This document shows, piece by piece, positions 1 to 64,000 of a DNA stretch of 64,000 nt; within the stretch, counting starts at the first letter, position 1, and each line of letters opens with the position of its first letter. Origin of the DNA: Balanoglossus misakiensis (Eukaryota; Animalia; Hemichordata). The notes under the pieces were generated by a model. It was not told the origin of the DNA and ran no database searches. It saw only the letters and a program-made list of their open reading frames with translations. The translations under genes were made by a program, and so were the position numbers. The stretch lies in assembly GCA_040954595.2 (NCBI GenBank), contig CM082583.2:1684925-1748924 (forward strand). The letters run 5' to 3'.

Positions 1-981
1 CACCAAGACTGTAAAAGAAGGGAGATGATGATGAACTACTATTAATTTTTTTGCCCCTTGTACTGTCTTTACAACTGGCCGTATAAATCTGATATTTGTT
101 TGGCATGCGAATTTTGGAATATGGATGTGTATGATCACAATTATAAGATCCTCAAAATAAAAGATCCTATCATTTCATTTGGTTAATAACCAGTTCATAG
201 GTGAATGGAAATATAGTTACTCACTTTGAGACCTGACATGTATATATAATAATTCAAAGTATTTATTCGCATATTTTTATATTATTCATGGTGTTATAGA
301 TCAATGGAAATTTTTCAAATTAAATTCATGTATATAAAATGTAGCAATGTAATGTCATATGTGAAACCCTTAATCTTGATATTGTAATTCATTGTAGAAT
401 ATGATTATATTGTGTTATTCACTCAACTTGTGCATGTATGTTTAAGATTCATGCAAAATTACTTTTTTATACAAACTGTTCCTTTTTGTGTTGTTCGGAG
501 GTGACAACTCATCAACAATGAAATAAGTTTGGGAAATTTTTGAACAAAGTCATGAAGTGGAAGTACTATAAATAAGTTTAATATCTGTTTGAGTTGTCCT
601 GCCAGAAGTCAACATTTTTAGCTTATACAAATACTGGTGCAACTACAGAACAGTTGAAGAATTTCGTCATTATATTTATGTTTTAATTACAAGTATATCA
701 ATTGTACCTTTTCCTTATATTAAAAGCATATTTTTATTATAATATTTAACTGAGTTCTTTGTCTACTTTTTTAAACTGACAATTTGTCAGTCATTACCAT
801 AACCCTGAAGTGTATTTCACTGTGTCCAGAGATTCTTCTGTAGTTGTTATAATAAGACATCAAACCAGGTCCAATAATCAATATTACTCAAGCTAAGCTA
901 ATTACCAGGTCCAGGTTCAAAAAAGAAATAAGAGAAAAACTTACAATTTCAACAGGATCATCTTGAACCACTGCTAAGTGG

Positions 982-1446
982 TAGTACTCGCACAGGGGGG
1001 CTGCAAACATGAAAGTTATAAATGGCGGAGTTCCTGCATTTTCCCCCAATAAACATTAATTGATGAACAGTCTTTGTGCTTGTTTATTTTTCTGTGTTAC
1101 CTCCACCTGTCTTAGCAGTTGCTAATCCAGAATACAAACTATTGCATTTCCCATTAAGCACCTGCTAACGACTTAATCTGTGTGCCCCATCCACGGATTT
1201 AGTGGATTAAGTAAACATCGGTCAGTTCTCACTTGGTAAGAGAATACCCAGTACTCGCTGACCGATGTTTACTTTATTAACTTAATCCGTGGATGGGGCA
1301 CACAGATTAAGTCGTTAGCAGGTGATTAATGGGAAATGGATAGCTTTTATTCTGGATTAGCAAATGATAAGACAGGTTGGGAAAACGCAGAATGGAACGT
1401 ACTTCGCCATTTATAACTTTCATGTTTGCAGCCCCCTGTGGTACTA
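982..1446. mobile_element. Foldback MITE (near-complete palindrome, about 465 bp)
   Basis: CACAGGGGGGGCTGCAAACATGAAAGTTATAAATGGCG at 991 is the reverse complement of CGCCATTTATAACTTTCATGTTTGCAGCCCCCTGTG ending at 1440. Inner arms (about 1120-1230 and 1260-1360) also pair. No clean TSD found. Confidence 0.75.
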
Positions 1447-2263
1447 GGTGTCGGAAATGGGTAAGCACACCCTTCCAGCATGCTACACCCGTTAAGACTG
1501 ACCCAAAGAGACAGATTTAAGTTGAATTTGACTTAACTAACAAATTACTGTTGCAAGTCAAATCCATATTTTGACTTTATCTCTGACTGAGCGCAGCGTT
1601 GTCTGAGAGACACTCCACGTCTTCCTCTTCCCAAGCAGCCCACTTCAAGTTTCAGCAACATCCATAATAGTCCTAAAGTTGAGGTGCCAGTTAAAATTAG
1701 GTTTTTGGACCAAACTGGAATAGCTGCCGAAGTTTGGTATTTCAAATGATTGTCAGGTCACCTGTTTATTATATGACTGTGAGGTTTCTAACAAAAGGGA
1801 GATGACATACAATCACAAGTGTAAATCCAATATTGAACATTACTTAAAGGGACAAATTGTTCAAATCCTCTTTTGAGCTTATTTGGTCAATTTTGTTTGA
1901 TATGAAATGTGCCTATTATGCTGTTTGACTTCTTTAAACATGCTTAAATACTGGCCAATAAATAACTCCACTATGTTTGAAATTAAACCAGATAGTACAA
2001 TAATACATTCCAAATGTCATCTGTGATAACATCATGCTTTGGACTTTTTTACTTTATATATTACATAACATGTTACGGAGGGGGGAGAGAGGTGAGAAAA
2101 GGAATGTGAGAAAGGAGAAGAAAAGCAAGAGGGCGGAAATGAGAATGTCAGGATGGAAAGGGAATGAGGTGAGGACTTTGACAGAAGGGGTGGGGAGAGA
2201 CCGAATAAGTGAAGGTGAGAGAGGAAGTGGTTAGACAGGAAGAAAGGGAAATTAAAGCTCAAT

Positions 2264-2314
2264 CACCACCACCACCACCACAATCATCATCATCACCATC
2301 ATTGCCATCATCAT
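2264..2314. repeat. (CAC)n/(CAT)n microsatellite following a purine-rich low-complexity tract (about 2075-2250)
   Basis: Read directly from the sequence. Confidence 0.8.
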
Positions 2315-4049
2315 TCTGGAGGCATCGTGGCCTGTATTGGCCCATGGGCATCATGGGCCAAAAAAACTGATTCAGTGTAAATGTGCATAAACCACACTTT
2401 TGTACGAACTCCTGTAACCGGTGACGCAAGTCGTGAGTGAATTTGTGGGCGTGTCGCGACCTTTTCTGTGAACGTGATGCAGAGTGATATATTGATGACC
2501 CCCAGCCACCCCCACACCCTTTGGTAACACACTTCTTAAACTTTCTTTACATAGAATGGACTTCTCAAACCTTCCTTACCAAAGTTCTGATTAAAGATAT
2601 CTATCTTCTAGGGTACTACCAACAGCGTTTCACGTGACTGTAGACAAGCATCAAGTACCTGTACACAGACAAGGGCGTGCGCGCGTCCACAATAATTTAA
2701 AACGAATGTTTCCACCGCCGTGTGTTTTATGCACATAAACACTGAATCAGCTTTAATATTGTCCCATGATGCCCCGTGAGTTGTCAGGGTACCAAACTGA
2801 CAATGCTGGAGAAAAAATGAAGTGTTGACATGCATGTTGTTGAGGGGTTTCACAATGCATGTTACGGACGCTGGTTTCTCTTAGCAATAGAGTAGAGGCG
2901 TAAGGATGGGTTGATCTTGTGATTAAGAATTTTGGCAAAGAAACAGAAATTGTGTCATTTAGTTTTGTATTAAACCCTATTCGCGTATTTTGTGTTAAAG
3001 CACGAAATACTGCAATAATGAGATACGGTAGTATTTAACACATATAATATATGATATAATATAGCTTTATCAATACCAGTGAATTTTGTGACGTCATTGC
3101 TGTACATTTTTTTATCTTTTATTTAAAACGCAAAATGTTACATCAACAAATCAAAAGAAGAAACGAACTGAAAACTCACATCATAGCTTCAAAATTTATT
3201 ACACTTTCTGGATGGTTGCATGATTCCTAAGGCTTGTATACCTTCAACCTCAATGTCACGCGGGAGGATTGGTGTTGGGAATGTAACGGGGAATTAAACT
3301 CTATCGATGGGGATAACTCGCTTGGCTAATACTGAGAGGTACCTATATGGAATCGTGCTGACGTCCAGATACATCGACACGAACACTGGGTATTTATGGT
3401 AGCAACTGAGAATATAAGAATTTAATGAAATAAACCTACTCGACCACTTGCGTTCTGAGGACAAGAAGGACACAAATAGTCCGCCATCCAAAAGACCGTT
3501 CAAGCATTTTATTTTTACCCGCCAAAAGACGCGGAGATATATTTTTAGATGAATGATCCATGCATACTCTGATTGCATAGTACTTGTCTTCCTTGTGTTC
3601 CTTAAAACAATGAATGTATTGTATTTTCTTTTCTTTTCATCAGGAATGCGATAACTTTCTTAACACTTCAAAAGTTTCTTTACTCTTCAATCACTTCTGT
3701 CTCAACTTTTAAGTTTAACTTTTACTTCCAAATCTCAGGTCACAAACTCTATAGACTGCTAAACAATTTTCTTCCTAGTGTTGTATGCGCCACTTGTGAA
3801 TTTTTGCGAGTGAGATTCACGGGCGTTTGAGCACAATTTATACAAAATATGTTTATCGCCATTAGAAAAACGTTCGCGTAGAATCAATGACGTCATGGTA
3901 AATTTTAGCTGCATGCTCCAATAGGGATGATAGGGAGACTACTTGTTGTAGAGCAAAGAAAATGTACGTATTTCGTCACTTCCTTTTCGCGAAATTTAAT
4001 TCTTAACGGCATCTTAGTTTTAAGATTTGTGATTTCTTTTTTCTTCAGT

Positions 4050-4345
4050 TGTACATTTGCATCACGGGATACTTCTTTGTAGACTATCGAACCTTGGCAT
4101 CTCAGACACAGTACTAACATGGTTTACATCTTACCTTCAATATAGATATCAAACTGTAATCATCGAAAACACTGCAAGTTCACAGTCACCTCTCGTATAC
4201 GGGGTGCCACTGGCCCTCTCTTGTTCACCATTTATATAGCCCCACTTTATAGTAAACTGATTCGTCCCCACATCCTACAATTTCATCAGTACGCCGATGA
4301 TAACCAGCGATACCTCGCCTTTTCCCATCAAGATTCAACCTCTGA
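4050..4345 (+). pseudogene. Degenerate non-LTR (L2/CR1-type) reverse transcriptase fragment
   Basis: ORF HGILLCRLSNLGISDTVLTWFTSYLQYRYQTV...YGVP. After frameshifts it continues as LFTIYIAPL and FHQYADD (TACGCCGATGAT at about 4291), the RT catalytic motif. Confidence 0.75.
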
Positions 4346-4392
4346 CGTTCCTGTCTTCTAAGGATTGTTGAACTTTAATTCATGCAGTTTGT

Positions 4393-4932
4393 TGTTACGG
4401 CCGGTCGTCCTCCGGACGTTTACCTCATCGGCTTCTGTGGGGAATCAGCCACGTCCGAAGGCTGACGGCGTACATTCTCTCCATCTCCTTCTCCACCCAA
4501 CATATTCATAAAGTCCGAGAGAGGTACCCGGCAGATCGTAAACCTTTCGTAGACAGAGACTTGCAACAAGTTTTCCGAGTAACACAAAGTTCTGGTTTAT
4601 TACTGGTCACACGTAAGAATTACACGACTCGACCCATGCTCGTTGACTCCCATCACGGATCTCCGGTGATAAACGTGTGATCTCAAATTTCACCACACCT
4701 TATTAATACGTTAGTCAAGTATTAAGTCATAAAAGGAACACGTCATCTTAATATATCTTAAACATGAACTTAGCACGTGATATCTCTATCTCGTTCTGAC
4801 ATGTATCAATTACACAATCTTGTTTACTCTGGGTCAAGTACCTATGTCAATACTGGACTAAAACCATACAAGTGAATGACTTCTTACGTAATCATAGAAA
4901 AGATCTATGAGCGTTAAAACTCAGTCGTGACA
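4393..4932 (-). repeat. 3' LTR of the non-autonomous LTR element
   Basis: TG...CA ends, direct repeat of 9590-10129, PPT adjacent. Confidence 0.8.
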
Positions 4933-5391
4933 CTTTCCCACTTTTCCAATAATCGAACTTCCACGTTCGATCAAAGAAAGAATGAAAACGAAAACCAGGT
5001 CTGCGCTATCGGTTTTAAATACACTACGTCAAAATCAAACTCAATAATCACCTTTAAATAATATCACAGCCTGTTCAAACAAATTAAAGAAAATCGCATA
5101 AAACGTTTTCAATGTCAAAATTCAAAACGACTTCACTGTTCTGACTTCTCGTCAAAGAGTGTCTCTTTTCCAGTGAAAAATTCAACAGTCAATAACCGCG
5201 TAAAAAAATCAAGTCTGATAGTTCTTTCGTACAAACAGTCTCTTCACTGCTGTACTAACGGAGCAGGCACATTCCAAAGATGCTCTCGAACACAATAACG
5301 GTTCCGGATAATACCGCCAAGTACGGAGCATTTCAGAGTGGATCATAATGCAATACAAGCTCGTATTAAACAGTAAAAATGAATTTAATGA

Positions 5392-5788
5392 ATGTTAAAA
5401 GATCTTAATTTAATACCACTATCTGATCGCAGGAGAGAACAGCGGCTTCATCTTATGTACAAAATCGTAAATAACCAAATCGCAACTCCAGCCGAAAGTC
5501 ATATTAAATTCAACCCACGTACATCCAGGAATTCACACTCAAGACCCCTGTTCATACAAATGTGCAAAACAGATACTTACAAACACTCCTTCATTCCGCG
5601 AACCATTATTGACTGGAACCACTTACCAGATAACATTGTAACTAGCACAAACCTAGAGCAATTTAAAGCTGGTCTTTCAGGAATAACTAGTCATCACGAC
5701 TAAATTCACCTTGCGCACCTGCAGGATTACTGCTCAATTTCTGAGTTACTCTGCAGTATTAGACAGATACAGATACAGATACAGATAC
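5392..5788 (+). mobile_element. 5'-truncated LINE (CR1-group) 3' end with (AGATAC)n tail
   Basis: ORF 5392-5703 (LSDRRREQRLHLMYKI...YKHSFIPRTIIDWNHLP) is a typical LINE ORF2 C-terminus. A tandem AGATAC tail follows at 5761-5788. Confidence 0.8.
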
Positions 5789-6299
5789 ACTTCATCATAC
5801 TGTCAGGTTCAAAAATAACCACGAAACGAATTATTATGTGAAAGAATGCGTAAGACTACAATAAAATCACGCTCAACTTCAACTACACTCTGGGACTTCT
5901 CTCTTGTCCCTCGTATGAACTCACATGCCAACTCAAAGGGCCATTTTCATACGCCAGACCGTCTCCCTTGCGGTCATTAAAACATCACGACTTCATCACC
6001 AGACCGTCTCTCTTGCGGTCATCACAAAAACTTCAACAACTCCTCAAAAACCTATTAAACGTCACTACACTTCACGGCATCACTTCAACAAAAGAATACA
6101 CATTTACAATGTCGAAAACAACGCAAAAACTTGGTGGAAAACAATATCAAATCAAAAGCGGTTAATAACGGTCAGTCAACTCACGTCTACTAACTCTTCT
6201 TATGTGAAAGGATGCGTAAGACTACAATAAAACTCAAAGGGCCTCTCTTCAATGTTAGTCATCATACCCTTCCACCCTGCGATTTTTATGAACACTTTT

Positions 6300-9159
6300 C
6301 CCCCCAGCTTTATAATTCATTTTGTGTTTCCCAGAAACGTTGATGCCTTAAAATTACTATATGAAGATATTATCAAGTCCAAATTCGCTATCATTGGAAT
6401 TTCTGAAGTATGGGACCCAAATAACTTAAGTATTTGTAATATGCAAGATTACACATTAGAAGTGAAGTCTCGTGAAGTAGGAAGGGGTGGTGGGGTTGGG
6501 GCTTACATACATTCATCAGTAATCTACAAGCTGCTTCGAGCAAGTGTCAGTCACTCAGAATCACTCTGGATGGAGGTACAGGTTAAAAATACGAAGATAA
6601 TTATGGGAATAATCTACAGAAAACCTAATACTGATATAACAGAATTTCAAATTAGTCTCGTGCAAGTTTTAAATGAGTTCAGATGTGACAAAAATAATTG
6701 TATTTTAATGGGCGATTTTAATATTGATACTAACATAAGACTGACCAACCCCAATATAGATTCATATCTATCCTCCTTGGAATGTATAGGCTTAAGACAG
6801 CTGATATCTATCCCAACCAGAGTGACTAGTTCATCTGAAACTTTAATTGACCACATCTACACAAAAAATAATCAACGTCCTATTCATGCTGGCACTATAA
6901 TCACAGATATTTCAGACCATTTCCCTGTGTATACTCTTTTAGAAAATATTCCTCTAAAATTGCCACAAAAAGAGAAAATTATTTTCAGAAATTTCAAAAA
7001 CTATAGTCCCTCCCAATTTTACGACGATCTTGAAAACACAACATGGGATTCTGTGTACCATTCCTCTGATGCTAATGAGGCTTACAACAATTTTTATTCA
7101 GTCTTTAATGAAATGTGTGATAAACATGCACCTATTTCTACAAAATCCTATAGTACCAAAAAAATAAAAAAACCTTGGATCACCAAATCACTTAGAAAAT
7201 CTATTAACACCAAACATAGGCTATATAACAAATTATATAAATCAAAATTTAATAATGCTGTTGCTGTTGATAATTATAAAAAATATCGAAATATTTTATC
7301 GGCTTTACTCAGGAAAGCCAAACAGATGTACTATAGCAATATTTTTATACAAAATGAAAATAACACTACTGCAATATGGAAAACAATTAGACAGATACTT
7401 GGAAGCCAAGGTAATGCCAGTCAATCTCTGCCAGATAATCTGTGTGTTAAGTCTAATGGTAAGGTACGAACCGTAAATAAGAAAACTGATATTGTCAATG
7501 AGCTAAATAACTACTTTGTTGGTATTGGTCCAGACCTTGCTAGTAAAATAAAGTCTAACAATTGCAACTTCAATAATTACCTCAAGGCACCCATCTCAAA
7601 CTCAATCTTTCTTGCCCCAACAACTCAGTTTGAAATACAAAAAATTATTTGTAGCCTAGATCCTTATAAAGCTTGTGGCCAAGATCAAATTCCTGCTGGA
7701 CTTCTTATAGATGGAGATGCTGTAATATCTAAACCATTAGAATACATATTCAACCTCTCCTTTCAATAAGGAATATTTCTGAAAGCCCTAAAATCAGCAA
7801 AAGTTATACCAAGTTTCAAGAAAGGAACCACTGATGATCCAGGAAATTACAGACCAATATCAATTTTACCTCTTATAAGCAAAGTCTTAGAAACAATAGT
7901 CAACTCCCATCTTACCAACTTTGTAGAACAATTTAATATTCTATATGAACATCCGTATGCCTTTCGACAAAAATATAGTACCAAACTCTCTCTGATCAAT
8001 CTTGTCAATTATCTCATTAAGCAACTTTATGCTGGCAGAATTACACTTGGCATTTTCCTTGACTTTTCAAAAGCCTTTGATACCATTGATCATACAATAT
8101 TACTATCTAAACTCTCTCACTATGCTATACGTGGACGTCCTCTACAATGGTTTACAGATTATTTAAAAGATAGATGTTGGTTTTCTCCACATAAATAATA
8201 TGGTCATAAATGAGGTAGAAGCTGCATCATTTGTTGGCATTCTCATTGACAGGCATCTTACCTTGTCAAAACATATCCAGATGCTAAACACAATCATCAG
8301 AAAGAAAGTTGGCATTCTCTTTAAACTCAGACATTTTGTACCTACCCCTATACTTACCTTACTCTACAAATCACTTATCCAACCACATATAACATACGGC
8401 CTCGAAGTATGGGGGTCAACATATCCTTCATATCTCAACCGTATTAAGTTATTACAAAAAATGGCAGTAAGAGCAATAACCTTCAGTGTTTTCACAGCTC
8501 ATTCAACTCCTTTATTCCATAAATTGAAAATCCCTGATATTTTCAAATTACATAAGCTCCAGGTATGCTCCTTCATGTATGATCTTGTACACAATAATCT
8601 TCCACAAAGGCTGACAACCTACTGTCAATTACCTCTCCATGATTACAGTACACGCCACAAAAACCAAGGTAATCTCCATATTCCAAGTGTAAATACAACA
8701 ATGGGCAAATTTGCAATATCTTATAATGGCCCTCTCTTATGGAATTCATTACCAGAACAAATAAAAAACAAAAAATCCCAAAAAACTTTCCGGTACTCGC
8801 TCAAACAGATGTATTTAGAAAATTAACTATAAATATATACATCTTTATATATAGTAGTTTATTTATTAATTCAATGTATTTATTTCATTCAATTTTAGCT
8901 ACTGTCTATGTACATAATTGCCTTTACAGTGTACATGCCTAATATTGCTTCTATCTAGGAAATACACTGCCCTCAATAAGAAATGTAACTATTTTTTATA
9001 CCGCAATGTACAGAGGAATGGGAACAGACTTGACTAGCACCTGCTATTTTCTGTTCCCAATTACCTTTTCATTCAACCTGTCTCACTCATGAGTTATGTA
9101 AATACTTTTCAACTTTTCAACAAGGGTAATAAATTGAATTGAAATTGAATTTAATTGAA
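6300..9159 (+). mobile_element. LINE (L2/Crack/CR1 group), ORF2 pseudogene: APE endonuclease plus internally deleted RT
   Basis: APE motifs IIGISEVW, GGGVG, IYRKPN, MGDFNI, LIDHIY, SDHFP in ORF 6252-7769. After a stop come PGNYRPISILP and FLDFSKAFDTIDH. The RT core with YADD is missing near 8175. C-terminal ORF 8200-8826, then AATAAA and an (AATTG)n tail at about 9128-9159. Confidence 0.9.
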
Positions 9160-9589
9160 CTCACGTCATCAGAGTAGACAAAGAAAATACGATCACGCAA
9201 TATTTCAATGATCAAATCTCTCAAACTATAGATTAAAAAGGCTGATTATTCAGTTCAATGTCATTCTATCACAGTTCTTTTGCGATAGCAGACGATTCAA
9301 GAGTCTTCCCTTCTTCATTCCACGAGACCTCTTTTCTTCGTCGCCAGAACTGCTTCAACTACATGCTTCTGGATTCGACGCCCCTCTGATCAAACAACAG
9401 ATCCATCGTTGAAAACCCATCCACGCATTCCACGCAGTCAACAGTCAGCACCAACCTTTTTTCTGTTCTCGTTTCCTTCTGAAGCAGACCATTGGATCGT
9501 CCGTTTCGCCAGCTTTTTTTCTTCTTACTTCTTTCTCGGTTCAGGAATCAGTGGCAACATCTCTGCCTACCCGGATTCTAACACCATCT

Positions 9590-10129
9590 TGTTACGGCCG
9601 GTCGTCCTCCGGACGTTTACCTCATCAGCTTCTGTGGGGAATCAGCCACGTCCGAAGGCTGTCGGCGTACATTCTCTCCATCTCCTTCTCCCCCCAACAT
9701 ATTCACAGAGTCCGAGAGAGGTACCCGTCAGATCGTAAACCTTTCGTAGACAGAGACTTACAACAAGTTTTCCGAGTAACACAAAGTTCTGGTTTATTAC
9801 TGGTCACACATAAGAATTACACGACTCGATCCATGCTCGTTGACTCCCATCACGGATCTCCGGTGATAAACGTGTGATCTCAAATTTCACCACACCTTAT
9901 TAATACGTTAGTCAAGTATTAAGTCATAAAAGGAACACGTCATCTTAATATTTCTTAAACATGAACTTAGCGCGTGATATCTCTATCTCGTTCTGACATG
10001 TATCAATTACACAATCTTGTTTACTCTGGGTCAAGTACCTATGTCAATACTGGACAAAAACCATATAAGTGAATGACTTTTTACGTAATCATAAACAAGA
10101 TCTATGATCGTTAAAACTCAATCGTGACA
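9590..10129 (-). repeat. 5' LTR of the non-autonomous LTR element
   Basis: TG...CA ends, direct repeat of 4393-4932, PBS adjacent. Confidence 0.8.
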
Positions 10130-10277
10130 CTTGTATTACCGCTGGTTTCTCATGATTGTTCATGCATAGGGGAATCTGTAGCGATGAGGTAACGGGCTCT
10201 GACGGGAACCGTGATCCACGGAGACACGGATCTGATTTACGTTCATTTATTGTCCGGAATTATTATAGTACAGTGTC

Positions 10278-13200
10278 GTGGCCAGCGTCGTGCCCATCAA
10301 TTTTGAGTGTTTGGTGGGGTCAACCTTTGCGTCAACATTGATTAACCAGGCCATGCAGAGCTAGTGGCCAGTGTCGTGCCCATCAATTTTGAGTGTTTGG
10401 TGGGGTCAACCTTTGCGTCAACATTGATTAACCAGGCCATGCAGAGCTAGTGGCCAGTGTCGTGCCCATCAATTTTGAGTGTTTGGTGGGGTCAGCCTTT
10501 GCGTCAACATTGATTAACCAGGCCATGCAGAGCTAGTGGCCAGTGTCGTGCCCATCAATTTTGAGTGTTTGGTGGGGTCAGCCTTTGCGTCAACATTGAT
10601 TAACCAGGCCATGCAGAGCTAGTGGCCAGTGTCGTGCCCATCAATTTTGAGTGTTTGGTGGGGTCAGCCTTTGCGTCAACATTGATTAACCAGGCCATGC
10701 AGAGCTAGTGGCCAGTGTCGTGCCCATCAATTTTGAGTGTTTGGTGGGGTCAGCCTTTGCGTCAACATTGATTAACCAGGCCATGCAGAGCTAGTGGCCA
10801 GTGTCGTGCCCATCAATTTTGAGTGTTTGGTGGGGTCAGCCTTTGCGTCAACATTGATTAACCAGGCCATGCAGAGCTAGTGGCCAGTGTCGTGCCCATC
10901 AATTTTGAGTGTTTGGTGGGGTCAGCCTTTGCGTCAACATTGATTAACCAGGCCATGCAGAGCTAGTGGCCAGTGTCGTGCCCATCAATTTTGAGTGTTT
11001 GGTGGGGTCAGCCTTTGCGTCAACATTGATTAACCAGGCCATGCAGAGCTAGTGGCCAGTGTCGTGCCCATCAATTTTGAGTGTTTGGTGGGGTCAGCCT
11101 TTGCGTCAACATTGATTAACCAGGCCATGCAGAGCTAGTGGCCAGTGTCGTGCCCATCAATTTTGAGTGTTTGGTGGGGTCAGCCTTTGCGTCAACATTG
11201 ATTAACCAGGCCATGCAGAGCTAGTGGCCAGTGTCGTGCCCATCAATTTTGAGTGTTTGGTGGGGTCAGCCTTTGCGTCAACATTGATTAACCAGGCCAT
11301 GCAGAGCTAGTGGCCAGTGTCGTGCCCATCAATTTTGAGTGTTTGGTGGGGTCAGCCTTTGCGTCAACATTGATTAACCAGGCCATGCAGAGCTAGTGGC
11401 CAGTGTCGTGCCCATCAATTTTGAGTGTTTGGTGGGGTCAGCCTTTGCGTCAACATTGATTAACCAGGCCATGCAGAGCTAGTGGCCAGTGTCGTGCCCA
11501 TCAATTTTGAGTGTTTGGTGGGGTCAGCCTTTGCGTCAACATTGATTAACCAGGCCATGCAGAGCTAGTGGCCAGTGTCGTGCCCATCAATTTTGAGTGT
11601 TTGGTGGGGTCAGCCTTTGCGTCAACATTGATTAACCAGGCCATGCAGAGCTAGTGGCCAGTGTCGTGCCCATCAATTTTGAGTGTTTGGTGGGGTCAGC
11701 CTTTGCGTCAACATTGATTAACCAGGCCATGCAGAGCTAGTGGCCAGTGTCGTGCCCATCAATTTTGAGTGTTTGGTGGGGTCAGCCTTTGCGTCAACAT
11801 TGATTAACCAGGCCATGCAGAGCTAGTGGCCAGTGTCGTGCCCATCAATTTTGAGTGTTTGGTGGGGTCAGCCTTTGCGTCAACATTGATTAACCAGGCC
11901 ATGCAGAGCTAGTGGCCAGTGTCGTGCCCATCAATTTTGAGTGTTTGGTGGGGTCAGCCTTTGCGTCAACATTGATTAACCAGGCCATGCAGAGCTAGTG
12001 GCCAGTGTCGTGCCCATCAATTTTGAGTGTTTGGTGGGGTCAGCCTTTGCGTCAACATTGATTAACCAGGCCATGCAGAGCTAGTGGCCAGTGTCGTGCC
12101 CATCAATTTTGAGTGTTTGGTGGGGTCAGCCTTTGCGTCAACATTGATTAACCAGGCCATGCAGAGCTAGTGGCCAGTGTCGTGCCCATCAATTTTGAGT
12201 GTTTGGTGGGGTCAGCCTTTGCGTCAACATTGATTAACCAGGCCATGCAGAGCTAGTGGCCAGTGTCGTGCCCATCAATTTTGAGTGTTTGGTGGGGTCA
12301 GCCTTTGCGTCAACATTGATTAACCAGGCCATGCAGAGCTAGTGGCCAGTGTCGTGCCCATCAATTTTGAGTGTTTGGTGGGGTCAGCCTTTGCGTCAAC
12401 ATTGATTAACCAGGCCATGCAGAGCTAGTGGCCAGTGTCGTGCCCATCAATTTTGAGTGTTTGGTGGGGTCAGCCTTTGCGTCAACATTGATTAACCAGG
12501 CCATGCAGAGCTAGTGGCCAGTGTCGTGCCCATCAATTTTGAGTGTTTGGTGGGGTCAGCCTTTGCGTCAACATTGATTAACCAGGCCATGCAGAGCTAG
12601 TGGCCAGTGTCGTGCCCATCAATTTTGAGTGTTTGGTGGGGTCAGCCTTTGCGTCAACATTGATTAACCAGGCCATGCAGAGCTAGTGGCCAGTGTCGTG
12701 CCCATCAATTTTGAGTGTTTGGTGGGGTCAGCCTTTGCGTCAACATTGATTAACCAGGCCATGCAGAGCTAGTGGCCAGTGTCGTGCCCATCAATTTTGA
12801 GTGTTTGGTGGGGTCAGCCTTTGCGTCAACATTGATTAACCAGGCCATGCAGAGCTAGTGGCCAGTGTCGTGCCCATCAATTTTGAGTGTTTGGTGGGGT
12901 CAGCCTTTGCGTCAACATTGATTAACCAGGCCATGCAGAGCTAGTGGCCAGTGTCGTGCCCATCAATTTTGAGTGTTTGGTGGGGTCAGCCTTTGCGTCA
13001 ACATTGATTAACCAGGCCATGCAGAGCTAGTGGCCAGTGTCGTGCCCATCAATTTTGAGTGTTTGGTGGGGTCAGCCTTTGCGTCAACATTGATTAACCA
13101 GGCCATGCAGAGCTAGTGGCCAGTGTCGTGCCCATCAATTTTGAGTGTTTGGTGGGGTCAGCCTTTGCGTCAACATTGATAAACCAGGCCATGCAGAGCT

Positions 13201-16200
13201 AGTGGCCAGTGTCGTGCCCATCAATTTTGAGTGTTTGGTGGGGTCAGCCTTTGCGTCAACATTGATTAACCAGGCCATGCAGAGCTAGTGGCCAGTGTCG
13301 TGCCCATCAATTTTGAGTGTTTGGTGGGGTCAGCCTTTGCGTCAACATTGATTAACCAGGCCATGCAGAGCTAGTGGCCAGTGTCGTGCCCATCAATTTT
13401 GAGTGTTTGGTGGGGTCAGCCTTTGCGTCAACATTGATTAACCAGGCCATGCAGAGCTAGTGGCCAGTGTCGTGCCCATCAATTTTGAGTCTTTGGTGGG
13501 GTCAGCCTTTGCGTCAACATTGATTAACCAGGCCATGCAGAGCTAGTGGCCAGTGTCGTGCCCATCAATTTTGAGTCTTTGGTGGGGTCAGCCTTTGCGT
13601 CAACATTGATTAACCAGGCCATGCAGAGCTAGTGGCCAGTGTCGTGCCCATCAATTTTGAGTGTTTGGTGGGGTCGCCTTTGCGTCAACATTGATTAACC
13701 AGGCCATGCAGAGCTAGTGGCCAGTGTCACGCCCATTAATTTTGAGTGTTTGGTGGGGTCAACCTTTGCGTCAACATTGATTAACCAGGCCATGCAGAGC
13801 TAGTGGCCAGTGTCGTGCCCATCAATTTTGAGTGTTTGGTGGGGTCGCCTTTGCGTCAACATTGATTAACCAGGCCATGCAGAGCTAGTGGCCAGTGTCG
13901 TGCCCATCAATTTTGAGTGTTTGGTGGGGTCAGCCTTTGCGTCAACATTGATTAACCAGGCCATGCAGAGCTAGTGGCCAGTGTCACGCCCATTAATTTT
14001 GAGTGTTTGGTGGGGTCAACCTTTGCGTCAACATTGATTAACCAGGCCATGCAGAGCTAGTGGCCAGTGTCGTGCCCATCAATTTTGAGTGTTTGGTGGG
14101 GTCGCCTTTGCGTCAACATTGATTAACCAGGCCATGCAGAGCTAGTGGCCAGTGTCGTGCCCATCAATTTTGAGTGTTTGGTGGGGTCAGCCTTTGCGTC
14201 AACATTGATTAACCAGGCCATGCAGAGCTAGTGGCCAGTGTCGTGCCCATCAATTTTGAGTGTTTGGTGGGGTCAGCCTTTGCGTCAACATTGATTAACC
14301 AGGCCATGCAGAGCTAGTGGCCAGTGTCGTGCCCATCAATTTTGAGTGTTTGGTGGGGTCAGCCTTTGCGTCAACATTGATTAACCAGGCCATGCAGAGC
14401 TAGTGGCCAGTGTCGTGCCCATCAATTTTGAGTGTTTGGTGGGGTCAGCCTTTGCGTCAACATTGATTAACCAGGCCATGCAGAGCTAGTGGCCAGTGTC
14501 GTGCCCATCAATTTTGAGTGTTTGGTGGGGTCAGCCTTTGCGTCAACATTGATTAACCAGGCCATGCAGAGCTAGTGGCCAGTGTCGTGCCCATCAATTT
14601 TGAGTGTTTGGTGGGGTCAACCTTTGCGTCAACATCGATTAACCAGGCCATGCAGAGCTAGTGGCCAGTGTCGTGCCCATCAATTTTGAGTGTTTGGTGG
14701 GGTAAACCTTTGCGTCAACATCGATTAACCAGGCCATGCAGAGCTAGTGGCCAGTGTCGTGCCCATCAATTTCGAGTGTTTGGTGGGGTCAACCTTTGCG
14801 TCAACATCGATTAACCAGGCCATGCAGAGCTAGTGGCCAGTGTCGTGCCCATCAATTTCGAGTGTTTGGTGGGGTCAACCTTTGCGTCAACATCGATTAA
14901 CCAGGCCATGCAGAGCTAGTGGCCAGTGTCGTGCCCATCAATTTTGAGTGTTTGGTGGGGTCAACCTTTGCGTCAACATCGATTAACCAGGCCATGCAGA
15001 GCTAGTGGCCAGTGTCGTGCCCATCAATTTTGAGTGTTTGGTGGGGTCAGCCTTTGCGTCAACATCGATTAACCAGGCCATGCAGAGCTAGTGGCCAGTG
15101 TCGTGCCCATCAATTTTGAGTGTTTGGTGGGGTCAGCCTTTGCGTCAACATCGATTAACCAGGCCATGCAGAGCTAGTGGCCAGTGTCGTGCCCATCAAT
15201 TTTGAGTGTTTGGTGGGGTCAACCTTTGCGTCAACATCGATTAACCAGGCCATGCAGAGCTAGTGGCCAGTGTCGTGCCCATCAATTTTGAGTGTTTGGT
15301 GGGGTCAACCTTTGCGTCAACATCGATTAACCAGGCCATGCAGAGCTAGTGGCCAGTGTCGTGCCCATCAATTTCGAGTGTTTGGTGGGGTCAACCTTTG
15401 CGTCAACATCGATTAACCAGGCCATGCAGAGCTAGTGGCCAGTGTCGTGCCCATCAATTTCGAGTGTTTGGTGGGGTCAACCTTTGCGTCAACATCGATT
15501 AACCAGGCCATGCAGAGCTAGTGGCCAGTGTCGTGCCCATCAATTTTGAGTGTTTGGTGGGGTCAGCCTTTGCGTCAACATCGATTAACCAGGCCATGCA
15601 GAGCTAGTGGCCAGTGTCGTGCCCATCAATTTTGAGTGTTTGGTGGGGTCAGCCTTTGCGTCAACATCGATTAACCAGGCCATGCAGAGCTAGTGGCCAG
15701 TGTCGTGCCCATCAATTTTGAGTGTTTGGTGGGGTCAGCCTTTGCGTCAACATCGATTAACCAGGCCATGCAGAGCTAGTGGCCAGTGTCGTGCCCATCA
15801 ATTTTGAGTGTTTGGTGGGGTCAGCCTTTGCGTCAACATCGATTAACCAGGCCATGCAGAGCTAGTGGCCAGTGTCGTGCCCATCAATTTTGAGTGTTTG
15901 GTGGGGTCAGCCTTTGCGTCAACATTGATTAACCAGGCCATGCAGAGCTAGTGGCCAGTGTCGTGCCCATCAATTTTGAGTGTTTGTTGGGGTCAGCCTT
16001 TGCGTCAACATTGATTAACCAGGCCATGCAGAGCTAGTGGCCAGTGTCGTGCCCATCAATTTTGAGTGTTTGGTGGGGTCAGCCTTTGCGTCAACATTGA
16101 TTAACCAGGCCATGCAGAGCTAGTGGCCAGTGTCGTGCCCATCAATTTTGAGTGTTTGGTGGGGTCAGCCTTTGCGTCAACATTGATTAACCAGGCCATG

Positions 16201-19060
16201 CAGAGCTAGTGGCCAGTGTCGTGCCCATCAATTTTGAGTGTTTGGTGGGGTCAGCCTTTGCGTCAACATTGATTAACCAGGCCATGCAGAGCTAGTGGCC
16301 AGTGTCGTGCCCATCAATTTTGAGTGTTTGGTGGGGTCAGCCTTTGCGTCAACATTGATTAACCAGGCCATGCAGAGCTAGTGGCCAGTGTCGTGCCCAT
16401 CAATTTTGAGTGTTTGGTGGGGTCAGCCTTTGCGTCAACATTGATTAACCAGGCCATGCAGAGCTAGTGGCCAGTGTCGTGCCCATCAATTTTGAGTGTT
16501 TGGTGGGGTCAGCCTTTGCGTCAACATTGATTAACCAGGCCATGCAGAGCTATGTCTTGTTCTCACTAAAAGTTTCGACACCAGTGTTATGCCAGTGTTT
16601 ACTCTCTGCAAACACAGGGGATTAGCCCACAGAATCTCCGTGCGTCCACACACTAAACTTTTGGCCACTGTTTTGAAATCAACACCGTCTAAATCGCCAT
16701 GTTTAGCAACACGGCAACTAACAAAATTGAGGACGTCGAGGACATTACAGCAACATGTTTCAGTTTCTATACCTGTATATGCGTTCTAGACGACTTTGTG
16801 ACAGTTTTGATAATGTTTAGAAGTAAATGAATGTTAATCCATAAATGGAAAATGCCTCAGCTTTTCGGTGATCGAGAGAACCTTCCGAAAGTTGGTAGCA
16901 GATAGAAGTGTTGCAGACCTGGCAAACTGCGAATGGTTTGAAAACCACTCGCGTCCAGTGTGATTGACTTAACAATGGAAACTGACCAAAGACAATGGGC
17001 TATACCTAATAAACATACCCAAAAGTCACTGCAGGGTGGCGCTTTTGAACGGTGTTTGTTTATCTTTGCGTTCTCACTGACTATTTGCGTCGGAGCGCTG
17101 GCCCAGCACTGGCCCTGACCCGCCACCCATCGCCGTCGCGAATCAACACCGGCGTAACACCGGCGTAAAGCGTTCTCACTTGTTTTTTTCCGTCGGTGTC
17201 AAATCTACACCGTTGTAGCACCGGTGTAAACGTGCCAGTGAGAACGCCACACTAGTGGCCAGTGTCGTGCCCATCAATTTTGAGTGTTTGGTGGGGTCAG
17301 CCTTTGCGTCAACATTGATTAACCAGGCCATGCAGAGCTAGTGGCCAGTGTCGTGCCCATCAATTTTGAGTGTTTGGTGGGGTCAGCCTTTGCGTCAACA
17401 TTGATTAACCAGGCCATGCAGAGCTAGTGGCCAGTGTCGTGCCCATCAATTTTGAGTGTTTGGTGGGGTCAGCCTTTGCGTCGACATTGATTAACCAGGC
17501 CATGCAGAGCTAGTGGCCAGTGTCGTGCCCATCAATTTTGAGTGTTTGGTGGGGTCAGCCTTTGCGTCGACATTGATTAACCAGGCCATGCAGAGCTAGT
17601 GGCCAGTGTCGTGCCCATCAATTTTGAGTGTTTGGTGGGGTCAGCCTTTGCGTCAACATTGATTAACCAGGCCATGCAGAGCTAGTGGCCAGTGTCGTGC
17701 CCATCAATTTTGAGTGTTTGGTGGGGTCAGCCTTTGCGTCAACATTGATTAACCAGGCCATGCAGAGCTAGTGGCCAGTGTCGTGCCCATCAATTTTGAG
17801 TGTTTGGTGGGGTCAGCCTTTGCGTCAACATTGATTAACCAGGCCATGCAGAGCTAGTGGCCAGTGTCGTGCCCATCAATTTTGAGTGTTTGGTGGGGTC
17901 AGCCTTTGCGTCAACATTGATTAACCAGGCCATGCAGAGCTAGTGGCCAGTGTCGTGCCCATCAATTTTGAGTGTTTGGTGGGGTCAGCCTTTGCGTCAA
18001 CATTGATTAACCAGGCCATGCAGAGCTAGTGGCCAGTGTCGTGCCCATCAATTTTGAGTGTTTGGTGGGGTCAGCCTTTGCGTCAACATTGATTAACCAG
18101 GCCATGCAGAGCTAGTGGCCAGTGTCGTGCCCATCAATTTTGAGTGTTTGGTGGGGTCAGCCTTTGCGTCAACATTGATTAACCAGGCCATGCAGAGCTA
18201 GTGGCCAGTGTCGTGCCCATCAATTTTGAGTGTTTGGTGGGGTCAGCCTTTGCGTCGACATTGATTAACCAGGCCATGCAGAGCTAGTGGCCAGTGTCGT
18301 GCCCATCAATTTTGAGAGTTTGGTGGGGTCAGCCTTTGCGTCGACATTGATTAACCAGGCCATGCAGAGCTAGTGGCCAGTGTCGTGCCCATCAATTTTG
18401 AGTGTTTGGTGGGGTCAGCCTTTGCGTAGACATTGATTAACCAGGCCATGCAGAGCTAGTGGCCAGTGTCGTGCCCATCAATTTTGAGTGTTTGGTGGGG
18501 TCAACCTTTGCGTCAACATCGATTAACCAGGCCATGCAGAGCTAGTGGCCAGTGTCGTGCCCATCAATTTTGAGTGTTTGGTGGGGTCAGCCTTTGCGTC
18601 AACATTGATTAACCAGGCCATGCAGAGCTAGTGGCCAGTGTCGTGCCCATCAATTTTGAGTGTTTGGTGGGGTCAGCCTTTGCGTCAACATTGATTAACC
18701 AGGCCATGCAGAGCTAGTGGCCAGTGTCGTGCCCATCAATTTTGAGTGTTTGGTGGGGTCAACCTTTGCGTCAACATCGATTAACCAGGCCATGCAGAGC
18801 TAGTGGCCAGTGTCGTGCCCATCAATTTTGAGTGTTTGGTGGGGTCAACCTTTGCGTCAACATCGATTAACCAGGCCATGCAGAGCTAGTGGCCAGTGTC
18901 GTGCCCATCAATTTTGAGTGTTTGGTGGGGTCAACCTTTGCGTCAACATCGATTAACCAGGCCATGCAGAGCTAGTGGCCAGTGTCGTGCCCATCAATTT
19001 TGAGTGTTTGGTGGGGTCAACCTTTGCGTCAACATTGATTAACCAGGCCATGCAGAGCTA
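10278..19060. repeat. Satellite array, 86-bp unit, about 94 copies (about 73 plus about 21), split by a MITE
   Basis: Unit CTAGTGGCCAGTGTCGTGCCCATCAATTTTGAGTGTTTGGTGGGGTCAGCCTTTGCGTCAACATTGATTAACCAGGCCATGCAGAG, period 86 (for example 10791 to 10877), head-to-tail with no spacers. Confidence 0.97.
16553..17251. mobile_element. MITE (699 bp) inserted in the satellite, 3-bp TSD CTA (PIF/Harbinger-like)
   Basis: Ends TGTCTTGTTCTCACT / AGTGAGAACGCCACA form imperfect TIRs. CTA is duplicated at 16550-16552 and 17252-17254, whereas every uninterrupted unit has a single CTA. Confidence 0.8.
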
Positions 19061-19307
19061 CATGTATGTTGCCTGTAAGGCACACATCTCCAATTGGTAC
19101 ATTGGGCCTATCATACTGTACATGTACAACTAGGAAAATGTACTTCATCATATTTCCATGGTCAGCAGCTTCAAGAACATGTTGCCTTCTCTATATGAAT
19201 GTTTAGACTAAAAAGAAGTATAAGTAGAATAAAGTTGTCCAATTATTGTTGGCAGGGGGTTGGGATGTGTGCTCGCATACAAATGTATATGGGTATGTAC
19301 TCTTTAA

Positions 19308-19883
19308 AGGTCACATGTCATGCTTTGGAAAGTTTTCATTTTTCCACGTCAAAAGCTCACCTAGGGTACCTGTCTATGCATTGCCTAATGTGTCGGTTCT
19401 GAAAAATGTGCACGAATGCCGGAATTTGCCACCTTTTTTCATGCCTGTGATCAGGGAGCCACTTCGCACTCGAGCCAGGCGAAGGTATTTGCATATGGAC
19501 AAACAAGTACACTACGTCCTAGTGTACCATTCTGCTAACAGTAAAGTGTAATTAGCAGTCCATGAGTAATTAAGTCCACAGACAAAGACAAGCTATATAA
19601 ACAGTGTTCAAAGCAAATGAAGCCCTTGCCTCACATTACAGGCAGAGGATTTACGAAGGTGTGAAAGACTATTTGTCCACATCAAGATAAGTCTTCGACT
19701 GAACTTCGAAAAGCCGAAAAAACTCGACTGAGTTGGGTTAGGGGTACACGCCCACCCGCCACTTTTACTTGCTTGTTATCTAAGCACAAGGGACAAAACG
19801 CATTGCAAGATAGTAACATACGTTAACTTCAAGACCCAAATAGTGATTTTACGCGTGGTTGTATAGGGCATGGCACGTGACCT
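19308..19883. mobile_element. Kolobok-like MITE with TTAA TSD
   Basis: TTAA-AGGTCACATGTCATGC ... GCATGGCACGTGACCT-TTAA. The right-arm equivalent (about 53215) has a single TTAA (empty site). Confidence 0.8.
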
Positions 19884-20250
19884 TTAAGAAAAACCTTCAT
19901 ATGCAAGAGAAAAATGGTAAATGACAAAGAAAATTTGACTGGTATTACAATAGGTCGGGTTTTTGGCATTTACACATATTGATGTTATCAACCGGGAAGC
20001 ACACTACGTGCTGAAAATAATTGGAGAACTCTCGCCCGGGGTGTCGGCCAGTGGCCACATACATTTCCAGTCCTAAACCTTGCATCAGTTCTGTGGTGCG
20101 GATTAAGAAATAAGATTGGCGCTACAATATGCCCACTTAGTTTGAAATGGATTCTGCATATATACATGTAAACACATTGAAAATGAGATATTACACATAT
20201 AATCATGGGACAAGAAGGGCAAAAATTAAATTATCCAGCAGGTGTTCGAA

Positions 20251-20900
20251 TTATGCAAATTAGAACAGTTGTCTAATATTGCCATGTCAACCACGTTGAA
20301 ATTGTTTTAGGTACCCATATTAATTAAAACCGTGAAAATGCGATATTACACACCATATAAGACAAACCAGGGAAATTTACATGTTAGAGAAGTTTGTCGG
20401 CCATTTTGGATTATGCAAATTAGAACAGTTGTCTAATATTGCCATGTCAACCACGCTGAAATTGTTTTAGTTACCCATATTGATGAAAACCCTGCAAATG
20501 CGATTTTAGGCACCATATAAGACAAAACAGGGAAATTTACATTTAAGAAGAGTTTGGTGGCCATTTTGGATTATGCAAATTAGAACAGCTGTCTATTATT
20601 GCCATGTCAACGACGTTGAAATTGTTTTAGGTACCCATATTGATGAAAACCCTGCAAATGCGATATTACACACTATTAAAGACAACCATAGTAAATTTAC
20701 ATGTTAGAGAAGTTTGTCGGCCATTCTAGATTATGCAAATTAGAACAGCTGTCTAACATTGCAATGTCAACCACGTTGAAATTGTTTTAGGTACCCATAT
20801 TGATGAAAACCCTTCAAATGCGATACTACACGCTATTTAAGACGACCATAGGAAATTTACATGTTAGAGGAGTTTGGCGGCCATTTTGGACTATGCAAAT
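20251..20900. repeat. 160-bp tandem repeat, about 4 copies
   Basis: (T/C)TATGCAAAT recurs at 20251, 20411, 20571, 20731 and 20891. Only about 2 copies are present in the right arm (52550-52780). Confidence 0.85.
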
Positions 20901-23900
20901 GAGAAGAGTTGAACAAAAAATGCCATATTTGCAATGCTGTTGTCTTGTTTTGGGTGCCTATGTTAAGGCTTGAAAATGAAAGCTTATTCACCATTTTGGC
21001 ACAAACAGTGGCGAGAAGGTGTTCCAATGTAACTTAGAAGAGTTGCCATATTTGCAATACAGTTATATTGTTTAAGGTATGAATGCAAATCCTGAATATT
21101 AGATTTATAACAATTTCATTGGAAAGAACATTTGTAGGTTCATCATTGACCCCATAGGACTGTCAACTCGACTACAGACAGTCTCGATGAACACAAGACA
21201 TGATCCCAATTTGCAAGCTGAGTTGAAACTGACTGCTGCAGTAACTTTAGCTCTGGGAATGTCTTGTATGATTTAAAGCAATTGATTTAACACAGTTTCT
21301 CTGAGGTAACCACTTAGCTTTCGTGACTGGTTGTTTAAGAATCCAAAAAACATGAATTCTACCCAATTAATTCAACCCTTAGAATTTCACAACTGTAACA
21401 GAGTTTGCAGTCATGCACAAAAGTGTGTATCATACACATAAGAAATTTCTCACATGTATTTTTATAAGGGCAATGCATTTGACTGTAAACAAACATTGAC
21501 ATCAGTCAGTAGCGCTATTTTGTCAGTGAAATGGCTTCATCATCATCCCTCCAACCAAAGTTGAAACTGAGTTGCAAATATTGCATAGCTTGAAATCATA
21601 AAATGTTGCAAAATTGAACCAACAGTTCGGTCAATGATCAAGTTCTTACAGCTATTATTAGAACCAGACAATCTCAGCGAACAAGAGACATGGGCCTTAT
21701 TTGCAAGTCGAGTTAGAACTGCCTTTGCCTGCCCACGGACGCCCCAGTTTCAGCAAAAATTATTGCATTAAAATGTGAGTATGGAGAACTATGCTCTGTG
21801 TTCCTTTTGTTAGCTTACATAGCTGTTGTCATTCTAGTTTTTCCTCTGTCCTGTGAACAGAGTTTCAGTTGCGAAAACTGACAGTTCTCAAAGTACAAAA
21901 GTACACCTAAATTGCCTCGGTGATGAGCATGCAGAATTTATCTGATGCTTTTTACTGGCAGAAGGACCCCACCAGTTGCAGATTGTCAATTCCATGGCAC
22001 AAGGGAATTTACGCTTTGCATTCAAATATAAATAATTAAAACCTGTTTAATTTTTCTATATGTTCTTTAGTGATGATTCAAAAGTATTATGACTGCTAGT
22101 GTGATTAATATTCTATTTTCAAAATGTGTTTCTCTTAATGATTATGAATACATCAAAATTTATGCTTTAAAATTATATCATTTTACCTGAAATATTGCAA
22201 ATATTTGGAGGGTTGCATTTAATTTGAAGTTCTCGATCAAAGTTTTAGGCATAAAAAAGGTGCTACACCCCCGATAAATTGGTAGCTATGAATTCAATTC
22301 AAAGAGTGTTGTAATGTCTGTTTTGCAACAGGGAGCCAGTTCAACAAAGCGCATGAGGATAGTAAATCACCTTTGTGAATTTTGTGCACCACAGTAAGAA
22401 TTCCCTAGAAACTGCAAACTAAATTGCAAAGCAATCAGACAAAAATGGCAGAAATTGCCAACAACAAAAAAACAATATTGTCACTTCCATCACTGGGTTT
22501 GTTAAATTGTCATAAAATCACACCTAAGAACATGCAAACCAAATTTTAAAAAAAATGTGGGTAGAGGTTTCTGAGTATATGACGACCAAAATCACCCCAA
22601 AAATATACTTCAAAAATGAAAAACAAAATCTGTATAAAGTCTCAATAACATAAATACACACCAATTTCTAAAGCAATCTGACCAGTACCTTCTTGAGTTT
22701 CTGAGTTTAGAACAATTTCACATTGGTCCCAATGGTATATTGACATATACAAAATTGGACCTAAAGAGTCAAACACATTTCAAAGATTTTACAATTAAAG
22801 CCTCACAAGCTGCCAAATTTTACACATCTTTTTCCACAATAACATTTTTCAAATCATCCACCTATCCTTTAAAATCAGCACCATTGAGCCATATTACTTG
22901 AATTTGCATGGGGTTTGTCATCTCTCTGCGATGTGTACCCTCCATATGGAGGCTGATTAAAACAGGTGTGGCGCTCGTTTAATATCTGACTTCTTTAAAT
23001 TGCAACATACAGGCACATTCATTAGTCAATAAAATGTTCATGTATACCTATCAGTCAGTTTGTTTAGATGAACAAATCTAAGATGGAAAGTAATATCATG
23101 AAAATACTGTAAGATTGGAAACTCTGAGTTTGAGTCTAAGGATAACAAGGGAACCTCTCTACTATTTGAAGCACCAAAGCTATGAAAAACTTCCTTCTTT
23201 CCCTCAAATATTTTTTATGAATATGTTCTACTCCGTGATTAAAATTTCCCTTTTACCAAATGTACATATGTAAGAGACGAGATTTTTTCAGCAAAATTTC
23301 AAATGGCCTAGGGTGACTTTTTACCTACTTACCCATATTGGGTAGCATGAAACACAGAATGGCATACCAGTGGGTTAGAGATACAGCGTTTTATATTAAC
23401 ATGAATTAACATGAAACTAAAAATTTGATGGTTTACTTAGGACTGCCTTGATCCATGGTAACCTCATTAAATATGTACATATCTAATTCTAGGCTATCCA
23501 GTTACAGTAGAAACCTGGACATGGACAACTTTGGGGTCAAAATCTTTTGACAAAATGTTGGGTGATCTTGGGTAAACTTTGACCTACATTCCTATATCTT
23601 GGCATCCGGCACAGATACATTCTTGACACTTGGAGTGATGGAACTGCATAATGGAGTATTATGTCTCAGCTAGTCACAGTGCTTTTGCTGTGTCTTTTAT
23701 TCAGCCAAATTAGATGTTTTTCATTACACATTGGCTGTGTTTGCCAGTACATTTTAGCTGGTCACACTGCCTTAACACAATGTATTCTCAAAATACTCTG
23801 CAATCTTTATGAAGCATATACAGCAGACAAAGTTGTGGTAAGACTGAACTTGCCCTTCTTTGTGATTAAAGCATGACCGGCCTGTCTTAGGTGGCCCCTA

Positions 23901-26039
23901 CCTAGAGGCTTTACCTGTCATTGGCTCACAGTCTGAGAAATCAGCTCTGCAGGGAAGTTAACGATGTAACCCACCATTAAAGCTTGGATTTCCGCTTTTT
24001 GTATTTGATGCCTGGCTGAGGCCTTCTTAGGATCTACCCAACGCTGAGTAGGCTATCCCGTCATTGGCACACAGTCTCAGGGAGGGAGTCAAAAGTTCAG
24101 TATACCATCAAAGCCTTTATATTGTCCATTCTTTTTAGGAGAAGGCTGGCTGCTGTAGAAAAATGTTGATCTCAAATTTATCATGTCCAAAAAGCCAGAC
24201 TTCCAGCCCTATTGGTTAGGCTGGCATTAGGTAAGTACATAATTAATGAGGCAAGACATAATACTCAATCAAATAGTTCCATCACTCCAAGTGTCAAGGT
24301 TGTATCTGCTCCGGATGCTAAAATATAGGAATGTAGGTCAAAGTTTACCCAAGATCACACAAATGTTTGTCAAAAGATTTTGACCCCGAAGTTGTCCATG
24401 TCCAGGTTTCTACTTCAGCTGAATAGCCTAGAATTAGATATGCACATATTTAACGAGGTTACCATTGCTCAGGGGGGTCTTAAATTAACCATCAAATTTT
24501 AGTTTCATATTAATGCATATTAATATAAAATACTGTATCTCTAACCCTACAGGTAAGCCTAGAATTAGGTACATGTACATGCGTAAGTTTTTGACAAGAC
24601 AGTTAAGCTGTAATATATGTACATGAACCTTGACAATTGACTTAAAATAACATAAAGGCAGAACTGATACTGATTGGAGATAGATATTACTAATGACAGT
24701 GATGTTAATTACACCAGGAATGTTTGTCTTAGTATACGGTAGCTAACCGACTGCTTGAGGTTAAGTAATGAAAGTGCCCACTTGCGATTCACCTTCAAAT
24801 AGCTACTTAGTCTTTGGTACATGTACATTGTTTTTCCAATGATTAGACAAAGGATATACATACGTGTAATTAAGGTTGGGTAGCATTTTCAATGTAATAA
24901 GCCCTGCCTTCACTATAATCTTACACCAAATCAACACTGTTCAGTAATGTGATAGGATTCAAAGCGACGCTAGTTACATCATAATTCCCAGCAAGGGGTA
25001 TTAGTTTATTGGGCAAGTGGCATGAGTGAGGCCAGACATTAGTTTTGGAAGCAAAGCGGACAGAACACTGCCGGGCATAGACTAGGTAGTTCTGAATGTG
25101 ACCATGGACGTTACCACATTAGACTCTGTATTGTAAGTTTCTGAAGAATCGCAAAAAACATCAACAGTCTACATGTACTTCAACCTTGTGAGAAGTACTG
25201 TATAACACACAGGATATACTAGTCACTGTTGGTCAGGTTATTACACACTGTGGTCCCATTTGGGGATTACACAAAATTAGGTATGTCTGTGTTCATGGGA
25301 AAAATCATGTGACATTGGCAAGCAGATATGACCTACTGTAAGAACATTTCAAAGGAACCAGACAAGTATTTTAGGGAAAACAACATTCAACAATGACAAA
25401 AACTGCCTCAAACCACATCTATCCAACTATCAACAAATTGTATAATATCTACTTCAATCACCACGCCTACCAAAGTTGAAAGCAATCTGACTAGTAGTTT
25501 CAAAGAATATAAATTGCAAAAATTGCCCCAAGACCACAATATGTAAATTTCACCAAAATGATATACAACATTACTTGGGTTACCTCTTGGAACAAGCATA
25601 CCAAAATTTAAAAGCAATCTAAGGAGTTTCTCAGAAAATGAATTTTGACCAAAAATGACAGATTACAAATTCTGCGACAATTTAAACAAAACCAACTAAG
25701 ATCACCTACCGGAAGTGTCATACTAAATTCTAAAGAAATCAGCCAATCTCTTTAAGAGGAAAAGATTTTTTTTCAAATGGTAAAACAAGACAAAATAATT
25801 GCATAAAAAATAGACAATTCACGATATAAACTCAAAGTATATCAGGTATAAGGACATTACCTACATGCATACAAATGTTCAAAGCAGTCTAACCAGTTGT
25901 TGAGTTTTGATCAATTCCACATATTTCACAGGTTATTTGCGTATTTTTGCAATGACAACTTCATTTAAGCAAAATCCCATCTACACACCAAATATCAAGG
26001 TGATACGCGAAGTGGTTTCATGTTTTGGATCAGGGCAGA

Positions 26040-26137
26040 CATACATCCATATATACATGTAACATGCATACACACATGTACACACACACACAAACACATG
26101 CATACATGCATACATACATACATACATACATACATAC
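26040..26137. repeat. (CATA)n/(CA)n microsatellite within a HINE/DINE-1-like repeat
   Basis: Read directly. The counterpart (GTAT)n-GTCT tract is at about 45143-45185. The HINE-like assignment is inference from the microsatellite plus AAATTT..AAGCAATC-type core repeats. Confidence 0.6.
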
Positions 26138-28325
26138 AGAGGGAAACGGTCTGGTAATCAATGTTGTGACACTAGCATTAGGCCTTAAACCCCGGTGCGG
26201 AAAGTACTGGGGTTCGGATTAACGTGTGTTTGTACAGTTGTTTATTTGGGAGTGGTTGTCGTGCATAATAACTGTGTAATTGATCTCATGTACATAGAAA
26301 ATAATTGAACACTTTACACCTCTATGCGATTGACAGCTGTTTGAATGGCGTGGTTATTGTTTCCCAGGGATGCTTCTGAAAAGCACTGAAACCAGATTTC
26401 TCCCAAAATCATCGTTGTTTCAAAAGCTCGTGTACTTTTTCATCGATAACTTTATGTTGTGTGTGTTTATAAAGCCAACCACTGTCGTTGTGTGGTGTAA
26501 TTATTTATGCTTGGATCTGTTTGGGCTGATTTTCATAGAGCCAAGATCGTTGGTGTTGTCTGTTGTCAGTCAAACGGCATTAAGATTCGCCACTGATTTG
26601 GGGGGTCTTTTATACCACTCATCGGGGTTTAATGTTTACGATATCAGGACAATTTATATCATATGAAGTTTTATGTATTCATAATTATTCAGAGAAGCAA
26701 ATTTTTAAAAATGTGAAATTGTTATCAATCGGATGTGCACTGACAGCATGCTTATATGGAATACAGGTACTCTAACACAATCAGTCATAACACTTTTGAA
26801 CCATCAATAAATAACATATAGAATAATTTTACAGGATTTAATTATTTATATTTGAACGCAAAGCGTAAATTCCCTTGTGCCATGGAATTCACAATCTGCA
26901 ACTGGTGGGGTCCTTCTGCCAGTAAGAAGCATCAGATAAATTCTGCATGCTCATCACCGAGGCAATTTAGGTGTACTTTTGTACTTTGAGAACTGTCGGT
27001 TTTCGCAACTGAAACTCTGCTCACAGGACGGAGGAAAAACTAGAATGACAACAGCTATGTAAGCTAACAAAAGAAACACAGAGCATAGTTCTCCATACTC
27101 ATATTTTAATGCAATAATTTTTGCTGAAATTGGGGCGTCCGTGGGCAGGCAAAGGCAGTTCTAACTCAACTTGCAAATCAGGCCCATGTCTCTTGTTCCC
27201 TGAGACTGTCTGGTTCTAATAATAGCTGTAAGAACATAATCGTTGACCAAACAGTTGGTTCAATTTTGCAACATTTTATGATTTCAAGCTGTGCAATATT
27301 TGCAACTCTGTTTCAACTTTGGTTGGAGGGATGATGATGAAGCCATTTCACTGACAAAATAGCACTACTAACTGACATCCATATTTTTTTACAGTCAAAT
27401 GCATTGCCATCAGAAAAATGCATACGAAAAAATTCTTATGTGAATAATACACACTTTCTTGCACGACTGCAAACTCTGTCACATTTGTGACATTTTAAGG
27501 AAATTCATTCATTGGGTAGCTTTATGAATTCTTAAACAAACTTAGTCATGAAACCTAAATGGTTACCTTACACATCTGGCGGCTCGACTTCTGTGATATG
27601 ATAGTCTTCAATTAATGTGTATGTGATTCCATACAAATCCATATGATTACCTGAACGTACAAAATCAATTAAAAATAAAAAATAAATTAAAAATAAATAA
27701 GTATCTCATACATATGCATAAGTGCTTGTGATAAATATATCCTGTATTTAAATAAACCTGTCATTTATTGACCTCGTTTTCCTATTAACCCAAAGGACTA
27801 GATTGCACTGTAATATTATTACAGCTTCATTTCAATGCAACAGGTACACTACATCATATTGGAGCAAATATGCCAGCTCAACATTGATATAAAGAGTGTC
27901 AAAATATTGGTGGCTACAAAAGCTTGTGTCCCTTCAATCCATCCTCGCACTCAGGTGAAAACGAACGTCATTAGTTTTTGGGAAAAAACCTCTGAAATCA
28001 ATTTCGGTGAGGCCAAATGTGTTCCAACGGCAAACCGTTTCTGGTAAACAAATCAATGGCAAATAATTACTTCGGCGACATACCAATCAGTCAACATGGC
28101 TGCCTAATCGTTGGATAGCCCGGTTTCATCTCGCGATCATTCTATCTTCCGATATGGCGTTGAATGGTTTAATTCGTCTCTTCTTTGCCGACATAGTCGG
28201 GCGACAGCGGTCCAGAAGCATAGGCAGCGACGCCATCTTGTTTACAATGTGAAGTATCGACTGCGCATGCTCAATAATTTTCCGCGTTTTTTTTTTTGCC
28301 AACGGCGCGCGCGCGCGGTGTCTGG

Positions 28326-28628
28326 TATTCTTTACTATCAATCACGTGATCTGGCAATGTTCCCCATGGCGCAGTCATTTCCAGATGACGGGCAAGCAAT
28401 ATTTCGGCATCCAGTAAAAGTTTTTCCGAGTATGTTTTTACTTTAGAACCGCCAAACACGTAACATGTATCAGGTATGGTATCTCATCAGCCTCGTTGCA
28501 TTTCATCTGCACAGTCTTTGTCTGCACCACGTAAGTCCACGTTGCTGAAGTTGCCCGTCATCTGGAAATTTGAATGCGCACGTAACTGCCGCCTGAGCGC
28601 GTCTGACGTCATTTGATAGCGAAGAATA
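28326..28628. mobile_element. Small degenerate MITE
   Basis: TATTCTTTTACTATCAA pairs with TTGATAGCGAAGAATA, and ATTTCCAGATGACGGGCAA pairs with TTGCCCGTCATCTGGAAAT. Confidence 0.6.
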
Positions 28629-28727
28629 GAGAAAATAACATGCAAGTGCGCGATTATTCATTTGTAAAAAATCAGTTATACATTTGTCATCAACGTTTGA
28701 AAACTTTCAATGATCTTACCTCGGTAA

Positions 28728-29525
28728 GGCTACATTCACAAACACCTCTGGAGGGGGGGCAGGAGAATTGAGGGGGGGGATTTGAAAAAATTGAGGGTAT
28801 GTAAGGGGGGGATTTGAAATAATTTAGGGACTGAAAGGGGGGGAATTGAAAACTTTGACGACTAAATATTTATTTTGAGTCCACAAAAATGCAGTTTCGC
28901 GCCCTTTATTTTACAAAATTTTCTAATGTGGGAGGGGGACCCACACCCACCCCCTCCATTCATCGACACCTTTCAATCTTTGACTGGTTTATCTAGTGTC
29001 CCAGGTCAGGGGACTTGCCCCCACCCCATGATAACTTTGAGCCCCGACGGTTAAATTTGTCCTCCCTAACATACTGGTCGTTGAGTTAATTTGCTTTTGC
29101 CGGGTTCATTAAAATGCAGCTTTGAGCTCTGTATTTTATAAAATTTTCTTACGTGGGAGGGGGACACCCCCTCCCAAACCCACCCCCTTCAATTCTCGGT
29201 TTACAATGTCTCCCAACACAGAATACACATTCTTAAAAATTAAAAACAATGTTCAGTTTTAATACCCACTGATGAGAGGAAACATCAATTTCAAATTATT
29301 TTCATGGGAGCGCTGTTTTTCTTTTTTACAAGATATTAGATAGATAGGTGATGTGTTTCGCTGTGTGAAAGAAAATGGGGGGGGGGGATTTCCAATTTTT
29401 AGCAGTTCGGAAGGGGGGTATTTGAAAATATTTCGGGTTGTGTAGGGGGGCATGTGAAAATTAACGGTAAAAAAAATTGAATTCTCCCGCCCCCCCCCCC
29501 TCCAGAGGTGTTTGTGAATGCAGCC
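28728..29525. mobile_element. PIF/Harbinger-like MITE with TAA TSD
   Basis: TAA-GGCTACATTCACAAACACCTCTGGAGGGGGGG ... CCCCCCCTCCAGAGGTGTTTGTGAATGCAGCC-TAA. Confidence 0.88.
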
Positions 29526-30464
29526 TAAGCATTTCAAATAGGTACAGTTTTATTTAGAACCATCGTATGTGGAAAATAATAAAACACAGAGTGGGGATTT
29601 GCCCTATGTTTGACTTGATCATACCCAGCTCGGTTTGCGTTTTGTCATTGACGAGGGTGTCAGACTTTTACTGAGAGAGTGAGTTTCTATAGCGTAAACG
29701 TTTATCGACTGGACTTTCTGTGCGCCAACAATTACATTATTTGTGGCCGGGGAACACGTGCAACTTTTGATGACTGTTTTTCTAGCGCCGTGTTTTTATC
29801 ACGACCGAGAATACCTGCTTGCGTCACTATGGTCTGCTCTGCACGTACTATGCTTTCCAGTTTATGTAGCTTGAAGTTGTACCACATTTTGGTTTCCGAG
29901 CTGTAGCGAACATAAAACCGAAACTAATAGCTACGTGTTGACCTCAGCGACTGCGTGTTTTTTTTGTTGAGCTCGCTAAATTCCAAGTATTCCCAACCTA
30001 CAGTTTATTCTCATGCAGCTCAGACTGAGGTCGCTTCTAAGAGAAAAAACAACAACATATTTTGGCTGCTGCCAGACCAGGAATGGAAAATCTTGAGTGG
30101 CGCTGGGCTGCATTTCTCTGTAGGACTGTAGTTCTATTGTGCAAGGGTTCGCCAGCATCGCCTTCAGACTTGTTGTCATAGTCACTGGTGGCGGTTTGTC
30201 CTGCACTACTCGTCGTTCTATTTGATGTGGTGGTATTATTCCCAGATGTCTGTGCCGAGGATCCTGCCCGTTTTCCGATTCTCTTCGTTTTGTCGGCCAT
30301 TTGCTTCACTTTTCTGTCATTGTTGCGACGTCAGTCTCTGTTGTTGTTCGAAGGAGGCGAAAGTCCATTCACCATTAATAGCCGAGTTTCCAAGATCGTC
30401 CGTTAATTACAATGCGACGTCACGCTATCATGTCCTAAGAAAGACTACAGGGCACATTTTTTTA

Positions 30465-30620
30465 TCTCGTGCGCACGACTTACGTGTGCATGTGATATTT
30501 TCTCGTGAACACGAGTGCGCTCGCAATTTTCTCGTGCGCACGAGATATGCACGAGATAGCATGTTTCTCGTGCACACGAGAAAACATCTCGCTGGAACAA
30601 GATACTATCTCTTGCACAAG
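30465..30620. repeat. Cluster of palindromic CTCGTGCGCACGAG-like motifs (MITE remnant)
   Basis: Several imperfect copies of TCTCGTG(C/A)(G/A)CACGAG in tandem. Confidence 0.55.
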
Positions 30621-30862
30621 AAATATAATAACTGGCAGCCACTATGATGTCTGCCACAGGCAAATTTAAATATTCCACTCTGGATCTTCTTTCAGCCCTT
30701 CGGAAAACATGAGCATTTATGAAATCCGGCTCTCAATTTTTCGAGAAGTTCCAGCAGTTGTGGTGTCGCCAAAACCGAATGTATGCCATTCCTGGCGGAA
30801 AAAAATATGCAAGAGACGCTTGCAATACACTGCCATCTACCTGACCGCCCTACATGCCTTAA

Positions 30863-31657
30863 GATGGGTCCCTGGGATCTTTTTGCCCGTTGCTATGGGC
30901 CTTTATAGGACATTACACCCCGATTTGGACTAAGCCGTTTTCAGAGTCTAACAAGGGGCTGGTAACTAGTTGAAAATCTGCACGATTGTGAGCGCGCGCC
31001 CCCTGACGCCATTGATATGCAAATTAGCTAGGTCAAATTTCAAAAGCCTAAGGCTTTTTATTCCGTGACCTCAAAAACGAACTTGATGCGTATTCATTAG
31101 TTGCTTGAACCAGGGAAGATCGTGACGGATTTTGTTTTCAAATATTATCGTTGTATCCTACGATTTCAGCATACCCGTACCACACCTGAAAAAGTCATCG
31201 ATTTTGGGGTTTTTTGGACGCACTCTTCCACCGGTATCGCTTCTTAGCACGACGAAAACCGAAAAAACGATCCGTCACACTATGCGGAAGTGCGTTCTCA
31301 ACAAGCAGGTCAAATTTGGCTGGCGTACGTGGCCTATGAAAAAAGCCTTAGGGATTTTCGTGAACGGTACAAAATCTCTGTGTACAAAACATTGGATTTT
31401 TAGCGTTCGATCCAGTTACTGTGGTTACAGGACGCGCACGCTATCGCTGACCGCTGCTTTGCCGTATTAGCATGGCGGCCTATGGCCGGGCGGTAGCTGC
31501 CGTAACCATACTCGGACAGGGGGTGTGCACACAATCGTGCGTATTTTTAACTAGTTACAAGCCCCTTGTCGGACGTTCATAACGGTTTCGATCAAAATTG
31601 AGTGTAGTGTCCTATAAAGGCCCATAGCAACGAGCAAAAAGATCCTAGGGACCCATC
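30863..31657. mobile_element. MITE with long TIRs and TTAA TSD (Kolobok-like)
   Basis: TTAA-GATGGGTCCCTGGGATCTTTTTGCCCGTTGCTATGGGCCTTTATAGGACA ... TGTCCTATAAAGGCCCATAGCAACGAGCAAAAAGATCCTAGGGACCCATC-TTAA. The TIR similarity extends for about 130 bp. Confidence 0.85.
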
Positions 31658-32657
31658 TTAATGTAAGGTAGAAGGTCGGGCGGTAGGAAGAGTTCACCAA
31701 AAGAGGGCGCATTTTATCATCCATTGATTTATACTGTGTACGAGCAGAGAAGCCTCAGTGTTCGCGGTTAGAACCGTATCGGTAAGACAAAGACAGAAGT
31801 GTTGACAGACAACAAACTTATTCAGTTTATATCATATAATTCTTACTGTAAAACGTTCCCTGAATAAAGCCTTGTGCTCATAAGAACATTGAAGATTGTC
31901 GCATACAGACCGACACCCTTTTATCTATTGTAGGTATTGAATGGAACGCTAAATACCTGTGTATTTCTTATTCATTAAGCAATGATGTAACACAACAAGT
32001 TTCGGACAGTGTGAAGAAAGGGCCAAAGCACTCTTGCAAGTTAGTGTGGTGTACTCTTTTCCAACACTGCTGCAAGCTGTTCAGCACCTGATGCTGCTTG
32101 TATCTCCGATGACAAATGGACAGTCTGTGTGCTGTCAAAGTAAATCCATCAATTTTGCGGAGCTGAAAGGAAAATGACAGCTTGTCAAACTCAAATCTGC
32201 CAGACGAAATAGGGAAAGAAATGCATAACAGGTAATCCACCATACTATGAATTTTAGCCAGCATCCTATGAAATGCGGTGAAACGGAACTGCAATTAATT
32301 TTAAATGAATTCTGCTCAAATTGTTTTCTTAGTTCTCAACATTGGATTGGAACCGTTAAATATAATGTACTGTATAACATTATCATATAGGTTAGTATGT
32401 CAAATATTTTTCCATTTGGCATTTTCTTCTTGAGGTCATTTCAACAGTATGCACACCACAGTTTGTGAGATATGGACAGAAACAAACTGGAATCTATGCA
32501 ATGTTATAATAGTATATTATTGTTAACAAGAAAGCGGCAACTCTCTACCTGGCAGAGAATAATGATAGTCTTTTTGAAAAAAAAGGGCGTGCTGAGGATA
32601 TGGTCAGTCAAAAACATACATGTATAAGGTATGCCTGAACTAATTTTTAACATGGTG

Positions 32658-32690
32658 CACAAGCGTTTGCCCCATAGTAACTTAGTTAGA
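32658..32690 (+). repeat. Left (gene 3'-side) bipartite TIR
   Basis: CACAAGC, then 15 bp, then ACTTAGTTAGA (starts 32680). Confidence 0.88.
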
Positions 32691-33246
32691 TTAAAATGGC
32701 CGCCATTTATGTAAGTGCGCCCTCAACAACTATCTTTGTGCGCATTCCCTGTAATGGGGAGGGCATTACATGCGCCTTGTTTGCATGATTTAAACATCAC
32801 TTAAAATGCACTTTCATGTATAGACTACCGATGAATTTCACTGTAATCGAACACTATATTATTTGTATTTCTATTTTGATCTTACAGTGAATAAAAATGA
32901 CCATTTGAAGCCAATCATTTACAATCACCACGTACCTGGCCTGAATGTTTGCTTTTATTATGTTCACAAACTTAACACACCATTGTTCTGGTTGTAAAGG
33001 CGGGTACAGGTTGGCTAGTAGTGAGGGGAACATGTACATTCAGTCTAGTTACTCGCTAAATTTTCAAGTACTTGGTACATTATCTGAAAGTCACACAATT
33101 ATTCACACAAGAGGCAATATGCAGGTTAAAGAGTTTTTATTATTAACATTTTACACATCAAATATATATGTACAAAATTGGCATGGTAACAATCACAAAA
33201 ATACTTTAAATCTTGCATTGTGATCTATTTACATTCGCATTTACAT

Positions 33247-33557
33247 TTACTTTTTATAGGGGCCTCTTGACTTGATTTCAGGTTTTGTATGTGTCGGGCT
33301 AGTCCTAATATGGTGGTCTTTCACTAGTTGCTCAAGTTTGTTCAGGCGGTCACCAGGCATACACGCATAGCTCACTGAAGCCTGGTTAAAGGCGTGGTGG
33401 ATTGACTCTATCCCCTGCTCGCCGAAGAACCCTAGCCCTCGTTTAAATAATCTGATCTTCTCCATTATGTGACACTCAAGCATGTGCAATTTTGGAAACA
33501 CACTTTCCTCTGGAAAATGTGTCCTATACAGGTTCATGAACCTGGATACGGCAGTAT
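33247..33557 (-). CDS. Transposase exon 10 with HxxxxH Zn ligands and catalytic Glu
   Basis: DTAVSRFMNLYRTHFPEESVFPKLHMLECH...GLGFFGEQGIESIHHAFN, then stop at 33247-33249. Confidence 0.88.
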
Positions 33558-33945
33558 CTGAAATAAATTATATTTGGAAATGTCAATATTTTTTACTTCA
33601 AAGTTATAATTTAGTTATTCAATGTTACAATAGTGATGTGCCATAAATGATAAGCATTATGTATTGTACGGCATACACTTTGGGAAAGGTATGGGTGGTG
33701 GAGAGGGGCGAATGGCCGGGAAGTGAGATGAGATGCGCGTGGTGTTGATACCAAATTCAAGTCTGATTTATTGTAACTTTACGCAAGCTATATATACATG
33801 TTGGTGAACCTTGACTTTTGTTCACACCTGATACCGGGAGATTCACACTTGACAGTGGGCTCAAGTTTGGTGACTGACTTATTCCCTGCTTGCTGTGTGC
33901 AAGTGGAAGAGGGGGTGGGGGTGCCTGCATGCATGCTGTACTTAC

Positions 33946-34129
33946 CCAATTCTTCAATTTCAATGTGTGTCAATTTTCTGCTGTGGGAATACTTGTTGTG
34001 GCAGTTTGCAAACTCCGTGAACAGTGGTTGGTGTTTGTGTACTATTTTCCGGGCTTTTGGGAGCAACTCTGGGCATACCTGCTCAGTCACATTTACAACA
34101 CTGTTGCATAGTAGATTCACATTTTGTGG
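33946..34129 (-). CDS. Transposase exon 9
   Basis: PQNVNLLCNS...LFTEFANCHNKYSHSRKLTHIEIEEL; acceptor TTCAG, donor GTAAGT. Confidence 0.8.
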
Positions 34130-34548
34130 CTGAAAAATAGGCAGTCCAATCATTAATCTTTTCATTTACAGGGCAAGTATAATGTTTGTTTTTTTCACTA
34201 TGAATTAAGCCTGTATTTCAAGACTGTAACTGATTAACTATATCAAATACTAAACACTTACATTTAACTAAAATCAAAGAATGTTATAAATGTTCTGTGA
34301 ATTAAAATTTGATTAAAGTATTTATTAATTCAACCTTCGGTTACTCACCAACTAGAAAAATATTGTTAAACATCCAACCTAAAAATAAAAAAAAACTAAC
34401 AGAAAAATGAAAAATAAAGATAAAATGTCCAAGGGAACTTGGCTATATATAAACTTTCAGTACAATTTATTACACAATTAGGGCAAACAAACTTCAACAA
34501 CTTCATGCATGGCAATTAAGTAACCATAACAATTATTCTTACACAGAC

Positions 34549-34701
34549 CTTGCAGCATCGGTTTACATGATTGCCTATGAATGACTGACTATGGTAGGCT
34601 TGCAAATAGACATTGATAGAAGCAAGTGCTACTTCAAGTCCCCTATGCAAGTATCCAGCTTGATGGGGAAGCTTTTTCTGCAATATTACAATTTCTGCAG
34701 C
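34549..34701 (-). CDS. Transposase exon 8 (not in the ORF track)
   Basis: AAEIVILQKKLPHQAGYLHRGLEVALASINVYLQAYHSQSFIGNHVNRCCK; acceptor TTTAG, donor AAG|GTCTGT. Confidence 0.75.
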
Positions 34702-34822
34702 CTAAAAGTTAAACACACCCAATGATTACATTCAAATGAAAAATTAGTCATGTTATACCTGAAAAGAAGACAAATCACATTTTTTTTTTATAAATCAGTA
34801 CCAAATATGATAATGCATTCAC

Positions 34823-35194
34823 CTTTTTGTCTGCAATATCAGAGAGTTTCTTTCTTTTACGTTCCATATGTTTTACTTGTCCAAGTGTTGGTGGCCAGTC
34901 CTCATCATCACTATCATCATCACTAGTATCAGTGAAGGCAGCTTCAATGTGGGATGTCAGTAAATCATACTCAACATGTATTTCATTAATCTCTGAATTG
35001 AGGTGAGATATCTTCGAAATGTGACTGACATATTCATCAAAGTGGGCAGGTTTCATGACTGGCACATCTATTTCCTCCCCCGCCCCCACTAAACGAGTGA
35101 AGATTTCGGCATCAAGTAGATGACAAGAATTCTGCAGGAGACGAAAGAGCCTCTGAAATATGCCCAGGGAGATGTGCAAAACTGGAATCGAAAC
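34823..35194 (-). CDS. Transposase exon 7 (LHISLG motif plus acidic helical insertion)
   Basis: VSIPVLHISLGIFQRLF...DTSDDDSDDED...DKK; acceptor CATAG, donor GTGAAT. Confidence 0.85.
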
Positions 35195-35295
35195 CTATGA
35201 GAGAAATTAAGCATAACACATTAATTATGACTTCTTGTTTTTATCTGAAATGAAGATAGAGAAAAATGAAATTGATACATCTATGAAGAACATAC

Positions 35296-35497
35296 CCTAC
35301 ACAGTGGAATTCTAAACATTTGATCCCTGACGCAATTGTAATACTCTTTAGCTTGAGTAAGGACCTTCCCTGCACTGACAAAATTATTGTGTGCATCTCT
35401 GATTGACTCTAGTGTTCTTGGTGGAATATCCGGCCGCTCTTCTGGTGGTAGGTTTGCTTGCTCTTTTGTGGTCAGACACCACAGGCAAAGTATCGTC
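35296..35497 (-). CDS. Transposase exon 6 with CxxC Zn ligands (-1 frameshift at 35487-35489)
   Basis: Adding one T gives GRYFCLWCLTTKEQ...PRTLESI...YNCVRDQMF. The exon is 202 nt where 203 is needed for phase. Confidence 0.8.
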
Positions 35498-35606
35498 CTG
35501 TTGATGAAACAAGGAAAAAAGACTGCCGACACATTCTATTAAAAAAAATGACATGCAAATATTTAGAAACATGTTACAATCAAAAGAATCAGCATGCAGC
35601 ACATAC

Positions 35607-35683
35607 CACTTGGACCAGACAATCCATACATCTTCACCAGAAATTCATAGTCACCTGCAAGCCAAACAAGAACTTGTGCATCT
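35607..35683 (-). CDS. Transposase exon 5 with second catalytic Asp
   Basis: DAQVLVWLAGDYEFLVKMYGLSGPSG; acceptor CACAG, donor GTATGT. Confidence 0.85.
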
Positions 35684-35956
35684 CTGTGGACAAAAAATAA
35701 ATACATAAAAACAAATGAGTATCAATGTTACCTTTCTACCTTATTTTCTATCTGTCTGTCCCCTCATTTTACATCCCAGGCTTTTCTTTCTGCCCCCATC
35801 TCTTTGTTTCACTTTGATCTGTTTGTCAGTGTATCCAATTGTGTTCTATTTTAATTTCAGTCTCTTTGTGTCTGTCTTCCTTCAGTTCCATTTGTCTGTT
35901 GTGTCAGTCTCTCTCTTTTTGCTAACAGAGATACATGTACTATGATTAATGCTTAC

Positions 35957-36202
35957 TTCCACCTTAGACCATTTAGTGAGTCAACTTGCCCACTGTTTAA
36001 CTTCATGGCAGTGTTTAGGTTGGTCAATTTATCCGGAGCTTCAAAAACACTCCAACACACAGTGTTGTTGATGCTGTTGAGGTGATCCACATTCATTATC
36101 TCAAATGCCCATTTCATGGAACCACCACCATGGTCACCTCCAACCTTTACCCAGACTTCAGAAGATGGAATAAGACCATCATGCCAGGTCAGTTTCTGTA
36201 GT
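35957..36202 (-). CDS. Transposase exon 4 with first catalytic Asp (not in the ORF track)
   Basis: Manual translation LQKLTWHDGLIPSSEVWVKVGGDHGGGSMKWAFEIMNVDHLNSINNTVCWSVFEAPDKLTNL. Acceptor TTTAG, donor GTAAGC. Asp codon at 36133-36135. Confidence 0.85.
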
Positions 36203-36496
36203 CTAAAGAGAGAAAAACTGGCTCAACCCTTAAATCAAAACCATGCAGCTTTACCAAGGATGTACCTCCAGGCGATACATGTGACCTTACATATTACAAT
36301 GAAAAAAAAAAATTAAGGTGTGCTAATGCATGTTTTCCTATTCAACAAGAAAAATTTGTGAAAACTCACCACAGTGATAAGGAGATAGAAATACAAGTCT
36401 TAAAAGGCAAGCTGCTATTTTACAAAGCCAGCCAGTTATGAAACACACAATCAACTATCTATAAAGTCAATAGCAGTAAAACAAAACAAATCTTAC

Positions 36497-36712
36497 CTGT
36501 CTAGGGTATCAAGTCTACCTATTACTGTTTCAACAAGATTAGATACAGCTACACATGGTGCCAGCCGTATTTCACTAAGTTTACCACTACCCGTACCATT
36601 TACTGTAAATGTGAAGGGTAGGTTCTTCATTTGGAGCTGAATCTCAAGTGACTTCATTCTCTCACGGTCTTTGTTTTCTCCTTCAAGTCGAATATTCCAC
36701 ATTCTTAGCCAT
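36497..36712 (-). CDS. Transposase exon 3 (acceptor mutated CAG>CGG)
   Basis: Open frame WLRMWNIRLE...GRLDTLD, donor AG|GTAAGA, phase matches both neighbours. Confidence 0.7.
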
Positions 36713-37132
36713 CCGCATTTGAAATGAAACTTCATATTTGATGAAACCTACAATCAGTGACCTAAGTGATTAATGTAGCACAGCTAGGTGACAGTTTAAG
36801 AAGTTTGAAATTTAACAACATAAAACCTCATTCTTTAAGCATAGAGATTATAATAAAATGTGATAATTTTTAGTTAATCATGCAGAATATCTCAGACAGC
36901 TATTGTAATTGCTAATAGGTATATATCATATTGTTGTTAAAACATCAATAAAACATGACAATTATTGCATAAAGAACAGATAGAAATTAAAGCTGCAAGC
37001 AGCATTGTCGGGCCCAAGCGCTGATCTCGAATTATATATGCACAGTATGAATGAGAAGAAACAGAATTTTCTATCGGGTGTATTATCTCATGACATAACA
37101 AGGACGTGTGCGCTTGGGCCCTAACAACTTAC

Positions 37133-37419
37133 CTTCTTATTTTCCGCATGGTTGACCAGGTGACCCCAACATCACTCTTTAAGAGAAGTCCAGCACCAGG
37201 TGGAATATCTGGACTGAGGCCGAGAGAAGATAGCAGGGATTCTTTTTCCTCCTTCTTCATCCTTTGGATTTCATTTCCTGTCTGAATGTGTGCTGATTTA
37301 CCACCACCGCTTACTTGGTGCCTCACTTCAGATAAGCATTTTGATCTTAAGACCAGAGTTTGCTTTGAACACTCAGAACTTTCCTTTCTTGGCTTCCGAA
37401 TTTTGGACAGCATAATTGG
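37133..37419 (-). CDS. Transposase exon 2 (basic helical region at the position of the RAG1 nonamer-binding domain)
   Basis: Acceptor TTGCAG|CCA, donor AG|GTAAGT; PIMLSKIRKPRK...VTWSTMRKIR. Confidence 0.75.
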
Positions 37420-37608
37420 CTGCAAGTACAAAAAATATCTTAAGTTTCTACAAGTATCGTCTACGCATCAATTTAAGTTATATTACACTGATGTAGCAGT
37501 ACGGTTATAACTAACAAAATCAATAATTGTTCCCCCTAGTCAAATCAAAAGTAAATACTCAAGGGTGAATTATTTTTAAGACAAGAATAAAGGAAGAAGT
37601 ATACTCAC

Positions 37609-38677
37609 TTGACCACCTGTTTTGAATTTAATTAAACCACTTGATTCAAATTCCAGCTTCTTCTTGACAATAGTTGTGGCGAGTTGTTCAAACATTGGCA
37701 GAGTGTGGATATCGGCTGATGTCTGCAGTAACGTTTTAGCGGCTTGAACAGGGGTTACTTCAGGTTTGCCAATCTCTTCATTTATTTGTGATTGTTGGGG
37801 ACTGGGATTATCAATACTGACCTGTCCCTTGTTGACACGCATGTTGAAGGGGCATGGTGAGGCATAATTATGTTCCTTGGCGATAGTTTTGAAGGCACAT
37901 TGATTTGTGTGAGAGCAAAGGTCTTGTAGTGGCACAACTTCTGAACAACCAGCATTTGCAATGTCACACACAATATTTAGAGACGACAGCATATTTGACA
38001 ATACTAATGGGACAATGACAATATCACCTGGCATAATACGTAGGCGACAGATGGGGAATGTGGTTGATTCTTCAAACCACTTACATAAACAAGTAGAACA
38101 AAAAACATGGGGCCCACTACACAGAAGTTGAACTGGCTCGTCAACAACATCTCGGCAAACTGGACATTCAAAATCTTGACTCGCAGAGGAAAAGCGTGAC
38201 CTTGACAAGTTTAATGCAGACCTTAGCTTCTTGCCAGCTTTCTGCTGTACAGCAAGGATACTGTTTTCTGATTGTATATGTCCTTGGTCTCCATCAAGTT
38301 TTTTGGTTTGTGTCATTGGAGGTCTTCCCCGGTTTTTTGCTGCTTTCCGCTTTCGTTCACTTTTGCAAAGAGTACACACACTGCATTCACCAAGTCTCGG
38401 ATGTTTTTTTCCAACCAGTTAACTGTACCCCATGATTGTACTGTTTACCTGTTTCTTTTGCCTTTGTAATAGATGTTATAAGCCGCTTGCAGTTACTACA
38501 GAAATGGGTTGGGTGAATGCCAGGGTCATCCGTTGAAATATCTATTTCAAAACATTCACCTAAAGCGTCTCCAATATTTGCGCACAGAAATGGCTTCTCT
38601 GCAAATTTACGGCTGCAAATCCGACATCTATTCAGCAATATGTTATTGTGGAACTCGAGAGATTTCCGCCCGGTCAT
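37609..38677 (-). CDS. Transposase exon 1: RAG1-like N-terminal Cys/His region, C3HC4 RING and Zn finger (+1 frameshift in A7 run at 38404-38410)
   Basis: ORFs 38387-38749 and 37576-38379 join to give WKKHPRLGECSVC if one A is removed. RING: CPVC...LLCSGPHVFCSTC...TFPIC. Zn finger: LNIVCDIANAGC...LCSHTNQC. Donor CAA|GTGAGT. Confidence 0.85.
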
Positions 38678-39290
38678 CGTACTGGCTGCAGCACCCGACA
38701 AATGTGCAGACGACAACGTAGTTCGATCAAATTTGGCGCCAGTGTACACGTAAACAATACAGTAACCATGGGCACGGTCAGCTTAAGGGGTCATCGAAGC
38801 ATCGAACCACACAACATATGCCGTTCAAAAAAAAAAAAACCCAAAGCAAGGAAAAAACACCCCGACAAAATCATCACACTCAAAACACAAAATATTCGAC
38901 AACGAACACATAAAAATCGGTTTGATTAAAATATAATTCGATTTTCGATGTTATCTTAGCTGTAAATTACAGTTCACAAAAACGGGATTCGATGCTGTTC
39001 ACTCGCCATTGTTTACATGTCGATTGCAAACGTACCTGCGTCATGATCCAAATGTCTTCCAAATCACGCGGCAAGATCCATATAAACTCCAAAAAATTAC
39101 AGTTTATGCGATAAAAAAGCATATTTCTCGAGTACGAACTCGCAAAAATATCGGAAACGGCTATATTCAGTGATGTTTTTCACCGATGGCCATGCATTCG
39201 CATGGGCGCGCACATGTTGATCTTGCAAAGTCTCGCCATATCACGCAATGGAACGTGAAGAAAATGGCTGTTGCTTTGTTATTTATTTCC

Positions 39291-39332
39291 TCCAACTAAG
39301 TAGGGCCTGCCGCTATGGCTAAAACGCTTGTG
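39291..39332 (-). repeat. Right (gene 5'-side) bipartite TIR
   Basis: Reverse complement reads CACAAGC, then 24 bp, then ACTTAGTTGGA. Confidence 0.88.
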
Positions 39333-40593
39333 GGTGTACATAAATATTTATGCATTGTCACAATGACTGGAGGTCTTTAAATGACCAAGCTGTATGGACA
39401 CCTCATTCAATGTTACATATATTTGTTATTACATGTTTTATTGAAATTGCCAGTTGTCTGTTTTAATTCTGGCAGTTCTGCTGTGTCTTTTGTCTTGCCC
39501 TGACAGAATGCAGTAATATTTGCAGTACAAGAGGAGTGTCAGTAAATAGTGGAGCAATATCTTTCTACGAATGTACTCATGCATTGCTCCAAAGTGAAGT
39601 ACATTCGCAAAACCAGTTTGGGAAATCGGGACTCTTTTCAAGATTATACCACATTTTTGTGGATGTCACATGACATGGAAACACTCTAGAATCACGATTG
39701 AGATAAGGTTTCGGTTTGATATACCACTTCCTTGTTATTTCAATCTGTATGTTTTCTTAACCCCCTCCCTCGAAAAAAGGTAATTGAGGTAATTGTAAAA
39801 TTACCTGAAAACAAACAGGCTACTCTAGCCTCCATTTTATGAGGTTTGTGATGTAACATATTTTGAATTTCGTGAATCGATCAAAAGTTTCCGTGCACCA
39901 ACTATCAAAACTACACCAAAAAATAATTTGGGCAATTCATAAGGAGAATCTAGTGGGTCGGCGGCTATAGAACTGACGTAAGTGTAAGTATCAGAGGATT
40001 GTGGGTACGAGGCTGGGAAGAGCAACACTCGAACACTCATGAAATCAACACGTGACGCCAAATTCTTTGTAATATGAACAGTGGAAAACTGCCATGCCAT
40101 CCCTCTAAGTGCAAACTTCCAAAGATTTCAATCTGGTGATATTTAAAAAAAATATTTTATTCAAATTCATGTGGTGATATTTAAAAAAAAATATTTTATT
40201 CAAATTCATGTTATAAATTAAACTTGCATCTATGATATAGAAATGACTCTGTCTTATATAACAAAAATACAAATAACTTGGTTAGATGACCAAAGATTTC
40301 CCATCTCGAAAAGTTTCTACCAAAATGACTAACTCCAAATCTGCTAAGAGAGCCCTAGCAAATTTAATCACTGCACATTACTCTCGATAAAACGAAATAT
40401 TGCGCATTCATTTTGTCCTTGAATTGAAATGCATGGCCAGTGTTCATAGACTTCACACACACAGGATGTTTAAGGAGTTGAATTGTTATTGACAGCGACC
40501 AGGTCGGTAGATTCTATAGGATGAAGAAAAAATGAAAAGACAGTCAGTACATAGCTAAATTCTCCTATACAAGGGCGTCTTCAATTGGTACAG

Positions 40594-40720
40594 TGACTGA
40601 CTGACTGACTGAATGGATGAATGAATGAATGAATGAATGAATGAATGAATGAATGAATGAATGAATGAATGAATGAATGAATGAATGAATGAATGAATGA
40701 ATGAATGAATGAATGATGAA
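40594..40720. repeat. (TGAC)n(TGAA)n microsatellite
   Basis: Read directly from the sequence. Confidence 0.95.
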
Positions 40721-41598
40721 CGGATGAGTCGTAATAATATGCTTCAATCACAGAGGCTTTGAAAATTATTAAAAAAAATAAAAAATAATGTACTCACAAC
40801 CGACATTTATACAACATACAGCTCAAGAAACTCCTCCATGTGTACAATACTTTGCCAATTTAGTGACAACATCAGCTTGCAGAGCACGTGAGCACCGCTT
40901 TCGCCAGCCTGTGGTGCCCGCATATCTTTTTTGTTCAGCAGTAACATGCACGACACATGCAGAGACACAAACGTCCATGTTGCAAATTGTAGATGAAAGC
41001 ATCAGCTGCGCTGGTTTTATGGTCAGCATCACTGGCTGTTACATGAAAACTGTTTGTCACATACCTTAACCAACATATACGTGTATCTGTATGGAAAGAA
41101 AGTAGGCTCACCCCCGGTACAGTATTATTTTTTTTTGCATGCACGCAATGGCCTGAAACTGGGATCATCTGCGCGCATTTCAAAACGTGCTCGTTGCTTA
41201 ACTTCGCGTGCTTTACTACTCACAATTATTCCACTTGTGAACGAACACGTCACCCAATTTTACACTGTAGCCATGTGGAAAACTGGTGACAAGGTAATAT
41301 TTCATTCGAAGATCAACCTACGTTCAGAAAGTTTGCATTGTGGTGAATTCTCACTGCTCTCGCAATGCGGTCTGTGGCTCACTGCCGCAGACCGCATTAC
41401 ACGTAGAAATAAATTCTGTACGTCACAGTTCGTAGGTCGCATAGGTCATGGAGTTAATCCATTATACATTGCGGCTTACAATTTCTCGTGACCCTCTTAT
41501 CATGCAGCTTGTGTGTTACTGACCACTGACGCATGTCAAAACACTCAATATTTTTTTTTAATTTGCAAAATCTTTCATTTTAAAGTCGTGATACTCAC

Positions 41599-41749
41599 TG
41601 CAGATAGCATTCTTTTCAGTAGGAACTATTTCTGCTGCCATTTCAATATTGTCTGTATTCCATGTAAATATATTTCCTCCAATTGAACAGTCCCCCGCCA
41701 CAGCTGCAACCTCTTCTGCAGTCAGAACTTTTGACCACATGTATGTCAT
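41599..41749 (-). pseudogene. Orphan exon fragment resembling the C-terminus of a pentraxin/LamG-like domain
   Basis: YMWSKVLTAEEVAAVAGDCSIGGNIFTW resembles the pentraxin W.rvL...ei..l..C...Gn...W pattern and ends at a GTGAGT donor. Its 5' side runs into repeat sequence. Confidence 0.45.
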
Positions 41750-44700
41750 TTAGTCAAGACAATTTGGGAGAACTGTAGTTTAAAGCCTCCAAAGCTGCCA
41801 CTTTTTGCATTATTTTCATGATTTTATTTTCCAACTTAAATTGGTTCATCAAATAAGCTTACTGATAGGTATACATAAACATCTTATCGATGCCCGATTG
41901 TGACTGCATGTTGCAATTGGAACATGCTATGTATTAAAACGGTGCCTCACCGATTTAATCAGCCTTCATACAAACAATAGCAGCTAAGCAGCTATCGTGA
42001 AATGCGACGCCAAGTGATGACAAACCAATGCAAATGCAAGTAATATGGCTTAATGGTCACGGGTGAAGATTTTAGGGAATAGGGAATATACATATGAAGT
42101 ATTTTACTCTGGAAAAAAATATGCCAATTTTAGCAGCTATAGGGTTTTTAAAGCGCGGGCGAAGTATGAAAAGATGCAGTAAATATCGATACATTGTATT
42201 TTGGAGGTTTCTCATAACCATGATTGGTTGGCTAATTATGCGGCGTTTTCTAAATAAAAGGAACAATATTAATTTATTGTTGGGGCTCACCTCCGTTAAC
42301 ATCTTGCCGTCTCTGCTGAGTGTTGGCCTCTTCCAGCGGCACGTGTTTGTCCTTTACAGCATGCTGTAAAATATTTAGAATAGCGCTGCCATTTGATCAA
42401 AGGATAAGCTGGCTTCGCGTGTTAGGGATGTGTGTCTGACGACTATGCCTCGAAGCAAAAGACACGGCCGACCCTGCCACGCAGATTCATTTGTTGTGTC
42501 ACACATTTTCGATCCAAGAAGAGAATATCAACCTTGACGTTGCGAAAATGACAAGAAACTTTCACTCATATAGGTTGTGTGATTACTTACCCGCAACTTG
42601 TTGGGAATTGCTGTCACCAGAGGTGCCCACAGCGTGAAAGCCAGAATGACTGCGACGCCTGCATTGGAGTTCGTCATGAATGGAAACATCGATGAACACG
42701 TTCGGTCTTCGATGAGGCTAGTGTCCACAGAATAGGCATTCTTTTATAACGCAGCTGGGAGGTGGTAAATCCATTGTGATCACCATGCTATTAGTAGCCC
42801 AAGCAGTCAAAATTTGCGAAAAATATATAAATATGGAAAAATATATCAATGGGATCAATAGTTATTAAGCACTTTTTAAAAACAAATGACACCGTAAGAT
42901 CAATTATCTTGTTTTCCGCGACAAGTTTCAACATGGTATGTCAGCGCTACCAGTGAATAATATTATTAGAAACTATGACAGCTGTAACCGTGCGATTAAT
43001 GATTTGATCAATTTTAATCATATACTTGTAAATATTTGTGCGGGTGCTAGTTTAATAAACTGTGTTGATATATAGGTGGAAGACTGTTTAGTTTTCCAGT
43101 CAATTATGTGATGTATTACGCCTGACGCTTAAATGATTTGGTCCAGGGAGAATAACCGTGTTTGGCCGGTCAAGCGAACCCTGGATCTTGCAGGCTCTGC
43201 CCACTTTCCAATCAACAACCATTGAGCATGCGCAGTTGATACTTCACATTGTAAACAAGATGGCGTCGCTGTATATGCTTCTGGACCGCTGTCGCCCGAC
43301 TATGTCGGCAAAGAAGAGACGAATTTAACCAAGCAACGCCATATCGGAAGATAGAATGATCGCGAGATGAAACCGGGATATCCAACGATTTGGCAGCCAT
43401 GTTGATTGAATGGTAAGTCGCCGAAGTAACTATTTGCCATTGATTTGTTTACCAGAAACGGTTTGCCTTTGGAACACATTTGACCTCACCGAAATTGATT
43501 TCAGAGTTTTTTCCCAAGAACTAATGATGTTCGTTTTCACCTTTCTGTCCCGAAGTTGCAAACGTGTTGTCTCTGAGAAAATAAATGTGATTTGTACCCG
43601 CGATAATCATAGTTCGGATTTCAACCCACAACATCAACGCCAGCCATTCACCAACATGTGCCAGATAATGTTTATCAGTCATATTTTCTCAGTCTGAATT
43701 TACAAAAGACTAATTGTATTGTATGCACATTGCAATTTTAATATGTAACACGTTTGACCTGAGTGGGAGGATGGATTGAAGGGACACAAGCTTTTGTAGC
43801 CACTTAAATTTTGACACTGTTTATATAAATGTTGAGCTGGCATATTTGTTCCCTTATGATGTAGTGTACCTGTTGCATTGAAATGAAGCTGTAATATTAA
43901 AGTGCAATTTAGTCCTTTGGTTTACTGGGAAAATGAGGTCAATAAATGACAGGTTTATTTAGATATATGATATATTTCTCGCAAGCACTTATGCATATGT
44001 ATGAGATACTTATTTATTTTTAACTTATGTATTTATTTTTAATTTATTTTGTACGTTCAGGTAATCATATGGATTTGTATGGAATCACATACACATTAAT
44101 TGAAGACTATCATATCACAGAAGTCGAGCCTCCACATGTGTAAGGTAACCATTTAGGTTTCATGACTAAGTTTGTTTAAGGATTCATAAAGCACGAATTC
44201 TACCTAATGAATGAATTTTCTTAGAATTTCACAACTGTGACAGGGTTTGCAGTTATGCGAAAAAGTGTTATTATTCACATACGAAACTTTTCGTATACAT
44301 TTTTCTGATGGCAATGCATTTAACTTTGAACAAATATTGACGTCAGTTAGTAGTGCTATTTTGTCAGTGAAATTGCTTCATCATCATCCCTCCAACCAAA
44401 GTTGAAACTGAGTTGCAAATATTGCACAGCTTGAAATCATAAAATGTTGCAAAATTGAACCAACCGTTCGGTCAACGATTATGTTCTTACAGCTATTATT
44501 AGAAGCAGACAGTCTCAGGGAACAAGATACATGGGCCTGATTTGCAAACTGAGTTGGAACTAACCTTGCCTGCCCATGGATGCGCCAATTCAGTGAATCT
44601 TATCGTATTAAAAATGAATATGGAGAACTATTCTCTGTGTTGTGATTCAATTGTTAGCCTACATGTATACATATGTACCTTGAGTGATTCCACTTTCTTC

Positions 44701-46697
44701 AGTGTCCTGTGAATTCAGTTGCCATAACTTGCGCTTCACACAGCGCATACATGTAGGTCTAATCAATTGGGTAACTGGGTCTTACAATATTATCTGATGC
44801 CTCTTACTGGCCGAAGGACCACAAGTTGCATTTTCACATCGCATATAAATAGAAAACCCATTAATTTCTACTGTATGATTTTATTGACGATTCAATAGTT
44901 TCATGACTGTTAGTGTTAATTACAATACCTAAATTCCCAAATGAAAGCATGCTGTCAGTTTTCATGTGATTGATATTAATTTTACAATTTCAAAATATGC
45001 TTAGCTCTGAATGATTATGAACATATCAAACTTCATGTTAAATAAACTGTCTTGATATTGTATACATTAAGGCCTACTACCAGTGTCACAACATTGATTT
45101 CCTGCATTTTTGCTCATGCCTTCTGACCAGTCAGTTGCCTCTGTATGTGTGTATGTAGTATGTATGGATGTATGTATGTCTGTCCACATCAAAAACTTGA
45201 AAACCCCTTCGCGTATCCCCTTGATATTTGGTGTGTAGATGCAGGCCAGCCTGTAAATAGGATTTTGTTCATATTAAGAAGGTTGAAGTATTTTCATGAT
45301 TGGTTTTATTTGATTACTCCAGAAACATACAATACAGAGTCTGTGTGGTAAGTATTGATATTGGGTTTTTAGATGCAGGCACGCCTGTTCAAATGAAATA
45401 TGCTAATTACCTGGAGCAATGTGAAATTGATCAAAACTCAGAAACTCAACAACTGGTCAGATTGCTTTGAACATTTGTATGCATGTAGCTTATGTCACGC
45501 CTGATATACTTTCAGCTAATATCGTGAATTGTATCTAGAATTTAGTATGCTATTTCCTATAGGTAATATTTGTTAGTATTGTTTAAATTGTGGCAAAATT
45601 TGTAATTTTTGGGAAATATAATTTTATCATTTTTAGTCAAAAATCATTTTCTCTGAAACTCCATGTCAGGTCAGGTTGCATTTAAATTTTGGTTTGCTTG
45701 TTCCATGAGGTAACCCAAGTAATGTTGTATATCATTTTGGTGAAATTTGCATATTTGTGGTCTTGAGGCAATTTTTGCAATTTGTATTCTTTGAAACCGC
45801 ATGTCAGATTGCTTTCAATTTTGGTAGGCATGTTCCTTGTGGTGATTGAAGTGAGATATTGTTGGATTTGTTGATATCTGAATTTTTGTGGTTGAGGCAG
45901 TTTTTGTCATTGTTGAAGAAATGTTGTTTTCACTGAAAATACTCCGATTCCTGTGAAATTGTATTAGGTTACCTGGTAGGTCATATCTGCTTGGCAATGT
46001 CACAGCGGTGTACACACCTATTTTTGTGTAATCCAAAGTGTCTAATAACCTAGCAAATATTTACTAGTAAATCATGTATGTTCTACTTCTTACAAGGTTG
46101 AAGTATGTTGATGTCTGGGTTAAATGGGATTCTTCAGAAACATACAATACAGAGTTTGTGGTACAGTTCATGGTCACATTCAGAATTACCTAGTCTATAT
46201 CCAGCCATATTCTGTCCGCTTTGCTTCCAAAAGTATCATCTAGTGTCATGCATGCCACTTGCCCAATAATCTGACACCCCTTGCTGGGAAATTTGATGTA
46301 ACAAGTGTCCCTTAGTGAAGTTATTAACATAAACTGAACAATGTTGATTTGGCGTAAGATTATAGTGAAGGCAGGGCTTATTACATTGAAAATGCTATCC
46401 AGCCTTAATTACACATTATGAATATCCTTTGTCCAATCATTGGAAAAACAATGTACCATAGACTTGCATAGCACTTTGAAGGTGAATCGCAAGTGGTCAC
46501 TTTCATTACATTACCTCAAGCAGTCTTTTACATGTAGCTATAATAAGACAAACATTCCCGGTGTAATTAACATCACTGTTGTTATTAGTATCTATCTCCG
46601 ATAAGTATCAAGTCTGCCTTATGTTATTTTAAGTCAATTGTCAGGTTCATGTACATATTTTACAACTTATCTATCTTGTCAAAAACTTTCGCATGTA

Positions 46698-47635
46698 CCG
46701 TATATTCTCACAAATAAGCGCCACCCTTGATTAGGCGCCAGTGATACCTGACTTTGCTACTTTTTACTTAAAATTAAGCGCCAGGAAATTTTTTTTTTTG
46801 AGGTGTGTGGACGTACGTGAATCATGGCAAAAAATACCGGGGTAACACCTGTTTAGGGGTCTTGTCAAAATCAACGGGGGGGGCTTGCTGCGTGAATAAT
46901 AATTGACCTGAGCAGACAATGCATGCTTTGGGCTGATGTGCTATTTATTTACAAGATGAAATCGGGCACATGTCAACCTCCTAATTTATGTAAATTATTA
47001 TTCATTGCAAAAGATACAGGTGCCGGGCGTCTAGACACTCGTCTTTTTCCTGTCGATCGATCGGCAGCCGCTTACGTTACCGACACTACCACCCAAGTTT
47101 GACCATATTGCCAGGGCTTTGAAATAATAGGACTAGTTTCAAGTTGTGAATGTTTGCGGTATTAATTTTCTCATGAATATTCACGCAACGTGAGTATTCA
47201 CGCAACCTTGCCTGACCTTACATGTGTGAGAGCATTACAAAGACGCACTTGGACTAAACTACTATACGTCAGTAGATTTTGTTGATGGTTCAGCCAGCAT
47301 ACTGTAATGCTGCTCGTAGTATTCACTTCGTTGACAACTTTTTATTTCTGGAATATTTATTAGACAATACATTGAACTGACTGTATTTGAACAGAAAATG
47401 TTAAAACTTTACATATGAATTCGAAACAGCCATTCATTCACTGCGGACACCCCCTTACGAGAACACTGATTGGAACGTCCCAAATCATTTGCATATGAAT
47501 CAACAGGGTACAGTATACAGGGCGACCCATGAATTAAGCGCCATCGGTTCTTGAAAGACTCATTTCTGCTTTTGTTTAGGCGCCACCAAAATTTGAAATG
47601 GTTAAAAAGTGGCGCTTATTTGTGAGAATATACGG
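46698..47635. mobile_element. Tc1/mariner-pogo-like MITE with TA TSD
   Basis: TA-CCGTATATTCTCACAAATAAGCGCCAC ... GTGGCGCTTATTTGTGAGAATATACGG-TA (27-bp perfect TIR). Absent from the left arm (about 24570). Confidence 0.9.
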
Positions 47636-50600
47636 TACCTAATTCTAGGCTTACCAGTAGGGTTATAGATACAGTGTATTATATTAACATGCATTAATAT
47701 GAAACTAAATGTTGATGGTTAATTAAAGACCCCCTTGAGCTATGGTAACCTCATTAAATATGTGCATATCTTATTCTAGTGGATGTGGTAACCTGGACAT
47801 GGACAACTTCGGGGTCAAAATCTTTTGACAAACTTTTGGGTGATCTTGGGTAAACTTTGACCTACATTCCTATCTTGGCATCCGGCACAGATACATCCTT
47901 GACACTTGGAGTGATGGAACTATGTAATGGAATATTATGTCTTGCCTCATTAATTATGTACATACATAATGCCAGCCTAACCAATAGGGCTGGAAGTCTG
48001 CCTTTTTTTGGACATGATAAATTTGAGATCAACATTTTTCTACAGCAGCCAGCCTTCTCTTAAAAAGAATGGACAATATAAAGGCTTTGCTGGTATACTG
48101 AACTTTTGACTCCCTCCCTGAGACTGTGTGCCAATGACGGGATAGCCTACTCAGCGTTGGGTAGATCCCAAGAAGGCCTCAGCCAGGCATCAGATACAAA
48201 AAGCGGAAATCCAAGCTTTAAATGGTGGGTTACATCGTTAACTTCCCTGCAAAGCTGATTTCTCAGACTGTGAGCCAATGACGGGTAAAGCCCCTAGGTA
48301 GGGGCCACCTAAGACAGGCCGGTCATGCTTTAGTCACAAAGAAGGGCAAGTTCAGTCATACCATAACTTTGTCTGCTGTATATGCTTCATAATGATTGCA
48401 TGGTATTTTGAGAATACATTGTCTTAAGGCAGTGTGACCAGCTAAAAAGTACTGGCAAACACAGCCAATGTGTAATAAAAAACATCTCATGTGGCTAAAT
48501 AAAAGACATAAAACACAGCAAAAGCACTGTGACTAGCTGAGACATAATACTCCATTATGCATTTCCATCACTCCAAGTGTCAAGGTTGCATCTGCTCTGG
48601 ATGCCAAGATATAGTAATGTTGGTCAAGGTTTACCCAAAGTCACCCAAAGTTTTGTCAAACAATTTTGACCCCAATGTTGTCCATGTTTAGGTTTCTCTC
48701 TCCACTGGATAGCCTACAATTAGATATGCAAATATTTAATGACGTTACCATAGATTAAGGCGGTCCTAAATTAACCATGAAATTATAGTTTCATGTTAAT
48801 TCTTGTTATTACAAAACACTGTATCTATAACCCTTCTGGAAGCCATACTTTGTTTCATGCTACCCAATATGTTAAAGTAGGTAAAAAATCAGCCAAGGTT
48901 ATTTGAAATTTTGCTGAAAAAAATCCGGTCCCTGACATTTGGTAAAGGGGTCAAGACACTTGGCAACAAATTTTTGTCCCAGATTAGAACATATTCATAA
49001 AAAATCAGGGAAAGAAGGAAGTTTTTCACAGCTTTGGTGCTTCAAATAGTAGAGAGGTTCCCAAGTTATTTCAATGAAACCTTAATGTCAACATTACATC
49101 GTTAGACTCAAACTCATCTGGCATAAAGCTGCTAGTTAAAGCCCTAAGGGTTGTGCCACTTTTTCATTATTTTCATCTAGGATTTGTCAATCTAAATAAG
49201 CTTACTGCTAGGTATACATCTACATGAACACCTTGTTGACAGACGATTGTGGCTGTAATTTAAAGAAGTCAGATATTTAACAGGTACCACACCTGTTTAA
49301 TCTGCCTCTATACAAAGGGTACACATCTATAGTGGTATGCATCACCTAGATATGACAAACATAAGCACTACAAGTAATATGGCTTTATGGTGGCGATTTT
49401 GAAGGATGTGGAGAAGATTTGAAAAACACTCTTGAGGAAAAAGATGTGTTAAATCTTTGAAATGTGTTTTATTCTTTGGTTCCCATTTCGTATATGTCTA
49501 TCTACCACTGGGACCAATGTGAAATTGGTGGAAACTGGTCAAATTGCTTTAGAAATTGGTGTGTATTCATTTTGAGACCTCATGGATTTTTTTTTCATTT
49601 TTTGAAGTATATTTTTGGGGTGATTTTGGTCAAATACTCAAAAACCTCTACTCACAGTTCTTTGAAATTTGGTTTGCAGGTTCCTAGGTGTGTTATCACG
49701 ACATTTTAACAAATCCTATGATGGAAGTGTCAATATAGTTTTTGTGGACAATTTTTGCCATTTTTGTTTGATTGCTTTGCAATTTTTTGTTTTGCAGTTT
49801 CCAGGGGATTTTTTTAATGTGGTATATCATAAATGTTCTGAAAATGAAAAAATTGTATTTTGGGGGCATAAAAAAAATTCTCAGAAAGTGCATGGTTGAT
49901 CACTTTAAAAGTTTAGTTGTGAGTTAATGATATGTGCTTCTTTAGAATGATAATTGAATCAAATCATAGCTGAATTAGTTTTTTTGTTTATTTTGTTAGA
50001 TATTTTTTCCTTATACCTCAAAAATTCTTATTATAAAAGGGAAATTACCATTACATAGTTGTTTGCAATTAAGGAGGACCCCCTCCCCCACTGAAAATCG
50101 TATACACCTTGATCTCTCTATGTCTGTATTCATGTCTGTATGTATGTTTTACAAATGTATGCTCCCAATAAGAGTGAAATGATTTTTTTTATCGTAATAC
50201 TTCTAAAGTGATTATTTCCTATGAGATATGCAGTCTTATTACCTAATCGTTTCTGAAATTCTACCTCATGCTGTGTATAAAAAGTCTAATATATGTCATT
50301 GTCAAGATCCCCAAAACAGGCTGATATAGTATCACATAACATTTGATAAAAGTATCCCAAACAGTGTGGCCATGTCTTCATAACACAAAATGTGAGTGAT
50401 ATACTACTTGAATATTTTTGTCATGTTTTCCACTATAATAGTACTGTTTCTGTAGATATCAGATGTTTTATGTTATTTAAATAACCGTGATAGACAACAC
50501 ATTTTAATGTAAGCCATCATGTGCAAATGTGATAGCCATGGCCGTGTAAGATACACTCCCCAATTTCACGAAATTCACACATGTGCTTTACCATTGAACT

Positions 50601-51216
50601 GGCACACTGCAAATTTTGAAACTACGATATTGATCACAATCACACGCACACTCACAGCATTCTTTTTTGGAATAGAGGTACTAACACTATCAATTATTAT
50701 GCTTTTGAATCCCCAATAAAGAATATATAGAATTTAACAGGATTTATATTTGCACGCAAAGTATAAAATTCCCTTGTGCCGTAGAAATGAAAATCTGCAA
50801 CTGGTGGTCCTTCTGCCAGTAAGAAGCATCAGAAAAATTCTGCATGCTCATCGTCCAGACAATTTTGGTATACAGAAAAAAACACTAGAATGACAACAGC
50901 TACATGTATGTAGGCTAGCAATAGGAACACAGATAACAATTCTCCATATTCATTTTTAAATACGATAAGATTCGCTGAAATTGGCACATCTGTGTGCAGG
51001 CAAAGTCAGTTCCAACTCGGCTTGCAAATCGGACCAATGTCTCTTGTTCGCTGAGACTGTATGGTTCTAGTAATAGCTGTAAGAACTTGATCATTGACCA
51101 AACTCTTGGTTCAATTTTGCAACATTTTATGATTTCAAGCTGTACATATTTAACTCCGTTTCAACTATGGTTGGAGGGATAATAATGGAGCCATTTCACT
51201 GACAAAATAGCGCTTA

Positions 51217-52019
51217 GGGACCATTCAGTTTTTACGGTGGGGGAGGCTGGCAAAATCCAGGGGGTCACTTAAATTTTGAAATCCAAAAGAGGGAGTCATC
51301 TTTTTTTCAAACGTTTAGGGGGGAGGTCATATACATGTACCCACCGATGCTAACTTTGAGTGGAGTGGCAACAGTAAAATTGGTCCTTTCAAACATTGAG
51401 ATAATTTGCTTTTGACTTCATTAAAATGCAACTTTGAGCTACATATTTTACAAAGTTTTCTTATGTGGAAAGGGGACAAGCCCTCCCACACCCATCCCCT
51501 TACTTTGCCACATATAGTGTACCAGGGCAGAATACTTGCCATCCCACCCCCACTGATGTTAACTTTGAGTGGCAAAAGTCAAATTTGTCCTCCCCAACAT
51601 TAAGTTAATTTGCCTTTGAGTTCATTAAAATGCATTAATTGTATTTTACAAAATTGTCCTACGTACACCCACCCCTTCCACTTTTCTTGTTTTACCAATT
51701 CTACCAACTATTGTATTGACGTGTCCTTTTAATTTATCCATAGACTTCTTTATTGCAACGCTATACTATTATACACTTCAAATTATAAATTTCTTTAAGA
51801 AATTTAGAATTGAGGTGTGAGGAGACCCTTTACCTAGTGTACATAAGATAAGGATGGCGAATGTTTTCGGGGTGGGAGGAGGGTCATCATATTTTGGTCC
51901 TGTCAAAGGGGGGGGGGGTCATCATTTTTTTGGTCCTGGTTGAAGGGGGTGTCGGCCTGATTTTGAAAACCAATGACACAAACTTTTGCCCCCCCCCTCC
52001 ACCAAAACTGAACAGTCCC
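51217..52019. mobile_element. PIF/Harbinger-like MITE with TTA TSD
   Basis: TTA-GGGACCATTCAGTTTT ... AAAACTGAACAGTCCC-TTA. Absent at the paralogous sites (about 21510, 27360 and 44350). Interior resembles the 28728-29525 MITE. Confidence 0.82.
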
Positions 52020-54804
52020 TTACTAAAGGACGTCAATGTCTGTTTACAGTCAAATGCATTGCCATCAGAAAAAAAAAATGCAAACAATTTCTTATGTTTG
52101 TAGTACGCACTTTTTGTATATCTGTAAACTGTGTCTCAGTTGTGAAATTCTAAGGAAATTTGTTCCTTGGGTAGAATAAAGGATTCTTAAACAAACTTAG
52201 TCACGAAAGCTAAATGGTTACCTCAGAGAAACTGTGTTAAATTTGGTCATCATTGTTTTAAATCACACAAGACATTCCCACAGCTAAGTTACTGCAGCAG
52301 TCAGTTTCAACTCAGCTTGCAAATTGAGATCATGTCTTGTGTTCATCGAGACTGTCTGTAGTCGAGTTGACAGTCACTACAACTGTATTGCAAATATGGC
52401 AGGGTTGGGCAACTCTTCTAATTTGCATTTGAACACCTTTTCTGTTTGCGTCAAAATGATGAATAATGTTTCGTTTTCAAGAATGCCTTAATATGGGCAC
52501 CCAAAACAAGACAACTGCATTGCAAATGGCATTTTCATTCAACTCTCCTGGGTACCTAAAACAATTTCAACATGGTTGACATGGCAATATTAGACAACTG
52601 TTCTAATTTGCATAATCCAAAATGGCCGCAAAATTTCTCTAACATGTTAATTTCCCATATTTGTCTTAAATGGTGTGTAATATCGAATTTGCAGGGTTTC
52701 CATTAACATGGGTACCTAAAACAATTTCAACATGGTTGACATGGCAATATTAGACAACTGCTCTAATTTGCATAATTCAAACACCTGCTGGATAATTTAA
52801 CTTTTATTTTTGCCATTCTTGTCCCATGATTGTATGTATTATATCTCATAACAGGCAATTAAGTGTGCTAATTGTCAAGCCAATCTTAATTCTTCATCTG
52901 CACCACAAATCAGATGCAAGGTTTAGGACTGGGAGTGTATGTGGGAGCAGCATATAGGGGCCTACAGGTATCTTTAATGGCAAGTCTTCGGTTAAAGCCA
53001 GAAGGTTTTCAGGTTGTAGGCCTCTATTGTATCTGCAACAGTTTCTATCACCTCCATCCCACTGGCCGGCACCCGAGGGGGGGTGGGGGTACTTCAAAAT
53101 TTTTCGGATGGTAGTCTGTCGCCCCAGTCGATAACATCAACACGTGTAAATGCCCAAAATCCGACCTATTTGTATTATAAGTCAAATTTTCTGGTCATTT
53201 ACCCCAAGTTTTACTTAAAGACTACATACCTATACACCTTTGTATGGGAGAACACATCCCCCACCCCCCTGCCAACACTAATTGGACAACTTTATTCTTG
53301 TTATACTTCTTTATAAGTCTAAATGTTCAGTAAGAAAAGGCAACAAGTTATTGAAGCTGCTGACCATGCAAACTATGATGAAGTATATTTTTTTCCTAGC
53401 TGTACATGTACAGTATAATTGGCCCAATGTACCAATTGGAGATGTGTGCCTTACAAGCAACACAGGTTGTATATCCAAGCCTTGTCTGTTGGCACTATGA
53501 AGGGTATTGGAAGAATGTCTCTGCTGGCCACTTTGGCCAGCCACTTTTGGCCAGCAGACTATCAAAAGGGTCAAGAAAATAGCCCTAAAAGGTATGGCAC
53601 TGTATGCAAATCTAGTGCAGGAGTGGATTGATACATTTCCCATCACTGTACATGCATCATCCTGTATGGATGATATGTACTCTAGCATTATGCACCAGAT
53701 AAAAATGGTCAAAATTGCAAAAAAAGGAGATGAAACTCCCACTGTCCTTTAACGCAATCCATAGATAAAGAGACAACATGTTCAGGCATTGGATCTAAAC
53801 ATGGTGGATACTGACGAGGGTGTGGTGAATGATGGTGAATCCCTGGATGTTTTGAGGTTGGAATTCTGAAAAGGATTCCCATCGTGAGATTGAGGAACAG
53901 GATGATGCAGAGGGGCTGGCTCTTTGTGACTCCTATCAGTGGGGATAGACATATATTTGGGATACAGAGGTTGCACTTCCTTGCTTCATGATTAGTACGG
54001 TAACACTGCCAAATTTGCAACACAGTTGTATTGTTAAAGGTACCCATATGAATGTGCTAATCCTGAAAATACGATATTGCACATCATTTTGGGAAACATG
54101 GCAAAATTTCACTTTTAGTGGTGATTGGCGGCCATTTTTGATTATGCAAAATAGAAAAGTTGCCAAACACTGCCATACTTGCAATACATAACCAATATGG
54201 ATGCAAATCCTGAAATTTTAGATATTACACATAATTTTGAGAAAAAAGGGCCAAGTTTTATTTTAGAGAAGGTATTTGGCGGCCATTTTTGATCATGCAT
54301 ATTAGAAGAATTGTCCATCATTGCCATTTTGGCAACTCAGCTGGAATAGGTCTAGGCTCCCATATGAATGCCAATAAGCAAAAAACTTCATAGGAAAGAA
54401 AATTTCTAGGTAGGAAAATTTTGACTCAACTTCTGGTTCTAATAATAGGTGTAAGGATGTGATCGTTTGATTTTGCAACATTTTACAATTTCAAGCTGTG
54501 TGTCTTTAACAGTTGTTGTTGTAGGGACAAATGGCTCAAACCATTCAGCTGACAATATAGCACTACACATTGTGCAGTACCTTTGACAATGCTTGGAACA
54601 ATGTTGCAACAAAGCTTTGTGTTGAAGCTTGCTACAAGACTTGGCGTGCTGAAGCCTCTTATACTAGTCTTAGTTGAACCTCAGCTGTAACTACGTTTGT
54701 GAAACCTTAACATTCAAATCTTTGGCCAAAGTTAGTGTTGCAAAGCTTCTTCAAAGTTTTGTGAACCTCAACAATGCTTTTCTATAGAAACCTTTAAACA
54801 TGCG

Positions 54805-56355
54805 GGGGGGAGGGGGGACACCAACATCGTAGTCAGTGAGGTCATCTATGGTGGTGGGCGCGTCTTCCACTCGGCACTCCTCTGCGCACGCTTGGGGGAT
54901 AAAAAATGCATCAAAAACCCCTGGCGCGTCCTCGCTCCCCCTGCGTCGATGGATTCTGTGCGACTGCTTCCGCCCCCGTCCTCTCTGGTTGCTGTGTCCG
55001 GATTGATGATGTTCTCCGGTGAGGTCGGATTTCCCGGAATTCTTCCTGTCGTGATTGGGATACCCACCTCAGCAGTATGCTAAGGACACGCCAGTGGATG
55101 AGAATCGCTGGTGTGGTGGGGGAGCTCAGTCGGAACCTGTTCGGCACCTCCCACCCCTGGAAGACGCACAGGCGCTTCATCATCACCATGGACTCCGGTG
55201 AACAAAAGGATTCCGTAGGGATCCGTCCAGGTCCGCCCCTGCGGATAAAGAAGTCTAGCAGGTCGGGTATTTCATTTCCTGGACCACACAGCCAGTATAG
55301 GTGAGTTTCTCTAACTCCTCCACCGCGTCCCGCTCGCGGAATACTTCCGGCTTCTCAGTAAAAATAACTGGAAGGTGGCACTGAAAGGCGTGTTTCTTCA
55401 GTTTGCGCGTGGACCTCCGGCATCCCGGGAACGGACATGGAGAAGGGCCTGATGAGTAATGTGGAACAGAGGATAGGGGGCTCCTTCGGGCCGGCCTGGC
55501 GCTCCTCCAGCGGCGTTCGTCTTCTTTGGGCGGTTCCAGCGTCGGATACCGGATCGGTGATCGACGTCTGGGGCTGAGATCTCCCCAGCGTGAAAAGGAT
55601 AATCGTTCACGGGAAGGTGGGCGGTCCCGCCTTTCCTCTCGAGAACGCTCCGTTCGCGGCGACCGGGTTGGGGATCTGGACCTAGTAGGGCTGCCGGGGT
55701 GGCGTCGAAGTTCCCAGGGGATTAGATATTCCCCCGCCTCCAACGTCGCTTCCAGCTCCAATGGGTTGATCAGTGACTGCAGCGGCAGCGTTTCTTGGCG
55801 TGGGGGTGATGGCTCCTGCAGCAGCCGTTGGTTTCCCCCGTCTCTCGCTACTGCTATTGGGGGTGATACACGGGTGTGGGGTGGGTCTGGCCCTTCCGAC
55901 ACCTCCATCGCCTGGTCCTTGTCGCCACCGAGTACCTGTTTTTCCAGCTGCGGATCCCGGAAGATGCTCAAAGTTTCCTCCAGGTCGTCAGCTGCGGTGG
56001 TGGTTCTTGTGGGCTCTTGCGGGGAGATATGGCCAACGAATCCCCCACGTACGCGGCCTGGATTGAACTCCCGAGGTAGTGTGCAGGTTTTTATGGCTGC
56101 GTCGGATGGTACGGGCAGGTTGGCTTCGGTCTTTTCCTTCCCGTATACATGTATGGCCTCCTCCCGTACCGTGGACATCCATCCTATGTCGCCTAGAACC
56201 GTGGCTACTTGACAGTTCTCACGGAGCATCAGGAACATTGTATCCTCGTCTACACCAAGTTGCCTCAGTCGGGGGATGACACTGATGGGGTCCAACAGTT
56301 TCCCTCGGCCGCAGCGATAGCATATCTCCTCTAATTCGAGTTGTCTGGAATCCAT
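54805..56355 (-). CDS. Extra ORF downstream of Gypsy pol (unknown product; frameshifted and truncated at the 3' end)
   Basis: 366-aa ORF with an Arg/Ser/Pro-rich linker and a CPFPGC...H...H Zn-finger-like motif. It is preceded by a strong splice acceptor and continues after a frameshift into ORF 54911-55189 (PAILIHWRVL). Confidence 0.6.
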
Positions 56356-56460
56356 TCTGGGGACAAAAAGAAAAAAAAGAAAATTAACGGTTAGTGGGTC
56401 CTCGCCTGTGACGAGTCATAGCCCTACCCGATGGCATTTTCCCCTTTTCCCTGTGTTCCC

Positions 56461-57951
56461 TTAATCGTCGATCCCCTCCCCCTCGCAGTTCGGACAGTGG
56501 AAGGGATCAGTCGAGTTGACCTGCTTTTGGGTGAGATTGACGCATGTGCTGTGGAACCAGTCGTAACAGCTGTCACACTGGACCATCAGCTTCTCTGTGT
56601 CCGGCCCACGGCAGATACAGTAGGTCTGTTCCCGGTTTTTGTCCTGCGGATCAGGATCCCCACCCTTTAGGGGCAGTGACCTCTTGAATTTAACTATCCA
56701 GCTGGGCAGTTGCGCTTCCCTACACAACCTTATTCTGTCGTGGTTCGCGGTGGCGATGCGTCTCGGAAGTTTCACTCGGTACAAATATGGCGATAATTTC
56801 GCTATCACTATTCCTGGTCCTTTCCATGGGGGGCTCAGTTTTTTACATTTCCATCTCACCGTCACTGAGTCCAGAAGGTAGACGGGATCTCCGACTTCAT
56901 ATGAACGGAGTCGGGCCTTCAAGTCGTAGTCCCGCTTCATTCTTTCCTGGGTGACCTGCAGTTTTTCCTGAGCGAGGTCATGGGCTTCTTTGATGGCGCT
57001 CCCCAGGCTGCTCACATATTCTTCATGGTCTTGGGCTGGCGTTGGTTTCCCGAAGACCAGGTCGGCCGGTTGGTTCACTTCCCGCCCCAGCATAAGGCGA
57101 TTAGGTGTGAATCCAGTATTTCTGTTTACGGAGGTCCGAATGGCTCCGGCGATTTGGGGTAGGAATTTGTCCCACTCGTTCTGTTTGCATCCATGAGGGT
57201 CCGGTTTTGCCGCTCCATCTGGCTGTTCGCGGAACAGCTGACTTTCGAAATTACTGCCTCTATCTGTGAATATCTCGAATGGCCATCCGAATCGAGAAAA
57301 GAATTCCCCTACAGCTGCCTTAGCGGTTGCCTCTGCCGTTTGGGTAGGCAGTGGAATGCACTCTACCCACTTGGTGAATTGGTCGACCATGACTAGGATA
57401 TATTCGTTTTTTCGGGGTGTCCGGGGCAGTGGTCCAAGGAAGTCCAGATGTACCCTTTCCATAGGTGATCCCACGTGGTATCGGGTCAGAGGGCACCTCG
57501 CATGTCACTGTGGTTTCTTGTGCTTGTTGCAGTCGTGGCACGAGGCTACGTAGCTGCGTACATCATCTGCCATCCGATGCCAGTGGTACTTCATTTGGAG
57601 TCTGGCCAGCGTCCGTTGCACGCCCTGATGTCCCGCTGAGGGGATCGCATGGTTCAGTTCAATTACTTCCGATATCATTGTTCTGGGGATGACCAGTTTT
57701 CCTTCGCCCCCGTCCTCGGATTTCCTCCGGAGTACTGGCATCTTCGGGTCCACATAATATATCTCGCGGTTTATCCAGGCATGTTTTGCGGCGGTGCTGA
57801 GTAGTTCCAATGCGCTTTCCGCGGGGGGTTGACCAGTATCCAGCCATTCCAGTATCGGCCGTAGATCGGCATCCTCCTGATGTTGCCGGTGTATCGTTTC
57901 CGAGGTTTCTCGCCACGGCGTGTCGGTCTCTGGCGAGCTGCTCCTGGTCAC
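56461..57951 (-). pseudogene. Gypsy integrase (HHCC plus core, frameshifted and deleted near the catalytic Glu) with C-terminal PHD finger
   Basis: NHAIPSAGHQG...CHDC, ERVHLDFLGPLP, WKGPGIV, and terminal YCICRGPDTEKLMVQCDSCYDWFHSTCVNL...FHCPNC (C4HC3). Confidence 0.9.
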
Positions 57952-58190
57952 CGTGCATACCTTGGGGTCCTCCTATTCCGCCTGTGTACCTTCACTGAAG
58001 TAGGTGTCCTCTCCCATGGAGTCTATTCCGATTGACTTTAGTATTTCGTCGAAATCGAATCCTTCTCCTGGGTCCTCTGGGGGGTCTGCGAGGTGGTCAC
58101 TCGCTTCGTCTTCTTCGCTGCCTAAGTTTACCGTGCAGACGTCTTGCCTAATGTCATTGGATGGTTGTGAGGCTAACGGTATTACTTCGT

Positions 58191-58796
58191 CTACCCCGGT
58201 GACGAAGTCTCCCCAATTTCTCGTTGGCAATAGTCACATCCGCCGCAGGGAAGTTCGTCCGGCGTAACGCTGTGGCGGTAGTGTCCCTGCGGTTCAATTC
58301 TGGATAGGGCATCCGCGTTGAGGTGTTTGTTCCCCGGCCTATGCTGAACCGTCATGTTGTACTGGCTAAGTTCTTCCAACCACCGGGCCAATTGTCCTTG
58401 GGGCGCTTTAAACCTCAGCAGCCAGGCCAGACTGCTGTGGTCCGTCCGTTTTATGAAATGGTTCCCCAGCAAGTAGTGTCGGAATAACCGGGTAAATCGT
58501 ACTACTGCTAGGAGTTCTTTTCGGGTCGTGCAGTACCTTGTTTGTTCGGGTGTTAATGCGAAGCTGGCGTATGCGCTCACTCGTTCTTCTCCATCCTGCA
58601 CCTGGAGAAGTTCCGCTCCCACGGCAATGTCCGATGCGTCCGTGTCCAATGTGAACAGGTCTTTTGGGTTCGGTAACGTGAGTACCGGCGCCGATGTTAA
58701 GCAATCTTTTAGCGCCTCGAAGGCCAGCCGTTGCTCTCCGCCCCACTTGAAAGGCTTTTTTCCGTAACTGCGTACAGCGGGCGGCCAACTTGGCAT
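58191..58796 (-). pseudogene. Gypsy RNase H
   Basis: FTLDTDASDIAVGAEL, YCTTRKELLAVV, TDHSSL, NADALSR. Confidence 0.92.
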
Positions 58797-58827
58797 GATC
58801 CTTTATAAACGAGCGGTGTTAATTGGC

Positions 58828-59700
58828 TTACCCTGCGAAAAGTTCCACCTCCTTGGTGTTTTTTGGTGTCGGCCAGTTGCGTACCACGTCAACGGAACGC
58901 GGGTCCAGTCCTATGGTTCCTTTGCGGACAATCCGCCCCAGGAACTCCACCTCTGTCTGAAACAGTTCACACTTGCGGGGGCGTAGTTTCAACCTGTATT
59001 CCCGGATCCGGGTGAACACGTCTCGCAGATTCTGGAGATGGTTTGCAAAGTCCGCCCCAAGTACCATGATGTCGTCTAAAAATGCTAGTACTACCTCCCA
59101 TGTCAGCCCACGCAGCACCAGATTCATGGCTCGCGAGTATGTGGCAGTGGTGTTGCACAGGGCGAAGGGCATACGGGCGAATTCATACAGCCCGTACTTT
59201 GTGGTAAAGGCAGTCTTCTTGCGGTCCTCTTTGTCCACTTGTATTTGCCAGTACGCTGAATTGGCATCTAGTTTCGAGAACCACTCGTTCCCGGCCAGCG
59301 TGTCCATGCAGTCCTCTATCAGCGGCAAGGGGAATACGTCTTTTCCGATCACATTGTTCAGCGACTGATAGTCGACGCACCAGCGGACTGTCCCGTCCCT
59401 CTTCCTTACCAATACTGGTGCCGAAGCCCATTCTGATGTTGAAGGTTGGATTACCCCTGACCGCAGCATTTTCTTGAGGTGGGCCTCCTCCTCCCCCGCG
59501 AAGCGTAGTGGGGTTCGGCGCATCCTCTGCTTCACTGGTCGCGCGTCCCCTGTATCGATACTGTGCGCAAGGGCTGTGAAGTTCCCCAGGTCGTATTCAT
59601 TTGCAGCAAAGACATCCTGGAACTCGATTAGTAGCTCTTTCATTTCATGGGACTGTTTCTCCGTCAGATTGGCTGCTGATTTTTCTGACAATTCCCTCAA
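58828..59700 (-). pseudogene. Gypsy reverse transcriptase
   Basis: RT motifs including AFLDDIMVLG. Confidence 0.92.
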
Positions 59701-60113
59701 GTGGTCTGGGAGCTCGTCTTCGCCATGTGGTTAAGTTTCTGTGAGTAGTTCAAGCTCGTTGACTGTGCCTGTGGCGATTATTCTCACATCCTGAAGGAAC
59801 GAACCGAATTGAAGTAGCTGTAACAGTATAGAAAACATTTTCCAATTTCCGAAAAGTAGCCGTTTTTTAAACTTTTTTCAAGGAAATTAGTGTTTTGTTC
59901 ACAGTACAATATATTTCGATATTTTTCTATGATTATTTTCAAGATGTTTGCGAGTGTGCAGAAAGAAAAGAATAAACTGTGAAATTTCCATAGAAATAAT
60001 GAAGGAGCCATCTTTGGGTTGTATGGATTTGAATATTTCATTGAAAAAAACTAATTATTAAATTATGAATTCAATTAATAGTACAATTTGCAAAAATTGC
60101 TAGTCACTCCAGA

Positions 60114-60478
60114 AGGGTCAGTGGTCGGAAATTTCCAGACACTCAGGGAATGTGAGAGCTTAGAAATTTCCAAGCACTGACAAGGGTCAGTGGTCGGAAA
60201 TTTCCAGACACTCGGGGAATGTGAGAGCCTGGAAATTTCCAAGCACTGACAAGGGTCAGTGGTCGGAAATTTCCAGACACTCAGGGAATGTGAGAGCTTA
60301 GAAATTTCCAAGCACTGACAAGGGTCAGTGGTCGGAAATTTCCAGACACTCAGGGAATGTGGGAGTCTAGAAATTTCCAAGCACTGACAGGGTTAGTGGC
60401 CGGAAATATCCAGACACTCGGGGAATGTGAGAGCCTGGAAATTTCCAAGCATTGACAGGGTCAGTGCTTGGAAATCTT
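60114..60478 (-). repeat. 69-bp tandem repeat, about 5 copies
   Basis: AGGGTCAGTGGTCGGAAATTTCC recurs at 60114, 60183, 60252 and 60321. Confidence 0.92.
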
Positions 60479-60489
60479 GAGTTTCTCTA

Positions 60490-60853
60490 TCATGTTTCAA
60501 ATTATGGCCTTTAGGAAAACGATCTGTTGAGGAACTTCGCCTGTGTTTATATCTTCAACCCTACGGATGAGATTGGTCATTTGACTGCGGTGGCCTCTTC
60601 TCTCTCTCTCCATGCCCGAAATCCTGGTCTCGGCACCAACAAATGTACCGCGTACACTTGGGAATAGGTTCGGAATGAAGAGAGGGGGGCGGGATGGCCA
60701 ATACTTCTTTATAAACAGTGGTTTGAACTGTGACATTTGGTAACACTGCATAATTCAAGAACAATAGCATTTGGTAGTTGTGAAGTTGTGACTTTGTATA
60801 CAGAGTAGAAAGAACAATTGTCTCAGATAAACAATACCAATTCCCAATAAACA
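60490..60853 (-). mobile_element. BEL/Pao-like fragment: short 5' LTR, PBS and start of gag
   Basis: On the minus strand TGT...GTACA (about 60853-60644) is followed by TGGTGCCGAGACCAGGAT (tRNA-His-like PBS) and MERERRGHRSQMTNLIRRV, which resembles BEL gag starts. Confidence 0.55.
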
Positions 60854-61375
60854 ACTAGTGTATGGGCTAACTCAGAGGAGTTGGTAGGCGAAGCCTGTCA
60901 TGAACATTGTGACGCTAAGGCTCCTTAGACAAACCTGTTGCGTCTGCGGTCCAGATCCGTACCAGAGCTTTTCGCCGAAATTCGATTTTATCGGGAGAAT
61001 ATCCTTTCCCTGTCTACTAACCGGTTATAACCGACTCCACGATTGACTTCTTCTAACATCCGAACCGCTCGCTTTCTGAAACTTTTGTGTTTACCCATTG
61101 AGATAACCTCACCGTATTCAATATGGCGATCTCAACAGGTAAACACAAGAGAAAATCAGAAAGCGAGCGGCTCAGAAGTTAATTACATCATATTTGGAGT
61201 CATTTGTGGGTAGACGGGGGGAAGATTCCCCCCGATAAAATCGAATCTCGGCCGAAAAGCTGCTGTCCGGATCCGGATCTCAGACGAATCAGTTTTGTCC
61301 ATGGAGCCTTGCAGAGATGTGGTGGAAGCCATATATTAAACGCCGGGAGAACGCAGACCTGTACGGGGGACTACC

Positions 61376-61760
61376 ATGACCCTGTCAGTGCTTGGAGATA
61401 TCAAGGCTCTCACATTCCCTGAGTGTCTGGAAATTTCCGACCACTGACCCTTGTCAGTGCTTGGAAATTTCCAGGCTCTCACATTCCCTGAGTGTCCGGA
61501 AATTTCCGACCACTGACCCTTGTCAGTGCTTGGAAATTTCTAAGCTCTCACATTCCCTGAGTGTCTGGAAATTTCCGACCACTGACCCTTGTCAGTGCTT
61601 GGAAATTTCCAGGCTCTCACATTCCCTGAGTGTCTGGAAATTTCCGACCACTGACCCTTGTCAGTGCTTGGAAATTTCTAAGCTCTCACATTCCCTGAGT
61701 GTCTGGAAATTTCCGACCACTGACCCTTGTCAGTGCTTGGAAATTTCCAAGCTCTCACAT
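61376..61760 (+). repeat. 69-bp tandem repeat, about 5.5 copies, inverted relative to 60114-60478
   Basis: Reverse complement of the left array. It produces the spurious 23-aa repeat ORF 61392-61814. Confidence 0.92.
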
Positions 61761-62869
61761 GCCACTGACTCTTTTCCAAGTATTTCAGCTGCAAAATATG
61801 GATTTGTCAATTAGCAGTGCTTATTTCCTAAAATTCATACGAAATCCAACGGATTTGTGTGATACGGATATTAATCTAACAATTCTTGTAATAAATATTG
61901 GGTTTCAGATTTACTTTTTGATGCTATTGTTTTTTCTGGCGAAATTTTACAAACAATTCACACACTTGCAAATTTTCAATAAAAATATTACTCATGATAA
62001 ACATGGAGACAAAATTTCATTAGAAAAAAATCAAAAGGACTGTCATGTACGTGGCTTTGAAGGAGACTCAGTTTTTTCACAGATAAATTTTAATTTGAGT
62101 TTAAAGCCAAAATATGACAAAATGCATTTTTCCTGCTGTACAGCTGCAGGAAAGAGACTAAGAATACCTTTATGTAATTTTTTCATTAGAAATTGGCAAA
62201 GAATAAGGAATATTTTCATAAATTTCTAACTTTTTCAGCAGTAATTATGTAAAAAAGAGGTTTTTCGGAAATTGGAAAATGTTTTCTATACTGTTCTGTC
62301 TTCCCTTGACCTCGGAGTGGACACAGCCCTTTCAAAGAAATAACTTATAACCTATGACATGAATATTTAAATAATATCCCATATACACCTGCCTTACGGA
62401 CGAGCCACCATCTTTTCCTCTCGACTTCAAGTGAGTAGCACAGTTCCTGAAGCTCCTGGGTTTTTCTGGGAGCGTTGGTGAGTGTTTTAAACACAGGTAG
62501 GTGTTTGTATTTCATTTTTAGACCGATATGTTATCCCAATTTTTGCCTTGGACGTTGTATATTTTCCTGTTCAGCTTTTTGATGGATGTATTTTTTTTCC
62601 TTTGTCAGTTTTCATACACATGTGTCAACCATTTTGGATTTGTGGAGCACATGTGTGGTGAAATGTTGAGAATTTTTTCTTGCTATTTTTGTCTAATACG
62701 TTTTAGTGTAGGCATGCTTCTGTGTTCTTGCAGAACCATGACTGACTTGCTTGCAGCCGTTGTCGAAGATAGTTCTGCAGACATGAGTGCTAATGACTCT
62801 GTGAATGTTACACCAGGCCAGCATAGTGGGACAGCAAATCGTTCTTCTGTTCCGTAGTCCCAGGTCCTT

Positions 62870-64000
62870 ATGGAGATGGTGTCAGGCCTGGCCAAGTCCG
62901 TCCAACAGTTGACTGAAAATCAGAAGAAATGGTTAGGTCCTGCCAGAGATGGTCGCCGTACCAGTGAAATGGACCTGGAAGCGAACGCAGCGGATGGCAT
63001 TCCCCTTGCTTGCATTGGGGTAGCAGGTCCTTCGGGTGCACACGAGGTGCTTCCTTCATTGAGTGACTGTACCTGTCGCCAAGGCCCAGTTTCTGTGGCC
63101 CCTGAGTCTCTTCGAGACGTTCGTGCACAGGATAAACACGCTGGTCGTGTTAATTTCCTACTGGATGTGGATTCAGACGACTCTTCGGATGTCGAGTCAC
63201 CACCTCATCGCCGTTCATCGTTTCGGAAAGAGAAATCCAGAAGAAAGAAAGGTAAGAAGAAAGACAATAAGTCTAAGGCTTCACTAGTTTCATCAGGCGA
63301 TTCTTCTTCTACTGGAAGTTCAGATTGTGAGTTTGATAACCCACATGACAGAAATACTGGTGTGGAGTTTTCCAAGTCGGTCCGGTCTTGGTTTATACAG
63401 CAACGTACAAATGCTCTAAGTGCAGATGACAAAAAGGAAATGAAGGAACGTTATGAAGTGTCTTCAAAACATGAGAAATTATTCTTATCTCCTGCTCTGC
63501 CTGAAAATCTGGCTACTCATTGGGAGAAGCAACCAGTTACTAAACCTATGATGCAGCAGGACCATAGAATTCGGAAAGCTGCTGATAATTTATTGTTTCC
63601 GTTGTTGGAAATTTTGCAGACGGCTCATGATGGTGTCAATTGATCCACAAATTCTTCTAACTACCATTCAACTTAGTATTACTCTGTTCGGTAGTGCTTT
63701 TCGTGGTCTACAGATAGCAAGACAGAAGGCCTTTGAATCTGTGCTTCCAAATATGTATGCTTCTTTGAAGAAATTGGAACCATCCATGGCTACATTATTT
63801 GGAGATGAGCCACTGAAGGAGGCAAAGAAGGCAAAGCAGGCCCATAACGTTGTGGTTGATATGACCTCTAGGGGTCAAGGGTCAACTGGAAGTGCAGCAG
63901 GCCAGTTCCGCAAACGCCCCATGTCTACCTACAAGTCCAGGTATGGCCAAAGTGGATATGGTAAGCGGTCTCAATACTCCAAGTTTATACAGTATGGTTC
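62870..64000 (+). pseudogene. Gag-like ORF1 of a DIRS-type (tyrosine-recombinase) retrotransposon, frameshifted near 63640, running off the window
   Basis: Low-complexity Ser/Lys N-terminal part, then SPALPENL...QQDHRIRK. After the frameshift comes ITLFGSAFRGLQIARQKAF...ATLFGDE, the helical LFG-ending domain typical of DIRS ORF1. RT and YR domains are not in the window. Confidence 0.55.

Follow-up and report, generated by a model that had tools for sequence, protein, structure and literature searches.

The 64-kb window (the whole stretch of Balanoglossus misakiensis DNA that was analysed) most likely holds a broken insertion of a single-gene Chapaev transposon, an intact member of which would likely pair a short end with a long one and use a RAG1-type DDE core and a 4-base stagger. 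The unit occupies positions 32658-39332 (6675 bp), has the termini CACAAGCGTTT...AAACGCTTGTG and is flanked on each side by GGTG (Table 1). The inverted ends are 11 bp long and perfect. The target site duplication (TSD) is taken as 4 bp since the flanks differ when read at 5 bp (TGGTG and GGTGT, respectively), which rules out a 5-bp duplication. Within the 64-kb window this is the only 11-bp inverted pair that starts with CAC and carries a 4-bp direct flank, at a separation of up to 15 kb, and none of 200 simulated 12-kb sequences contained such an inverted pair.

An empty site with one GGTG is present in contigs of X1 and X2 (one sample) and of X3 and X4 (a second sample), which join position 32653 to 39333. 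The number of skipped bases is 6679 (6675 + 4), and the four letters fit either side. The unit, its flanks and the 4-bp TSD given in the initial annotation are borne out by these boundaries, and the empty site that it proposed to look for was found. The flanks belong to a deeper repeat, and the empty site is therefore probably paralogous to the insertion site. In X1 the contig depth (which is not equivalent to copy number) is ~270–400 for the element and reaches thousands in its flanks; a diverged relative has 45. For the host repeat around the insertion, no Pfam match was obtained in six flank frames, and the search for inverted repeats that enclose it and carry a TSD was negative. No second copy of the element, as DNA or protein, is found within the window.

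The element contains one gene, on the minus strand, composed of ten exons with GT at 9 of 9 donors and AG at 8 of 9 acceptors, as expected from the initial claim of a single spliced transposase. The predicted protein comprises 1038 residues, of which 7–1033 align with P0157 (XP_070571112.1, Ptychodera flava) at 34.5% identity. The Chapa/NZD double zinc finger spans residues ~10–101 and shows the type I ligand pattern (H10, C18, C21, C60, C63, H92, C98 and C101), and the RING is found at ~171–210. Residues D547, D617, C636, C639, L705 and H706 are invariant in all ten relatives compared, while H965, E982 and E986 are kept in nine of them (the tenth has a gap at this place). We infer that E986 is the catalytic Glu.

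Table 1. Positions of the features of the Chapaev insertion in the window.
Feature	Positions	Strand	Remarks
TSD, left copy GGTG	32654..32657	.	sequence; single copy at empty site
Terminal inverted repeat CACAAGCGTTT	32658..32668	+	short end, 3' of gene
Inner motif ACTTAGTT	32680..32687	+	starts 23 nt from short end
Exon 10, residues 936-1038	33247..33557	-	H(4)H is H960/H965; GEQGIES with E982, E986; stop codon
Exon 9, residues 875-935	33946..34129	-	helical part of core
Exon 8, residues 824-874	34549..34701	-	FIGNH motif
Exon 7, residues 700-823	34823..35194	-	LH motif and long helical insertion
Exon 6, residues 632-699	35296..35497	-	C(2)C motif; frame broken near 35488
Exon 5, residues 606-631	35607..35683	-	putative second catalytic Asp D617, from alignment
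Exon 4, residues 524-605	35957..36202	-	putative first catalytic Asp D547, from alignment; DUF1280 match
Exon 3, residues 452-523	36497..36712	-	acceptor GG in window, AG in X1/X2 contigs
MITE-like repeat, 112 bp	37010..37121	.	lies in intron 2; ends inverted over 12 bp; very high depth in X1/X2
Exon 2, residues 357-451	37133..37419	-	predicted counterpart of RAG1 nonamer-binding and dimerisation domains
Exon 1, residues 1-356	37609..38677	-	Chapa/NZD, RING, another zinc finger; one base too many near 38404
Inner motif ACTTAGTT	39294..39301	-	starts 32 nt from long end
Terminal inverted repeat	39322..39332	-	long end, 5' of gene
TSD, right copy GGTG	39333..39336	.	sequence; empty site

Chapaev elements are described as having CAC...GTG termini, a TSD of 3–4 bp and the C(2)C, LH and H(4)H motifs (PMC4079192). 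The present element shows 5'-CAC...GTG-3' termini, a 4-bp TSD with an empty site, and a DDE triad together with all three motifs (the catalytic residues were picked from the alignment). The DUF1280 family (PF06918), equated with Chapaev transposases in PMC3985635, matches exon 4 with E 3.1e-11 (43.8 bits; cut-off 25), and also matches 12 of 12 long relatives. Because of the DUF1280 match, the 4-bp TSD and the C(2)C, LH and H(4)H motifs, the element is almost certainly a Chapaev (CMC) transposon, and the Chapaev-side placement of the initial annotation holds. The N-terminal Chapa domain is recognized by PF12560 (E 5.1e-07) and by the RAG1 NZD 21wb (E 1.6e-4). It is followed by a RING (E 2.7e-05), the feature of the RING-bearing subgroup; the match lies under the curated cut-offs of the families in this copy, with Phe at one ligand, and above the cut-off in P0157. 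The 4-bp GGTG duplication and the RING rule out Chapaev3, which has a 3-bp TWA TSD and no RING. The order of Chapa, RING, zinc finger and core agrees with the initial view that the RAG1 domain order is kept. The same order is present in the RING-bearing Chapaev-1/2_BF, -1/2_NV and -4/6/7_HM (PMC4411706), and the ligand pattern agrees by eye with the published Chapaev alignment (PMC4411706). The element is 6.7 kb long with ten exons, whereas most of the related elements compared here have ~4.2–4.8 kb. Judged by protein identity it is a new family, with the closest database proteins 35–44% identical.

The structure comparison was done with a model of P0157, the closest relative (mean pLDDT 82.9). 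It superposes on RAG1 (6dbx) with a Z-score of 29.1 and an rmsd of 4.5 over 456 aligned residues with 15% identity, on BbRAG1L (6b40) with Z 25.1 and on HzTransib (6pqx) with Z 24.3, while the RING of RAG1 (1rmd) gives Z 10.9. The core is thus predicted to adopt a RAG1/Transib-type fold with only ~15% identity to RAG1, and the fold comparison proposed at the outset, against RAG1 and HzTransib, came out in favor of the initial reading for the closest relative's predicted core (Z 24–29, including BbRAG1L). In whole-model alignments several rows cover RAG1 residues 391–458, at an rmsd of 8–12. For the isolated exon-2 model RAG1 is the top row, at E 1.6, and no Foldseek match was obtained at E ≤ 0.001. 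A search of solved structures with exon 4 alone was negative. At the place corresponding to the GRPR motif of the RAG1 NBD, the protein lacks this motif. Single-exon word-indexed protein searches gave no matches, and the alignment-based one returned three Ptychodera proteins. Among viral contigs, 41 pattern matches were obtained, none of them confirmed. The layout of Chapa, RING and core is common in databases.

The domain order, as in RAG1, could also be read as that of a RAG1L/ProtoRAG-type element minus RAG2, which would bring it nearer to RAG1 as a "missing link". A match of the family profile (E 3.4e-29) covers residues 101–387 of RAG1, the fold score is slightly higher for RAG1 than for HzTransib, and RAG1 clusters are found among the atlas look-alikes at 0.92–0.94. 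The profile match to RAG1, however, ends before the core, and the core instead matches the Chapaev family DUF1280. The structural alignments of the P0157 model give a core identity of 15–16% to RAG1 and BbRAG1L, against >30% reported between TransibSU and RAG1 (PMC4411706), and the TSD is 4 bp here compared with 5 bp in RAGL (PMC7204232). No kelch or RAG2 family was found in 24 plus-strand frames of 62–121 aa, and one gene fills the element. We consider this reading largely refuted and very improbable. RAG1 and RAG1L/ProtoRAG share with the Chapaev element described here the domain order, the predicted core fold, the CAC ends and the two-part ends with unequal spacers; they differ from it in RAG2 (absent here), in the TSD and core identity given above, and in the ends, where the inner motif is ACTTAG and not an A-rich nonamer, as well as in the missing GRPR at the start of the NBD. 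Transib is likewise a single gene with CAC ends and the predicted core fold, and some of its families have 12/23-like ends (PMC1131882). Transib lacks Chapa/NZD and RING and has a canonical 5-bp TSD (exceptions exist, bioRxiv 2026.08.26.747230), whereas this element has both domains and a 4-bp TSD, which rules out membership in the core-only Transib. In N-RAG-TP of Aplysia a RAG1-like N-terminal zinc finger also lies within a transposon; according to the review PMC8355894 it has only sequence resembling the N-terminus of RAG1, and the present element adds the RING and the full core.

The element had been called complete, with intact ends. This stands for the ends and the domain content, but not for the reading frame, which is broken by a surplus base within a run of T in exon 1 and by one missing base in exon 6 (Table 1). 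In addition, the exon-3 acceptor (36714-36713) reads GG instead of AG, and the RING ligand residue 207 is Phe (Cys in 8 of 10 relatives). It is unlikely that these lesions are assembly errors in the window and that the element is intact and active. The extra base does sit in a homopolymer and is missing from the X1/X2 contigs, in which the acceptor is AG and the RING ligand is Cys, and the ends and the TSD are perfect. Two of the lesions are nonetheless substitutions, and the window differs from X1 over 1662 bp by nine substitutions and one gap. The X1/X2 versions, free of some of the window lesions, have others: C244F (X1), L418P and Y946N. Window and X1/X2 versions differ by 11 non-synonymous and 3 synonymous changes. 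As the differences at conserved residues run in both directions and the ratio is roughly neutral, separately decaying copies or alleles fit better than sequencing error. No provably intact copy is seen among the window, X1 and X2 versions. This copy could only be mobile with a transposase from another copy.

The two ends of the element are unequal in layout. The inner ACTTAG motif lies at different distances from the two termini (Table 1), with an offset of 9, under one helical turn; the 8-mer that the two ends share would, in the window alone, arise by chance at a level of ~0.02. Of 201 confirmed related loci, 80 were taken in, and 17 gave paired ends. Among the loci listed, an exact 4-bp TSD is present in 10 of these 17 and a 5-bp TSD in none. 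For the end counts, 12 families remained once the doubtful L017 and L059 (with two mismatches and without a TSD) and the duplicates or near-copies L022, L035 and L071 had been removed. With up to one mismatch, 14 of the 16 ACTTAG matches in these families (among the loci listed) fall at 21–23 or 32–33, position bins that were fixed after the relatives' ends had been seen. One motif at each position is found in 5 of the 12 families (shuffle mean 0.008, reached in 0 of 3000); the motif at both positions is missing in seven families at ≤1 mismatch and in five at ≤2. When no motif was specified, an offset of 9–12 was obtained for 7 of 13 elements (shuffle mean 1.9, 0 of 150), and all six elements with a perfect shared 8-mer show an offset within this range. 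The positives span only about four lineages, with 11 of the 12 families in one clade of a tree built from database relatives only (no RAG1 or Transib). As a pattern of sequence, the ends agree with RAG-like end recognition in being two-part, with spacers that differ by about one helical turn.

In an intact member the transposase would likely bind both CAC ends, and the inner motif would likely serve to pair the short end with the long one. The predicted RAG1-type DDE core would cut the element out, presumably with hairpin-type cleavage at CAC as in RAG and Transib, and insertion would take place with a 4-base stagger. By analogy to the same two systems, a hinged NBD-like dimer may read the inner ACTTAG and absorb the 9–12 bp difference without RAG2. 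The chances that the end asymmetry has a functional role appear even, judging from the end sequences. An ordinary Chapaev, in which the inner motif is a plain subterminal binding or host-factor site and the spacings give the same helix face, is a serious possibility, if short of even. A shift of ~10 bp preserves the helical phase with no need for a long/short rule, the seven families mentioned above have a degenerate motif, and the side of the short end varies (for the window and L003 it is 3' of the gene, for the others 5'); moreover, NBD* of ProtoRAG alone is reported to bind DNA non-specifically (PMC8289069). Against it, the best motif match (≤1 mismatch) is never at an equal position on both ends among the 12 families and the window. 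Also, NGTG adjoins the short end in six of 11 insertions and the reverse arrangement occurs in none (the count took in only insertions whose 4-bp TSD is exact, with L072 added), a polarity which suggests that the two ends are handled differently. A stricter proposal, that RING-type Chapaevs and related elements follow a 12/23-like rule by means of a single protein, in which a short end (21–23) must pair with a long one (31–33) and the polarity orients the target site (NGTG by the short end), is tentative and, on these sequence patterns, somewhat doubtful.

The occurrence of Chapa together with RING in two Chapaev subgroups was described by Kapitonov and Koonin in 2015 (PMC4411706), whose supplement aligns seven Chapa and RING Repbase families with RAG1, and a 2026 preprint treats the Chapa/NZD link structurally. 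As the layout of Chapa, RING and core was published in 2015, the novelty initially claimed for the RAG1-like architecture fails, and this architecture adds little, the same paper having already argued the origin of the RAG1 N-terminus from such transposases. The long/short layout of the ends, which the initial annotation had missed, is the more interesting feature. The accessible text of PMC4411706 makes no mention of a long/short inner motif for the RING-bearing Chapaevs. Among the papers listed by literature searches, none treated an end asymmetry of Chapaev, which may already be on record in Repbase Reports, Dfam or supplementary file 1 of PMC4079192; the layout was found described for RSS, Transib and RAGL. 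Unequal spacers are the 12/23 RSS, the 10-bp asymmetry of PflRAGL-A and the 4/13 spacers of AanRAGL (PMC10629977, PMC7204232, PMC8289069, PMC9435367), the last with a 9-bp difference equal to that of this element. According to a 2021 review (PMC8355894), the only elements known to show 12/23-type asymmetry are RAG and some Transibs; RAGL elements were added by later papers, in which the asymmetry is proposed to be ancestral to both RAGL and subgroup I Transib. For Chapaev, the outgroup, a conserved one-turn asymmetry would, if true, move its origin to an earlier time and uncouple it from RAG2. Should the 12/23-like rule hold, the long/short design would predate the split of Chapaev from Transib/RAG, with no need for RAG2, and single-gene elements with the full RAG1 order would be the simplest test system for the origin of the 12/23 rule.

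The element (coordinates in the table) begins at each end with CACAAGCGTTT, read inward, and is flanked on each side by GGTG. The fifth base outward is unequal between the two sides, so the target-site duplication (TSD) is 4 bp; the intact ends and 4-bp TSD of the initial annotation are thereby borne out. No second CAC-type inverted pair with a 4-bp direct flank occurs in the window at distances up to 15 kb, and the same kind of end pair appears in 0 of 200 simulated sequences. The boundaries are settled by public contigs from two samples (runs X1 and X2 of one, X3 and X4 of the other), which link 32653 directly to 39333, omitting the element and one GGTG; the empty site with a single GGTG, which was looked for, is present in all these runs. 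In X1 and X2 the depth of the flanks exceeds that of the element severalfold to tens of times. This places the element in a host repeat, of which the empty site is probably a different copy. The same empty site is carried by a 1461-nt X3/X4 contig from a second organism, which differs by 4 substitutions and 1 gap across about 720 aligned bases; either contamination or a shared repeat would account for it.

The transposase gene is modeled with ten exons and encodes 1038 residues once two frame breaks are bridged, with GT donors at 9/9 and AG acceptors at 8/9 splice sites. With exon 4 as the sole query, 744 representatives were matched at E <= 0.001. Residues 7–1033 align with a 1029-residue Ptychodera flava protein (34.5% identity), and crinoid and sponge proteins align across most of the model length. 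The exon model, predicted from sequence, is thus independently supported by the exon-4 matches and the full-length alignments, in agreement with the proposal of one spliced transposase. The window copy itself is broken, and its description as intact fails on the two frame breaks, the splice lesion and the RING lesion (table). In the X1/X2 contigs the extra base is absent, and the AG acceptor and the RING cysteine are retained (the missing-base site lies outside the rows compared); these contigs are damaged otherwise, by C244F (X1), L418P and Y946N. The coding differences listed between the window and X1/X2 number 14, of which 11 are non-synonymous and 3 synonymous. The two versions are read as young copies or alleles, each decaying on its own; no intact copy is found among the window and the X1/X2 contigs, and the window copy is dead or nearly so.

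Features of the window and lesions of the element copy (window coordinates)
Feature	Position	Strand	Remark
Element	32658-39332		6675 bp
Transposase gene	38677-33247	-	ten exons
Extra base	near 38404	-	frame break
Missing base	near 35488	-	frame break
Exon-3 acceptor		-	GG, not AG; splice lesion
RING cysteine to Phe	exon 1	-	domain lesion
Host repeat around the insertion	about 32300-32653 and 39337-39700		higher-copy, element nested inside
MITE-like repeat	37010-37121, intron 2		112 bp, 12-bp inverted ends
Second internal repeat	about 33690-33830, intron 9		less deep; loose contig ends on either side
Match to diverged relative	about 34702-35008		X1/X2
Tandem array	10278-19060		86-bp unit, about 102 copies
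LINE-type endonuclease and reverse transcriptase	6231-8826		fragmented
LTR-retrotransposon pol (RT, RNase H, integrase)	56461-59730	-	PHD finger at end

The MITE-like repeat reaches a depth of 5e4-2e5 in X1/X2. The contigs of the element break on both sides of it, so the X1/X2 version probably bears it as well. X1/X2 also contain a diverged relative of the element at roughly a sixth of the depth; its X2 version differs by 30 substitutions and 14 gaps across 295 nt.

Exon 1 encodes a Chapa/NZD double zinc finger (PF12560 match and structural match to the RAG1 zinc-finger domain, NZD) followed by a RING; the zinc ligands include one N-terminal His, a pattern called type I in a 2026 preprint. Exon 4 matches DUF1280, described as Chapaev transposases (PMC3985635), with a score over the family cut-off, and every Chapaev hallmark listed in PMC4079192 (CAC...GTG, 3-4 bp TSD, C(2)C, LH, H(4)H) is present. 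The proposed Chapaev-side placement stands on these features. Among 12 long relatives, DUF1280 is found in 12, PF12560 in 9 and a RING family in 7. The layout is already in print and not novel: PMC4411706 describes two Chapaev subgroups with a Chapa domain and then a RING, seven members of which are aligned with RAG1 in supplementary file 5 of that paper. The element is a new family within a known kind, Chapaev with Chapa and RING.

The family profile matches RAG1 only within residues 101-387. For the full-length relative closest to the element, the structure model superposes on the RAG1 core (Z 29.1, rmsd 4.5, 456 aligned), on that of BbRAG1L (Z 25.1, rmsd 3.4, 457 aligned) and on that of HzTransib (Z 24.3, rmsd 3.5, 412 aligned), with only 13-16% identity, which upholds the anticipated RAG1/Transib core fold. 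The predicted fold is that of RAG1, and the element has the RAG1 domain order. It is nevertheless not a RAG1L: RAG2 is missing, the TSD is 4 bp long and the core is remote. In exon 7 (residues about 700-830), the model predicts a long, family-wide two-helix insertion past the LH motif, for which structure comparison matched only unrelated helical bundles.

Alignment of one end against the other reveals a second common block, ACTTAGTT, which starts at 23 nt on the left and at 32 nt on the right, counted from the respective end (chance level in the window by itself about 0.02). Of 201 related loci confirmed in a metagenome scan, 80 were carried forward; 17 have paired ends, with an exact 4-bp TSD in 10/17 and a 5-bp TSD in 0/17. 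Excluding two doubtful end pairs and three near-copies leaves 12 families, in which 14 of 16 matches to the window motif (<=1 mismatch) lie at positions 21-23 or 32-33. One motif at each position class is seen in 5/12 families (0/3000 shuffles as high), with bins set after these ends had been viewed, so the histogram and a motif-free test weigh more. In the latter, the best shared 8-mer is offset by 9-12 nt in 7/13 elements (shuffle mean 1.9, 0/150), including all 6 with a perfect 8-mer match. A wider single-end scan, overlapping in part with these loci, places the motif at 22 in 7/14 distinct candidates on the 5' side and at 32-33 in 6/18 distinct candidates on the 3' side. The positives spread over about four lineages, two inside one clade, and independent cases of the long/short layout are accordingly few.

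The short end, with the inner motif nearer, lies on the 3' side of the gene in the window and in locus L003, and on the 5' side in the remaining elements. The 3' ends of L001 and L010 resemble short ends by eye, and the polarity of the window may thus be common to further lineages. L003:138-4366, a distant element grouping with the RING-less protein P0145, carries a perfect 13-bp inner repeat whose positions at the two ends differ by 10 nt; it has no TSD. With the short end drawn left, exact TSDs read NGTG in 6/11 insertions and the reverse in 0/11 (L018, L021, L024, L054, L056, L063, L072, L073, L074, L077 and the window), which points to an oriented target preference; polarity is set by relatedness for some families, and few assemblies supply most insertions.

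By analogy with RAG and Transib, a transposase dimer would grip the CAC ends, the DDE core would do the cutting, and insertion would occur with a 4-base stagger. In RAG1, a hinge pivot of the nonamer-binding domain (NBD) dimer is described as absorbing the 12/23 length difference (PMC10629977). In this element, the RSS-equivalent nonamer positions (20 and 31) come close to where the inner motif lies. Whole-model structural alignments extend across the RAG1 NBD. The isolated domain model gives RAG1 as its top row at a non-significant level, and the GRPR motif of the RAG1 NBD is missing from its sequence; for these two reasons we only infer that an NBD-like domain may read the inner motif. The main rival explanation is that the two spacings just hold one binding site in helical phase. 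Unequal ends are already on record in RSS, in some Transibs and in RAGL elements; for Chapaev no description was found in the literature searched, Repbase and the N-RAG-TP paper being outside that search. The interest of the element lies almost wholly in its unequal ends.

Follow-up and report, generated by a model that had tools for sequence, protein, structure and literature searches.

A broken Chapaev transposon of Balanoglossus misakiensis has ends about one helical turn unequal, as in most relatives checked, and may pair them in a RAG-like manner

Introduction

How and at what point RAG evolution gave rise to the 12/23 rule, and whether RAG2 was needed for it, are open questions. A transposon in the hemichordate Balanoglossus misakiensis, which carries one short-spaced and one long-spaced end, raises them anew: what kind of element is it, is the inequality of its ends conserved, and would its transposase make use of it? 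According to the available text of PMC1131882, 12/23-like ends in elements without RAG2 have been in print since 2005 for Transib, and in the texts consulted, ends with a one-turn asymmetry are confined to some RAGL elements and a handful of Transib families (PMC1131882, 10.1101/2023.08.20.553239). The analysis covered a window of 64,000 nucleotides of contig CM082583.2 (positions 1,684,925 to 1,748,924 of the forward strand), to which all coordinates below refer.

Results

Boundaries and identity of the element

The element is a DNA transposon of 6,675 bp (32658-39332). Its boundaries and 4-bp TSD were confirmed by an empty site, contigs of runs X1 and X2 joining 32653 to 39333 with four letters that fit either side. 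The original prediction of a RAG2-less element with a 4-bp TSD was thus upheld by GGTG on both flanks, by the empty site and by the lack of a RAG2-like gene, as no kelch or PHD ORF was found inside the element. Its five plus-strand ORFs had no curated Pfam match, and about 590 bp separate the stop codon of the transposase gene from the short end. The sample contigs contained a single insertion site at the right end of the element and no second flank, and therefore give no independent copies; no sequence variants were listed among them for 39150-39332. A search of viral contigs for relatives resulted in 7 and 29 pattern matches, of which none was confirmed.

The transposase gene is broken and consists of 10 exons with about 1,039 codons (Table 1). 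It encodes a Chapa finger, a RING finger and a DUF1280 DDE core, a combination that identifies the element as Chapaev and not ProtoRAG. The Chapa/NZD zinc finger matched PF12560 above the cut-off (E 5e-7), while the match of the adjacent finger to RING families (E 3e-5) was below the curated cut-off. Exon 1 is frameshifted in an A-run at about 38404, and the third catalytic acid, in exon 10 (codon 33408-33406), aligned to RAG1 E962. Chapaev transposons, including subgroups with both Chapa and RING, are said to have been described by Kapitonov and Jurka in 2007. The element has 5'-CAC ... GTG-3' termini, a TSD in the Chapaev range of 3-4 bp (4 bp outside Chapaev3), an N-terminal Chapa zinc finger followed by a RING finger as in two subgroups, and a core with the motifs GGDH, GDYEF, CLWC, LHISLG, HMLECH and GEQGIE. 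In its termini, 4-bp TSD, single gene, order of fingers and DDE core with C(2)C, LH and H(4)H it agrees with published Chapaev elements, as far as the available text of these accounts goes (PMC4411706, PMC4079192, PMC12730594). It is therefore a broken copy of a cut-and-paste transposon that is otherwise an ordinary Chapaev.

Table 1. Coordinates of the element's ends, flanking duplications and transposase exons in the window.
Feature	Position	Strand	Remark
TSD GGTG (4 bp), left copy	32654..32657	+	Empty-site joint
Short end (3' of gene), terminal 11-bp TIR CACAAGCGTTT	32658..32668	+	CAC-N4-GTT(T) pattern also in relatives
Short end, second block ACTTAGTTAGA, offset 23	32680..32690	+	Block of relatives at 21-22
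Near-palindrome with GCCATTT	32694..32708	+	Outside conserved end signal
Exon 10	33247..33557	-	H-x4-H motif, G-E-Q-G-I-E, stop codon; without CCGHC tail
Exon 9	33946..34129	-	Helical insertion region
Exon 8	34549..34701	-	QAYH..SFIGNH motif
Exon 7	34823..35194	-	LH motif, LHISLGI
Exon 6	35296..35497	-	C-x2-C motif CLWC; frame broken near start in window copy
Exon 5	35607..35683	-	Second catalytic Asp, G-D-Y-E-F, codon 35652-35650
Exon 4	35957..36202	-	First catalytic Asp in VKVGGDHGGGS (codon 36135-36133); match to Pfam DUF1280, E 3e-11
Exon 3	36497..36712	-	Acceptor reads GG in window copy
Exon 2	37133..37419	-	Three-helix basic segment at RAG1 NBD position and start of DDBD-like region
Exon 1	37609..38677	-	Chapa/NZD zinc finger, RING finger, second zinc finger
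Long end, second block ACTTAGTTGGA, offset 32	39291..39301	-	Block of relatives at 32-34
Long end (5' of gene), terminal 11-bp TIR CACAAGCGTTT	39322..39332	-	Identical to that of left end
TSD GGTG (4 bp), right copy	39333..39336	+	Empty-site joint

The two ends

Direct comparison of the ends agreed with the claim that they match at 17 of the first 20 bases from CACAAGC, and the sequence CACAAGCGTTT was identical in both (11/11). The terminal unit, originally read as a heptamer, is an 11-bp CAC-N4-GTTT. The second block, ACTTAGTT(A/G)GA, was indeed found at offset 23 on the left (start 32680) and offset 32 on the right (start 39301), but across families the conserved block starts some 3 nt nearer the terminus. 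Consequently, the ends are unequal as proposed, but the spacers given as 15 and 24 bp become 12/21 when counted from 7-mer to 9-mer, compared with 10-11/21-23 in relatives counted in the same way; the 9-bp offset of the window element lies at the low end, with 10-11 in the relatives. The shuffle test gave 0 of 1,000 over positions 12-45; over positions 12-60 it gave 1 of 1,000. When pairs of 30-40-bp stretches of the window were drawn at random about 2,000 times, 0.8-1.9% of the pairs had an 11-mer in common (up to one mismatch).

A third shared word, GCCATTT, is present at offsets 45 and 65 as noted originally but is not part of the end signal: it occurs 26 times in the window, is missing from those offsets in the relatives' ends, and was rejected as a shared signal. 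The near-palindrome that contains it resembles a YY1-type host factor site.

Conservation of the block and its spacing

The comparison set consisted of eight other families with both ends callable, at 24-61% amino acid identity. The window protein was 26-35% identical to seven families (both-end loci) and 36% to L045, and no retrieved locus exceeded 39% identity to the window family; a quick tree covers the retrieved loci only. In a blind diagonal test using one representative per family (nine families including the window), the top offset was 9 (window), 10, 10, 10, 10, 11 and 11 in 7 of 9 families. Leaving out the window, 10-11 bp was recovered in 6/8 families, where the rate expected under the null was 0.23 (binomial p 0.003), and no family of the nine had a symmetric top diagonal. 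Support from L007 was weak (p 0.056), the second block of L045 was 13 bp out of register, and L028 gave no shared second block (p 0.48). Because the families are kin, this tally indicates conservation and not independent origins.

A scan of 338 CAC-N4-GTT words in 557 kb gave 45 exact matches to ACTTAG behind them, with 17 at 21-23, a further 18 at 31-33 and the interval 24-30 empty, against 1.6 matches in all in shuffled sequence. Four families whose proteins are 31-35% identical to that of the window carry the same ACTTAG at the same offsets, and offsets overall were 21-23 (short) and 32-34 (long). The conserved block reads approximately GnCACTTAG, with G at -3 in 12/16 ends and C at -1 in 13/16; similarity was 29-30% among the long spacers, compared with 68% for the 6-bp block. 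Across these divergent families, then, the block and the short and long spacing are kept while spacer sequence varies, as had been anticipated. The one-turn asymmetry is common to most of the distant relatives checked, and the ends have the features of RSS-type signals: a conserved terminal block, a variable spacer, a conserved second block and a spacer difference of about one turn.

Ends co-vary within a family, as exemplified by 26 bp (L004) and GGGCACTTAG (L035) common to both ends. Polarity differs between lineages, the long end being 5' of the gene in three of the nine families and 3' in six. Among the relatives, 12 distinct insertions were flanked by TSDs, each of them 4 bp long. The ends of L001, L002, L016 and L052 were not found; L001, in which TTAG occurs at offsets that correspond to 32/22, was left out of the count, having neither a TSD nor blind support.

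Likeness to RAG1

A predicted model of the relative P0015 matched mouse RAG1 over 464 residues with Z 28.8 and rmsd 3.7 A, and in two chains the predicted match extended over RAG1 391-459 (522-526 residues, rmsd 8.2-8.4). The solved folds nearest to this model were RAG1, RAG1L and Transib (Z 17-29), whereas P element, ISCth4 and Hermes reached Z 11 at most; the Chapaev enzyme family is thus predicted to have the RAG1-core fold. The family profile aligned to RAG1 101-490 through the NBD with E 3.6e-12, a value that owes much to the Chapa finger, since the NZD alone (RAG1 NZD 21wb) gave E 1e-11.

In the whole-protein profile and fold, the segment at the NBD position is collinear with RAG1; taken alone, it was not significant in Foldseek (E 4.7, RAG1 chains still ranking first and second), had no RAG1 match with phmmer or a 21-sequence profile, and had nothing significant in the ESM Atlas. 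The GRPR/K of the NBD start was found in 0/38 scorable homologues; G-G-Q-P takes the place of the hook.

Discussion

Comparison with known systems

With V(D)J RSSs and RAG1/RAG2, and with PflRAGL-A, the Chapaev ends share a one-turn spacing difference, a variable spacer and a second block whose start lies at about 18-20 and 29-31, and the enzymes share the RAG1 domain order including the NBD-position segment. Unlike V(D)J RSS/RAG, Chapaev has no RAG2, a 4-bp TSD, a terminal unit of 11 bp whose positions 4-7 are family-specific, and neither an A-tract nonamer, a GRPR/K hook nor a CCGHC tail. The TIRs of PflRAGL-A are given as 10-bp asymmetric in the available text of 10.1101/2023.08.20.553239. 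Transib5, Transib2_AG and TransibN1-3_AG are likewise described as single-gene elements without RAG2, with a CAC start, a RAG1-like core and unequally spaced RSS12/RSS23-like bipartite ends, but Transib differs in its 5-bp TSD, A-tract nonamer and lack of Chapa and RING domains; its families are mostly symmetric in the text available, in contrast to the sampled Chapaev, which are mostly asymmetric with the block GnCACTTAG (PMC1131882).

The Chapaev accounts cited above differ from our results in that their available text gives CAC termini, TIR and TSD only and no bipartite or unequal ends (PMC4411706, PMC4079192, PMC12730594); for Chapaev3 (3-bp TWA TSD), ACTTAG is absent from the ~30 bp of the termini shown in the supplement of PMC4079192. 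We found no report of 12/23-like ends for Chapaev, which the 2007 Repbase Reports or the 2008 N-RAG-TP paper could already describe. The group is a more distant RAG2-less one with RAG1 N-terminal domains, which keeps short and long ends across deep divergence and has a different second block.

Pairing of the ends

As the ends differ by about one turn, as in most relatives, the enzyme likely pairs a short with a long end in a RAG-like way. We give a probability of roughly 0.55 to this reading as a whole, namely a broken Chapaev with ends one turn unequal, as in most relatives, whose RAG1-like transposase favours the short and long pair. The core of a transposase dimer would bind the terminal CAC-N4-GTTT, and the three-helix segment of exon 2, placed like the RAG1 NBD, would dimerise and read both GnCACTTAG blocks. 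The blocks would lie on the same face of the DNA, offset by one helical turn, so that the hinged dimer would tilt and favour a short and a long end, as in the 12/23 rule, without RAG2. Nick and flank hairpin cleavage is established for RAG and Transib enzymes; by analogy, Chapaev cleavage would proceed in this way, followed by 4-bp staggered insertion.

A wider proposal is that Chapaev enforces a RAG2-less 12/23-type rule, with an NBD-homologous dimer reading a different 9-mer, GnCACTTAG, at 10-12/21-23 bp, and that the rule was the original state of the Chapa-RING-NBD-core enzyme and would predate the split of Chapaev from Transib/RAG; we advance it tentatively and rather doubt it. For the favoured pairing of a short with a long end itself, Transib and RAGL-A provide precedents, together with a pivoting-NBD mechanism, in the available texts (PMC1131882, 10.1101/2023.08.20.553239), against which the accessible part of PMC8355894 reports that mouse RAG1 without RAG2 does not prefer 12/23 to 12/12 RSSs.

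That the element is instead a RAGL/ProtoRAG or Transib that lost RAG2L, its ends being true RSS homologues of that lineage, would suit the CAC termini and the Chapa/NZD, RING and RAG1-like core in RAG1 order over about 1,039 codons. It is nevertheless very improbable, given the TSD of 4 bp and not the 5 bp of RAGL/ProtoRAG/Transib, a DUF1280 core with no Pfam RAG1-core match in the window gene product, a structural identity to RAG1 of about 15% for the relative's predicted model, the absence of both a RAG2-like ORF and a CCGHC tail (the latter judged from the C-terminus encoded in the window and those of 13 loci), and intron positions common to other DUF1280 elements. Even less credible is a chance match of the second block or a private 9-bp indel of the window copy: a single element leaves chance odds of about 1-2%, and in the sample contigs the right end was seen at a single insertion site, but ACTTAG recurs at the same offsets in the four families and no variant was listed near that end. 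The blind test and the ACTTAG offset counts in relatives refute both versions, and 10-11 bp in six of the eight other families rules out the private indel that had been named as an alternative.

Two further explanations accept the asymmetry. The enzyme might require it through another device, such as unequal protomer numbers in a piggyBac- or hAT-like manner, or a Chapa finger or host protein that reads the block. The TIR and target of piggyBac are unrelated to those of the window element. Wild-type piggyBac requires asymmetric ends, which are served by a tetramer and C-terminal domain rather than an NBD-like dimer, according to the available text of 10.1101/2022.09.26.509586, and the NBD-like segment of Chapaev was not significant by itself, the enzyme lacks the GRPR/K hook and the block is not an A-tract. 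Against this, each end carries a single block that is alike in sequence and differs in spacing alone, by about one turn, as in the geometry of RSSs, and the predicted fold is nearest to RAG1, RAG1L and Transib, so that such a device appears unlikely. Alternatively, the block would face the same side of the helix at either spacing and both spacings would be accepted equally, short and long ends being inherited without a pairing rule. The behaviour of RAG1 alone, the mostly symmetric Transib families and the departures of L028 and L045 are consistent with this, as is the reliance of ProtoRAG on the terminal ~15 bp with an auxiliary NBD (available text of PMC7204232); against it, not one family of the nine is symmetric, though ends co-vary within a family and polarity varies by lineage, and we regard it as improbable to a similar degree. 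The preferred pairing of short with long ends is open to a direct test of the rule in the L025 and L035 groups, which are young and multi-copy with matching TSDs and constitute a single-gene system.

Termini and insertion site of the element

Re-examination of the window sequence bore out the coordinates and counts of the original prediction for both ends. Both open with CACAAGCGTTT and share 17 of their first 20 bases, and a second block, ACTTAGTT(A/G)GA, starts at offset 23 from the left terminus (32680) and at offset 32 from the right (39301). GGTG adjoins the element on both sides, and contigs of two sample runs, X1 and X2, join 32653 to 39333 as an empty site, with four letters fitting either side; this joint establishes both the limits of the element and its TSD length of 4 bp. 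Sample contigs of the right end continue into the same flank as in the window, indicating one insertion site in the sample, and list no variant in 39150–39332. At this target the empty form was deeper than the filled form.

Transposase gene and classification

The transposase gene has 10 exons on the minus strand (38677 to 33247; 3,117 nt in total). In the window copy the gene is disrupted at ~38404 by a frameshift, at the acceptor of exon 3, which reads GG, and where exon 6 begins, by a loss of frame; at the first two of these, sample contigs read differently from the window. Pfam matches comprised RAG1_imp_bd (E 5e-7), RING families (E 3e-5, below the cut-off) and DUF1280 (E 3e-11), which we take to be a marker of Chapaev. 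The core motifs GGDH, GDYEF, CLWC, LH, H-x4-H and GEQGIE are present. According to published descriptions, Chapaev elements have CAC..GTG termini, 3–4-bp TSDs and C(2)C, LH and H(4)H motifs (PMC4079192), and two subgroups carry Chapa followed by RING (PMC4411706). Since its termini, TSD, Pfam domains and core motifs fit these descriptions, the element is a Chapaev transposon. A search of the element for a RAG2-like ORF found none. Introns of the gene contain short high-depth repeats (37019–37110, 33698–33834), with many loose ends in the sample contigs. Public databases list DUF1280 transposases of sea slugs (P0003, P0004, P0005, P0019, P0023) under the name 'amine oxidase', which seems to be a mis-annotation.

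End architecture in related families

A metagenome scan gave 231 pattern matches, resolved into 57 loci. Ends were called first by terminal identity and TSD, the block being left out of the criteria; those of L007 were confirmed a second time by the homology boundary with L011. The 3′ end of L045, which starts CAT, emerged from scanning with a profile that contained the block, and its TSD was the ground for accepting it. Most remaining loci were too short for end calling; ends were sought and not found at L001, L002, L016 and L052, and L057 retained one decayed end only. Both ends were obtained for eight families besides the window (24–61% protein identity among these families). All 12 distinct TSD-flanked insertions had 4-bp duplications, and four end pairs without a TSD (L004, L014, L015, L048) probably reflect collapsed contigs.

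Block offsets from the element terminus and top diagonal of the blind test, by family
Family	5′ offset	3′ offset	Top diagonal	Remark
Window	32	23	9	
L004	32	22	10	
L007	32	22	10	weak (shuffle p 0.056)
L014	22	32	10	
L021	22	32	10	
L025 group	22	33	11	
L035 group	21	32	11	31 in place of 32 in copy L047
L028	21	32	unrelated	block placed by eye
L045	21	34	13	

The block and its short and long spacings were kept in most families while the long spacers vary, as judged from offsets, a blind test and spacer likeness. The blind test scored 51 diagonals between both ends past position 11, with one representative per family; the top diagonal was 9–11 in six of eight families without the window (null rate 0.23, p 0.003), a tally that measures conservation and not independent origins because the families are kin. 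A 557-kb scan found 45 exact matches to the block core ACTTAG behind 338 CAC-N4-GTT words (1.6 in shuffles), 17 at positions 21–23, 18 at 31–33 and none at 24–30; the rest were seven at 15 (a single internal site of one family) and three others. Likeness across eight long spacers was 29–30%, compared with 68% for the 6-bp block. As the conserved block starts ~3 nt ahead of ACTTAG, the 7-mer-to-9-mer count is 12/21 in the window and 10–11/21–23 in relatives.

In three families the long end lies on the upstream side of the gene, in the other six on its downstream side. In a quick tree all six short-5′ families fell on one branch (SH-aLRT 85, not firm), so a single switch of polarity may be enough.

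Both ends of L007:3532–8475, a Chapaev family member with the 4-bp TSD ATGA, open with CACAGTG, the consensus RSS heptamer as given in PMC1131882. At L033:12906–13144 a short-type end lies 238 bp past a long end in the same orientation, and L026:8400–19567 holds, inside ~11 kb, two different Chapaev families that both have a TSD of their own.

In sum, this known group of transposons has an RSS-like arrangement of its ends that is real, conserved and apparently new to the literature. Earlier work describes 12/23-like ends without RAG2 in five Transib families (PMC1131882) and a 10-bp asymmetry in PflRAGL-A (10.1101/2023.08.20.553239). A literature search found no report of such ends in Chapaev; two sources outside its coverage, Repbase Reports (2007) and the N-RAG-TP paper (2008), could pre-empt this. 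Unequal bipartite ends are not mentioned in the consulted passages of PMC4411706, PMC4079192, PMC3014272, PMC12730594, 10.64898/2026.01.24.700457 and 10.64898/2026.08.26.747230.

Predicted enzyme structure and end pairing

An AlphaFold model of the related transposase P0015 (20-sequence alignment, pLDDT 78.8) had RAG1 as its best match in Foldseek (E 3e-16) and in VIA-align (Z 28.8, rmsd 3.7 Å, 464 residues; RAG1L 25.8, HzTransib 25.7, P element 11.4). With two RAG1 chains the alignment reached across RAG1 391–459, the nonamer-binding domain (NBD), at rmsd 8.2–8.4; that with HzTransib started only at model residue 330. The family profile aligned with RAG1 over 101–490, along the NBD helices, with K-T-G-G-Q-P opposite the RAG1 hook. 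The segment at the NBD position corresponds to window exon 2, is predicted to be helical (pLDDT 92.8) and keeps its basic residues across families; taken alone, it gave no significant match in structure or sequence/profile searches, and GRPR/K occurred at the hook position in none of 38 scorable homologues (of 87).

The most likely reading, to which we assign a probability of about 0.55, is that the transposase core would bind the 11-bp terminus while an NBD-like dimer would bind the two blocks and tilt to the one-turn difference, thereby favouring a short and long pair. Among indirect arguments for this preference, the best is that ends co-vary in sequence within families (partly built in by the end-calling method at positions 1–7), yet no family has a symmetric top diagonal. 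Both spacings might instead be tolerated without any pairing rule, which we consider rather unlikely; it would draw on the lack of 12/23 preference of RAG1 alone (PMC8355894) and the expected insensitivity of invertebrate RAGL to asymmetry (PMC7204232). Asymmetric ends could also be needed through a different device, for which piggyBac offers a precedent (10.1101/2022.09.26.509586), a rather improbable explanation in our judgement.

Other features of the window

A large patchy inverted duplication (22388–28275 and 43221–49823; 78–95% identity) flanks the central ~15 kb with the element inside. Broken ORFs at 55255–59730 (−) presumably encode Gypsy-like RT, RNase H and integrase, to judge by their motifs; the integrase ORF has a PHD-like zinc finger at its end. 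Broken ORFs at 6231–8826 (+) are presumably LINE-like endonuclease/RT. Of two MITE-like elements, the one at 30827–31693 has 175-nt inverted arms (77%) and the one at 28727–29526 has 33-nt inverted arms (97%). Tandem repeats include ~102 copies of an 86-bp unit (10278–19060), a 160-bp repeat (20250–20911) and two mutually inverted 69-bp arrays (60094–60475 and 61373–61768).
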